Shown here: one piece after another, positions 1 to 64,000 of the stretch | Layout of the letters: each line of letters begins with the position of its first letter | Numbering within the stretch: position 1 is the stretch's first letter | DNA from: Macrostomum lignano | Taxonomy: Eukaryota | Direction of reading: 5' to 3' | Assembly: GCA_002269645.1 (NCBI GenBank) | Contig: NIVC01002800.1 | Coordinates: 1 to 64,000, forward strand | DNA: 64,000 nucleotides | Notes under the pieces: model-generated | The model's database searches: none | What the model was told of the DNA's origin: nothing | What the model saw: the letters and a program-made list of their open reading frames with translations, nothing else | Translations under genes and position numbers: made by a program

Positions 1-430
1 TTTTATTTGTTCAGACACGAATTTCTGCTAATGCAAATATTCAAATTTGTCAGCTTTGCTTTTCTATTAGTTGCAAATTTTGTTTGACAGATTAAATAAA
101 ATTTTAATGTTTTTTATTGTCGTTTGGCGGTTTTTTGTAAAAAATGTGAAGCACTGATTTTACGTTTTTATTTACGAAACGCTCATTATTTGCTTTGACT
201 ACTACTTATTAGTAGATTGCAGTAGTTTGATTAGCACATCTTTTGGTCTATTTAACTTTTAGAATGGGCTCTTATGAAGGTAAGTAAATAAAAATTAACA
301 AAAACAATCGTGATTTAAAATCCAGGATGAACTCTTTCAAGTGACGCATGCTTGGCAATTGAAGAAGTGTTAAACAGGCCTTGTCCTTTCTTGAACAGTT
401 TTAAAAAGTACATTGACCGTACTTCCCGTG

Positions 431-928
431 CCTCCCAAGTCCTGAAGCTTTACCGACTCAAACCTCCCAAGGCCTGAAGCTTCACCGACTCAAACCTCCC
501 AAGGCCTGAGCTTCACCGACTCAAACCTCCCAAGGCCTGAGCTTCACCGACTCAAAACCTCCCAAGGCCTGAAGCTTCACCGACTCAAACCTCCAAGGCC
601 TGAAGCTTCACCGACTCAAACCTCCCAAGGCCTGAGCTTCACCGACTCAAAACCTCCCAAAGCCTGAAGCTTCACCGACTCAAACCTCCAAGGCCTGAAG
701 CTTCACCGACTCAAACCTCCCAAGGCCTGAAGCTTCACCGACTCAAACCTACCAAGGCCTGAGCTTCACCGACTCAAACCTCCCAAGGCCTGAAGCTTCA
801 CCGACTCAAACCTCCCAAGGCCTGAAGCTTCACCGACTCAAACCTCCCAAGGCCTGAAGCTTCACCGACTCAAACCTCCCAAGGCCTGAAGCTTCACCGA
901 CTCAAACCTCCCAAGGCCTGAAGCTTCA
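431..928. repeat. Minisatellite, about 32-bp unit CCTGAAGCTTCACCGACTCAAACCTCCCAAGG, about 15 copies
   Basis: Read directly; single-base indels between units. Confidence 0.95.
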
Positions 929-1411
929 CTGCCTCCGTCCTCTAAGAACCAAAAGTTCACTAACCTGAGCTAAGAGTCACAAACTAACCACAGTAAAATA
1001 TGCTTAACTTGCAATGCTGGCTGTGAATGTGCGAATAACATAATACATGTCCATAATTTATAACAGTATAATTTTGCAGTTCCAATTTTCTCCCGAATAA
1101 TAACTGACAGCTTTCGCAATTTGCATCAGCAGTTTATGCATTAATTATTATTGTTTTTGCGCATAAAAATTTCAAGTACGAGATAAATACGTAAAGTGTA
1201 GGTCTGCAGGGGAGAGGTGTCGTACCTGAGAGTTGTATCTTCAAATTCGATCCGTTTGATTGGCTGTAGGGCGAGCGGCACCCAGAAGCAATTGTTTGCA
1301 ACGGTTTTATAAGAAATCTCTAATTGACTTTCAGCACACAAGGCCTGCAGTGATACTACCTGGCTAAGCTTTGATTCAAGCTTCAAGCTCTACTCTTTCT
1401 CTCTCTCTAAT

Positions 1412-1507
1412 ATGGACTTCCCGTTGGTGCCAGCAAGTCAGTCGGGATTCCTCATCATGCTGGCCGCCGATGACAGCAACAATTTCACGGCCTGCTGCCA
1501 GCAGACG
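1412..1507 (+). CDS. KLF: Kruppel-like factor, exon 1 (MDFPLVPASQ...CCQQT)
   Basis: ATG at 1412, 32 open codons, donor ACG|GTAAGC at 1508, phase 0. Joins in frame to the acceptor TTTTGCAG|ATA at 2039. Confidence 0.65.
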
Positions 1508-1588
1508 GTAAGCTTTCTGATTTATAAAAAATATTTCTAAGAGACTTTACTGTCTTTTCACATTCTTTCTTGGAACAACCTTTCTCGT

Positions 1589-1896
1589 GATTCTCCTATA
1601 GGGAAATCCTTTTGGGGATTCCCCTTTAAGGAAATCCTTTTGGGGGATTCTCCTTTAGGAAAATCCTTTTGGGGGATTCTCATTTAGGGAAATTCTTTTG
1701 AGGGATTCCCCTTTAGGGAAATCCTCTTGGGGATTCTCCTTTAGGGAAATCCTTTTGGGGATTCTCATTTAGGGAAATTCTTTTGAGGGATTCCCCTTTA
1801 GGGAAATCCTTTTGGGGATTCCCCTTTAAGGAAATCCTTTTGGGGGATTCTCCTTTAAGAAAATCAACTGCAGGGATACTCTTTTAGGGGAATCCT
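1589..1896. repeat. KLF intron minisatellite, about 29-bp quasi-palindromic unit GATTCCCCTTTAGGGAAATCCTTTTGGG
   Basis: Read directly. Confidence 0.9.
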
Positions 1897-2038
1897 TGAT
1901 AGGGTTCTATTCTGAAGTAATTTATTTTAGTTCTTTTGTAAAAATCTAAGACGGGATTCAATCTACAGTTAGGAAGATTATTTTTGAACTAAAGTTATTT
2001 TTGAACTTTTGAACTAGCAAGGGAATTAGTTTTTGCAG

Positions 2039-2692
2039 ATAGATAACTGGACCTTGCAGTCACAACAGGCCGACCCGCTGCCTCCATTGGCCGAAATGGG
2101 CGGCAGCAGCTGCATTCCCTACGCCACCGAGGAGCTGGAGAGCTCGGAGCCGCGTCTTGATCTCGATTTTATTATCGACCACTTGCCGACGTCGACGGAG
2201 CCACTGGCGACGCATCAGCCAGCATCAACTGTCGACTCAACCGGACTGCAGTGCATCCTGCACTACCTGCAGGGCGCTATCAGCGACTCGACGCCGGCGC
2301 CAACTCCGGCGCAGGCACCGACATTGCCAGCAAAAACGTCCGAGAGCGTGTCGAAAAGTGGACAACGACGACAGTCGATCGCTTCGACGACGACGGCCGT
2401 CGCCGCTCTGTACGCTGCACCAGGCGCCGTGCACGCTTGCCCGCTGAAGGGCTGCGACAAGGCCTACAGCAAGAGCTCCCACCTGAAAGCTCACCTTCGA
2501 GCTCACACTGGGGAAAAGCCGTACAGATGCGACTGGCCCGGCTGTGACTGGCGATTCTCCAGGTCGGACGAGCTGACCAGGCACCGTCTGAAGCACACCG
2601 GCCTGAGGCCCTACCGCTGCCAGCTGTGCCAGCGGGCTTTCAGCCGCTCCGATCATCTGGCGCTGCATTTGCGGAAGCACAAGCAGATCTGA
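2039..2692 (+). CDS. KLF: Kruppel-like factor, exon 2, three C-terminal C2H2 fingers
   Basis: [69 protein letters not shown] is the diagnostic KLF/SP finger triplet. It lies at the extreme C-terminus with no buttonhead box, which favours KLF over SP. Subfamily not resolved. Confidence 0.95.
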
Positions 2693-2897
2693 TTGATTGT
2701 CTATGGTCGAGAGACAGGCTTATATTGCACACAACTGTCGTGATTGTCTATGGCCCAAAGATATGCTTACAAATTTTATGCCATGATTGTTTATAACCCA
2801 AAGATATGCTTACACATATTATGTTATGATTGTCTATGGCCCAGAGATATGCTTACACATTATTTCATGATTGTTTATGGCCTAGAGACAGGCTTTA
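2690..2897. repeat. Degenerate repeat of about 43 bp (TGATTGTCTATGGCCCAGAGATATGCTT...), about 5 copies, starting at the KLF stop codon
   Basis: Read directly. Confidence 0.75.
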
Positions 2898-3046
2898 ATC
2901 CCGCAGTAGTAGCTAGGTCTATGACATTTTCTGTCATTTTTAATTTCGAAAATAAAATTACCAACCACTTTTATCGTTCGTCACTCTTTACATTCTGTGT
3001 CGCTCGGGTAGTAAGCGAACATCACCGCGTAAGTACTAGGGAATGC

Positions 3047-3992
3047 TGATTTTAACCTAGGGAATGGTGCTTGACTGGGTGCTGCGGACTGCTCTTCCTA
3101 CCGACGACGACGGCTTTCTGCTGCGGCGACGCGTGGGTCGACGTCAACCGGAGAAGCGGCTCAGCGTGCTTGGCTACGCCGACGACCTCGCCCTGCTGTC
3201 CTCGACCGTCGAGGGTGCCCAACGGCAGCTGGACAGGCTAGTTGCCGTTGCGGCGAGCGTCGGCCTGGTGGTCAACACGCAGAAGACCGTTGTGCTCTGC
3301 GTGCCGGACGACATCGAGGCTGCAATATTCTGCCGAGGCGCTGACAGGCAGGCGACCGAGCTCCCGCGATGTCAGCAGTTCGTCTACCTCGGCGGTCTGG
3401 TTCCAGACGCTCGCGAGGACCTCCGACGCTGCTGCGGGCTTGCCTGGGCTGCCTTTCGTTCTGTGAGGGCAGTCCTGCAGTCCGAGGCCCTACCGGACCG
3501 CCAGAGGGCGGCGCTGTTCCAGGCGGTAATCGAGACCGTCCTGCTCTACAACGCCGAGACCTGGACGCTGACGGACTCACTCGAACAGCAAGTCGATGCG
3601 GCGCATGCTGGCCTGCTGCGCGCCGCCTTCAACATCGGCGTCGAGCGAGTCAACAACGCGGCACTCTATCGCCGCGCTGGCCTGCCACGTCCAAGCGATC
3701 TACTGTGCCGTCGGCGACTCCAGCTCGCAGGCCATCTCATCCGCGCCGAGTCGTACTGCCCACAGCCGGTGCAGGAGGTGCTGCTGCTCACGCTGCAGGC
3801 ACCCTACCGGCGAGGTCAAGCGCGAACTCGGCGTTACGTCGACTGTCTGCTGGCTGACGCCGGCGCCCCGGACACTGCCGGTGGCGCAGCCTTTGTTCGC
3901 GCCCAAGCCATGAAGCGCGCCCTGTGACGCTGACTTTTGCCATCCTGACAGCGTATTTTCTATTTTGATGTTGTTGTTGTTGATTTTAACCT
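3047..3992 (+). mobile_element. 5'-truncated non-LTR retrotransposon (RTE-like LINE) with target-site duplication
   Basis: RT ORF 3064-3927. (GTT)n tail at 3969-3982. The 12-bp direct repeat TGATTTTAACCT lies at 3047-3058 and 3981-3992. Confidence 0.88.
3064..3927 (+). CDS. Reverse transcriptase C-terminal half of a LINE (YADD motif, thumb region)
   Basis: VLDWVLR...LGYADDLALLS...GLVVNTQKT...FVYLG...TVLLYNAETWTLT. No endonuclease or N-terminal RT motifs, so 5'-truncated. No stops. Confidence 0.85.
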   Translation: MVLDWVLRTALPTDDDGFLLRRRVGRRQPEKRLSVLGYADDLALLSSTVEGAQRQLDRLVAVAASVGLVVNTQKTVVLCVPDDIEAAIFCRGADRQATELPRCQQFVYLGGLVPDAREDLRRCCGLAWAAFRSVRAVLQSEALPDRQRAALFQAVIETVLLYNAETWTLTDSLEQQVDAAHAGLLRAAFNIGVERVNNAALYRRAGLPRPSDLLCRRRLQLAGHLIRAESYCPQPVQEVLLLTLQAPYRRGQARTRRYVDCLLADAGAPDTAGGAAFVRAQAMKRAL

Positions 3993-4442
3993 CACCGTCT
4001 CATCATCTCACCATCTCATCATCTCACCATCTCATCATCTCATCATCTCATCATCTCACCATCTCATCATCTCACCATCTCATCATCTTACTATCTCATC
4101 ATCTCATCATCTCACCATCTCATCATCTCATCATCTCATCATCTCACCATCTCATCATCTCATCATCTCATCATCTCACCATCTCATCATCTTACTATCT
4201 CATCATCTCATCATCTCACCATCTCATCATCTCACCATCTCATCATCTCACCATCTCATCATCTCATCATCTCCCTATCTCATCATCTCACCATCTCATC
4301 ATCTCACCATCTCACTATCTCACCATCTCATCATCTCACCATCTCACTATCTCACCATCTCATCATCTCACCATCTCATCATCTCACCATCTCATCATCT
4401 CACCATCTCATCATCTCACCATCTCATCAGCTCACTATCTCA
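3993..4442. repeat. (CATCT)/(CACCATCT) mixed microsatellite abutting the LINE 3' TSD
   Basis: Read directly. Confidence 0.95.
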
Positions 4443-5040
4443 GCGAGTTAAGAACTCATTATCACTTCTTGATTGTAGGTGAAATTTCAGCCACTGCAGC
4501 TCAGTCCCTTTCAATTTCACCTGGAGAATCGTTCGCAAACAGATTCTTATATTATGATTTCCAATTAAAATATTCGTTGCCTTTGAATTGAGCTTTGGAA
4601 AATCCATTTTATTGTCAGATCTTGAATAGCATGCTGAAGCCTTCAAGACAATACAGATAATTCACACTTGAATTGATTAATCTGGCATTGAGTCCTGCGG
4701 ACAAAGGTGACTAAGATGATAATTTCATAGAAAATCCGGCTTGGACCATGGCTGACGCTTGCTTAATTTGCCCGCACACGCCACTCTGGGGTGTGAGTCG
4801 GCATAGGGTCTGGGAGCCCGCGGATATTTTTCTCAGGATTGACATCGGGATTAGTGGATGGGAAATTTTCTTTGCTTCTGGAGGGATTACGTCTGCGGTG
4901 GGGGGGGCGAAGTAATGAATTAGATTTATTCCGAAATAACAATTTCTTGGCCGTTAAAAATTGTCTTTGCTTGTTTTTCTGTTTCTGTTGCTATCTAGGG
5001 TTGGTCGATGGTCCGGATGCGCAGCTTTGGCACATTATAA

Positions 5041-5267
5041 TAAGCGCGCAAGCGCGCAGTGTCATAAGTGCGCAGTGTCATAAGCGCAGTGTCATCAGCG
5101 CATTGTCATAAGCGCGCAGTGTCATAAGCGCAGTGTCATAAGCGCAGTGTCATAAGCGCATTGTCATAAGCGCGCAGTGTCATAAGCGCAGTGTCATAAG
5201 TGCGCAGTGTCATAAGTGCGCAGTGTCATAAGTGCGCAGTGTCATAAGCGCGCAGTATCATAAGCGC
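5041..5267. repeat. 14-16-bp repeat CATAAG(C/T)GCGCAGTGT
   Basis: Read directly. Confidence 0.92.
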
Positions 5268-5741
5268 CTATTTGGGTGCCAATACAAAATCTAAACGCCA
5301 TGGCAGGACGAGACCCGATCTAAAAATAACGAAAAGTTATTGTCTTTCTACTTTCAGTAGCACACCGAGGGTATGCCTCCATACGGCAGACTCCTTATCA
5401 GCAAGGCAAACTGCCTACTATAAATCACCATTAGGCTTTTTGTCAAACTCCGCTATTCCGTATCATAATTTCGGCCAAAAATATTGATTGCTAAGCCCTG
5501 CTAACCGGGAGGGTCTCGATACGGTGGGCAAACATTAATTGCGGAACTGTAAAGACTGCCGGGGGGGGGGGCTGAAACGAAGCGAGCGTCCTCTCTGCTC
5601 GAGAGACAGAGATCGAGCTCTCCATATTAATGCTGGGCTTCGGCATTATTGCTGATTCTTATCAGCTAAAATTAAGAGACGACCGCGCGAAGTTCGACCA
5701 GGACAGCTAAATTATAAGGATTATAATTATAAGTGTTTGGA

Positions 5742-5815
5742 GGGCCGTAGCCCAGTGGTCTGGCGCGGCGCTCTGATGTGCCAGCGGCCCAGGCTCGATT
5801 CCCAGTGCAGTCGCA
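5742..5815 (+). mobile_element. tRNA-derived SINE head or tRNA pseudogene (Pol III A and B boxes)
   Basis: A box TAGCCCAGTGG at 5748-5758 and B-box-like GGCTCGATTCC at 5792-5802, with tRNA-like spacing. I could not fold a convincing cloverleaf. Confidence 0.5.
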
Positions 5816-7236
5816 TTAATTTTTGCGGCTAAATTGGAATCTCGGCTTGGCTCTGCTCGTGCAATTAACGGCCAGCTTGAGGGCCAACCCCCAAGGCACA
5901 GTGAAGTGTACATGCCTAACGATAAATAAAGTTAGGGCCGCTGTGCACTCCTGTGTGAGTGTGTGCCTGCGTACGTATCCGCGCGCTTGTATGCCTGCTC
6001 AGGGGAGTCGGCGGAATGGGCAGCAATGCCTCTCGCCGGTTGTGTGACAATGTCGCTTAAAGTGAACCAGGGTGCACACAACCCCTTTCTTAAAATATAA
6101 GATCTCTGTAGTGTATTTTTCTTAGTGCACTTCTTCTAGACCTCTAGATCTCTAGACTTCTAGACCGAGAGTTTCTATGGCGAAACCCCTTTCACAGCAC
6201 TTTTTAATGAGTTATCTAACTTGTCCGGACAAAACCAAGAAATTCGTAAGTCTATGCAGAAACTGAGACATTCTGTCAGCTTGTCTGTAAGCCGGTCCTT
6301 CCCCAGCCCTCCGAAGGTCTACCTTGCTTAGACTCAACCGCAGGAACACCAGGGTGGTAACCATGGGCTTCTCAGGCCATGGTTGTTTCGCCAGGAATCG
6401 GTTGCCTTCACGGAAAAATCCACAGTGAGGAATCTACTCAGCTTACCTAAGGGCTACCGGGCGAGCGACAATCCACCTACTAGCTGGACTCCCGGGTCAC
6501 ATTCAGAACCAGAGAGTTCCTGCCGCCAAGTCAAGTAAGCCAAGAAGAAGAGTGTTATAGAGTCCTTTTACTTTAGCTGTCCATGATTTCGAATTTGGCA
6601 TTCGGAATAGGCAACTGAGAGTACGAGCTTACATAGTTTTATTGCTCTCGTCGACTAACTGTTTCTCTTGCTTCAAAGCATGATTTTTTATGAAAGTCAA
6701 GTCTACCGCTTGGCGGTTCGCCATTCTGCATCAAATTTCTCCATCAAAATATATATATAGCCAATAGCATCGTTTTCAACATTGATTCCAATGCAACCCT
6801 GTGGGACTGCTTTAATGGCATTGTATGGGTTCCCCTGCTATCTGTATAGCTGGGGACTTCGAAAGTAGGGGGGGGGGGGGGGTTAGTGGATTCAGAATCT
6901 ATCCATCTATCTGCACAGAGATAGATTTATGTGTATATATGAAAGCAGAAGCGAACAAGGAATCCTCCAAGATATGCCCCTCTCCTAGGGGGGAGGTTGG
7001 GGTTCGTTACCTCGCCCATTGGGGCCGAAGTGCAGGAGAAGATCTGTGCAGAGCAGTTTGTTTTGACAAGAAGAAGAGACAGGCAGGCAGGGATGACAGA
7101 AATCAGTTGGGCACTTCTCTTTGTTGCAGAGCCTCTCTAACTACCCCCGCCCGCCTTCTGTCACCAAGGCCGCGGTCAAGGAGAACTGCAGGATGGACGG
7201 GGATTTGGAGTGCCTGATTTTCCTTTCAAACCGTCG

Positions 7237-7260
7237 TTAGTTAGTCAGTTAGTTAGTTAT

Positions 7261-7341
<81 letters not shown>
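7237..7341. repeat. (TTAG)n microsatellite
   Basis: Read directly. Confidence 0.95.
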
Positions 7342-7958
7342 CGAATGGCCGCGCACCGAATCGAACTCGGGTTCTGTATTACTCAGACACTGATGTCTGA
7401 GGCTGAGAGTTTAAAGGAAGATTTGCTCTCCGGATTGTGGCTTCAGCTCTCCTTATCGGAGCCCCCGCCACCGCCTGCGCATGATGCACGGTCATCTGTT
7501 GCAGACTCCCCCCCCATCATATTGTTTTGCTTCTTCTCCAAGCGCGATGACGGACAGGTTCTTAGCCTTCTTTCTGGCTGGCGGCAAAAATTTATGGGGC
7601 TAATTCGGCCGGGTTTCTTCTTGGCCAAGTCTGGGTAGGTGTTGGGGGGGGGGGGGGATCACAGAGCCCGAACAGCTGCGCCCGGTTCATGACCGGCGAC
7701 TGGGCGAGAAACGAGGCGAAAAATCCGAGCTGAGAAATTTGACCCAGTCTGCTTTCATGGGTCAGGGCCAAGACATTGAGATTGCCGGCCGGTCCAGGCT
7801 GGGTTGCCTGGAAGAAATAATTATGACTGCTGTCTTTAACAATAATGTTATTCTAATATGGCAGCAAGCTTTTTTATAGGTGAGATTACATTGACTTGAT
7901 TGATTTTTACAGAGTACATGTAGATCAATTTAAAGTTGTGCGAATAACTGAATAACTG

Positions 7959-8207
7959 CAGTGCGTGAGAGTAGATTAACTTCAGTGTGAGAGTAGATTA
8001 ACTTCAGTGTGAGAGTAGATTAACGTCAGTGTGAGAGTAGATTAACTTCAGTGTGAGAGTAGATTAACTTCAGTGTGAGAGTAGATTAACTTCAGTGTGA
8101 GAGTAGATTAACTTCAGTGTGAGAGTAGATTAACTTCAGTGTGAGAGTAGATTAACTTCAGTGTGAGAGTAGATTAACTTCAGTGTGAGAGTAGATTAAC
8201 TTCAGTG
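7959..8207. repeat. 22-bp minisatellite CAGTGTGAGAGTAGATTAACTT, about 11 copies
   Basis: Read directly. Confidence 0.95.
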
Positions 8208-8944
8208 CAACGTCCATAAAAACGTGAAGGACAAGATAGACCAGGTTGCACAGAAACGCTGCTAAACGCTTCTCTCGCACAAGTCTCAATTAAACACAAC
8301 AGAATGCAGGATTGCAGGTACAGCACTGGAGAGCAGAGCAGAGCTGCAGGGACCTGACAGAAGAAGAGATTAATTAGTGACTGAGAAGAACAGCCCAGCT
8401 TCCTACACTAGGAGCCTCTCAGAAGTGATCGCGAGTTGAGAGCTTTCTTAAGCTGAAAATTGTCGTCATTGTTACAGGGGGGGGGGGCAACATGGCTCCA
8501 TCATCATCTTTATTCTGGCTTGTCCCCCAAGAGCACAATGAGTTTTATCTTGTAAGAAGTCGCCTGATGCAGCGGCAGTACAGGAGACGCCACCTGAATC
8601 TGTGCCAAGCCTCATCTAGCGACGCAAATTCCCTTTTGTTAGGGAGTTAAATCGGGACTGGGTGGGACGCAGCGTCAAAGCAATGATGGTGCAGTGCAGT
8701 TTCTGCAGCATGGGGACTTCCGGCGCTGCGCTGCTCTGTTCCCCTTGGTGTCCCAGCTTGACTCCCTCATCCTCTGCCTGCGACTGCCTTAGTCTGCTAC
8801 CCGTGCTCACAGCTGCATTGTGGGTCTCTGCGCCTGACTTTTTTCTGCTGCTCCTTTCTCTTCTTCTGTGGTCATTTCTTCTCGGCTGCTGTCCCCTCAG
8901 TTACTCAATCTTCATCATGTTCTATCAGCATCTCCGGTCATGAA

Positions 8945-9510
<566 letters not shown>

Positions 9511-10139
9511 GCAGCCAGACCGCCCGCAATCCCCACCCCACCCCGAGAATATTCCAGCCAGAAAAAGCATAAGTTTTAATGCAATTTCGCGACTCAAGAG
9601 TGGGGATGATAGTCCCAAGCTCCCACCCAGTTATCCCTCTATCACTTCACTTTAATGGCTAGTTTTCAGACCCCTGGCACCATCAAGGACCCGCGGAGCA
9701 GGATGGGTTGAGGATCGACACTGATGCAGAACATCTGCCATGTGGGGGGAAAACTGTTGCCCAGAGACAGAAATTCCCCCATTGCTTTACTGTCATAGTT
9801 TTTCTGCTTTTAGCCATGAATAGCGGCAGACTTGCGGCCTGTGTCTCCGACTGAGGATGGGACGGTGCTGCAGCATGGGGAGGCGGTCTTTAGTGAGATG
9901 GGGCATAATATTCAGGGACAAAAATATGGCATTAATAACCAGAATATTACCTATCAGCTATCATTGCCTGTGTGCTTATTATAGCAATACACTTGGATGA
10001 GTAATTGTCGCTGAATGCGATAATTCACTTCTCTGTTATTCCAGATGACCAAATAAAAAAGTGCATAGCAAAATTGAAAACACTTCTGTTATTGGTTATG
10101 TTGCATCAATCTGACAGGCCAGACTTTTCGTGGTCCACT

Positions 10140-10910
10140 TAAGATCCCCTCTCTCGAGATCCCCTCTCTCAAGATCCCCTCTCTCAAGATCCCCTCTCTC
10201 AAGATCCCCTCTCTCAAGATCCCCTCTCTCAAGATCCCTCTCTCAAGATCCCCTCTCTCAAGATCCCCTCTCTCAAGATCTCCTCTCTCAAGATCTTCTC
10301 TCTTAAGATCCTCTCTTTTAAGATCCCCTCTCTCAAGATCCCCTCTCTCAAGATCCCCTCTCTCAAGATCCCCTTTCTGCCAAGATCCCCTCTCTGTCAA
10401 GATCCCCTTTCTGCCAAGATCCCCTCTGTCAAGATTCTGTCTTTCAAGATCCCTTCTCTGTCAAGATCCCCTCTCTGTCAAGATCCCCTTTCTGCCAAGA
10501 TCCCCTCTCTCAAGATCTCCTCTCTCAAGATCTCCTCTCTCAAGATCCCCTCTCTCAAGATCCCCTCTCTCAAGATCCCCTCTCTCAAGATCTCCTCTCT
10601 CAAGATCCCCTTTCTCAAGATCTCCTCTCTCAAGATCCCCTCTCTCAAGATCCCCTCTCTCATGATCTCTCTTGAGATCACCTCTCTTAAGATCTTCTCT
10701 CTTAAGATCCTCTCTTTTAAGATCCCCTCTCTCAAGATCCCCTCTCTCAAGATCCCCTCTCTCAAGATCCCCTTTCTGCAAAGATCCCCTCTCTGTCAAG
10801 ATCCCCTTTCTGCCAAGATCCCCTTTCTGCCAAGATCCCCTTTCTGCCAAGATCCCCTCTCTCAATATCTGCTCTCTCAAGACCCCCTCTCTCTCAAGAT
10901 CCCCTCTCTC
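10140..10910. repeat. 15-17-bp minisatellite AAGATCCCCTCTCTC
   Basis: Read directly; source of the GDLER and REGIL ORF artefacts. Confidence 0.95.
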
Positions 10911-11975
10911 TACTATATGGATGATGCAGCATTTTGCCACCCATCCAGTGGGATTCGCAACGGGAGTGGCCAGCCAATGAAAGAATGCACAGTGTCTCTC
11001 CGGACCCAGCAGAGTTAGGGGCGGCAGCCGCGGCAGGCATAAGAGTGGGGTTGCAGGCTGGGGCAAAGAGTCAGCTAGCCGGCTTTGCCAATACTTTATA
11101 AAGAGAGCGTCTCACCTATAGGGTCCCTGCAGGACTTCAGTATCAAGGTCAGAGAGAGAAGGCCTGAAGGAAACATCATCCAAGGCCGTTGATCCTCAGC
11201 TTCGGCTGACTGCCACACAGTCAGAGAGAGAGTAAAGTGCCAGCGGGTAAGTGACTGCTATTGACAAGGCTATATATGGCCTATGCAATGCCGATGCACT
11301 AGAACGAACAAAAATAGTGACAGATGAATCATTGGAGCACTCGAACGCTTCAACAGCCTCTTTAACTGGCTGGCTCTAAAGAAGCTTTCAAGAGCATTTT
11401 TCTCTTCGGGCAGAAGAAGAGAAAAGAGAAAGTTAAGGAGAGAAAGGGTGGCGGACCCCCTTGGGCGCCCAGCTTTCAACAAATCATCCAGCAGGTTGTG
11501 GCAGCCCTTCGTCAAGTCAAGTCCCGCCAAAAAAATCCCCTACACTGCCTGCCAGTCGGCTTCCCCGTCCCCTCACCATAACTCTCGCCCGCGGATATTG
11601 GAGCTTAGCGTGAGCTCCTCTGCAGCGGCCCCTCCCACCTGCAGGCGGTGACCGGTCTAATTAAAAAAAACTTTCAGGATCCCAACTCGCTGCAGCGGGC
11701 GGGCATCGATTTCACCCCCAGGTTTGACGCCAACAACACCTGCCAGTCTGTCAGCGTGGCGGTCTAACGGGGGGAGAAAAACAGTCCTGGGGATTAGGGC
11801 GCTTATTTCTTAGCACACAGCACACGCGACACAAACTGACGGAGAGAGAGAGAGAGAGAGAGAAGGGGAAGAGGGCGGAGCCGTCACCTGCGATTTCTAA
11901 ATCCTGTTGACTCTGAAATAGAGACCGGCCGCTTTTCAATCGCTTTTTTAGGCTACTATAAACATAGACTACGGA

Positions 11976-13031
11976 ATGTTGCGGCCTTCGAACCCGCGAC
12001 CACGCCTACAGTCAGTCTGTTACGCCTGGCTGCTGATGCTCCAAGTTGCAGCGGCGGCGGCGGCTACGGTGTCAGGCGGCGGCGGCGACGTCGAGGCGAA
12101 GAAATTCAACGTCAGCTACTCCATCGCCGAGGAGACGAACGGGACGCGCCTGATTGGCGACCTGACCGCCGACCTGCAGCTGCTGCGGTTTTACACGCCC
12201 GCCCAGCTGGCCACCAAGGAGGTCGAGTTCCTCCGGCTGGGCGGCCGGGACAGCCATCTGGAGAGCTTCCGGGTCCGCCGGTTGGACGGTCAGCCGGTGC
12301 GGCACGAGCTGCTGCTGATCCGCGGCCTGGATCGCGAGGCCGTCTGCCCAGAGCCTGGCCAGGCCGACTGTCACCTCACCCTCAGCTGCGTGCTGCGGCC
12401 CTACGAAGAGCAATTCCTGCTATTCACCGTGCGCGTCTACCTGCAGGACGTCAATGACCATTCGCCGGTGTTCGAGCCGCCGCGGCACGTTGTTCAGTTC
12501 AGCGAGGGCGACCAGCCGGGCACGCGCCGGTCGGTGCCGCACGCCCGCGACAGCGACAGTGGGCGAAACGCTCGACTGGCCTACGCGATCGAGTCGGACC
12601 TGGGCGCCGATTGTCCGTTCCGCGTTGACAGCGACTCGCCAACGCAGGTTTTCGTGACGCTGGTCAGGGAGCTGGACAGGGAGAACGTTTCCTCCTACCA
12701 GGTGAACATCACAGCTACGGATTTTGGTGAGCAGCCTCGCAGCGGTCGTCTGCACCTGCGAGTTGTCGTCACCGACGCCAACGACTGCTTCCCGGTGTTC
12801 GAGCGCAGCACCTACCGGGTCAACGTAACGGAGAACTCGCCGCCTGTGCGCGAGCTTCTGCGCGTCCGAGCTGACGATGCCGACGCCGGGGAGAATGGCC
12901 GGGTTCGCTACCAGCTGGCTCCGGACACTCTGGCCGACGTGCGCCAATACGTCAGCGTTGGACCGAAGGACGGCCGGATCTCTTTGGAGCGGCAGGTGGA
13001 TCGGGAAAAAGTGTCCGAGTTTCGCTTTCAG
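11976..13031 (+). CDS. PCDH: Protocadherin exon 1 (signal peptide, EC1, EC2, most of EC3)
   Basis: Hydrophobic leader. EC motifs AEE, LDRE, DVNDHSP, DxDSGxN, DANDCFP. EC1 has DREAVC..DC as in protocadherins. Donor CAG|GTGCGT at 13032, phase 0. Confidence 0.92.
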
Positions 13032-13065
13032 GTGCGTCTGCAGCTTGAGGGGTTTCTCGGCCTGC

Positions 13066-13290
13066 GAGTGTCTGAGGGTGTCTGAGGGTGTCTGGGGTGT
13101 CTGGGGGTCTCTGAGGGTGTCTGAGGGTGTCTGGGGTGTCTGGGGGTCTCTGAGGGTGTCTGGGATGTATGGGGGTGTCTGAGGGTGTCTGAGGTTGTCT
13201 GGGGTTTCTGAGGTGTCTGAGGGTATCTGAGGGTGTCTGGGTGTCTGAGGGGGTCTGGGGTGTCTCAGGGTGCCTGAAAGTGTCCGAGGG
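13066..13290. repeat. 10-bp repeat GAGGGTGTCT in protocadherin intron 1
   Basis: Read directly. Confidence 0.9.
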
Positions 13291-13653
13291 TATCCGATGG
13301 TATGCGAAGGTATCTAATGACGTTTGTGGAGTATCTGAGAATGTTTAAAGATATTTGTGGAGTTTACTTGCGACTGAGGTGTCCTGGACTGTTGGAGTAC
13401 CTGATGAATGTTTACGAAAGTCCTTTTTTCTCAGTGAATTGGTCATGCAGCCTGAATCAATCTTATTTCTTATGTTAGCTAATTAAATTGCACAGGGGTT
13501 TTCAGACGATGCCCTTTGTTCACTGGATCTTATTTAATTCAATCCCTTTAAGCAGCAATCTACGAGGGTATTATACTAACCAGACGTGAGGAGACTGTGC
13601 GCTTCACTGATTCAGGAGCCTTACTCCGCCCCCCAATCCCCCCAACTCAACAG

Positions 13654-14589
13654 GTGCAGGCTATTGATGGCAGACTGCCCGCCGCCAAGACCAGCGTCGC
13701 CACCGTCCACATAAACGTCCTGGACGTCAACGACTGCCCTCCGGTGATCTCGCTGTCCGCCCGCCGTCCGAGCGTCCTGGAAAACCGACAGCGCGGCACC
13801 GTGGTCGCCTCCTTCATCGTCAAAGACGACGATGACGGCATCAACGGGACCGTCCGCTGCCGACTCGAAGCGGGCTCGGACGCCGAATTCGAGGTCAGCG
13901 AGTACGACTCCAGGCTGAAGGTGTTCCAGCTGGTCACCCGGATGCAGCTGGATCGGGAGACCCGCGCCGCCTATCCAGTGGTCGTCGCCTGCATTGATGG
14001 TGGCGGCCTGGAGACTCGGGAGGAGTTCGTCGTACAAGTCGAGGACGATAATGACCACGTGCCGCGCTTCGCCCAGGAGCACCTTTACCTGGTGCTGCCC
14101 GAGGACACTCCCACCGGCCAGACGGTCGCCAACCTCAGCGCCTCCGACGCCGACTCCGGTGACAACGCCAGAATTGGCTACTTCATCCTGAGCGACCCGA
14201 TCGTGCCGGAGACGGCCCGGCACTTCCAGATTGGCCGGGCCAGTGGGGAGCTGAGCCTGGCGCAGCGGCTGGACAGGGAGCAGCGGGCCAGCTTCACCGT
14301 GCAGGTGGTGGCCCACGATCACAATCCCACCTATCCGTTCTCAGCAACTGCAACGGTGTTCGTTGAAGTTCGCGACGTCAACGATGTTGCTCCAGTGCTG
14401 CCAGAGAGCGTCGAGTTCTCTGTTGAGGAGAACGGACCGGCGGGTATCCGGTTGGGCCCTGTGCACTACTCCGACCCGGATCTGAACGAGGGCGGCCGGG
14501 TCACCTTCTACGGCGGCGATCAGAGAGACTTTCACGTGACTGAAGATGGTCACGTGGTGGCGCGGCGCAGCTTTGATCGCGAGATTCAG
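13654..14589 (+). CDS. PCDH: Protocadherin exon 2 (end of EC3, EC4, EC5, part of EC6)
   Basis: Acceptor CAACAG|GTG. DVNDCPP, LDRE, DDNDHVP, DADSGDN, DVNDVAP. Donor CAG|GTTGGC, phase 0. Confidence 0.92.
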
Positions 14590-15361
14590 GTTGGCGCGGG
14601 CTGGCTGCGGCAAGAAGAGCTGGTTTATGGGGTGGTGGGTGTAATTGGGAGGTGGGTGCAAGGGGATGCTGGGCGAAATAGGGTGTTGGGTCCAATGGGG
14701 GGGTGGGTCAGTTAGAGGTGGGTGAAAAGAGGTGGTGTGTGATGGGTTGGTTGGTGCAAAGGGTGGTTGGTGTAATGGGGTGGTGGATGTAATCGTGTGG
14801 GGGGCCATGGGTGTGCAATGGGAGAGGGTGGGTCTAATAGGGGTGGGTGCAATTTGGTGGTGTATGTAGTGGGCGGTGGGTGTAATGGGGTTTGTAGATG
14901 TAATGGGGAGCTGGACGTAATGGGGTGTTGGGTCCAATGGGGGGTGGGTCTATTAGGTGTGAGTGAAAAGGTGTGGTGTATGTGATGGGGTGGTGGGTAC
15001 AATGCGGTGGTTTGGTGTAATTGGGGGTGGGTGTAATGGGGTGGTGGATACAATGGGGCGCAATAAGGTGGGTAAACTATCGCCTTTAGCTCACTCGTAC
15101 TAGTACCTAAGTTTTTGCAAGGCACTGCCGACAAAAAGCAAAAAAGAAGGCAAGCAGTCGTGCCCAATCCGATGGCCCGTCGATTTCTCACATCACTCAC
15201 AAAAACTTGCCTGGTAAGGCTTGTCGTGAGAGTCCCGCATGAGAGCCAGATCCTAGGACGCACGTGCTGGTGCGTGCTCAGGGGCCAGCGGAATGGGCAG
15301 TTGCCTGCTCAGTGGATGCTGGTCGACCCGAACCGCCCTGCAAACTGACCCTCCCCATCAG

Positions 15362-15898
15362 GCCAGGCACATATTCCTGATCTTTGCCCGCGACCACGGC
15401 ACGCCCAGCTTGACCTCCTCGGCCGCCGTCACGGTGCACATTGTTGACCGAAACGACTGCCAGCCGCAGTTCATTTTCCCATTCGCTGGCGGCAATTATT
15501 CGGTGTCGGCGCACGAACCGGCGAACTCGCTGGTGCTGCAGGCGGTTGCCAAGGACCGGGACGAGGGCGACAACGCCATTGTGCGGTACAGCCTGACGGT
15601 CAGCCCGCCGGAGAAAGTTCAGCAAGTCGGCGGCACTGATCGGACAGAGGCGGCGTCGGAGGCGGCAGTCGGGCCGGCGTTTCGAGTGTCGGCCAAGAGC
15701 GGCCGGCTGTTGGTTGCGAGGCGCCTGTCGATGCCAGGCGACCTCGGCTGCCACCGGCTGGAGCTGCGGGCGGCAGACTGCGGGGTGCCGAGCCTGGAGG
15801 CCGGGGTCCAGTTCTTCCTCACTGTGGAGGACGTGCCGCCCAAGGAGCTGGCCGTCAGCGGCTTCGACGGGGTTGGCCCCGGCGGCGGAGCGACTCAG
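15362..15898 (+). CDS. PCDH: Protocadherin exon 3 (end of EC6, EC7)
   Basis: Acceptor CCATCAG|GCC. ARDHGTPSLTS, DRNDCQPQFIFP, DRDEGDNA. Donor CAG|GTGCGT, phase 0. Confidence 0.9.
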
Positions 15899-15912
15899 GT
15901 GCGTGCGTGGGC

Positions 15913-17107
15913 GGGTATTGGGACAGCAGGGGGTATTGAGGCTGCAGGGGGTATTGGGACTGCAGGGGGTATTGAGGCTGCAGGGAGGGGGTATTGAGAC
16001 TGCAAGGAATTGGGGTATCGAGGCTGTGGAGGGTATCGAGGCTGTGGAGGGTATTGGGACTGTGGACTGCCGGGGGTATTGAGGCTGTGGAGGGTATTGG
16101 GACTGCATGGGGTATTGAGACTGCATGGGATATTGAGACTGCATGGGGTATTGAGACTGCATGGGGTATTGAGACTGCATGGGGTATTGAGACTGCATGG
16201 GGTATTGAGACTGCATGGGGTATTGAGACTGCATGGGGTATTGAGACTGCATGGGGTATTGAGACTGCATGGGGTATTGAGACTGCATGGGGTATTGAGA
16301 CTGCATGGGGTATTGAGACTGCATGGGGTATTGAGACTGCATGGGGTATTGAGACTGCATGGGGTATTGAGACTGCATGGGGTATTGAGACTGCATGGGG
16401 TATTGAGACTGCATGGGGTATTGAGACTGCATGGGGTATTGAGACTGCATGGGGTATTGAGACTGCATGGGGTATTGAGACTGCATGGGGTATTGAGACT
16501 GCATGGGGTATTGAGACTGCATGGGGTATTGAGACTGCATGGGGTATTGAGACTGCATGGGGTATTGAGACTGCATGGGGTATTGAGACTGCATGGGGTA
16601 TTGAGACTGCATGGGGTATTGAGACTGCATGGGGTATTGAGACTGCATGGGGTATTGAGACTGCATGGGGTATTGAGACTGCATGGGGTATTGAGACTGC
16701 ATGGGGTATTGAGACTGCATGGGGTATTGAGACTGCATGGGGTATTGAGACTGCATGGGGTATTGAGACTGCATGGGGTATTGAGACTGCAAGGAATTGG
16801 GACTGCAGGGGTATTAGGACTGCAGGGGTATTGAGGCTGTGGGGTATCGAGGCTGTGGGGTATCGAGGCTGTGGAGGGTATTGGAACTGTGAACTGCGGG
16901 GGTATTGAGGCTGTGGAGGGTATTGGGACTGTGTACTGCCGGGGGTATTGAGGCTGTGGAGGGTATTGGGACTGTGGACTGCCGGGGGTATTGAGGCTGC
17001 AGGGGATATTGAGACTGCATGGGGTATTGAAACTGCATGGGATATTGATACTGCATGGGGTATTGAGACTGCATGGGGTATTGAGACTGCATGGGGTATT
17101 GAGACTA
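15913..17107. repeat. 18-bp minisatellite GGGGTATTGAGACTGCAT filling protocadherin intron 3
   Basis: Perfect core at about 16130-16790 with degenerate flanks. Confidence 0.97.
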
Positions 17108-17164
17108 TTGAGGCAACAGAGGGAGCTCACCTGCCAGAAGAATCTGCACTCCCATCCCTCACAG

Positions 17165-17330
17165 ACGCCGCTCAGCACGGCGGTGGTGACGGCGCTGATC
17201 GCCCTGACGGGGCTGCTGCTGATGCTGCTGGTCTGTGTGCTGCTCTTCCTGCTGCAACGGCGGCGCGCCTTTGCGGCTCACGGCGCCGGCACCGTGGCCT
17301 CTGACAGGGACTACAATTTCTCCAGGAGGC
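17165..17330 (+). CDS. PCDH: Protocadherin exon 4 (transmembrane helix and stop-transfer RRR)
   Basis: Acceptor CTCACAG|ACG. AVVTALIALTGLLLMLLVCVLLFLL-QRRR. Donor C|GTGAGT at 17331, phase 1. Confidence 0.88.
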
Positions 17331-17339
17331 GTGAGTGAC

Positions 17340-17887
17340 GCTGTGTGCACTGTGCTTCATCACTGTGTGCCTCATCAATGTGTGACCCATCACTGTGTGC
17401 CTCATCACTGTGGGACCCATCACTGTGTGACCCATCACTGTGTGCCTCATCACTGTGTGACTCATCACTGTGTGACTCATCACTGTGTGACTCATCACTG
17501 TGTGACTCATCACTGTGTGACTCATCACTGTGTGACTCATCACTGTGTGACCCATCACTGTGTGACTCATCACTGTGTGACCCATCACTGTGGGACCCAT
17601 CACTGTGTGACTCATCACTGTGTGACTCATCACTGGGAGCCTCATCACTGTGTGACTCATCACTGTGTAACTCATCACTGTGACTCATCACTGTGTGACG
17701 AATCAGTGCGTGCCTCATCACTGTGGGACCCATCACTGTGTGACCCATCACTGTGTGACCCATCACTGTGTGACTCATCACTGTGGGACCCATCACTGGG
17801 AGCCTCATCACTGTGTGACTCATCACTGTGTAACTCATCACTGTGTGACTCATCACTGTGTGCCTCATCAGTGCGTGCCTCATCACT
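17340..17887. repeat. 15-bp minisatellite CATCACTGTGTGACT in protocadherin intron 4
   Basis: Read directly. Confidence 0.95.
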
Positions 17888-18055
17888 CCATAGGTGTCTG
17901 CACCTCTCTCTCAGCGTTTACACTTCTCTCTGTGTGTCTACAGCTCTCTCGTTGTATATACACCCCTCTCTGTCTGCACCTCTCTACCTCTCTCTGTCTC
18001 TCTCTCTTTCTCTCGCTCTCTCTCTCTCCGTGTCTACACCCCTCTCTCCCTGTAG

Positions 18056-18070
18056 GATGGTGTCTGCACG
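18056..18070 (+). CDS. PCDH: Candidate 15-nt protocadherin microexon (adds R-W-C-L-H-D); reading on in frame to TGA at 18108 would give a short tail
   Basis: Long (CT)n tract, then CCCTGTAG|GATGGTGTCTGCACG|GTAAAG. Phase 1 to phase 1. Confidence 0.5.
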
Positions 18071-19133
18071 GTAAAGCATTTGTTGGTCTCTCTCGGTTCG
18101 CCTGCTGAGAAGTGCAGCGAGCTGCAGTGATGGAGCTCATTATAAAACGACTCCTTTTTACGAATTCGAAAAATTATGGAAATAGATTCGTTAGTCTAGT
18201 TCTTTGATAAAATAAATCTTAGTTTAAACTGTCCCTATAAGGCGATGGTATGGATCTTATATGATCTAGAGGGGTCTATAAACGTAGCGATCAAAAATAA
18301 TAGAGTCATTGATTCACATCATACGGTATCTAGGCCTTAAAGTACTTATAGAAAAGTGCATGTACAGAGAGCTTACAGAGACAGGATTATAACAATGAGA
18401 AGCAAAAATCTTGTTTTTTAAATCGTCTTTTTTACCCCGAGGATTATTAACGAGATAAACAACAGTGTGTGCTCGATAAAAGTCAAAGATACTGTGGCAA
18501 GAATCTGGGAAGCTGCCGCTTACCTCCGTTAGTCACGCTCGAGGGTTGGTTTACCCTCAAGCGAATATTGCGCAATACTGACTGCCGCTTCGTCATTAGG
18601 CAGGCGAAGAGAGAGAAAGTGGGATCTCTGTCTCTCTACTTGAAGTCCCGTCCGCAGGCGCTGCTTTTTTCAACCGACAGCAAGCTCGACTCTCTCTAGA
18701 AAGATTTCGGAACTAATTCAGCCGTGTACCTCGGCCCCACACCTCCCCCTTCGCAGCCTCAGATTATCGAGTTAGCGGAGAGCCGGGCCAGTCTGCGATT
18801 TGGTTTCCATGCAAACCGGATGCTTGGCACAATGCGGCGGCTGATGAGACTTCTGTGTGTGGGAGGGTAGCTCTGTAGGGGAGACTGCTGTGCGCTTGGG
18901 GGGAGAGGTTTATTGAGACACGCGTGTGAAATTAATAAACAGGGGAAGAGAGAGAGATGCGAGACTCATCATAGAACTAGAGAAGGTGGAGATAGACTGA
19001 GAGGGAGAGAAGGGAGATTAGAGACAAAGAGAGAGGGATGCACCTCCTAATCCCAATGCCGCTGATTCGTTATAGGCAGCTCATACGAAGACGAGCCAAA
19101 AGTTGTGGCTGCCGATAGTTCGAATATCTTTAG

Positions 19134-19565
19134 GGGTAGAGGGAGAGAGAGAGTTAGAAAGAGAGAGAGATAGAGGGGTAGGTAGAGCGGGAGAGAGGTG
19201 GAGGGGGAGGCAGAGGGAGGGATAGAGAGAGGTAGATGGGGGTGTAGAGGGAGAAAGAAAGGTAGATGGGAATAGAGGGAGAGATAGAGAGAGGTAGAGG
19301 GAGAGGGAGAAGGAGCAGGAGAGGGAGAGGGAGAGATAGAGAGAGGTAGAGGGAAAGGGAGAAGGAGAAGGAGAGGGAAAGGGAGAAGGAGAAGGAGAGG
19401 GAAAGGGAGAAGGAGAAGGAGAGGGAGAGGGAGAGGGAGAGGGAGAGGTATAAGGAGAGGGAGAGGGAGGGGGGTAGAGGGAGAGGGAGAGGGAGAGGTA
19501 GAAGGAGAGGGAGAGGGGGAAGTAGAGGGAGAAGGAGAGGGAGAGGGAGAAGAAGGAGAGGGAGA
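19134..19565. repeat. Nearly pure purine (GGA/GAGA) low-complexity tract
   Basis: Read directly. Confidence 0.9.
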
Positions 19566-21029
19566 GCCAGCAACACTGAGAGGCATACGCTGGTACATGC
19601 TCAGAACGAAGAACTTTTATCTGCAGCCTCGGGGCATTATCAACTGACGTCAATTAGCAATGACGTCATTCAGCGAGCTCTTTATTTAAATCCAATCGAG
19701 CTCTGCCCTGCCCTACCTACATAATGAACAAAATAGTGAGGAGTAGAGGTTAATCGCTGCCGCATCTGCCGGGTCCCAGCATCCCAGCATCCCAGCATCC
19801 CACAGTTGATCGCTGGCAAGAATCGCGGAGGTAGCAAAATTGCCTACTTCCGTCTTAAGTCTCAAGTCTATATAGCTAAAGAAGTGAGCAGCGACTCAAC
19901 GAAGCGTTGAGGCGAGCAACCCCCCCCCCTGAGGAGCAAGTTAGCTATTACATTTTTCTCCACGCAGTTTCCCGCGAAAGTCAGCGTGTGGGCGATGGGC
20001 GTGGCGAGCCAGCCAGCAACAATGGGCCCCCGTGCTGAGGGAAAATATGGGGGGGGAGGGGTTGGGAAGCTTCCTAAAGGAATCCCAAAGCCTCGACAGA
20101 TCTTTTTGCTGTCAAAATCCGTGAGCTGGCTAGTCCTAGAGACAGTCCGACTCGAAAAGAACTAATGAGCGACAAAGGATATAGAGGAACTGCTCAACAG
20201 AGAGAGAGAGAGTGAGTGAGCGACGGGACTTTGATCCCTCCCCCGAATTTCGCTTGGATGATGAGTTGAGTGACAAAAAAACTGTAAAGCAGAGAGATTG
20301 ACGCGTCAAGATTTAGACTTTCTCTGACTGACTGACTGACTGACAGAAAAGATGCTCTTGATAAGCTGGAAACGAGACAAAGGTTTGAGCATTGAAGGAT
20401 GGCTTTGCGGAGAAGGAGAAGATGGGGTGTGTCCGGCTGATCCGGCTGTTTTTCTATAGGGGCCGGATTTGATTGGAACACCGACAGGGAGACTGAGGCG
20501 AAGATGGGGGGAGAGAGAAGTTTGAGAGTGTGTGTGTGCGGGTGTGTGTGTGCGCGCTAGGCAGACGGCCTTCAAGGAGACAAGGACTCGGGGAGCGGGA
20601 AGCTGCTAATCCGACAACGTCGCCTCATCTTCTCGGACCTCATCCTCAAGCCGGCCTCCCAAAAAATTCCCAGGACTTGAAGAGGCGGGCTGAGCAATGA
20701 TGATGGAGGCTGAGACAGGAGGGGGGATACAAGGGGCCTGCTGCGAGCTTAATAACTCTCTTAACTGAAGGGTTCGAGCGATTCTGCGGAGATACCGTGG
20801 GGTAGCGGCGATGTTTTCAAGGGTCATGCAGCTGAAGTTGGTTGGATGAGGAGCGAGGTGATTTGTGAGATCGCGAAAAAATAACTAACCTTTCCAGCGA
20901 ATTTTGCGTTGTTGGATGTCAGGGCGGCTGCCTGAAGCATTAAGTATCCAAGGCAACGCGAAGATTCTGATTTCTACGTGAATTCCGTTTAAAAAAATCA
21001 AAATATTACTGAAGCGGAGGCCAAAAGAG

Positions 21030-21630
21030 TGCTGAAGAGAAGCTGAAGAGGTGCTGAAGAGGAGCTGAAGAGGAGCTGAAGAGGAGCTGAAGAGGAGCTG
21101 AAGAGGAGCTGAAGAGGAGCTGAAGAGGAGCTGAAGAGGAGCTGAAGAGGAGCTGAAGAGGAGCTGAAGAGGAGCTGAAGAGGAGCTGAAGAGGAGCTGA
21201 AGAGGAGCTGAAGAGGAGCTGAAGAGGAGGCTGAAAAGGAGCTGAAGAGGAGCTGAAGAGGTGCTGAAGAGGAGCTGAAGAGGAGCTGAAGAGGAGCTGA
21301 AAAGGAGCTGAAGAGGAGCTGAAGAGGAGTTGAAGAGGAGCTGAAGAGGAGCTGAAGAGGAGTTGAAGAGGAGCTGAAGAGGAGCTGAAGAGGAGTTGAA
21401 GAGGAGCTGAAGAGGAGCTGAAGAGGAGTTGAAGAGGAGCTGAAGAGGAGCTGAAGAGGAGCTGAAGAGGAGCTGAAGAGGAGCTGAAGAGGAGTTGAAG
21501 AGGAGCTGAAGAGGAGCTGAAGAGGAGCTGAAGAGGAGCTGAAGAGGAGTTGAAGAGGAGTTGAAGAGGAGTTGAAGAGGAGCTGAAGAGGAGCTGAAGA
21601 GGAGCTGAAGAGGAGCTGAAGAGGAGCTGA
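21030..21630. repeat. 11-bp minisatellite GAAGAGGAGCT
   Basis: Read directly. Confidence 0.95.
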
Positions 21631-22325
21631 TGAGCAGTTGAAGCAGAGGCTGATGAGCAGCTGCAGCGGAGGCTGAAGAGGAAACGAAGCCCCATTACCC
21701 CATTACTGATGGCAGGCAGCTCGGGCATTCAATCAGAACTCCGCAGCAGCTCACTGGCTCGTATTGCCCAGCTGATGCAAATTGAAGGCCACTAACGGAT
21801 CAGCAGCGAGTCTTCGAGCTTGAGTAGGTTCGAATCCGGGTGAGTAGAGGTGCTGGGGAGTTAAGTAGGCAGCCGATTACGTAAGCTTCTAATCAGGTTA
21901 AAGTCGCTGTCCCTATATGCATACAGGATCTCTGGAAGAAGGTTCTGTCTTCTTTCGAAAAGCCAAGCTGGAAATTGCTGCAAAATTTTCTACGGGGGGG
22001 CAAAAAACGATGCTTTACACTTGCAATTTCAAGCCTTGCCCGATGTGATGCCCTCCATCCATTTTTATTCCCCGATTTTCCTGCCTTAAAGATCGTCTGC
22101 TTCTTGTTTCTTCTTCGTCATGGGTCGGTTTTTATGTGCACCGCCGCTACCCGGTCCGCGGGGTGATAGAAAAGCGAGTGCTGGGGATCGCCTCTGTCCG
22201 CTGCCTGGCATCTGTAACAAGCAATTCAAGCTCTCCGACCATTAGCGGCGCTTTCCTCACAGTGCCATCATCATCACTCAGCTGCCGGCTGCAGCACAGG
22301 TGGCCATTGGCTGGATTGTTAAGAT

Positions 22326-22899
<574 letters not shown>

Positions 22900-23655
22900 A
22901 CGCTGGCCAACTTTCGGCCCAAACTCTGCTCAAAAATCCCACTCAACAGTTCTTTGATCCTCAGTCAAGCCCCTTGAACTTCTGCCGCAGCCAAATTGAA
23001 GGCCGGGACAGAGAAGAGACCAGCGAGTTTCTCTTTATTGCGGTTGGCTCGTCTGCCCCCCGCTTAGATTAGAATTGGGGCATAAATAGTTTTATCGTCC
23101 TCGTTTCCCCTGGGGATTTCAAAGGTTGGGATGGAATTGCAGTACTAATTCAATGTGCCCCACAAGATGAGGAGAATATGAGATGGCTGGGAGTGGAGAT
23201 GCCGACTGATAAGAAGGAAGCCAGGTGAGGAAATTACGGGAAGAAAAATCATGGGAATTATAAAGCCAAATTGAGCATTAAAAATGGCCAGTCGCATAGG
23301 GCTATGGAAGTAGGGAAATGAATGAAAATTTAGACTCTTGATGATGCGCAATAGTTGTGGGGAAATGTGGTTGTCAAAATTTTTTTGTGTGGGAAGAATC
23401 TCCCCCGTGTTCCTGTAGGGTGCAGATTGTCAGAGATGCTGGGCGAGCATGTTAGTTGCCGGGTGGTCTTTGTGTCACCCGATACCCCCTGACCGCGGCG
23501 GTCCAGTCCACACTCAAAAAGCAGCAGGCAGCGGGATACATTTGCGATTGGGATGAAGATGGAGAAGTTCAAAGAGCTTCAACAAAAGCATTTTCGCATT
23601 CGTGCTCCCTTTTGTTGATAAGGATATTCCTCCCTGTGAACTGGGCCTGTTCCAC

Positions 23656-24058
23656 TGAGACTGGGAGAGGGAGACTGGGAGAGGGAGACTGGGAGAGGGA
23701 GACTGGGAGAGGAAGACTGCGAGAGGGAGACTGGGAGAGGGAGACTGGGAGAGGGAGACTGGGAGAGGGAGACTGGGAGAGGGAGACTGGGAGAGGGAGA
23801 CTGGGAGAGGGAGACTGGGAGAGGGAGACTGGGAGAGGGAGACTGGGAGAGGGAGACTGGGAGAGGGAGACTGGGAGAGGGAGACTGGGAGAGGGAGACT
23901 GGGAGAGGGGGACAGGGAGAGGGAGACTGGAAGAGGGAGACTGGAAGAGGGAGACTGGGAGAGGGAGACTGGGAGAGGGGGACTGGAAGAGGGAGACTGG
24001 GAGAGGGAGACTGGGAGAGGGAGACTGGGAGAGGGAGACTGGGAGAGGGAGACTAAGA
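23656..24058. repeat. 14-bp minisatellite GACTGGGAGAGGGA
   Basis: Read directly. Confidence 0.95.
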
Positions 24059-24663
24059 GATGAAGAGGGGAAGTCCTTAACGCTTGCTCACAAGCGAGCT
24101 GCGAACCGAGAAAGCAGCCCCAAGTTCTGATTTTCCGCCCCAGACTCCAACCCCCGCTCATCATCATGGTGCTCCTCTATCCGATGTTTGACAATCACCC
24201 CCCCCCCATTTAGCCGATGCCTCCAGATTCGATTCGATGCTCATAAGTCTCCCCCAGATCGAGCATGTGATGATGAGAAAATCCTTGGCGGGGGTCGCTG
24301 ACAGGGTCACGGAGGAGCCTGGGCCCATCAGCAAACAGAGAAGGATTAAGAGCCTCGGTTTAACACCCTCAGTCCCGTGTTAGACATGCCAGATTGCAGG
24401 GGAGGAGACAGTTAATCTGCTTGGAGGACCTGCAAGTTGAGCAGCTGAGCTCGGAGGCATTGCGGTCGTGGCTTGTTCCAGATTCCTGCCCTGTCTGCTC
24501 CTCTCATGCCCTGCTCACATGATGGCCCAAGACTCGGCCCACTGCCGCTTGCCCAATAGAATGAATGAGCTTGACTTTGAGAGTTTCGAGAGAGCTTATT
24601 GAGGCAGCTCATGATCTGATGCTCAATTTCAATCGAGTGAAATTGCTGAAATTTCTACCGCAG

Positions 24664-24977
24664 ACCTGCGCACTCCGAAGCATTTTGGTGTCGATGGCAG
24701 CGTCGGCAGAGGCGGCGTCGGTGGCGGGGCCGGCGGTTTCGGCGGCGGCGGCGGTGGCGACAACTTCGCGGTAGCCTCCCGGCTGCTTCGACACAGTGAT
24801 GAAGAGGCGACGGCATTGACAGCGGCCGCTACTGCGGCTGCAGCAGCGAGCGCCGCAGGCTCATCTTCGACTTCTTCAACGGGTGCCATGGCGGCTGCAG
24901 TATCGGCAGCGAACGCCTCCGATTCATTCAAAGCGATGGACAATGTGTACTGCAGCAACCCGTACTTCTGCACCTGA
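24664..24977 (+). CDS. PCDH: Probable protocadherin terminal exon (cytoplasmic tail DLRTPKHFG...SDSFKAMDNVYCSNPYFCT*)
   Basis: Acceptor TTTCTACCGCAG|AC. The phase-1 frame is the only plus frame open to TGA 24975-24977. GC-rich codon style matches the other exons. Not in the ORF track. Confidence 0.68.
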
Positions 24978-24985
24978 ATGTAAGT

Positions 24986-25441
<456 letters not shown>

Positions 25442-26320
25442 ATCTATCTGACCTAGATTTTGAAGCTTCAATAAGACCTGCCACATAACAGTTGATGAGG
25501 TGAACTCGTTGAAATCCAGCATTCCCACAGTACCCCCAGGCAGTGCATGCATTGATGGATGACTTCTATCACGCCAAAAGCTCCCCCCAATCTCGTAGAT
25601 GGAAGACGAGAGCGGAGGTGTGAATTCCTTGACAAGACTCGCCCTGGCCCACCCTGCCGCCCCCTGCAGTTCAGGCGTCAGCACGGAATGAATCGCGCCC
25701 AGTATTCGCACTGCATAATAAGTGTTGAGGATTTGAACTTGGGAGAAAATTCGAACCAGAAATTTCTAATCTGCATCCGCAGTTGCACTGCTCGAGTTAC
25801 TTACGAGTAACTATAGGGAAAGCAAGCTAGCAAAGGCTATATTAAGGCTATATAATCAGCTCAAATTTCTCATAGATAATCTTTGCTCCTTTGCGACTGA
25901 AATCAATTCTTCGATCGAAGCGGTGGTTGGAGCAGCTATTAAGGTGTACTCGGCTTATATCAAGCAGATTAGCATTTCTCTACCGAGATCCCACAAGCAA
26001 CAAAGTATACGAACCCTATACTACAGATTAATCAAATTGTGTGTAGTAGATGTATTGCTACTGCATTGACTCGCGCATTGTAACGGTACAATAGCGCCAC
26101 TTCCCTATTCATTGATGCAGGACCATTGGCTCTCTAGTTTGGCTGGTCCCTAGGTCTGCATGTTCTCGCTCTGAAATTTATTCCCCCCTCCCAGCTCCAT
26201 CCAGTGAGCTATTGATTTCTAATTGCGGAAGTGGAGAGTATTTAAGTAAAATCTGTGCATTCGCGTGTTAACTTGTGAGCGTGAAAACTTGGTATAAGCG
26301 ATTTTGGTTAAATAGGCGCT

Positions 26321-27240
26321 CTGCAACTATAGGTGTAGCAGCTCTGCAACTGTAGGTGTAGCAGCTCTGCAACTGTGGGTGTAGCAGCTCTGCAACTGTA
26401 GGTGTAGCAGCTCTGCAACTGTGGGTGTAGCAGCTCTGCAACTGTAGGTGTAGCAGCTCTGCAACTGTAGGTGTAGCAGCTCTGCAACTGTAGGTGTAGC
26501 AGCTCTGCAACTGTAGGTGTAGCAGCTCTGCAACTGTAGGTGTAGCAGCTCTGCAACTGTAGGTGTAGCAGCTCTGCAACTATAGGTGTAGCAGCTCTGC
26601 AACTGTAGCAGCTCTGCAACTGTAGGGTGTAGCAGCTCTGCAACTGTAGGTGTAGCAGCTCTGCAACTGTAGGTGTAGCAGCTCTGCAACTGTAGGTGTA
26701 GCAGCTCTGCAACTATAGGTGTAGCAGCTCTGCAACTGTAGGTGTAGCAGCTCTGCAACTGTAGGTGTAGCAGCTTTGCAACTGTAGGGTGTAGCAGCTC
26801 TGCAACTGTTGTGTAGCAGCTTTGCAACTGTGGGTGTAGCAGCTCTGCAACTGTAGGTGTAGCAGCTCTGCAACTGTAGGTGTAGCAGCTCTGCAACTGT
26901 GGGTGTAGCAGCTCTGCAACTGTAGGTGTAGCAGCTCTGCAACTGTAGGTGTAGCAGCTCTGCAACTGTAGGTGTAGCAGCTCTGCAACTGTAGGTGTAG
27001 CAGCTCTGCAACTGTGGGTGTAGCAGCTCTGCAACTGTAGGTGTAGCAGCTCTGCAACTGTAGGTGTAGCAGCTCTGCAACTGTAGGTGTAGCAGCTCTG
27101 CAACTGTAGGTGTAGCAGCTCTGCAACTGTGGGTGTAGCAGCTCTGCAACTGTAGGTGTAGCAGCTCTGCAACTGTAGGTGTAGCAGCTCTGCAACTGTA
27201 GGTGTAGCAGCTCTGCATCTGTAGGTGTAGCAGCTCTGCC
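26321..27240. repeat. 23-bp minisatellite GGTGTAGCAGCTCTGCAACTGTA, about 40 copies
   Basis: Read directly. Confidence 0.97.
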
Positions 27241-28964
27241 ATTGTGCAGATCTGGCAAAGCCCACAACTGTAGCTGAGGTTCAGTCACAGCCGCCTCGCT
27301 CTGTCTTATCATCTTTTTCAGACCGAGTTCCAACCAACAGCTTCAAACTGTGCCGCTGCAATCCGTGCGGAGAAGCCAGCCAAACATTGCGCGAACATTG
27401 CTAATAGAGAAAAATGTGTATATATGTCTTTTAAAGAACTTACCTAATGCTCGTCGATGTTCTTGATTTTGGGGGCTTCAACATTCAACAACGCTCGTGG
27501 GGGGGGGGGGCAGAATCTGATTCTACAGGAATTGACAGCCTCAGTTGCTGCGTCCCCAGCACAAGTCTGCCTGTCTGTCTCTCCTGCCTCTCGCCCAAGC
27601 AGAAACAACTTGCATACGCCAAGAGATTCGGCAACATACCATCGCGTTTGACCAGTTCAGCCTTTTGCTTTTGCGTTGCCCTGAAGAAGTCAAAACTGAC
27701 CGAAAAAACCCCTATTATAACAAATCCTTCACTTTACTTTGCTTCATTTTTCTAACTAGTTTTTTGTCTCCGATTTCTTCTTAAGATCAATTTTTATCGA
27801 TGTGTGGATCTCGGGTCTGGACTTGGGACAGGCGCCGTTCTACAAACTGCAGTGTGTGTATTTGTGTGTGTGTGTGCGGCTACGGGAAATCAAAAGGTGG
27901 TGGTCGGAAAGTCTACTTAGAGAGAAAGGCTTCAACCTCCTCACCTTAGCCATTAAACTCCCGCTGGTTTTGCTAACTCTCACTCTCTCCCTCTCTCTCT
28001 TTCCCCCATTTCCCTCCCGGTGTTTTCCAACCCCTTTTAGTGGGCAAATCCGAACGGCGAGAGTGCTTCATAACTGATAACGCAGTCGACATTGCGATAA
28101 AAGAAAACAAAAACCGGGCCTTCCTTTCCAGCCTCCTCGGCCCTGCATCCGAATCTCCCCCCCCCCATCTCTCCACAATTCCGTATAGTATTCGGTGTTG
28201 CTTAAAAACCCACTTTTCCAAGAAAAATCCTATAAAAAAACAGTCGATCCCAGTGTGAAATTTTTTGAAGGCCCAATTTCGCTCCAAATTGCTATGGTTT
28301 AAGCAAGACAGGAATGCTTTTAATTGTTTTTTAGAACTAGCTGAATTTACAATAGTGCACTCGGCTTCTGAACCACCAGTGTGCATGTAAGATGCATGTT
28401 CGTTTGGCTAAAGGCTGATTGACAAGTTAACCTGTTTAAATTTGATTTTTAGAAACCACTGTGTTATTAGTACTAATTTTGGCGCCGCAGGCACTCACCT
28501 ACAAGGGCGCTCACCCAGGGTGTACAGCGGTCCTGACTTTCTAATCGTCAGACATGTACATATCTGTGACTCGGGAGGTTGGCCATCAAGAGCGTTTGCG
28601 TTGGGCATCCTCTCCGCGAATATTTATTTGTCTGTTTAGCTAAGCCACTGCACTGCAGGTTTTGCATTTATGTACAGAAATTGATGCAGTAAGTCTACTT
28701 TAATAACGCTGATATTTTGTTCTGACTAAATTTCAATTAGAGAAATCTTGTTTTTTTCTCAGCATCACAACAGACAACTGATTTTTGTCACTCATCATCA
28801 ATACTGATTAGCAATCTGTGTATTTTATGTTTTGGTAACCTTCAATAGTTGTTTAATATTTAGTATATGGATTTCATACGAAATAATAAACTGCATTCAT
28901 TGTTTTGTAAATTTCAGCTAACGTTATTATATTTCTGTTCGCTTCTTTTGCACTGTTAACTGCC

Positions 28965-29675
28965 CTATCTCACCCTGTCAGTATCTCACTCTGACAGTAT
29001 CTCACCCTGTCAGTATCTCACCCTGACAGTATCTCACCCTGACAGTATCTTACCCTGTCAGTATCTCACCCTGACAGTATCTCACCCTGTCAGTATCTCA
29101 CCCTGTCAGTATCTCACCCTGTCAGTATCTTACCCTGTCAGTATCTCACCCTGTCAGTATCTCACCCTGAAAGTATCTCACTCTGTCAGTATCTCACCCT
29201 GACAGTATCTCACCCTGACAGTATCTCACCCTGTCAGTATCTTACCCTGACAGTATCTCACTCTGACAGTATCTCACCCTGTCAGTATCTCACCCTGACA
29301 GTATCTCACCCTGACAGTATCTCACCCTGACAGTATCTCACCCTGACAGTATCTCACCCTGACAGTATCTCACCCTGTCAGTATCTCACCCTGTCAGTAT
29401 CTCACCCTGTCAGTATCTCACCCTGAAAGTATCTCACTCTGTCAGTATCTCACCCTGACAGTATCTCACCCTGTCAGTATCTTACCCTGTCAGTATCTCA
29501 CCCTGACAGTATCTCACCCTGACAGTATCTCACCCTGTCAGTATCTCACCCTGACAGTATCTCACCCTGTCAGTATCTCACCCTGTCAGTATCTCACCCT
29601 GACAGTATCTCACCCTGTCAGTATCTCACCCTGACAGTATCTCACCCTGTCAGTAGCTCACCCTGTCAGTATCTC
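28965..29675. repeat. 16-bp minisatellite TCACCCTG(T/A)CAGTATC, about 44 copies
   Basis: Read directly. Confidence 0.97.
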
Positions 29676-30231
29676 ACCTACACCATGAACCGAATTAATT
29701 CTAACTGTAGGCCCATCAGCCTCAACCTTTTCCCTTCGCAGCTTCCAGCCTTTATCTCTCCCCACCTCCGGCTCACTAATATCCTGCATTTGCGCATGTG
29801 CGCAGTTATTTGAAAATGTCAGTTTCAGAAAAAATTCGAGGTTGAACTCGATTCTACGCCGACAGAAAAGTTTCTCGATTATTCGCAATTTTTCCTCGAA
29901 AAGAATGATTGAATATCAATTTAAAAGTAATTTGGATTGAAGACAAGTCTCTATTTCAATAGTATTTTCATTCTTTAACTTCGAAAGTTAAATAATTCTT
30001 TAAATAATTATTATTTGGCAGACAATATCCAGCCTTCTTGTTTGAAGAAGATATTGATGCCATGTTGGCTAATCTCCAAGACAATTTATGAAATCTTTCT
30101 CAACACGCGTGAAAGTCCTGTTTTTGTAAACAAGGTTTTAAGCGAATGCTATCCATGATGCACATTGCGATTGAGGCCTTGCTTGTGTTTAGGATGTTCA
30201 AAGTGATTAGGATGTTTGCTTTTAGTATCCT

Positions 30232-30880
30232 TGTGTTTATGATGTTTGTGTTTATGATGTTTGTGTTTATGATGTTTGTGTTTATGATGTTTGTGTTTAT
30301 GATGTTTGTGTTTATGACGTTTGTGTTTATGATGTTTGTGTTTATGATGTTTGTGTTTATGATGTTTGTGTTTATGATGTTTGTGTTTATGACATTTGTG
30401 TTTATGATGTTTGCTTTTAGTATGCTTGTGTTTATGATGTTTGTGTTTATGATGTTTGCTTTTAGTATGCTTGTGTTTATGACGTTTGTGTTTATGATGT
30501 TTGTGTTTATGACGTTTGTGTTTATGATGTTTGTGTTCATGATGTTTGTGTTTATGATGTTTGTGTTTATGACGTTTGTGTTTATGATGTTTGCTTTTAG
30601 TATGCTTGTGTTTATGATGTTTGTGTTTATGATGTTTGCTTTTAGTATGCTTGTGTTTATGACGTTTGTGTTTATGATGTTTGTGTTTATGACGTTTGTG
30701 TTTATGATGTTTGTGTTTATGATGCTTGTGTTTATGACGTTTGTGTTTATGACGTTTGTGTTTATGATGTTTGTGTTTATGATGTTTGTGTTTATGACGT
30801 TTGTGTTTATGACGTTTGTGTTTATGATGTTTGTGTTTATGATGTTTGTGTTTAAGATGTTTGTGTTTATGATGTTTGTA
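30232..30880. repeat. 15-bp minisatellite GTTTATGATGTTTGT
   Basis: Read directly; source of the His/Lys-rich ORF artefact. Confidence 0.95.
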
Positions 30881-31001
30881 TTTAGGACGGCTGTGAGGAC
30901 CACTGGACAAACCATTGGTGTCTAGAGGTAAACATACGTATGTAAGGACCACTGAAGTCACTTCGTTTCTTCTTAATTAAGTCCTTGAACGTATGTCAGT
31001 G

Positions 31002-31305
31002 CGTCTAGAGACAAACATATCCGTATGTCAAGATGTCTAGAGACAAACATATCCGTATGTCAAGATGTCTAGAGACAAACTCATTCGTATGTCAAGATGT
31101 CTAGAGACAAACGCATTCGTATGTCAAGATGTCTAGAGACAAACGCATTCGTATGTCAAGATGTCTAGAGACAAACGCATCCGTATGTCAAGATGTCTAG
31201 AGACAAACGCATCCGTATGTCAAGATGTCTAGAGACAAACGCATCCGTATGTCAAGATGTCTAGAGACTAACATATCAGTATGTCAAGATGTCTAGAGAC
31301 AAACT
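31002..31305. repeat. 32-bp minisatellite GTCTAGAGACAAACGCATCCGTATGTCAAGAT, about 9 copies
   Basis: Read directly; contiguous units with no spacers. Confidence 0.93.
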
Positions 31306-32466
31306 TATTGTCTATTTCTATAGTTAAAGAAAATTCAAAGAGCCAGCAGCCAGCATCAGGCGCGGCAGACGGTAGTTTGCAAAATCGGTGATTAAAACGA
31401 TTGGAATAATACGATCTATGAAATACCAAACGACCGTACTTGTTTATTTTATCAGCTACCTACCGACTTGTCACTGCATGGCTGCCAAAAGATAAATTGT
31501 GACAGGTTGTAACATAGCAAACGTTTGTCTGGTCTGCTTCGGCGCAAACTTTTCTATAGCTATAGAGCGTCTAGGCTCGGACAAGAAATGATGCAGCTAG
31601 TTGCCAAGCGTAACTGTGACAGAGTGTAGATCGCTGAATAATGAATGCATTGGGTATATCTCTAGCTAGCAGACTGAGTGTCAATATGGTTGCAGCAGTG
31701 TATACACAGTATCCGCGTCACTAATATTCGTACAAGAGAGGAGAAGCAGTATATTAAATTCCTAGTTGTCCAATGGTTACACATCTTTTTGGTTGCCAGA
31801 CCCCCCCCCCTCGCGTGCTGCTGCAAATCCTCTCGGATACGGCCGTTCGGGGCACAAGATTTGCGGACTTATGCCGCGTGCGTGTGCGGCTTGGGGATTC
31901 GGGAAGGCGATGGTGATGTACAGACCATCCAGAGATCGTGATCCCTATTTGTACCAGACGGCCTATATATGCGGAACTGCATTGGGGATTCAGTGAGGTT
32001 GCGCCCGGGACCAGTGGGGGTCGAAGGAGATGACTCCGCGGCTATTCAGATACGGGCTGAGGGGAGGTGCGGGTGTAGTGGAGGGGGATGGAAATCTTGC
32101 AGAAAATCTGCAGGCTGGCATGTATATAGGCATGCCTATTGAAAGATGGTGCCGGGGGGACGCCGCGCACACACACACTGCCAGCTGGCAAGCTAGGAAT
32201 CTGAATGATGCGCTGCCGTTTTTGGCGCGTCTTTGGGCCAAGCCTATAGCCGTGGCATTTGCTCGGTTAAAGCTCGCGGTATGGCCGCTATTGGGATTAT
32301 TGTCGTTTTGGAATTGATCGGCATGCTTCCGCTAGCATAGCAGCAGAGATGCGGAAGGAACGCAAACACACCTTCATATATTTATCTTTTTTATTGTTAT
32401 TTAATCAACTTGATCCCTATACTTTCATTTCTCTCTCTCTCTTCCCATCTTAGTATATTTAGCATA

Positions 32467-33094
32467 CCTTGGTGCTGGCGCCCCTTGGTGCTGGCGCCCC
32501 TTGGTGCTGGCGCCCCTTGGTGCTGGCGCCCCTTGGTGCTGGCGCCCCTTGGTGCTGGCGCCCCTTGGTGCTGGCGCCCCTTGGTGCTGGCGCCCCTTGG
32601 TGCTGGCGCCCCTTGGTGCTGGCGCCCCTTGGTGCTGGCGCCCCTTGGTGCTGGCGCCCCTTGGTGCTGGCGCCCCTTGGTGCTGGCGCCCCTTGGTGCT
32701 GGCGCCCCTTGGTGCTGGCGCCCCTTGGTGCTGGCGCCCCTTGGTGCTGGCGCCCCTTGGTGCTGGCGCCCCTTGGTGCTGGCGCCCCTTGGTGCTGGCG
32801 CCCCTTGGTGCTGGCGCCCCTTGGTGCTGGCGCCCCTTGGTGCTGGCGCCCCTTGGTGCTGGCGCCCCTTGGTGCTGGCGCCCCTTGGTGCTGGCGCCCC
32901 TTGGTGCTGGCGCCCCTTGGTGCTGGCGCCCCTTGGTGCTGGCGCCCCTTGGTGCTGGCGCCCCTTGGTGCTGGCGCCCCTTGGTGCTGGCGCCCCTTGG
33001 TGCTGGCGCCCCTTGGTGCTGGCGCCCCTTGGTGCTGGCGCCCCTTGGTGCTGGCGCCCCTTGGTGCTGGCGCCCCTTGGTGCTGGCGCCCCTT
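32467..33094. repeat. Perfect 16-bp minisatellite CCTTGGTGCTGGCGCC, 39 copies
   Basis: Read directly; 628 bp, no variant unit seen. Confidence 0.98.
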
Positions 33095-36000
33095 ATGTGT
33101 AATAACAATACGATCGTAATAATACGTCGTGTAAATGGCATTTCTCTATAATTTCTACATTTTATTAAAGGCTGCTTTTGATGTTAAGTTTACGTGTCGA
33201 AATTATTTGGGGATAAAGCTACTTACTCTTGAGAATTTCATGGAATTATTATTATTGCAATCAATTAATATGCTCGTATTAATCAGCAGTCGCGGGCATG
33301 TTTTAAATTTTTTAATGCTGAAACGCGTACCGCAGCAGCGTCGACCAAGGCTGAGGATGTAAACATAAATCGCGCTACATCTGATGTCGGTCACGTATAG
33401 ACTGCCAATCATTAATAAAAATCTTTTTAGGAGGCTAGGTGTAGCATATGTGTAATAATAGGTGGTTACATGTACATGTATAGTAATATCGTAGCAAATA
33501 TTGAGGCTCAGTAACCAGCTTTCATGCGCGCACATGTACTATTACATTACACACGTACTATTGTATACGTCTAGCTAGGTACATGTACATTTATAAAGTG
33601 ATCCACCAACACGGCACCAAAGCCCCACCGTGAACGTTCTATACAATAAAAGTGCATGTACTTTAAAGTACATCTTGCATGTGTTGTAACTAGCATTAGC
33701 ATAAAGTTCAAAGCTGCATGGACTCGTCGTATAATTGCGTAATAAATGTTACAAATGTGACAATTACATGTAATATGCATCAATCAGCTTTTAAAACATA
33801 CAGTGTACATACAGTGAAATCAAATGTCATCGAAGTACACTAAACCAAGCACTTCAAATCGAAAATCGACAATCCAAAAATCTATGGCAATAGCAGTGCC
33901 CTGCAGCTTCCACTGCCATAGAACTGCATGCAAGCATTTGATCATAAGACAAAGCCAATCAAGTTGAAGAACAGCTAGTTAGTCAATTAGTAAATAGCTT
34001 GTAATTCTGAGAAGTAAGAATTGCGAGAGCATTTTTCATGTACACGATTTTAAGAACAGTACGCTAGCCGCTTGTGGAGAAATAGAATTAACAGTTACGT
34101 GCATGTATATGTTAGCAGTAAATATACATGTACAGGTACAGTTTTTAAGTAATAAAATCGTTATCCTCGAATTAAAACAATCGTCTCTAAAAAGATGAAA
34201 AGATTTAAAACATGCACCAGACTCAATTAAAATTAAGCATTCAAAATTCCATATAAAAAGTTGTTATCTTTGCATTAAAAATTGATTATTTACAATATTT
34301 GTTTCTATGAAATTTTTTAAACGCCAAACTAGTCCCCGGCATCGATCATCTGAATCTAACACGCGAGACGACGATGAGTAAAAGGTATAAAGTAATTTTG
34401 TCGATTTCAAAACTAAGGCGTAGGCGCATTAGTCTAATTGGCATAGAGTCCATAGACCAACCAAGGCTAGCATCTTGGGCTAGAGCCAGCCATTTAGTTA
34501 GGCCTAGGCCTATTTGACCTAAATTCGACCCAGTCCCCTGGCCGCCTGGCATAATTAGGCCGGCCCTATCATTTAATATTTGTTTATATAAGGGATTGAC
34601 AAAATATTAAAAATAAAGTTTCCTATCTAGGGTCTAGGCGGCTAGATCATATGTATGCACTATGTCTATCTATAACCAACCAATCATATAGGCCTATTTA
34701 TAGTAACAACTGTTAATGTTATTATGACATGACATTACATGGGCCTAGGGATTAGGATTTGCATTTGGAAAATATGAAGTTTTATATTTTACTTGTAACT
34801 CAAAAATACTGAGTAGTAGTAGTGCATATTTTCCTATAATCAATCACAGAGCTAGGTACTATTCTCAAGATCATGTGACATGTTTGCGCCATAAATTTCT
34901 GGCGCATATTTGTATCAGTTGGCACACTGAACTTGCACAAGTTGCACATACTCATACTTGGCACTAGGGATGCAAAAATACCAGACTTTCCCAAAACCGG
35001 GATCCTGGTATTCAATACCGGAATTTTGCCAATACCAGTTTTGAATACCAGTATTCAATAGCTTTTTTCATATTTTGGCTCCCAAATTTCAAAAATGTCA
35101 AATTTTATTGCATTTTACCTATTATTTTTGTATTGTGTATCTTTTGAATGCATTATAAATCATTTACTGAATCATCCTGAATTTTAAATCCAATCAATTT
35201 GTGAAGTAGTAGTAATTGTTTGTATAGTAGTTATCATTTTAGTAGCTTTTTACTAGCCTTAGGTCTACCTTATTGTTTTATTGTCTTGTTCGTATGTATT
35301 TAAATTGATTTGAGAGTAAGCTTTGGGGCTAGGAGATTTCATATTCTACTCATTGCTAGCATACTTGGCGCACTATTTATGTTGCCTTCTTCTTAATGGT
35401 GCATAGAAATATATGCCACTTCTGGTGCACACGTAATATGATTTTGATTAGGTCCATGGATAGGGTGGTGGGCCCTAAGTAAAAACATATTTTTTATTAT
35501 ATTTTGTTAAAGATCTAGTCCTCAGCTTATGCCCAATGTTATAATGGTTTACAATAGGCCCTAATTATAATAAGATTATCTAAAAACAGCTTAAAAGTAT
35601 TTTTTAAATTTTTGAATAGGCTTAAAATAAAAAAAATTAAAAAAAAATCTTACAATTCTATTTCAAAATTTGTAGTTTGTGTTAGTTGGTCTTAATTCAT
35701 TACACACAACTATATAATATAAATAGTCAGCAATTGCAAACTGCTTACTATATTATATTCAATTTATATTATATATCTTGGCTGGCACTCTATTGTATTC
35801 TTAGCCAATGACAATTGCTATGGTACTGCCTATTGTTTAAGCTAGCTATACAAAGCCAAAGAAATATTCCTTGATTAGATGCTTGCTTGATAGGCCATTT
35901 TCCTTTTGAACAAACCTAATAGAAATAGCTAGTTACTTAAGGCAAAAGACATCTATAATTTTGTCTATTATTATTATGACCATTTGGGATTTGTTAGCAT

Positions 36001-36450
36001 CCTTGATAATACACTACTAAAGCTATTGTCCAATAATTGATATAAGTTCATTTTGCACCTGTGGGCTCACAGATAGTACCATAATGCTTCAGTTTATTGA
36101 GATACCCTGCTAGTTCCACATCTCTAGAGGTTGCCTTTGATTGAAATAAGGCTTGAAATTTGCCTTCTATAGATTCTATGTCAAAATCTGAAGATGGACA
36201 ACATAGAGGCTTATCCTCACAATGACCAAAAGTGGCAATTCTACATCAAATCAAAGTCAAGACAATGCGTTACAGTCATTTCCTATTGTTGGCTATTTTA
36301 GCTATCAGTGCCTTGTCCTAAAGCTAGATGTTCAGCTGTTGACTACTCCTGTACTAACATAAAGTTAATGGCTGTCTCCTTTGCAAACTTATGATAATGA
36401 GTTTTATTATGAGTCCTGACACCTTTGCTAGCCTTAAAAATATGTTTTAG

Positions 36451-37901
36451 TAGTGTTTTGCCATAAGGGGGGTCCATATGCTATAGCCATAGCCGTAAGC
36501 AAAACTATGGCTTCTTCTAATTCTCTGTATTCTGTAGCTATAGGGATCCCAATATTACCATATTCCCATAGTTCCCTTTAGCCATAGCCATAGTTTTGAC
36601 AAAAAGTCTAGGAAATAAAGTAATTTAAATCAGGAGCATAACTTGGTACTTAAACAATTACAAATAAAGGTAGAAACTCAAACTAACACTTCCCGCTGGA
36701 AAATAGGGACAGATATTTGGTTCGGATATAGCATATCCAGATCCAGATAGAGGCACTTTTCCAAATGAACGGCCAGATATGTCCAGATATGACATTTTAT
36801 CCAAACTATATCCGGACAAGTCATATCCAGACGAATATCCGGATTATCACCTGGATATATGACTTATCTGGACAAAAATTTCTGGACTTTTCATCCGGAT
36901 GCCAAACCTCTTGGTTCGGATACTCTACTATATCTGGACAAGTCGTATCCGGACAAATATCCAGATTATCACCTGGATATATGACTTATCCGGACAAAAA
37001 TTTCGTTTAACTACTTGTTTTCCACAAACTCTCTAATTAGCATTTGATCATATTTGACGATTTTCCTGTTACTTGTTTATTTCCTTGTTTTTTAATAATA
37101 TCATTACACTTCTGTTAGCATCAAATATATATCAACAACAACATATAATAACATTCTTTCCCTTTTTGTCAACTAAAATGCACAAAAGAATTGCTACAAT
37201 TTATTCATTTGAATTAACAGAATCTATCCTTAAGAGCGAAGCAGCAGATTATGCTGCATTATCCTTTGGAAAACTAAATTAATGTGAAAATTGGCACGAT
37301 ATAGCTGGATACATTTCTGGACTTACATCCGGATTCAATGCACATATCCGGATGTTTTGTCCGGATACAGAACTACAATATCCGAACAAAGCATCTGGAT
37401 ATGTAAAGTTGGCGTCACTTATCCGAAGAAACGACCAGATATTCTCCCACTGAACAGATGCAGAGAATATCCGGCCAAAATAAAAAAATCCGAACCAAAA
37501 TCTTGCCCTATTTTCCAGCGGGTTGATTGCCTTTTGTAAGATCACATTTCAATCTCTCTACTACTGAAATTACCACTACTAAACTTTTTAACATTAATAA
37601 AAGTAAGCATTTGCTAGTGTTTTATTGTACTATATTAAGTATAATTTTTATGTTTTTGAATCTATGATGCAGTTTTGTACTAAATATCAGTTTTATTTTG
37701 CCTCTTTCTAATATTTATTAATTTTTTTAAATTTATAACTACAGCTGCAGTAATCTATGGAATGGGACTGCAATTACCATATTTCCGTAGTTGTAGCCAT
37801 AAGAGCAGCTATCTACTGTAGGTGTATCTGTAGCTGCTGTAGGCAACTATTTTACCATATTTGCCATAGGATCCCATAGCCATAGCTATGGCGGAACACT
37901 A
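36451..37901. mobile_element. Non-autonomous hAT-like element (MITE) carrying a nested insertion
   Basis: TIRs TAGTGTTTTGCCATA and TATGGCGGAACACTA (15 bp, 2 mismatches). Subterminal CCATAGC/GCTATGG repeats at both ends. Right flank GTTTATAG versus left GTTTTAG fits an 8-bp TSD with one deletion. Confidence 0.6.
36692..37522. mobile_element. Non-autonomous DNA transposon with about 35-bp TIRs (CMC/EnSpm-like)
   Basis: Left end CCCGCTGGAAAATAGGGACAGATATTTGGTTCGGAT. Right end reverse-complemented CCCGCTGGAAAATAGGGCAAGATTTTGGTTCGGAT. TT on both flanks (candidate 2-bp TSD). Dense subterminal ATCCGGA repeats. Superfamily assignment is inference. Confidence 0.75.
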
Positions 37902-38117
37902 GTTTATAGTCCTTGAAAGTGGTATGAAATGGTACCTCATGTATCAAAACTAGCCATGATTTGATTAGTATTGTGTTCATTTTTATAGTGAATGGCAGCT
38001 ATCTACATGTAACTCATAATATTATTATAAATAAAAACTTATCTTATCATGTCTTATACAACAAAACCTGACAATTGTTTATTAATGCCTACAATGAATT
38101 TTTAAGCTCTATTCAAA

Positions 38118-38258
38118 ATGAGTGAGGAGATGAATGAAATTCAAAAAGTATTTCAAGATGAGGTGCACAAACAAATTGGCCTAATTGACAAACAGTACCT
38201 ACGCAAACTGCAAGCAGACACATTTCGCTGCTCAATTCGTTGCGTTGAAGATGTTCAG
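38118..38258 (+). CDS. FAM136A: FAM136A exon 1
   Basis: MSEEMNEIQ...YLRKLQADTFRCSIRCVED resembles human IRKMQGLMFRCSASCCED. Donor CAG|GTTAGT, phase 0. Confidence 0.88.
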
Positions 38259-38469
38259 GTTAGTAGCTGGCAGATAAGTATTTCAATTATGTTTAGTATC
38301 TGGTTGTCTTATTTTAAGAAAGTTATTGCTGCTGTCAAGTAGTTCTTTAACATTTGACACTATAGATTGACTAAAGATGGAATTGTGAATTGTTAATTTT
38401 AATGATAAATCCGAAATTAATTTGTTGATAAATGGTAAATTATATATTTATTACCTATTCTAATTTTCT

Positions 38470-39275
38470 AACTCTTAATAATCCGATTGTCCTTAATATC
38501 TAATCCCGGTTCGTTAATCCTTAGTTGCTAGTCCCGAATGGCTAATCCTTAATAGCAAATCCCAATCTTTTTATCCTTAACTGCTAATCCCGATCCGTTA
38601 ATCCTTATTAGCAAATCCCAATCCGTTAATCCTTATTAGCAAATCCCAATCTTTTTATCCTTAACTGCTAATCCCGATCCGTTAATCCTTATTAGCAAAT
38701 CTCAATCCGTTAATCCTTAATAGCAAATCCCAATCTTTTTATCCTTAACTGCTAATCCCGATCCGTTAATCCTTATTAGCAAATCCCAATCCGTTAATCC
38801 TTAATAGCAAATCCCAATCTTTTTATCCTTAACTGCTAATCCCGATCCGTTAATCCTTATTAGCAAATCCCAATCCGTTAATCCTTAATAGCAAATCCCA
38901 ATCTTTTTATCCTTAACTGCTAATCCCGATCCGTTAATCCTTATTAGCAAATCCCAATCCGTTAATCCTTAATAGCAAATCCCAATCTTTTTATCCTTAA
39001 CTGCTAATCCCTATCCGTTAATTTGTCAATTTCTAATCCCAATCTTTTTATCCTTAACTGCTAATCCCAATCGGTTTATCCTTAATCCTGAAAAGCTAAT
39101 CCCGATTGGTTAATCCTCTTTCTAATCCCAATCCGTTAATCCTCAATTGCTAATCCCGATTCGTTAATCCTTCATCGCTATTCCCAACTTCGCTAATCCC
39201 CAATGCCTAATCCCAACATCGCTAATCCCCAATGCCTAATCCCAACATCGCTAACCCCCAATGCCTAATCCCAAA
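38470..39275. repeat. FAM136A intron array: 28-bp AATCCC-core subunits in an 84-bp higher-order repeat, then 27-bp units
   Basis: CTTTTTATCC recurs every 84 bp from 38567 to 38987. Confidence 0.92.
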
Positions 39276-39281
39276 TCGCAG

Positions 39282-39590
39282 GCCTATCCGAGCCCCCGCG
39301 ACTCGCAGAGCTGCCTGGAGCGATGCGGCCAAGTTGTTCAACAGGCTGAGAAAGACATTGAAGTGGAGCTGTCGGGCTTTCAAAACCGAGTCCAGCGTTG
39401 CATGATGGACTGCGGCGACAGGGCGAAGGACGGCCTGCCGGCCTCGCCAAGTTCCGATCAGATCGCCAAAGCTCGAGTCGCTTCGGAGGCGTGCGCGGAG
39501 AAGTGCGTGCGCACCCATCTGGAGCAGCATCTGCCTACGGCAATGAAAAAAATTGGCGAACGACTCAAAGGCTACAAAGTGTCCTTGTAG
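39282..39590 (+). CDS. FAM136A: FAM136A exon 2 (149 aa total, twin CX3C motifs)
   Basis: Acceptor ATCGCAG|GCC. CLERC...ELSGFQNRVQRCMMDCGDRAKD...CAEKC matches the DUF842 pattern CIERC...[22 protein letters not shown]...CVTKC. Confidence 0.92.
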   Translation, partial: AYPSPRDSQSCLERCGQVVQQAEKDIEVELSGFQNRVQRCMMDCGDRAKDGLPASPSSDQIAKARVASEACAEKCVRTHLEQHLPTAMKKIGERLKGYKVSL

Positions 39591-39849
39591 AAATGACTTG
39601 AACTTGGTCTTTGTCTATCCGTGCTTAAATGCGGTTCGAGTTAGAATAGCTTAATGATATTTTAACAACTATTTGTCTCCGACTATTGTTAGTTCAATTC
39701 AGACATCTGAGTTTATTAGTAGCGTTACATTCTGCTTGCAGCAATAATTATTCACTTTTAATTTTGTTAGTTAACTGTTCAAATAAATGAATTGATTTTG
39801 AAGTGTTCAACTCTTCTTTGGGATGATATACTTTTCATGCAGTTGTCCC

Positions 39850-41137
39850 TCATAGTGTATCTGGATTCCCCATAGTGTATCTGAATTCCCCATAGTGTAT
39901 CGGAATTCCCCTATAGTGTATCCGAATTCCCCATAGTGTATCGGAATTCCCCATAGTGTATCTGAATTCCCCCATAGTGTATCTGAATTCCCCTATGGTG
40001 TATCTGAATTCCCTCATAGTGTATCTGAATTCCCCCATAGTGTATCTGAATTCCCCTATATTGTATCTGAATTCCCCCATAGTGTATCTGAATTCCCCCA
40101 TAGTGTATCTGAATTCCCCTATGGTGTATCTGAATTCCCTCATAGTGTATCTGAATTCCCCCATAGTGTATCTGAATTCCCCTATAGTGTATCCGAATTC
40201 CCCCGTAGTGTATCTGAATCCCTCATAGACAGTGTCTGAATTCCCCTATAGACAGTGTCTGAATTCTCCCATAGACAGTGTCTGAATTCTCCCATAGACA
40301 TCTGAATTCCCCCATAGACAGTATTTTAATTCCCCCATAGACAGTGTCTGAATTCCCCCATAGACAGTATCTGAATTTCCCCATAGGCAGTATCTGAATT
40401 TCCCCATAGACAGTGTCTGAATTCCCCCATCGACAGTATCTGAATTCCCCTATAGACAGTGTCTGAATTCTCCCATAGACAGTGTCTGAATTCCCCTATA
40501 GACAGTATCTGAATTTCCCCATAGGCAGTGTCTGAATTCCCCCATAGACAGTGTCTAAATTCTCCCAAAGACAGTATCTGAATTCCCCCATGCTGTATCT
40601 TAATTCCCCCATAGACAGTGTCTGAATTCCCCCAAAGACAGTGTCTGAATTCCCCCATAGACAGTATCTGAATTTCCCCATAGGCAGTGTCTGAATCCCC
40701 CCATAGACAGTGTCTAAATTCTCCCAAAGACAGTATCTGAATTCCCCCATGCTGTATCTTAATTCCCCCATAGACAGTGTCTGAATTCCCCCAAAGACAG
40801 TGTCTGAATTCCCCCAAAGACAGTGTCTGAATTCCCCCATAGACAGTGTATGAATTCCCCCATAGACAGTGTATGAATTCCCCCATAGACAGTGTATGAA
40901 TTCCCCCATAGACAGTGTATGAATTCCCCCATAGACAGTGTCTGAATTCCCCCATAGACAGTGTCTGAATTCCCCCATAGACAGTGTCTGAATTCCCCCA
41001 TAGACAGTGTATGAATTCCCCCATAGACAGTGCCTGAATTTCCCCACAGACAGTATCTGAATTCCCCCATAGACAGTATCTGAATTCCCCCATGCTGTAT
41101 CTGAATTCCCCCATGCTGTATCTGAGTTCCTTCATAG
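39850..41137. repeat. FAM136A-INTS5 spacer minisatellite, 20-23-bp unit CCCCATAG(ACA)GTGTCTGAATT
   Basis: Read directly; the unit lengthens at about 40225. Confidence 0.95.
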
Positions 41138-41186
41138 ACATTTAAATTGTCGGAATTCCCTGCCCCTCAGCAACAGCAGGCCAGCA

Positions 41187-41586
41187 ATGGCCGCACCGCA
41201 GGGCACAGAGCTGGGCCTGTTCATCGCGGCCAGCAGCGGCGGGGTCCAACTCAACTCGGAGGCCATGGCCGACCTGGCATTGAATCTCCTTCGCACAGTG
41301 CCGCAGGCGCGCCTCGCCGTGTTGGAGCACTTCAGCAGCGTGTTTAACGACTACGTGTGCAATAGCGCTTTGCACGCCAAATCAACCCAGTGCGAGCCGG
41401 TGCGCAAGACTCTAGCCAATCATATTAGCCGGCTTTGCTCGGCCTTGGATCAGCTGATGCCAACGGCTCCAACGGGATTCGCTAGCGACGTCTGCCGTTG
41501 GAGTTTGGACCTGTTGGCCAGCTTGTGCCTGAAGTACGCGCCGCATGTGATTGGCGAGGCGCATCAGATCCAGCGGAGCCGGGATG
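41187..41586 (+). CDS. INTS5: Integrator complex subunit 5, exon 1
   Basis: LLRTVPQARLAVLEHFSSVF and WSLDLLASL resemble human [20 protein letters not shown] and WSIDLMGQL. Donor G|GTTGGT, phase 1. Confidence 0.85.
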
Positions 41587-41608
41587 GTTGGTTGCTCAGA
41601 CTGTTGTG

Positions 41609-42215
41609 TGGGATTATGGGACTATGGGATTAGTGGCTGCGGGATTATTGAATTAGGGATTATGGGCTGCTGGATTATTGAATTAGGGATTATGAGCTGT
41701 GATGGGATTAGTGGCTTCGGGATGATTGAATTAGGGATTATGGGCTGTGGGATTATTGAATTAGGGATTATGAGCTGTGGTGGGATTAGTGGCTTCGGGA
41801 TGATTGAATTAGGGATTATGGGCTGTGGGATTATTGAATTAGGGATTATGAGCTGTGGTGGGATTAGTGGCTTCGGAATTATTGAATTAGGGATTATGGG
41901 CTGCTGGATTATTGAATTAGGGATTATCAGCTGTGATGGGATTAGTGGCTTCGGGATGATTGAATTAGGGATTATGGGCTGTGGGATTATTGAATTAGGG
42001 ATTATGAGCTGTGGTGGGATTAGTGGCTTCGGGATGATTGAATTAGGGATTATGGGCTGTGGGATTATTGAATTAGGGATTATGAGCTGTGGTGGGATTA
42101 GTGGCTTCGGGATGATTGAATTAGGGATTATGGGCTGTGGGATTATTGAATTAGGGATTATGAGCTGTGGTGGGATTAGTGGCTTCGGGATGATTGAATT
42201 AGGGATTATGGGCTG
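41609..42215. repeat. INTS5 intron 1 array: 15-bp GGGATTA-core subunits in a 78-bp higher-order repeat
   Basis: Read directly. Confidence 0.93.
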
Positions 42216-42482
42216 TGTTACGTTCAGACTGGGATTATTTACCGGCTTCCAATATACTAAAAATGATGGACTATAATTAGGACATAATTATGAACTTAAA
42301 ATATTTACTGGAAAAACAGAGCAGAGGATTAATAGTTTTAAGAAAAAATGACTGCATGCATATTCGAAGAGGAAATTTTGATTGTAGTACAGCTCGTAAC
42401 TGCTGATTAGTGTACGATATCCGAGATTCGAGCTCGGGACCTAATATATCCTCCTACCCTCCCTTCGAATGCCTAAAAGCAG

Positions 42483-42738
42483 CGGACAGGCAGCCAATGG
42501 AGGAGCGCACCCGCCAATGGCTATCAGTTCCCGGCATCCCCGAGCTGCTGGGCATCGCTCAGCGATTCGGCGAGCGCGACGATTTCTCGGACGGCCTTCT
42601 GGCCGGCCAGCCGCAGCTCGACTGGTTGCTGGCGGCGCCGGCCGCGACTGTCGGACTTTGCGGTCGTCGGAGCGCCTCGGCTTCGGCTGCCGTTCTGGAC
42701 CGTCTGTTGGACCGCGCTATGCGGGACGGCTCGACTAG
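42483..42738 (+). CDS. INTS5: INTS5 exon 2
   Basis: Tandem acceptor AAG/CAG (42480 or 42483). PQLDWLLA resembles PHFDWVVA. Donor AG|GTGAGT, phase 2. Confidence 0.8.
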
Positions 42739-42772
42739 GTGAGTGAGCCTGCTCTGGTGGCTTTATGATGTG

Positions 42773-43310
42773 AGTTAGTTAGTTAGTTAGTTTGTTTGTT
42801 TGTTAGTTAGTTAGTTAGTTAGTTATTTAGTTTGTTAGTTTGATAGTTATTAAGTTAGTTATTTAGTTTGTTTGTTAGTTAGTTAGTTAGTTAGTTAGTT
42901 ATTTAGTTAGTTAGTTAGTTAGTTTGTTAGTTTGTTAGTTTGTTTGTTAGTTAGTTTGTTTGTTTGTTAGTTAGTTAGTCAGTTAGTTAGTTAGTTAGTT
43001 AATAGTAGGTTAGCCAGCCAGTCAGTCAGCCAGTCAGTCAGCCAGTCAGTCAGTCAGTCAGTCAGTCAGCCAGTCAGTCAGCCAGTCAGTCAGTCAGTCA
43101 GTCAGTCAGTCAGTCAGTCAGCCAGTCAGTCAGTCAGTCAGTCAGTCAGTCAGTCAGTCGGTCTGTCAGTCAGTCAGTCAGCCAGTCAGTCAGCCAGTCA
43201 GTCAGTCAGTCAGTCAGTCAGTCAGTCAGTCAGTCAGTCAGTCAGTCAGTCAGTCAGTCAGTCAGTCAGTCAGTCAGTCAGTCAGTCAGTCGGTCTGTCA
43301 GTCAGCCAGT
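42773..43310. repeat. Compound (TTAG/TTTG)n to (TCAG)n microsatellite filling INTS5 intron 2
   Basis: Read directly. Confidence 0.95.
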
Positions 43311-43341
43311 CATGCCTGTCTCATATGCACCCCATTCGCAG

Positions 43342-44027
43342 AGACGGCTCCGGTCGGATGCCGCCCAGCCTGCTGGACCTGCTGGCTCACCTGGCTGTCA
43401 ACCGGCGTGGCGAACTCTGCGCCGCACTGCGCCGACTCTGCCGCAAAGCGGAGTCCGACCGGCGCCAGCTGGCCACCTTCCTGCTGCACCTGGCCGCCTT
43501 TGGCTCGGCCGGGCTGTCCGGCCTGCTGGTCGAGCTGGCCGTCAGATTCGCCTCGGCCAATCCAGAGCAGCTCGCTGGCGCCCTCGACGCGATGCTATCC
43601 GACAATCCCGACGCCGTGGTCGATGCTGCCGAGCGTCGACAGATGGCCGCCTCAGTGCTGCTTCGCTGCCAGGAGCCGTCCGGTCTCCGCATGCTGCGGC
43701 TGCTCCTTCAGGCGGTCCGACGGCGGCCGAACGCCGGCCAGTCGAAGACCTGCGCCTTGTTGCTGGCCAGCGTGTCCTCATCCGCTCTGCGATCTCTGCC
43801 TGGCTCGCTGCAGCCGGGCCAGCAGCAGCAGCAGGAGCCGCAGCAGGCGCTACTTCGCCTGACTGACCGTCTGACAGCCAGGTGTCCGTATTCTGCCCGC
43901 CTGCTAGCTGCGGCCGCTGTCGCTGGCGGCCGGCCCGGCTGTCTGCAACGGCTACTCCGGCCAGCTTTAACCGGACATCCGAAACTGCTGCTGCAGGCGC
44001 TGGATGTTATCGAACTGCACGATAGCG
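43342..44027 (+). CDS. INTS5: INTS5 exon 3
   Basis: Acceptor TTCGCAG|A, phase 2. SLLDLLAHLA. Donor G|GTGAGG, phase 1. Confidence 0.8.
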
Positions 44028-44199
44028 GTGAGGGCTGTTTGGAAGGATTAAGTTATCGGCGTTAAAATATCCCAATAAGTTTCATGTTTCGGCCTTAAAA
44101 TACTCGTATTTGAACAACTTAACTATCGGGTGTCGGTTTAAAAGAACTACTTTTTGAGATATTTTTTGCCCTCTCAAAACTAGTTGCCTATCCTAAAAT

Positions 44200-44600
44200 A
44201 TCGGGCCCCGGCCTTCAAAAACTTTGAAAGTTGAAAGTGCCTTTGAGCTTTGAAAGTGCCAAAAAGGTCTTAATAAACCCCCCTTTGAAGAGATCCGCCT
44301 CTAAAAAAGCTTTCTTAAAAAATCGGCCTTCAAAATGCCTTCTGAAAAATCGGCTTTTGGAAATTGCTTCGAAAGAATCTGCCTTCATAAATTTCTTGAG
44401 AAAATCGGCCTTTAAAAGTGTCTTGAAAAAATAGGCCTTTAAAACTTTCTTGAAAAAAAACCAGCCTTTAAAAGTTTCTTTTGAAGAAATCGGCCTTCAA
44501 AAATGCCTTTTTGAAGAAATCAGCCTTCAATACTGCATTTAAAAAATCGATAAACACCTTATGAAAAAAATTGGCTTTCAAAAGCAACGTTAAGATTTCC
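44200..44600. repeat. Highly degenerate AT-rich repeat (AAAATCGGCCTTCAAAA core) in INTS5 intron 3
   Basis: The core recurs about every 25-35 bp. Confidence 0.6.
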
Positions 44601-44706
44601 TTATCTTTGAAAATTTCTTGACCTCTTTAAGGACTCGTAAGGATTTAATTCGAAATGATTTTTATAACAATCAAGTCAGCGGTAAGTCAATAAAACTGCC
44701 TTCTAG

Positions 44707-44957
44707 ATGCCGCAGACGCCATTGCCGACTGCCTGCTTCAGCGGCTGCTGTCTGCTGCCGATTGGCGCCTTCGCCGGCACCTCCTACGCAGCGCCGGCGC
44801 TCTCCTAGCCGAAGAGGCCAGCCAGGAGCGGCGCCGATTGGCTGGCGCTCTCGGCCGCCAGCTGCCTCGCCTGCTGCGCCTGCTGGACGCCGGGCCGGGG
44901 CCGGCCGGTGTTGCCGACCTGCTGGCACTGACTGGCCGGCTGGAGTTTCACAGATCT
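44707..44957 (+). CDS. INTS5: INTS5 exon 4
   Basis: Acceptor TTCTAG|AT, phase 1. Leu/Ala/Arg-rich helical sequence. Donor TCT|GTGAGC, phase 0 (3' boundary less certain). Confidence 0.7.
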
Positions 44958-45074
44958 GTGAGCGCTGCCGCATTTACTGAACTGATTGGGGATTTGGGCG
45001 CTTTGCATAGGCTTGAAATTTCACATGAGTCTTGTTACTCACTTTTGCTAGCTTATAACTTCACTCTGGCAGCT

Positions 45075-45417
45075 TCGAGCTTGAGAAGTTTTGATCTTGT
45101 GAAGTTTCGAGTTTGAGAAGTTTTGAGCTTGTGAAGTTTCGAGTTAGAGAAGTTTTGATATTGTGAAGTTTCGAGTTTGAGAAGTTTTGATCTTGTGAAG
45201 TCTCGAGCTTCAGAAGTTTTGATATTGTGAAGTTTCGAGTTTGAGAAGTTTTGATATTGTGAAGTTTCGAGCTTGAGAAGTTTTGATCTTGTGAAATTTT
45301 GAGCTTGAGAAGTTTTGATATTGTGAAGTCTCGAGCTTGAGAAATTTTGATCTTGTGAAGTCTCGAGCTTGAGAAGTTTTGATCTTGTGAAGTCTCGAGC
45401 TTGAGAAGTTTTGATCT
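45075..45417. repeat. 32-bp minisatellite GAGCTTGAGAAGTTTTGATCTTGTGAAGTCTC in INTS5 intron 4
   Basis: Read directly. Confidence 0.93.
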
Positions 45418-45448
45418 GTAACGTAACTGTAACGATTCTATTTACAAG

Positions 45449-46036
45449 GCACCCTTAGCCGATTGCATAGCAGCCACAGGCGCTCTGTCCCGAGCTGTCG
45501 TTCACTGCCTGTTGGAATCTCCAGCCGATGAGACCGTCGGTCAAGTCGACAGCCTGGCCGACCAGTTGGCCGACCAGCTGCTGGGCGCCGCCCGTCTCTA
45601 TCCGCACTGCCGCGTCGCCGCCATCCGCCAGCTGGTCCAAGCCATGCTCTCGCCGTCGCCTCCGCCGCCTCCGCCTCCGTCGGCGTCGGTCGTAGCCGTC
45701 GACTCGCCGTCAACCGGCAGTGTGGCTTTAATCACTTCGCGTCCGCCGAGTGTCGACGTCGCCGGCCAGCTGTTGAGACGGCGGGCACCGCTGGCCAATC
45801 GTTCTGCTGCCGCCGACGCTGCCAGCTCAATGTCGATGACGTCGGCTGCCGAGATGCGCTGGTCAGCCGAGCAGGACCTGCTGGCTCTGCTGCACCGGCT
45901 GGTTATGGACGGCGACGCGGCCAAGTGTGGCGGCAGCGGCGGCTCCCAGGCCGCTGCCCGAGCCCTGGCCGTGGCCCTGTCTCAGGCCGCCTGTCCTGAG
46001 GGCGCCCTTCTGGCTATGGCCGCCACGCTAGACAAG
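45449..46036 (+). CDS. INTS5: INTS5 exon 5
   Basis: Acceptor TTTACAAG|GCA, phase 0, 196 open codons. Donor AAG|GTGAGG. Confidence 0.78.
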
Positions 46037-46485
46037 GTGAGGCTGAGGTAGAGAGAGATGAGGCTGAAGTGGGGAGATGAGGCTGCGGTAAAGAGATGAG
46101 GCTGAAATGGGGAGATGAGGCTGAGATGGGAAGATGAGGCTGAGATGGGGAGATGAGACTGCGGTAAAGAGATAAGGCTGAGGTGGGGAGACGAGGCTGA
46201 GATGAGGAGATGAGGCTGCAGTGGGGAGATGAGGCTGAGATGGGAGATGAGGCTGAGATGGGAGATGAGGCTGAGGTGGGGAGATGAGGCTGAGATGAGG
46301 AGATGAGGCTGCAGTGGGGAGATGAGGCTGAGATGGGAGATGAGGCTAAGGTGGGGAGATGAGGCTGCGGTAAAGAGATAAGGCTGAGGTGGGGAGATGA
46401 GGCTGAGATGCGGAGATGAGGCTGAGATGGGGTGATGAGGCTAAGATGAGGAAATGAGGCTGAGATGGGTAGATGAGGTTATACT
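46037..46485. repeat. 16-17-bp repeat GAGATGAGGCTGAGATGG filling INTS5 intron 5
   Basis: Read directly. Confidence 0.92.
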
Positions 46486-46530
46486 AGGTAGAGAACAGGC
46501 TAAAGAAAGTCAGGTGATTTTCCACCCCAG

Positions 46531-47055
46531 GTGGGTCTGGAGTCCGGCACCCGAGTCCTGTCGCAGTTCCGCGCCCGCCCAGTCGCCCTGTGGGGCGCCC
46601 TGGAGCTCGCGGCCAGACTTGGCGAGCCGTGCGTGCTGGCCGAGGCCGCTCCGCTGCTGGCCGCCCTGCTCACCGGCCTGACCGTCCACTGGGGCTCCCG
46701 CCGGCAGCAGCCGCAGTCGTCGGCGTGCGCCGGCGCCGCCGCAGAGACCCGCCGGTTGATCGGCCTGCTCCGGGCCGGCCGCCTGCTGTCTCCTCCGCTG
46801 GACCGTCTGGACGCTATTGTCGACTGTCTGACACCGGCCGAGCTGCACCCGCTGCTCGAGGAGCTTCGCCGAGCCGTGCTGGAGGCGGCCGACTGGGCCA
46901 GACGGGAAGGACCGCAGGCGGTGGCAAAGGCCGGATTGGTCAGCGCCGAGCGGGCGGCGCCGCTGCTCAACCGGCTGCTGCATCGTCACGTGACCCGGCT
47001 GGCCCCGCTGTTTGGCGAGTTCTTTAGCCCGGGTGGCGGCTTGGCCTGTCACTGA
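46531..47055 (+). CDS. INTS5: INTS5 exon 6 (terminal; about 901 aa total)
   Basis: Acceptor CACCCCAG|GTG. LLAALLTGLTVHW, PPLDRL...LTPAELHPLL and LLHRHVTRLAPLF resemble the INTS5 C-terminus. The six exons sum to 2706 nt, in frame. Confidence 0.85.
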   Translation: MGLESGTRVLSQFRARPVALWGALELAARLGEPCVLAEAAPLLAALLTGLTVHWGSRRQQPQSSACAGAAAETRRLIGLLRAGRLLSPPLDRLDAIVDCLTPAELHPLLEELRRAVLEAADWARREGPQAVAKAGLVSAERAAPLLNRLLHRHVTRLAPLFGEFFSPGGGLACH

Positions 47056-48955
47056 TGATTTGATAATCTGACTGGTGATTTAATAATCTGACTGGTGATT
47101 TGATAATCTGACTGGTGATTTATTAATCTGACTGATGATTTGATAATCTGACTGGTGATTTGATAATCTGACTGGTGATTTAATAATCTGACTGGTGATT
47201 TGATAATCTGACTGGTGATTTGATAATCTGACTGGTGATTTGATAATCTGACTGGTGATTTGATAATCTGACTGGTGATTTGATAATCTGACTGGTGATT
47301 TGATAATCTGACTGGTGATTTGATAATCTGACTGATGATTTGATAATCTGACTGGTGATTTGATAATCTGACTGGTGATTTGATAATCTGACTGGTGATT
47401 TGATAATCTGACTGGTGATTTGATAATCTGACTGGTGATTTGATAATCTGACTGATGATTTGATAATCTGACTGGTGATTTAATAATCTGACTGGTGATT
47501 TAATAATCTGACTGGTGATTTGATAATCTGACTGGTGATTTGATAATCTGACTGGTGATTTGATAATCTGACTGGTGATTTGATAATCTGACTGGTGATT
47601 TAATAATCTGACTGGTGATTTGATAATCTGACTGGTGATTTGATAATCTGACTGGTGATTTGATCATCTGACTGATGATTTGATCACTGATGATTTGATC
47701 GCTAATGATTTGATAATCTGACTGGTGATTTGATAATCTGACTGGTGATTTAATAATCTGACTTGTGATTTGATAATCTGACTGGTGATTTGATAATCTG
47801 ACTGGTGATTTGATAATCTGACTGATGATTTGATAATCTGACTGATGATTTGATAATCTGACTGGTGATTTGATAATCTGACTGGTGATTTGATAATCTG
47901 ACTGGTGATTTGATAATCTGACTGGTGATTTGATAATCTGACTGGTGATTTGATAATCTGACTGGTGATTTGATAATCTGACTGGTGATTTGATAATCTG
48001 ACTGGTGATTTGATAATCTGACTGGTGATTTGATAATCTGACTGACTGATGATTTGATAATCTGACTGATGATTGGATAATCTGACTGACTGATGATTTG
48101 ATAATCTGACTGATGATTTGATAATCTGACTGACTGATGATTTGATAATCTGACTGATGATTTGATAATCTGACTGACTGATGATTTGATAATCTGACTG
48201 ACTGATGATTTGATAATCTGACTGACTGATGATTTGATAATCTGACTGATGATTGGATAATCTGACTGATGATTGGATAATCTGACTGATGATTTGATAA
48301 TCTGACTGACTGATGATTTGATAATCTGACTGATGATTTGATAATCTGACTGACTGATGATTTGATAATCTGACTGATGATTGGATAATCTGACTGACTG
48401 ATGATTTGATAATCTGACTGATGATTGGATAATCTGACTGACTGATGATTTGATAATCTGACTGATGATTGGATAATCTGACTGACTGATGATTTGATAA
48501 TCTGACTGATGATTTGATAATCTGACTGACTGATGATTTGATAATCTGACTGATGATTTGATAATCTGACTGACTGATGATTTGATAATCTGACTGACTG
48601 ATGATTTGATAATCTGACTGATGATTTGATAATCTGACTGACTGATGATTTGATAATCTGACTGATGATTTGATCACTGATGATTTGATAATCTGACTGG
48701 TGATTTGATAATCTGACTGATGATTTGATAATCTGACTGATGATTTGATAATCTGACTGATGATTTGATAATCTGACTGATGATTTAATAATCTGACTGA
48801 TGATTTGATAATCTGACTGATGATTTGATAATCTGACTGATGATTTGATAATCTGACTGATGATTTGATAATCTGACTGACTGATGATTTGATAATCTGA
48901 CTGATGATTTGATAATCTGACAGACTGATGATTTGATAATCTGACTGATGATCTG
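47051..48955. repeat. INTS5-CDC7 spacer minisatellite, 20/24-bp unit TGATTTGATAATCTGACTG(G/A), about 1.9 kb
   Basis: Read directly; begins at the INTS5 stop codon. Confidence 0.98.
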
Positions 48956-49326
48956 ACGGCTTCAAATTCAAATTCGGCTTGTTAGCTATTATTAATTTTT
49001 GGCAAGCATTTTTCATCAGTTCATTAACAGTTAACTTATTTTCTGTTAGTAGCAACATGTGTATGTATGAGTTAGTGTTGGTTGCCGATTGAAATATTTC
49101 GTGTACTAATTATATAATAGATATTACACAGCCAAGTTCCTTGTTGCTTTTAAAAACGCAGTTCAGCCAATTAAAAATATTCATCGCGCGCTTTTTTCAC
49201 TCCAACTTTAAATTTTAGTTGCAAAATACAAAAAAATGCCTACTGACAAGTAGGATAGAGCGACTATCATTGCTTTTCTCGGTTAGATAGCTAAATAGTG
49301 TGTATAAATTTTTTCAGCGGCATATC

Positions 49327-49719
49327 ATGAAACGCCGCCGCTCGCCAGCCGCCGATGCGGCGACTCCGTCAGCCTCGTCGGATCCGATGTTCAAAACGCT
49401 GGAATTCGCTCGCAGTCTGAGGACTATACGGGATTATTTTAATTTAATAGACAAATGCGGCGAAGGCGCTTTCTCGGCCGTGTTCAGAGCCCGGCCGCTG
49501 ACTGGCGGGGACCGTTGCTTAGCGGTTAAGGTCATCAGCCAGTGCTGCGACTTGCAGCGCACCTGTACGGAGATTCTTCTGTTGAAGGCCTTAAAAGGCT
49601 CGCCGAATGTCATCAGCCTGGTGTCTGCTGTGCGTGAGGCTGAAACTGTGCTGCTGGTGATGGACTACGTTGAGCACAGGCCGTTTGTGGAGTTCTATAG
49701 ACAGCTGCAACCTGATCAG
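49327..49719 (+). CDS. CDC7: CDC7 (DDK catalytic subunit) kinase exon 1
   Basis: GEGAFSAV Gly loop, LAVK, alphaC Glu (TEILLL), MDYVEHRPF resembling CDC7 MPYLEHESF. Donor CAG|GTGCGT, phase 0. Confidence 0.9.
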
Positions 49720-49772
49720 GTGCGTTGGCTGCAATTGTGTGCTATTATCCCCTTTTTAGATTCCTCTTATTC

Positions 49773-51125
49773 TTAGAATCGACCTGTTTCTTAGAATCGT
49801 CGTTCAGTTCTTAGAATCTTCGCTTCTTATGAGTAGAAACGGCTTTTTTTCTAATAATTTTATTGCTTTTTGGAATCGGCTCATTTCTTAGAATCTTTGC
49901 TTTTTAAAATAGGCTTGTATTTCTAGGAATTTTATTGCTTCTTAGAATCGGCTGCTTAGAATATTATTGTTTCTTAAAGTCGGCTCATTTCTTAGAATCT
50001 TATTGTTTGTTAGAATCGGCTCATTTCTTAGAATCTTTGCTTTTTAAAATAGGCTTGTATTTCTAGGAATTTTATTGCTTCTTAGAATCGGCTGCTTAGA
50101 ATATTATTGTTTCTTAAAGTCGGCTCATTTCTTAGAATCTTATTGTTTGTTAGAATCGGCTCATTTCTTAGAATCTTTGCTTTTTAAAATAGGCTTGTAT
50201 TTCTAGAAATTTTATTGCTTCTTAGAATCGGCTGCTTAGAATATTATTGTTTCTTAAAGTCGGCTCATTTCTTAGAATCTTATTGTTTGTTAGAATCGGC
50301 TCATTTCTTAGAATCTTTGCTTTTTAAAATAGGCTTGATTTCTAGAAATTTTATTGCTTCTTAGAATCGGCTGCTTAGAACATTATTGTTTCGTAGAATA
50401 GGCTTATTTCGGAGAATTTTACTGTTTTTTAAAATTGGCTTATTTCTTACAATCTTATTGTTTCTAAGAATCGATTCCTTTTTGAGAATCTTGTTTCTTA
50501 GAATCGGCTCATTTTTAGAATCTTATTGTTTCTAAGAATCGATTCCTTTTTGAGAATCTTGTTTCTTAGAATCGGCTCATTTTTAGAATCTTATTGTTTC
50601 TAAGAATCGATTCCTTTTTGAGAATCTTGTTTCTTAGAATCGGCTCATTTTTAGAATCTTATTGTTTCTAAGAATCGATTCCTTTTTGAGAATCTTGTTT
50701 CTTAGAATCGGCTCATTTTTAGAATCTTATTGTTTCTAAGAATCGATTCCTTTTTGAGAATCTTGTTTCTTAGAATCGGCTCATTTTTAGAATCTTATTG
50801 TTTCTAAGAATCGATTCCTTTTTGAGAATCTTGTTTCTTAGAATCGGCTCATTTTTAGAATCTTATTGTTTCTAAGAATCGATTCCTTTTTGAGAATCTT
50901 GTTTCTTAGAATCGGCTCATTTTTAGAATCTTATTGTTTCTAAGAATCGATTCCTTTTTGAGAATCTTGTTTCTTAGAATCGGCTCATTTTTAGAATCTT
51001 ATTGTTTCTAAGAATCGATTCCTTTTTGAGAATCTTGTTTCTTAGAATCGGCTCATTTCTTAGAATCTTATTGCTTCTCCTTTCTTAGAACAGATCTGTT
51101 TCTCAGAACTGTTTTTTCCTAGAAT
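49773..51125. repeat. CDC7 intron array: TTCTTAGAATC-core units as 140-bp then 68-bp higher-order repeats
   Basis: Marker spacing of 140 bp (49911, 50051, 50191, 50331), then 68 bp from about 50470. Confidence 0.92.
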
Positions 51126-51179
51126 CAGCACCAGCCCAACCAGTGCCTGAGCTGACAGCCATCCCGGCACTATCTGCAG

Positions 51180-51941
51180 GTGCAGCACTACATGCGCTGC
51201 CTGCTGGATGCCCTCAGCCGAGTGCACTCAATGGGCGTAGTGCATCGCGACGTGAAGCCCAGCAACGCGCTGTACAATCCGGCCACCGGCCAGTTTGCTC
51301 TGGCCGACTTTGGTCTGGCCCACCTGGTGCAGCAGCAGCCGCAACGGCCGAGACCGGCCGCCCGGCCAGCCGCTGTTGGTTCGGCCGCGGTTTTCCCGTC
51401 CAATAAGTCCGCGGCCGCCTCGTGCCGCTGCGCCTCCGGGCTCGTGTGCGGCCCCTGCCTGTCCAAGCGGCCGATCCGAGCGCCACGCGGCGGCACCAAC
51501 GGCTACAGGCCGCCGGAAGTGCTGCTGCAGGCCGACAGCCAGGACTGTCGGGTGGACACCTGGGCGGCCGGCTGCATTCTGGCCGCTTTCCTGTCCGGCC
51601 GGCAGCCGTTTCTCTGGTGCCGCTCGGACACGGAATGCCTGTACCTGCTGTGCTGCCTGTTCGGCCTGAACTCCATGCGATCCGCTGCCGCCGCTGTCGG
51701 GCGCGAGCTGCGCGTGCTGCCAGTCGCCTCGGAGACTCTGCCAGAAGCCGAGTTCCCCTGTCGGCGAGACCGGCTGTCCAGCGTCTGTCGGTTGATACGC
51801 GGAACCGAGGCCGGCAGCTCCGATGGTCCGTCGTCGTCAGTGTTTGACCTGCTCAGCGGATTGCTGCAAGCCGATCCGGCGAAGCGGCTGACAGCTGCCG
51901 ACGCTCTCAAGCATCCGTACTTTGCTTCGGCTAAGCGCTAA
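51180..51941 (+). CDS. CDC7: CDC7 kinase exon 2 (384 aa total)
   Basis: HRDVKPSNALY, DFGLA, the CDC7-specific Zn motif CRC-x4-CGPC followed by RAPRGGTNGYRPPE, and FLSGRQPF. Confidence 0.93.
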   Translation: MQHYMRCLLDALSRVHSMGVVHRDVKPSNALYNPATGQFALADFGLAHLVQQQPQRPRPAARPAAVGSAAVFPSNKSAAASCRCASGLVCGPCLSKRPIRAPRGGTNGYRPPEVLLQADSQDCRVDTWAAGCILAAFLSGRQPFLWCRSDTECLYLLCCLFGLNSMRSAAAAVGRELRVLPVASETLPEAEFPCRRDRLSSVCRLIRGTEAGSSDGPSSSVFDLLSGLLQADPAKRLTAADALKHPYFASAKR

Positions 51942-51989
51942 TCCGACTGGGCTTTGCTTTGTTAACCGTAGTAGCCGGATTGGGGGTGT

Positions 51990-52520
51990 TGGTAACTGGG
52001 ATTGTTGACCTTAGCAACCGGGTTGTTGACCTTATCAACCAGGTTGTTGACCTTAGCAACTGGGTTGTTGACCTTATCAACTGGTGTTGGCCTTAGCAAT
52101 TGGGTTGTTTACCATGCCAACTGGGTTGTTAACCTTAGCAACCAGGTTGTTGATCTAATCAACCAGGTTGTTGACCTTAGCAACTGGGTCGTTGACCTTA
52201 GCAACCGGGTTGTTGACCTTAGCAACCAGGTTGTTGACCTTAGCAACCGGATTGTTCACCATGCCAACTGGGTTGTTGACCTTAGAAACCAGGTTGTTGA
52301 CCTTAACAGAGCAGCGGGTTCTTGACCTTAGCAACCAGGTTGTTGATCTTAGCAACTGGGTTTTTGACCTTAGTAACTGGGTTTTTTTCACCATGTCAAC
52401 TGGGTTTTTGACCTTAACAGAGCAGCGGGTTGTTGACCTGGCAACCAGGTTGTTGACCTTAGCAACCAGGTTGTTTTCCTTAGCAACTGGATCGTTGACC
52501 TTAGCAACTAGGTTGTAGAC
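51990..52520. repeat. 21-bp minisatellite TTGTTGACCTTAGCAACCAGG after the CDC7 stop codon
   Basis: Read directly. Confidence 0.9.
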
Positions 52521-52974
52521 ATTAGCATAGCAGCGGGGTTGTTTCATACAATATAAGATATCGACCTTAGCAACCAAATTTGTTATCTTAAGAAACCATG
52601 CTGTTAGCCTTAGTAACAGAATTTTTGCTCTGTTAAAAACCAGTTTTTGTGCTATTATTGACCTGTGCATTTCCTATGTTAGTGAGCATTTCTGTATAAT
52701 CTATGCATATACGAGCTACCAATGCCCAACGTATTTGAATGTTTACAGCCAATGCCAGGAATCTTGACCGTCTGGCTGCACTATTTATTAATTTTTAATG
52801 CTGTTATAATATTTTCGCGTCAACTATATAATTTTTGTGCAACTAATGGCAGTGCATTTCTTAGAATTTTATCTAAAGTACAAGTATTTTTCATATTAAA
52901 AATGCTTTTATGCCTGTCGAATATTAGCAGGCTGAGATATCCTTACTTGGGATTGGAAATAGGTTCGGATGTTC

Positions 52975-54102
52975 TCACGACTGGGTTATTCTCACCTTGA
53001 GATTGGAGATAGTTGAGATATTCTCACCATGAGATTAGAGATCGGCTGGGATATTCTCACCTTGATATCGGCTAAGATTTTCTCACCTTGATATCGGCTG
53101 GGATTTTCTCACCTTGATATCGGCTGGGATTTTCTCACCTTGATATCGGCTGGGATTTTCTCACCTTGATATCGGCTGGGATTTTCTCACCTTGATATCG
53201 GCTGGGATTTTCTCACCTTGATATCGGCTGGGATATTCTCACATTGAAATTGGAGATCGGCTAGGATATTCTCACCTTGAGATTGGGGATCGGCTGGGAT
53301 ATTCTCACCTTGAGATTGGGGATCGGCTGGGATATTCTCACCTTGAGATTGGGGATCGGCTGGGATATTCTCACCTTGAGATTGGGGATCGGCTGGGATA
53401 TTCTCACCTTGAGATTGGGGATCGGCTGGGATATTCTCACCTTGAGATTGGGGATCAGCTGGGATATTCTCACCTTGAGATTAGGGATCGGCTGGGATAT
53501 TCTCACCTTGAGATTGGGGATCGGCTGGGATATTCTCACCTTGAGATTGGGGATCGGCTGGGATATTCTCACCTTGAGATTGGGGATCGGCTGGGATATT
53601 CTCACCTTGAAATTGGGGATCGGCTGGGATATTCTCACCTTGATATCGGCTGGGATATTCTCACCTTGAGATTGGGGATCGGCTGGGATATTCTCACCTT
53701 GATATCGGCTGGGATATTCTCACCTTGAGATTGGGGATCGGCTGGGATATTCTCACCTTGAGATTGGGGATCGGCTGGGATATTCTCACCTTGAGATTGG
53801 GGATCGGCTGGGATATTCTCACCTTGAGATTGGGGATCGGCTGGGATATTCTCACCTTGAGATTGGGGATCGGCTGGGATATTCTCACCTTGAGATTGGG
53901 GATCGGCTGGGATATTCTCACCTTGAGATTGGGGATCGGCTGGGATATTCTCACCTTGAGATTGGGGATCGGCTGGGATATTCTCACCTTGATATCGGCT
54001 GGGATATTCTCACCTTGAGATTGGAGATCAGCTGGATTATTCTCACCTTGAGATAGTAGATCGGATGGGATATTTCCACCTTGAGATTGATATTCTCACC
54101 TT
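52975..54102. repeat. 33-bp minisatellite TTCTCACCTTGAGATTGGGGATCGGCTGGGATA (with a 25-bp variant) upstream of PSMG3
   Basis: Read directly. Confidence 0.95.
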
Positions 54103-54206
54103 TAGACCAGCGATCTAAAACTTCTATAATTTCAACCTATTAGATGGTGCTAGACTTCGCTATATCAACTCTCTTGCTTGTTATCACAATTCCAGCAGGA
54201 ACCAGC

Positions 54207-54575
54207 ATGCCAAAGGTGTACAAAACCACTCACCAGTTCGATGGCGACCTGCCCGCACTTGTTCACCTGAGCGTGCTGGAATTCTCTGACCGCCTGCTCC
54301 TGTCGGTGTCCGACTCGGGCAAGCTGGGCTGCTTCTTTGTGCCGGCGCCCGGCCTCCAGGCCGATGACGCGGAGGCTCGGTTCGGCGCGCCAAAATCGCC
54401 GGCCACCTCGCGGGCAGCGCGTCTCCTTGGCGACAGTCTTCGCCGAGGCGCCGACGCCGGGAGTAGCGCATCAACGGCGCCTGTCGTGAGCCTGTGCCTC
54501 GCGAACGAGAGCCGCAGTCGGGTCCAGCTGCTCTGCGAATTGGTGGCTCAATTTCGCACCTGGCCGCAGGCGTGA
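54207..54575 (+). CDS. PSMG3: Proteasome assembly chaperone 3 (PAC3), intronless, 122 aa
   Basis: FSDRLLLSVSDSGKLG resembles human FSSHILVVVTQFGKMG. The C-terminal VVSLCL...LCELVAQFRTW resembles VLLAVAV...LREVIRVCQVW. Expected size. Confidence 0.78.
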   Translation: MPKVYKTTHQFDGDLPALVHLSVLEFSDRLLLSVSDSGKLGCFFVPAPGLQADDAEARFGAPKSPATSRAARLLGDSLRRGADAGSSASTAPVVSLCLANESRSRVQLLCELVAQFRTWPQA

Positions 54576-55262
54576 ATTATTTTGATAATTTTTGAAAATG
54601 AAAATACTACTTGCAGCGTCTGTTTGGAGTTTTTTCCTGTAATTTTCTACGAGCAATAAAATTCTAAAAGTGCGGCATTTATTTTTGTACTTTGGTGTAA
54701 ATATCAATTGAAAGAATAATACAAGGAAATTGCCAAGCTGTTGTAATGTTGAAAATAATTCTAACTGCGCTTTGTTTCTTAATACCAGCTTTTGTATTTT
54801 TATTCTTACTATACAATAGGAAATCGAACTTAATAAATAGTACTAAAGGCTTATTGAGGGGTAATGCGCTGCACTGAAAACACAGAAAATAATTGCAGGA
54901 AAAACCCAGTTCCGATGTCTAAATCCTCTTGGCGGCACACGAGTATACTATAAGAGCATATCTTCGCTTTGGGGATATTACGAGTATTCCAGTTTCTTAG
55001 AAATAAAAAGAACTGTTTGGTGCCGTACAGTGTAGATGTAAATTGAATGCATTGGGTACGTTAAGATGCCCTAGGTACACGTATCTTTTGCAGATTAGCA
55101 CTGCATTACAGTAATATATAATATAGTTCACTTTAAGCATTGGAACACAGGCGGGTGGTAGCGCTGAAGGAAACGGCCACCGGAACAGTTTTACGATCGA
55201 AGTTTTGGAATGAAACTTATTTGCACTGTCCTAATCTTCAACATTCTCGTATTCTTTATGGC

Positions 55263-55660
55263 TCGTGTTCCCGCACCAGCCAATATGCGTCAAGTTTGGG
55301 TAAGAGGCCCTGTTCCCGCACCAGCCAATGAGCGTCGAGTTTGGGTAAGAGGCCCTGTTCCCGCATCAGTCAATGAGCGTCGAGTTTGGGTAAGAGGCCC
55401 TGTTCCCGCATCAGTCAATGAGCGTCGAGTCTGGCTAAGAGGCCCTGTTCCCGCACCAGCCAATATGCGTCAATTTTGGGTAAGAGGCCCTGTTCCCGCA
55501 CCAGCCAATGAGCGTCGAGTTTGGGTAAGAGGCCCTGTTCCCGCATCAGTCAATGAGCGTCGAGTCTGGCTAAGAGGCCCTGTTCCCGCATCAGTCAATG
55601 AGCGTCGAGTCTGGCTAAGAGGCCCTGTTCCCGCATCAGTCAATGAGCGTCGAGTCTGGG
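55263..55660. repeat. 45-bp minisatellite, about 9 copies, between the convergent PSMG3 and orphan genes
   Basis: Unit GGTAAGAGGCCCTGTTCCCGCACCAGCCAATGAGCGTCGAGTTTG. Confidence 0.93.
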
Positions 55661-55852
55661 TCGGGAATCAAGTTTGCGTACTCAACCCCAACTAAACTAT
55701 CTTATTAATACTTTAATGGGTAAAGCTATTCTGCTGCAGTCATCAGTCATGCAATGTAAAGTTGCAAGTTGCAAAGTTTTCAACATTTCTCGAGTACGCG
55801 TATAAGCCGGCTAAAACTTGAATTGATTTTTTATCCAATCGCTTCGAGTCGC

Positions 55853-56467
55853 TCACTGCAAGCCGAACGATACAGACGACATTCGAACTGTCGGGGCGGC
55901 GGCCGAGATCCTTCTCAGCTGAATCGGGGCCTTCGACTCCTTGTCCGACTTCGCTGAGGCTGACCCGCTCCGGGACTGTCGCGGGCCGAGCGGCTGTCGC
56001 GGCTTGCCGGACGCGTCCCGAACGCCGCCCTCCCGCGCCACGTTGGACTGATTCTCGCCGTCTTCCCGAGCCCCGACGCCCAGCAGCAGCATGTCGAGCA
56101 GGCCGATGATGTTCAGCTGGCGTTGCAGCGGAAAATTCTTCGTCGACAAGAAGATGCCGCGCCGTTCGCGTTTAGTCATGTGCCAGGGAGCGTACAGGAT
56201 GCGCCCGGTCTCGCGATCGCGGAGCGGCTCCGTGGGCGACTTGAGGTCGTAGACTTCGCCATACTTGTGGTGTGTGATGCCGACTCGCTGGTAGCCGTAG
56301 ACCAGCGGCTTGTTGTCCGGCACGAACTCGTTGCACTGTAGGCGGGCCTTGGCGGTGTCGCGGTACTCCTCCAGGTTCACGCTGCCCGGCAGGATGCCCT
56401 CGATGAGCCGCTTGGCCTGGCGGGTGGCGCCGTGAAATGCGTGGGATTGTAAAGTGTAAGTAGGCTG
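55853..56467 (-). CDS. Unrecognised protein, exon 2 (terminal)
   Basis: Tandem acceptor CTGCAG|CAG|CCT, phase 0. Non-repetitive GC-rich ORF to TGA at 55853. Confidence 0.7.
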   Translation of the reverse strand, partial: QPTYTLQSHAFHGATRQAKRLIEGILPGSVNLEEYRDTAKARLQCNEFVPDNKPLVYGYQRVGITHHKYGEVYDLKSPTEPLRDRETGRILYAPWHMTKRERRGIFLSTKNFPLQRQLNIIGLLDMLLLGVGAREDGENQSNVAREGGVRDASGKPRQPLGPRQSRSGSASAKSDKESKAPIQLRRISAAAPTVRMSSVSFGLQ

Positions 56468-56609
56468 CTGCAGTACGAGTTTCGTTAGAGGGGATCGGCA
56501 AGCTAACAAAGTTTCGCCGGATTTAGCATTTAGTGAAGTGAAATAGCATTTGCATTTATGGAATTAATAATTTTGCTTCGGGGCAACTAAATATAGCGCC
56601 TGCTAAACT

Positions 56610-57122
56610 GAAATGAGTGCCTGCGGCGCTAAAATGAGTGCCTCCGGCGCCAAAATGAGTGCCTCCGGCGCCAAAATGAGTGCCTGCGGCGCTAAAATGA
56701 GTGCCTGCGGCGCCAAAATGAGTGCCTCCGGCGCCAAAATGAGTGCCTCCGGCGCCAAAATAAGTGCCTGCGGCGCTAAAATGAGTGCCTCCGGCGCAAA
56801 AATGAGTGCCTGCGGCGCTAAAATGAGTGCCTCCGGCGCCAAAATGAGTGCCTGCGGAGCCAAAATGAGTGCCTGCGGAGCCAAAATAAGTGCCTGCGGC
56901 GCCAAAATGAGTGCCTGCGGAGCCAAAATGAGTGCCTCCGGCGCCAAAATGAGTGCCTGCGGAGCCAAAATGAGTGCCTCCGGCGCCAAAATGAGTGCCT
57001 GCGGAGCCAAAATGAGTGCCTGCGGAGCCAAAATGAGTGCCTGTGGAGCCAAAATGAGTGCCTGCGGAGCCAAAATGAGTGCCTGCGGCGCCAAAATAAG
57101 TGCCTGCGGTGCCAAAATGAGC
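56610..57122. repeat. 21-bp minisatellite GGCGCCAAAATGAGTGCCT(C/G)C in the orphan gene intron
   Basis: Read directly. Confidence 0.95.
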
Positions 57123-57344
57123 GCTGACAACACCGATTCTCAAAAATAATATACATGTACACGTAGAATTCTTGGCTTTGTCCCCCAACCACAAAATCCA
57201 TGGCGACGCCTCTGTGAAGCGTTGCCGCTCTCAAATAACCCTCCAAGTTTCTCCAACAAACTTGTGAGGATAAAACAGCTAACATGGATTTAAAGTTCAG
57301 CTACATGGATTTGAGTTTATGGCATGCTAATCAATATTCCACAC

Positions 57345-57602
57345 CTGCGCATGTTTAGCCCGAGTCGGCGCCACCACCATGAGCAGCTGGTACTTGATCC
57401 AGGTGTCGCCAGCGCCGCGCCTGTACAGTGACCGAGTGTTCATGACCAGCTGGCAGCTGCACTTGGCCTCAATCATGTTCTTGTTAGCCGGCAGCAGCAG
57501 CGGGGTCAGCAGCTCGCTAACGGCCAGCAGCAGGTACTTTCTAGTGGACTTGCCAGCCCCGATCGCGTTGAATGAGACGGTGAAGCCGCGGTATTTGGAC
57601 AT
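57345..57602 (-). CDS. Unrecognised protein, exon 1 (MSKYRGFTVSF...KHAQ)
   Basis: ATG 13 nt after a CCCAG acceptor. 86 codons with strong C/G third-position bias. Donor CAG|GTGTGG, phase 0. Confidence 0.7.
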
Positions 57603-58862
57603 TGGCGAGCAAACTCTGGGACTATGAAATTCTATATAACCACACTAGCCAAATTTTAGGCGTTGACTATCGATTGAAGGGAATAGTTTTGCCAGTTTGT
57701 CTCATCTACATCTGGTCAATGTCTATGGCTGAAACCCCCTGTTTGGGTTCGAGAATAGATCTTATATTCCCTCCCTCCTTAGCAAACTTTTTCACATTAG
57801 CTCCTATGGCCACATAAGTGGTTAATGAGTGGCCCATCTTGTGCATATACATATCTCATACATGTTTGATCTTTGGGTTCGAGCACAGCAAATGGGCTGT
57901 GTAACTATCTAGAATGGAAATGGCTTATCATAGCGGCAGCATAAGGAGCACAATGATAAGAACAAGGATGAAAAGGAGGATAAGGAGGGTAAGGAGGATA
58001 AGGAGGGTAAGGGTAAGGAGGGTAAGGAGGATAAGGATGGAAAGGAGGATAAGAAGGGTAAGGAGAATTAAATTGATTGCAAAATCGATGTTAAGTAAAT
58101 AAAAATAAATAATGTAAAACAGATGAAAAGACTTTGAACAACACTGACAGATCTGTTTTAGTCATATTTAAATTTTACGACACAATGTAAATGGTAACGT
58201 TTTCAATTATAAGTAGCATAGCTCATATGGTATCTATATTTAATAAATATATATTCATACATCATAGATTCAAATATGCAGACTTGTCGGGCATCAAAGA
58301 AACAATCGGGGAGAGAAACACACGCCAGTGTACAGCACAAGCCGCTAGTTAATACGATAGCTTTATGACAAAATTCACCGCTTTTTCAATACAGTTACAA
58401 GTAGTATGAAGCGTACACGAAGCTATTTATTCATGTTAACATTATAAAACTCCTGTTTTACCAAGAGCGAGCAAATTTCTAGGACAAGAGGAAGAGTTGT
58501 AATGCGCGGCTGGTCTTTGTGCGCGAGATTTCACAATTGAGCAGGCGGAATCCAACTGAATTATTAATATTGCTAAATCTATTCCTGTTGCAAATTCTAA
58601 CGAGTATTGAGAACTGAAATTAGTAATTAGTTGGATAAAATATTTTGGTTGCAATTATAGCAATAGACAATTTGTAAGCGAAATGGGGATTCGTTAAACA
58701 AAAATAACTGCTAGAATTAAACTGAGGGGAATGTATTTAATATACCAGTACATAATGTATATACTGCAGCAGGCAGTTTTATGCGTTGAAAAATAATGTT
58801 TTATGTTCATATAGGGCTGGCTGCTAGCAAATAAGTAGCAATTGCACATGCAGGGAAAAGGG

Positions 58863-59472
58863 AGAGGCGGCAGACAGCTGGGAGAGGCGGCAGACAGCAG
58901 GGAGGGGCGGCAGACAGCAAGGAGGGGCGGCAGACAGCAGGGAGGGGCGGCAGACAGCAGGGAGGGGCGGCAGACAGCTGGGAGGGGCGGCAGACAGCAG
59001 GGAGGGGCGGCAGACAGCAGGGAGGGGCGGCAGACAGCAGGGAGGGGCGGCAGACAGCTGGGAGGGGCAGCAGACAGCAAGGAGAGGCGGCAGACAGAAG
59101 GCTGAGAAGGCCAGCAGACAGCTGGGAGAGGCGGCAGACAGAAGGCTGAGAAGGCCAGCAGACAGCTGGGAGAGGCGGCAGACAGAAGGCTGAGAAGGCC
59201 AGCAGACAGCTGGGAGAGGCGGCAGACAGAAGGCTGAGAAGGCCAGCAGACAGCTGGGAGAGGCGGCAGACAGAAGGCTGAGAAGGCCAGCAGACAGCTG
59301 GGAGAGGCGGCAGACAGAAGGCTGAGAAGGCCAGCAGACAGCTGGGAGAGGCGGCAGACAGAAGGCTGAGAAGGCCAGCAGACAGCTGGGAGAGGCGGCA
59401 GACAGAAGGCTGAGAAGGCCAGCAGACAGCTGGGAGAGGCGGCAGACACAAGGCTGAGAAGGCCAGCAGACA
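58863..59472. repeat. 21-bp then 44-bp purine-rich minisatellite (GGCAGACAG core)
   Basis: Read directly. Confidence 0.93.
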
Positions 59473-60607
59473 GTAAAGACAGTGATATGAGCAAGAAACG
59501 TGAGGAACTCGCAGGCCAGACAAAGGAAGCAGACGTAATAAACTGGCCAGCCAAGGCGGGCCTGAATCAAGCACTGATTCACACACACGGCATGCATGAA
59601 GCAAAAGTGCATGTACACATTAAATGAGCACAGCGGGGTGGCGGTCAAGCAAGTTAAGTATTATACGAATTAATAATTTGAAACAAAAACCGACGGGCAA
59701 TAAAGGGGGTTTAAAATATTAATTAACCAATATTTATCTGCCGGCTAATTAACAGTTAAAACAAACAATCGATCGACATGTAGTTTTCTAAGAACTATTA
59801 CTCAGAATAACAAACTTTGGATTGATAATAAAAAAGCAACAAAAGAAAAATCAAAGATGACGCGACAGCAAAATAGCCAATTCGGAAGTATTCAATAGTT
59901 ATTTAACTGGATTTGAGATTCCGGCAGCCCCTGACATAATCAGTTATGATATTAGCTCATTAATTATTAATTGTTTAGTTAACAGCACGAATATCTGGAC
60001 ATATTTTCTCCTATAGTCTTGTAGATAAAGTTTATTTAAAAGTCGTTCCAGCTAATGTTCAATCAACTTTCTACTAACCACAGTAGGCTAGTTGGAGTTT
60101 TAATCAGCTATGGGTACTTTTGAGTCGGCAAACTGTTTTACAAGAAAGGCTAGATAAAAAAATCTAGCTCATGGCTGCGGACCAGATGAGAGAGGAAAAG
60201 AAGGCAGAGGTGAGAGTAGATATGAGAATAGATGAGGTGAGAGGGGGCGGGAGGAGAGAGTAGAGAGCAGAGAGGAGAAAGGAGAGAAAAGAGAGGAAAG
60301 AGCAGAGGAGAGAGGGAGAGAAGAAAGAAGAGAGAGAGACAGAGAAGAGACGCAAACCTTGAGCGGGCTGGATTGCTATTGTGACGTTTCCAAGGACCCG
60401 AGGGCCGGATAGAGAGGCTTCGCGGGCCGCATTTGGCCGACCGCTGAAGTAAAAGGGGCTAAAAGAAGCTACACTTGCAAGTCTTGCTAATATTTCCACT
60501 AATTAGTGACACCGGCCAATGACGACAGTCAAATATTCTTTATGGTCCAGACTATCGGACAGATTTCTTAGAAACACATGGAACAGACAGGCGGGTCCAT
60601 TGAAATT

Positions 60608-61164
60608 CTACAGGAAAGGATTGGTACCGGCAGACGGAGGCTGCGGCTGCTGCTGATAATAAGGGGGCGGCGCCGGCCCGCCACCGAAGAACGGATTGGC
60701 CGCCTGCGCCTGCGGCTGCATGCCGAAGCCGCCACCTCCGCCTCCGCCGCCGCCGCCGCCACCTCCAAACGGATTAAACGGATTAGCAACAGGGCCGCTT
60801 GCCGTGGTGGCCGGGGCCGCCCAGGAGCCGCCGCCGCCGCCGCCCCAGCCAGTATTCCAGGACTGCGACGCCGGAACGCCCATGCCGCCTCCCATGGAGT
60901 CCCAACTGGGCTGAGCACCGCCAGACCAAGGCGCTGTCGATATTGGCGCGCTGGTTGTGGCGCCGACGCCGCCGCTTCCGTTGCTGCCCCAGTTGATGCC
61001 GACGCCGGCGTTGCCGCCGCCTCCGCCTCCGCCTGTCCAGTTGATTGGCCCGCTGTGCATTGCGGGCTGCTGGTGTCCGCCGAACACGGAGCCAAAGCCG
61101 CCTCCGCCGCCGCCTCCACCGCCGCCGCTGCCGCCAAAGCCTTCGCTTGAGAATGCGCTCGGAC
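60608..61164 (-). CDS. Terminal exon of an NPF/FG-rich endocytic adaptor (AGFG1/Hrb-like, or epsin-like); rest of the gene lies upstream
   Basis: Acceptor CCTTCAAG|GT, phase 1. Four NPF motifs (ANPFNPF, ANPFF, TNPFL-stop) and several FG dipeptides. No DPW repeats. Confidence 0.75.
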
Positions 61165-61223
61165 CTTGAAGGGGGATCCATTCAGATGGATATTAATAAA
61201 CATATTCTGGCTTCTTAATAGGC

Positions 61224-62085
61224 CACTGTTCTGCCCTGTGACTCTTCTTGGTGGGTCACTGTTCTGTCCTGTGACTCTTCTTGGTGGGTCACTGTTCTGT
61301 CCTGTGACTCTTCTTGGTGGGTCACTGTTCTGTCCTGTGACTCTTCTTGGTGGGTCACTGTTCTGCCCTGTGACTCTTCTTGGTGGGTCACTGTTCTGCC
61401 CTGTGACTCTTCTTGGTGGGTCACTGTTCTGTCCTGTGACTCTTCTTGGTGGGTCACTGTTCTGTCCTGTGACTCTTCTTGGTGGGTCACTGTTCTGTCC
61501 TGTGACTCTTCTTGGTGGGTCACTGTTCTGCCCTGTGACTCTTCTTGGTGGGCCACTGTTCTGCCCTGTGACTCTTCTTGGTGGGTCACTGTTCTGTCCT
61601 GTGACTCTTCTTGGTGGGTCACTGTTCTGTCCTGTGACTCTTCTTGGTGGGTCACTGTTCTGTCCTGTGACTCTTCTTGGTGGGTCACTGTTCTGCCCTG
61701 TGACTCTTCTTGGTGGGTCACTGTTCTGTCCTGTGACTCTTCTTGGTGGGTCACTGTTCTGTCCTGTGACTCTTCTTGGTGGGTCACTGTTCTGCCTCTG
61801 TGACTTCTTGGTGGGTCACTGTTCTGCCTCTGTGACTTCTTGGTGGGTCACTATTCTGCCCTGTGACTCTTTTTGGTGGGTCACTGTTCTGCCTCTGTGA
61901 CTTCTTGGTGGGTCACTATTCTGCCCTGTGACTCTTCTTGGTGAGTCACTGTTCTGCCTCTGTGACTTCTTGGTGGGTCACTGTTCTGCCTCTGTGACTT
62001 CTTGGTGGGTCACTGTTCTGCCTCTGTGACTTCTTGGTGGGTCACTATTCTGCCCTGTGACTCTTCTTGGTGGGTCACTGTTCTG
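61224..62085. repeat. 33-bp minisatellite CACTGTTCTGCCCTGTGACTCTTCTTGGTGGGT filling the last intron of the NPF-adaptor gene
   Basis: Read directly. Confidence 0.95.
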
Positions 62086-62102
62086 CTCATCTACATCCTT
62101 AC

Positions 62103-62129
62103 TACATCTGGATGGATCACTGCCCGGTC
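62103..62129 (-). CDS. Candidate 27-nt microexon of the NPF-adaptor gene (G-P-G-S-D-P-S-R-C)
   Basis: TTTACCTGCTCACAG|GACCGGGCAGTGATCCATCCAGATGTA|GTAAGG. Phase 1 to phase 1, in frame with the terminal exon. Confidence 0.5.
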
Positions 62130-62619
62130 CTGTGAGCAGGTAAATGCCCATTGTTTCGGTAAGGGCAGAGAGTTGGCCTATTCATAGAATTTGGTTAAAT
62201 CATAATCACCAATTTGTTTTTAATAGGTCATTGCATGATAACAAACGGTTACAATAGAAAATGTAATAGATATAATAGGAATTGAGAGAAAAAATAATTA
62301 AACCTGAAATAGCGCTGGAAAAACCTGAGTGCATATCTACAAATGCTTTACGACATATCTATCGCCCACAAATAAGTCAATATTGACGCACTTGCATAGA
62401 GCAGAATACGACTTATTCAGATCACATTCTGTGATAAAAAACCCAGCTGAAAATGCCGATGCGCCCCCAATTGCACCAGATAAAAAATTGTGCAACAACC
62501 TGATAGGCTAAAAATAGAATAATTTAAGACTGTTGCTGATAAAGACAGAAAGATCAAGTGAAGTGGGAGAGGGGCACAGGGGTGCAAAAGACAAGTAGGT
62601 AGAGAACCAGAGAAGAGAG

Positions 62620-63280
62620 GACAGAGTGAGACAAGGAAGGGAAAGAGATAGTAGCAGACAAGAAGGGGAAGACAGGGGCAGACAAGAAGGGGAGAGACAG
62701 AGGCAGACAAGGAAGGAGAGACAGGGGCAGACAAGAAGGGGAGAGACAGTGGCAGACAAGAAGGGGAGAGACAGGGGCAGACAAGAAGGGGAGAGACAGG
62801 GGCAGACAAGAAGGAGAGAGACAGTGGCAGACAAGAAGGGGAGAGACAGGGGCAGACAAGAAGGGGAGAGACAGTGGCAGACAAGAAGGGGAGAGACAGG
62901 GGCAGACAAGAAGGGGAGAGACAGGGGCAGACAAGAAGGGGAGAGACAGGGGCAGACAAGAAGGGGAGAGACAGGGGCAGACAAGAAGGGGAGAGACAGT
63001 GGCAGACAAGAAGGGGAGAGACAGGGGCAGACAAGAAGGGGAGAGACAGGGGCAGACAAGAAGGGGAGAGACAGGGGCAGATAAGAAGGGGAGAGACAGG
63101 GGCAGACAAGAAGGGGAGAGACAGGGGCAGACAAGAAGGGGAGAGACAGGGGCAGATAAGAAGGGGAGAGACAGGGGCAGACAAGAAGGGGAGAGACAGG
63201 GGCAGACAAGAAGGGGAGAGACAGGGCCAGACAAGAAGGGGAGAGACAGGGCCAGACAAGAAGGGAAAACAGGGCCAGAC
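62620..63280. repeat. 25-bp purine-rich minisatellite GACAAGAAGGGGAGAGACAGGGGCA
   Basis: Read directly. Confidence 0.95.
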
Positions 63281-63876
63281 AAAGCTCTCTTATGCTGAGT
63301 TAATAATGTAATGGCATTGTCTCCTGTAAAGAAAGTGAAAATTGACTCAAAAAGTCATGAAATCAATGCGAATCAAAGTGTTTTTGTGTAATTACAACAA
63401 TTTCACAATATTATGAATGATTTGGTAAGCCTTCAAATCGAGTTTAATGATTGATATTTTTACAGACGGGTCCAGCTAAGCAATCGGTTAACTTACCGCT
63501 AGAGTGGCTAGCATCAGAGTGAGGGGTAGCTTGATCTATCGGTTGGCGAAACAGTTTAAAATGAAATTTATAACAAAGATAATTTCAGGAAAAATTTAAA
63601 ATCTATATCTAGCCATGGGTTAGATATTTACTTTTATTGTAATGTGCATTAACAAGAACACTTCAACTTGATATTGGCTTTTAGAAGCAGAACTAAAGTG
63701 ACCATTTAATGTTTTCTACGGTTAACGGACCCTTGCTTTGCACTTTATATATTTGATTTTTATTCGATAATGAATGGCTTGTAAAGTTGTGTTACGTGTG
63801 AATTTTTTAGCTTAGAGGGTACTGCTAAAATTATTTAGGTTTTTTACAGTTTATGAAATTTTGAGCTGGTAAACTC

Positions 63877-64000
63877 CCAGATCTTTCAGGCATGTGAACC
63901 AGATCTTTCAGGCATGTGAACCAGATCTTTCAGGCATGTGAACCAGATCTTTCAGGCATGTGAACCAGATCTTTCAGGCATGTGAACCAGATCTTTCAGG
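63877..64000. repeat. 22-bp minisatellite CCAGATCTTTCAGGCATGTGAA, running off the window end
   Basis: Read directly. Confidence 0.93.

What the first reader, a model, noticed from the sequence alone, without database searches (positions are those of the whole stretch)
38101..54660. Candidate trans-spliced operon FAM136A-INTS5-CDC7-PSMG3 with spacers made mostly of tandem repeat
Seen: four unrelated conserved genes run head-to-tail on +, with stop-to-ATG gaps of 1.6, 2.3 and 2.3 kb. About 1.3, 1.9 and 1.6 kb of those gaps is tandem repeat, leaving only about 300-600 bp of unique DNA each. Every ATG sits 8-16 nt after a splice-acceptor-like site: TTTTTAAG 38106, CCCCTCAG 41170, TTTTTCAG 49317, TTCCAG 54195. 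I see no nearby upstream donor partner for them. An AATAAA follows FAM136A (39782) and PSMG3 (54654). Known: flatworms use spliced-leader trans-splicing and have polycistronic gene clusters. Inference: one polycistronic unit (replication kinase, Integrator, proteasome chaperone, mitochondrial protein) whose intercistronic regions tolerate kb-scale minisatellites, unlike the roughly 100-bp spacers of nematode operons.
Basis: partly seen in the sequence, partly recalled or inferred. Interest (0 to 1): 0.75.

Follow-up and report, generated by a model that had tools for sequence, protein, structure and literature searches.

The report
Flatworm trans-spliced gene cluster, repeat-filled spacers
Four same-strand genes of the flatworm Macrostomum lignano look like a spliced-leader operon with tandem-repeat-filled gaps, which is a published genome-wide feature of this species, so the locus is an ordinary example.

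Summary
The window is Macrostomum lignano contig NIVC01002800.1:1-64000 (assembly Mlig_3_7).

FAM136A, INTS5 and CDC7 are confirmed. The fourth ORF (122 aa) cannot be shown to be PSMG3.

Spliced-leader (SL) trans-splicing at three of the four acceptors (38106, 41170, 54195) is supported in two ways:
- The deposited 5'-partial CDSs begin at the first in-frame codon after each AG.
- In the two other genomic copies, the acceptor AG reads TG, once GCATG. These are the last bases of the SL. The likely cause is that the assembly was polished with RNA-seq reads.

CDC7's acceptor (49317) has no such support. Its annotated CDS starts at 49333.

INTS5 and CDC7 share one transcriptional-unit prefix (Mlig020213.g1 and .g2). 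After subtracting repeats, all three gaps fall under the published 1-kb operon threshold. Measured from the poly(A) signal (PAS) to the next acceptor, they are about 80-155 nt.

A single promoter remains unproven.

The tandem repeats are not special to the spacers. All 7 introns carry them too (76% of intron length against 79% of spacer length). Repeat-inflated operon spacers in this species were published in 2021 (Ustyantsev & Berezikov). Interest is low.

The parts
38099..38106 (+). SL trans-splice acceptor of FAM136A (TTTTTAAG|)
   Evidence: The deposited 5'-partial CDS (PAA55152.1, 'LFKM...') starts at 38109, the first in-frame codon after the AG. Copy c158 reads TTTTTATG here, which matches the end of the SL.
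38118..39590 (+). FAM136A (DUF842). CDS exons are 38118-38258 and 39282-39590, giving 149 aa. The intron is 77% tandem repeat (38490-39274).
39782..39787 (+). AATAAA poly(A) signal of FAM136A
   Evidence: conserved in all three copies
39857..41140 (+). Spacer-1 minisatellite: 23-nt unit, about 58 copies. It is 1284 nt here, 621 nt in c882 and 669 nt in c158.
41163..41170 (+). SL trans-splice acceptor of INTS5 (CCCCTCAG|). Only 30 unique nt lie between the repeat and this site.
   Evidence: The deposited CDS ('NSRPAM...') starts at 41172. c882 and c158 read CTCTG| here.
41187..47055 (+). INTS5, six CDS exons: 41187-41586, 42480-42738, 43342-44027, 44707-44957, 45449-46036 and 46531-47055. Every intron holds its own tandem array.
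47051..48956 (+). Spacer-2 minisatellite: 20-nt unit, about 93 copies. It starts inside the INTS5 stop codon. It is 1901 nt here, 2359 nt in c882 and 879 nt in c158. It probably lies inside the INTS5 3'UTR.
49170..49175 (+). ATTAAA, a candidate poly(A) signal of INTS5
49303..49308 (+). TATAAA. It is either a variant poly(A) signal of INTS5, with cleavage near 49330, or a TATA box of CDC7, with a transcription start (TSS) near 49331.
   Evidence: The annotated CDC7 CDS starts at 49333.
49310..49317 (+). Acceptor-like site before CDC7 (TTTTTCAG|). It matches the published motif but its use is not verified.
   Evidence: No SL footprint in any copy.
49327..51941 (+). CDC7 kinase. CDS exons are 49327-49719 and 51180-51941, giving 384 aa. 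The intron is 86% tandem repeat.
51994..52527 (+). Spacer-3 minisatellite 1, 21-nt unit. Lengths are 534/534/325 nt in window/c882/c158.
52895..52900 (+). ATTAAA, a candidate poly(A) signal of CDC7 in the 453-nt unique island
52981..54106 (+). Spacer-3 minisatellite 2, 33-nt unit. Lengths are 1126/1192/1125 nt in window/c882/c158.
54190..54195 (+). SL trans-splice acceptor of the 122-aa ORF (TTCCAG|)
   Evidence: The deposited CDS ('GTSMPK...') starts at 54198. c158 reads TGCATG| here, which equals the last 6 nt of the SL.
54207..54575 (+). Its identity is unconfirmed.
54655..54660 (+). AATAAA poly(A) signal ending the cluster
55853..57602 (-). Convergent 273-aa gene on the minus strand. It bounds the cluster downstream.

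Best explanation
The four genes are an ordinary example of a Macrostomum lignano SL trans-spliced gene cluster. It is most likely one polycistronic unit.

Proposed mechanism:
1. RNA polymerase II starts upstream of FAM136A and reads through all four genes.
2. Each upstream mRNA is cut and polyadenylated at its own signal: AATAAA 39782, ATTAAA 49170 or TATAAA 49303, ATTAAA 52895, and AATAAA 54655.
3. Each mRNA 5' end is made by joining the single 35-nt spliced leader to an acceptor 9-16 nt before the ATG.

The kilobase-scale minisatellites are neutral, fast-evolving filler. The same kind of filler occupies every intron. It sits in the discarded intercistronic RNA of spacers 1 and 3, and in a 3'UTR in spacer 2.

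Shown: gene order, the repeats, the acceptors, and indirect RNA support for SL addition at three sites. Inferred: one promoter, read-through transcription, and trans-splicing of CDC7.
For: 1. Organism and system. The contig is M. lignano Mlig_3_7. This species has one SL. About 30% of its genes are trans-spliced and about 15% lie in operons.

2. Annotated CDS starts. The deposited gene boundaries were set from SL-read and poly(A)-read peaks by the TBONE pipeline, which cuts assembled transcripts at those peaks. The 5'-partial CDSs of FAM136A, INTS5 and the 122-aa ORF start at 38109, 41172 and 54198. Each is the first in-frame codon after the proposed AG.

3. SL footprints.
- In the two other copies of the locus, the acceptor A is T at exactly these three sites. 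Once, TCCAG is GCATG, the SL 3' end.
- Only 4 other AG-to-TG differences occur in about 16 kb of aligned sequence. That gives P of about 1e-6.
- The assembly was polished with Pilon using RNA-seq reads, which explains the pattern.

4. Shared transcriptional unit. INTS5 is Mlig020213.g1 and CDC7 is Mlig020213.g2. The prefix names a transcriptional unit, or a cluster of them at 95% identity. Two unrelated genes can share it only through a transcript that spans both.

5. Distances.
- Repeat-adjusted stop-to-acceptor distances are 296, 361 and 594 nt. All are under the published 1-kb operon threshold.
- Poly(A)-site-to-acceptor distances are about 81, 125 and 154 nt, close to the published mode of about 100 bp.

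6. No room for a promoter before INTS5. Only 30 unique nt separate the spacer-1 repeat from the INTS5 acceptor.

7. Conservation across copies. All three copies keep the gene order. The arrays vary about 1.1- to 2.7-fold in length while their flanks are 91-100% identical.
Against: - No read-level RNA data could be examined. No cDNA contigs of these genes exist in the searchable collections.
- FAM136A and INTS5 have different transcriptional-unit prefixes.
- CDC7's annotated CDS starts at 49333, which is 6 nt after its ATG and not at the acceptor. It has no SL footprint. A TATAAA lies 24 nt before the ATG, inside 361 nt of unique AT-rich DNA that could be its own promoter.
- A shared transcriptional unit can also arise from contiguous read coverage of abutting but independent transcripts.
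- About 60% of trans-spliced genes in this species are not in operons.
- Gene order is not kept around CDC7 in the monogenean Cichlidogyrus casuarinus.
Confidence: 0.5

Rival explanations
1. Split cluster. FAM136A and INTS5 are co-transcribed, but CDC7 has its own TATA-box promoter (TATAAA 49303, TSS near 49331) and is not trans-spliced. The 122-aa ORF is then either co-transcribed with CDC7 or independent. INTS5 and CDC7 share a transcriptional unit only because the INTS5 3'UTR abuts the CDC7 start, so read coverage is continuous.
For: - The annotated CDC7 CDS starts at 49333, 25-30 nt after TATAAA.
- No copy shows an SL footprint at 49317.
- 361 nt of unique AT-rich DNA precede CDC7.
- An in-frame Met20 (49384) lies before the kinase domain, so a transcript starting at 49331 could still code for the kinase.
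Against: - TBONE cuts only at SL or poly(A) peaks, not at transcription starts. The boundary at 49332/49333 is therefore more simply a poly(A) site of INTS5.
- TTTTTCAG at 49317 is a perfect match to the published trans-splice motif.
- Such a transcript would lose the conserved ATG at 49327.
Confidence: 0.25
2. Four independent genes. Each has its own promoter and is trans-spliced as a monocistronic transcript. The head-to-tail order is chance, and the spacers are ordinary repeat-rich intergenic DNA.
For: - Most trans-spliced genes in this species are not in operons.
- Raw gaps of 1.6-2.3 kb are not short for this genome.
- Three same-strand neighbours have a chance probability of about 1/8.
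- Gene order is not conserved in another flatworm.
Against: - Unique DNA before the INTS5 acceptor is only 30 nt, and before the 122-aa ORF only 89 nt.
- Repeat-adjusted distances fall in the short mode that the published analysis assigns to operons.
- INTS5 and CDC7 share a transcriptional unit.
Confidence: 0.2

Closest known systems
Macrostomum lignano SL operons (Wudarski et al. 2017, PMC5730564; Ustyantsev & Berezikov 2021, PMC8629364)
   Same: - Same species and the same single 35-nt SL.
- Same-strand trans-spliced genes.
- Intergenic distances inflated by simple repeats, and a repeat-adjusted distance near 100 bp and under 1 kb.
- Conserved housekeeping or cell-cycle genes.
   Different: Nothing essential. 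Four genes is in the upper tail of size: 75% of the published operons have two genes and 18% have three. This particular cluster is not described in any paper I could search.
Caenorhabditis elegans SL2-type operons
   Same: A polycistronic pre-mRNA is resolved by 3' end formation plus SL trans-splicing. After repeats are removed, about 100 nt lie between the poly(A) site and the next acceptor.
   Different: There is one SL and no SL2 specialisation. Raw spacers are 1.6-2.3 kb because of minisatellites. No Ur-like element (the U-rich intercistronic signal of nematode operons) was looked for or is known here.
C. elegans SL1-type operons and Ciona operons (no intercistronic region)
   Same: This may apply to the INTS5-CDC7 junction only. 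If the annotation boundary at 49332/49333 is the INTS5 poly(A) site, that site lies 12-15 nt beyond the CDC7 acceptor. The two processing events would then abut or overlap, as in these operon types (described in PMC12582326).
   Different: This rests on inference from an annotation boundary and a TATAAA hexamer. It was not observed in reads.
Parasitic flatworm polycistrons (Schistosoma, Echinococcus)
   Same: SL-resolved same-strand pairs. The median intercistronic distance in S. mansoni is 99 bp.
   Different: Those studies use 200-300 bp raw thresholds, so this cluster would be missed without repeat adjustment.

Membership tests
M. lignano operon, operational definition of Ustyantsev & Berezikov 2021 | Immediately adjacent transcripts in the same orientation, not interrupted by an opposite-strand transcript | tested here: met
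   The deposited gene calls on the contig show FAM136A, INTS5, CDC7 and the 122-aa ORF all on +. The first minus-strand gene starts at 55853.
M. lignano operon, operational definition of Ustyantsev & Berezikov 2021 | The downstream gene of each pair is SL trans-spliced | tested here: inconclusive
   INTS5 and the 122-aa ORF have indirect support: the CDS starts right after the AG, and other copies carry SL footprints. CDC7 has a motif match only; its annotated start is 49333 and it has no footprint. No reads were available.
M. lignano operon, operational definition of Ustyantsev & Berezikov 2021 | Repeat-adjusted intergenic distance below 1000 bp | tested here: met
   The distances are 296, 361 and 594 nt even when measured from the stop codon. 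They are about 81, 125 and 154 nt from the likely poly(A) sites.
Operon in the strict sense (one promoter, one primary transcript) | A single primary transcript spans all the genes | not testable with these tools
   There is only partial, second-hand support. INTS5 and CDC7 share the transcriptional-unit prefix Mlig020213. FAM136A has a different prefix. The name of the 122-aa ORF is hidden.
Operon in the strict sense (one promoter, one primary transcript) | No independent promoter before the downstream genes | not testable with these tools
   Sequence only shows how little unique DNA is available before each acceptor: 30 nt for INTS5, 361 nt for CDC7 and 89 nt for the 122-aa ORF.
FAM136A (Pfam DUF842) | Pfam PF05811 match above the gathering score | tested here: met
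   32 bits on exon 1 and 76 bits on exon 2, against a cut-off of 25.1
Integrator subunit 5 | INTS5_N and INTS5_C domains | tested here: met
   INTS5_N scores 69.8 bits (cut-off 27). INTS5_C scores 25.3 bits, just under its cut-off of 27.
CDC7 kinase | Best match to CDC7 rather than to other kinases | tested here: met
   Human CDC7 gives 5e-56 over residues 33-380. The next family, CK2, gives 5e-31. The best outside hit is named Cdc7 in Cichlidogyrus.
PSMG3 / PAC3 proteasome assembly chaperone | Significant sequence or fold similarity to PAC3 (Pfam PAC3, PDB 2Z5E) | tested here: not met
   No Pfam hit at E<=10 and no PDB hit. No homologue among 1.8e9 representative proteins. The low-confidence model gave no Foldseek match. 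BLASTP against 2Z5E gave E=0.17. Equal length (122 aa) and a positionally matching FS..L..V...GK.G stretch remain only a lead.

The most novel reading that the evidence does not exclude
The INTS5 poly(A) site (about 49330, driven by TATAAA 49303) may lie just downstream of the CDC7 trans-splice acceptor (49317). One pre-mRNA molecule could then yield either a mature INTS5 mRNA or a mature CDC7 mRNA, but not both. That would be a mutually exclusive processing switch between an Integrator subunit and a replication kinase.

Separately, the private minisatellite in every intron and every spacer of this unit may not be neutral. It contrasts with the repeat-free 5.4 kb upstream. The arrays could be transcription-coupled, or selected for spacing or for slowing the polymerase.
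Probability: 0.08. Interest if true: 0.55.

Novelty: already known. Interest (0 to 1): 0.2.

Why it matters
The locus adds little. SL operons with repeat-inflated spacers are a published genome-wide property of M. lignano. The gene boundaries used here are already in the public annotation.

Two by-products may be useful:
- Raw-distance thresholds of 200-300 bp, as used for other flatworms, would miss operons like this one.
- The Mlig_3_7 assembly appears to carry SL-derived bases (TG or GCATG in place of AG) written over some trans-splice acceptors by RNA-seq-based polishing. That could distort acceptor-motif statistics drawn from this assembly. Conversely, it can be used as a sequence-only marker of real SL junctions.

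Tried and rejected
- **cDNA contigs carrying the SL.** Exact look-up and three homology searches returned only the genome-derived proteins. There were no run-assembled (Logan) transcripts of M. lignano.
- **Gene IDs in the literature.** I searched the paper library and the supplements of three papers for the gene IDs and found nothing.
- **Are the non-ATG CDS starts artefacts of a homology-based gene caller?** I suspected this at first. I rejected it because NCBI names them 'partial' Mlig genes and the paper describes TransDecoder ORFs on TBONE-cut transcripts.
- **Is the CDC7 ATG (49327) itself an SL footprint?** Rejected. An independent protein derived from the older ML2 assembly (A0A1I8HSW1) reads NFFQRHIMKRRR straight through it.
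- **Are the three further AG/TG differences at 37651-37689 extra footprints?** Rejected. They sit at an indel and homology breakpoint between the copies.
- **Enrichment of the SL 3' 7-mer in the window.** None: 6 found against 12.6 expected.
- **Bacterial promoter/terminator scan.** Irrelevant for a eukaryote, and dominated by the repeat unit.
- **Rfam.** No hit in the window.
- **PSMG3 identity.** Five methods were tried and all were negative or insignificant.
- **Synteny.** Only one other flatworm CDC7 locus was reachable (Cichlidogyrus). Its neighbours are unrelated and on the other strand.

Full report
**What the window is**

The fourth ORF of the finding is carried by two contigs of NCBI assembly GCA_002269645.1. 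The window matches one of them base for base: NIVC01002800.1, with window coordinate equal to record coordinate. NCBI names the proteins 'BOX15_Mlig...' from Macrostomum lignano.

**The observation**

- Stop-to-ATG gaps are 1596, 2271 and 2265 nt.
- Tandem Repeats Finder puts 1284, 1901 and 1660 nt of array inside them.
- TTTTTAAG, CCCCTCAG, TTTTTCAG and TTCCAG end at 38106, 41170, 49317 and 54195. They lie 11, 16, 9 and 11 nt before the ATGs.
- AATAAA is at 39782 and 54655.

An acceptor-like site at that distance precedes 20.5% of the 570 ATGs outside repeats. Four of four is therefore unlikely by chance (P of about 0.002). Two of the four match the strict published motif, which precedes 2.8% of ATGs.

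Gene models:
- FAM136A has two exons and 149 aa.
- INTS5 has six exons and about 902 aa.
- CDC7 has two exons and 384 aa.
- The fourth gene is a single-exon 122-aa ORF.

Pfam and PDB searches confirm FAM136A, INTS5 and CDC7. The name 'PSMG3' fails every test I could run: Pfam, PDB sequences, phmmer over 1.8 billion representative proteins, and AlphaFold2 with Foldseek. BLASTP against human PAC3 gives E=0.17. The match is positionally sensible but not significant.

**The repeats are not a spacer feature**

The window is 38% tandem repeat. All seven introns of these genes hold their own array, covering 45-90% of each intron and 76% overall. The three spacers are 79% array.

The arrays sit at the same places in the two other copies of the locus, on NIVC01000882.1 ('c882') and NIVC01000158.1 ('c158'). 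Their lengths differ:

| Array | window | c882 | c158 |
|---|---|---|---|
| Spacer 1 | 1284 | 621 | 669 |
| Spacer 2 | 1901 | 2359 | 879 |
| Spacer 3, array 1 | 534 | 534 | 325 |
| Spacer 3, array 2 | 1126 | 1192 | 1125 |

The unique flanks are 91-100% identical, and gene order is kept in all three copies. Intron arrays vary in the same way. The arrays behave as fast-evolving passengers.

**What is already published**

- Wudarski et al. 2017 (PMC5730564) assembled transcriptional units from RNA-seq and found that many of them are precursor RNAs. They cut them into genes at SL-read and poly(A)-read peaks with a pipeline called TBONE, then called ORFs with TransDecoder.
- Ustyantsev & Berezikov 2021 (PMC8629364) give the single SL as CGGTCTCTTACTGCGAAGACTCAATTTATTGCATG and the trans-acceptor motif as [T/C]TNCAG. 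They estimate 30% of genes trans-spliced and 15% in operons.
- The same paper states that repeats inflate intergenic distances in operons. After subtracting repeats, the distances peak near 100 bp, and 1 kb is used as the operon threshold.

**Evidence for trans-splicing at this locus**

No read data or cDNA contigs were reachable. Two indirect lines exist.

1. *Annotated CDS starts.* The deposited CDSs are 5'-partial, and each starts at the first in-frame codon after the proposed AG:
   - FAM136A at 38109 ('LFKM...')
   - INTS5 at 41172 ('NSRPAM...')
   - the 122-aa ORF at 54198 ('GTSMPK...')

   This is what a TransDecoder ORF on a transcript cut at the SL junction would give.

2. *SL footprints in the other copies.* The acceptor is altered toward the SL 3' end in the other copies:
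   - FAM136A: AAG becomes ATG in c158.
   - INTS5: CAG becomes CTG in c882 and c158.
   - The 122-aa ORF: TTCCAG becomes TGCATG in c158, which equals the last six SL bases.

   Elsewhere in about 16 kb of aligned unique sequence, only four AG-to-TG differences occur. Three hits on four named sites therefore has P of about 1e-6. The assembly was polished with Pilon using Illumina DNA and STAR-mapped RNA-seq. SL-bearing reads overhanging the junction by a few bases would write exactly these bases. I read them as polishing footprints that mark true SL junctions. A biological origin, such as conversion from cDNA, would point to the same junctions.

**CDC7 is the exception**

TTTTTCAG|C at 49317 is a perfect motif match and is conserved in all three copies. 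Even so, no copy has a footprint, and the deposited CDS starts at 49333, six bases after the ATG. The ATG itself is genomic, because an ML2-derived UniProt protein reads through it.

TBONE cuts only at SL or poly(A) peaks, and no AG precedes 49333. The simplest reading is a poly(A) site of INTS5 at about 49330-49332, driven by TATAAA at 49303. The alternative is that TATAAA is a TATA box and CDC7 has its own start at about 49331. I cannot decide between the two.

**Evidence for co-transcription**

- INTS5 on c882 is Mlig020213.g1 and CDC7 is Mlig020213.g2. The prefix names a transcriptional unit or a cluster of them. Two unrelated genes can share it only via an assembled transcript that spans both.
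- Only 30 unique nt lie between the spacer-1 array and the INTS5 acceptor, and only 89 nt before the 122-aa ORF.
- Taking the canonical signals as poly(A) sites, the repeat-adjusted distances to the next acceptor are about 81, 125 and 154 nt. These are close to the published mode. Even the stop-to-acceptor distances (296, 361 and 594 nt) pass the 1-kb rule.

Against co-transcription:
- FAM136A has a different unit prefix.
- Shared units can come from abutting read coverage.
- Most trans-spliced genes in this species are not in operons.
- The one other flatworm CDC7 locus I could reach, in Cichlidogyrus casuarinus, has unrelated neighbours on the opposite strand.

**Verdict**

I give about 0.5 to a single four-gene unit. 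I give about 0.25 to a split at CDC7 and about 0.2 to four independent genes. SL addition at three acceptors I consider likely (about 0.9).

The kind of system and the role of repeats are already published, so interest is low. The side observation about SL footprints in the assembly may be of practical use.

Noticed in passing
window 38105, 41169, 54192-54194, compared with L005 (c158) 7742, 10000, 20990-20992 and L004 (c882) about 12122: The trans-splice acceptor AG reads TG in other copies of the locus, and once TCCAG reads GCATG. These are the 3'-terminal bases of the spliced leader. The assembly was polished with RNA-seq reads, so they are probably polishing artefacts. They mark real SL junctions and could bias acceptor-motif statistics taken from Mlig_3_7.
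   Followed up: partly
window 38259-51179 (7 introns), and the whole window: Every intron of FAM136A, INTS5 and CDC7 contains its own distinct tandem array, covering 45-90% of each intron. The window is 38% tandem repeat, against 15% reported for the genome. The 5.4 kb directly upstream of the FAM136A intron array (33095-38489) has none.
   Followed up: partly
window 47051-47055: The INTS5 stop codon (TGA 47053-47055) lies inside the first unit of the 20-nt minisatellite, so the array begins within the last codons of the gene. All three copies show this.
   Followed up: no
window 45449-45695: The deposited INTS5 model of this copy (PAA55153.1, 592 aa) uses an alternative acceptor at 45524|45525. 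That skips 76 nt, shifts the frame and stops at 45695. A full-length ORF of about 902 aa is intact in the window, as annotated (904 aa) on the two other copies.
   Followed up: yes
window 49303-49333: The annotated CDC7 CDS starts at 49333, six bases after its ATG and with no AG before it. TATAAA at 49303 could be a poly(A) signal of INTS5, which would put that 3' end just beyond the CDC7 acceptor. It could instead be a TATA box of CDC7.
   Followed up: partly
window 38107-38123, 41171-41350, 54196-54273: The SL ends in AUG. After splicing, that AUG would open out-of-frame upstream ORFs of 5, 59 and 25 codons on FAM136A, INTS5 and the 122-aa ORF. The FAM136A upstream ORF ends in AUGA, overlapping the start codon. 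On CDC7 the SL AUG would be in frame.
   Followed up: no
window 36691-37524: An 834-nt element with 26-nt terminal inverted repeats (36692-36717 and 37497-37522) is present only in this copy, about 580 nt upstream of the FAM136A acceptor. It is probably a copy-specific insertion of a small DNA transposon.
   Followed up: partly
window 2033-2692, 3064-3927, 11976-17300 (+ strand): Upstream on the same strand are a C2H2 zinc-finger ORF, a reverse-transcriptase fragment and a multi-exon cadherin gene whose introns are again filled with tandem arrays. No deposited gene lies in the 10 kb before FAM136A.
   Followed up: partly
L005 (NIVC01000158.1) 17186-21373: The third copy keeps intact CDC7 and 122-aa ORF sequences (99% identical), but neither is in the deposited annotation of that contig.
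   Followed up: no
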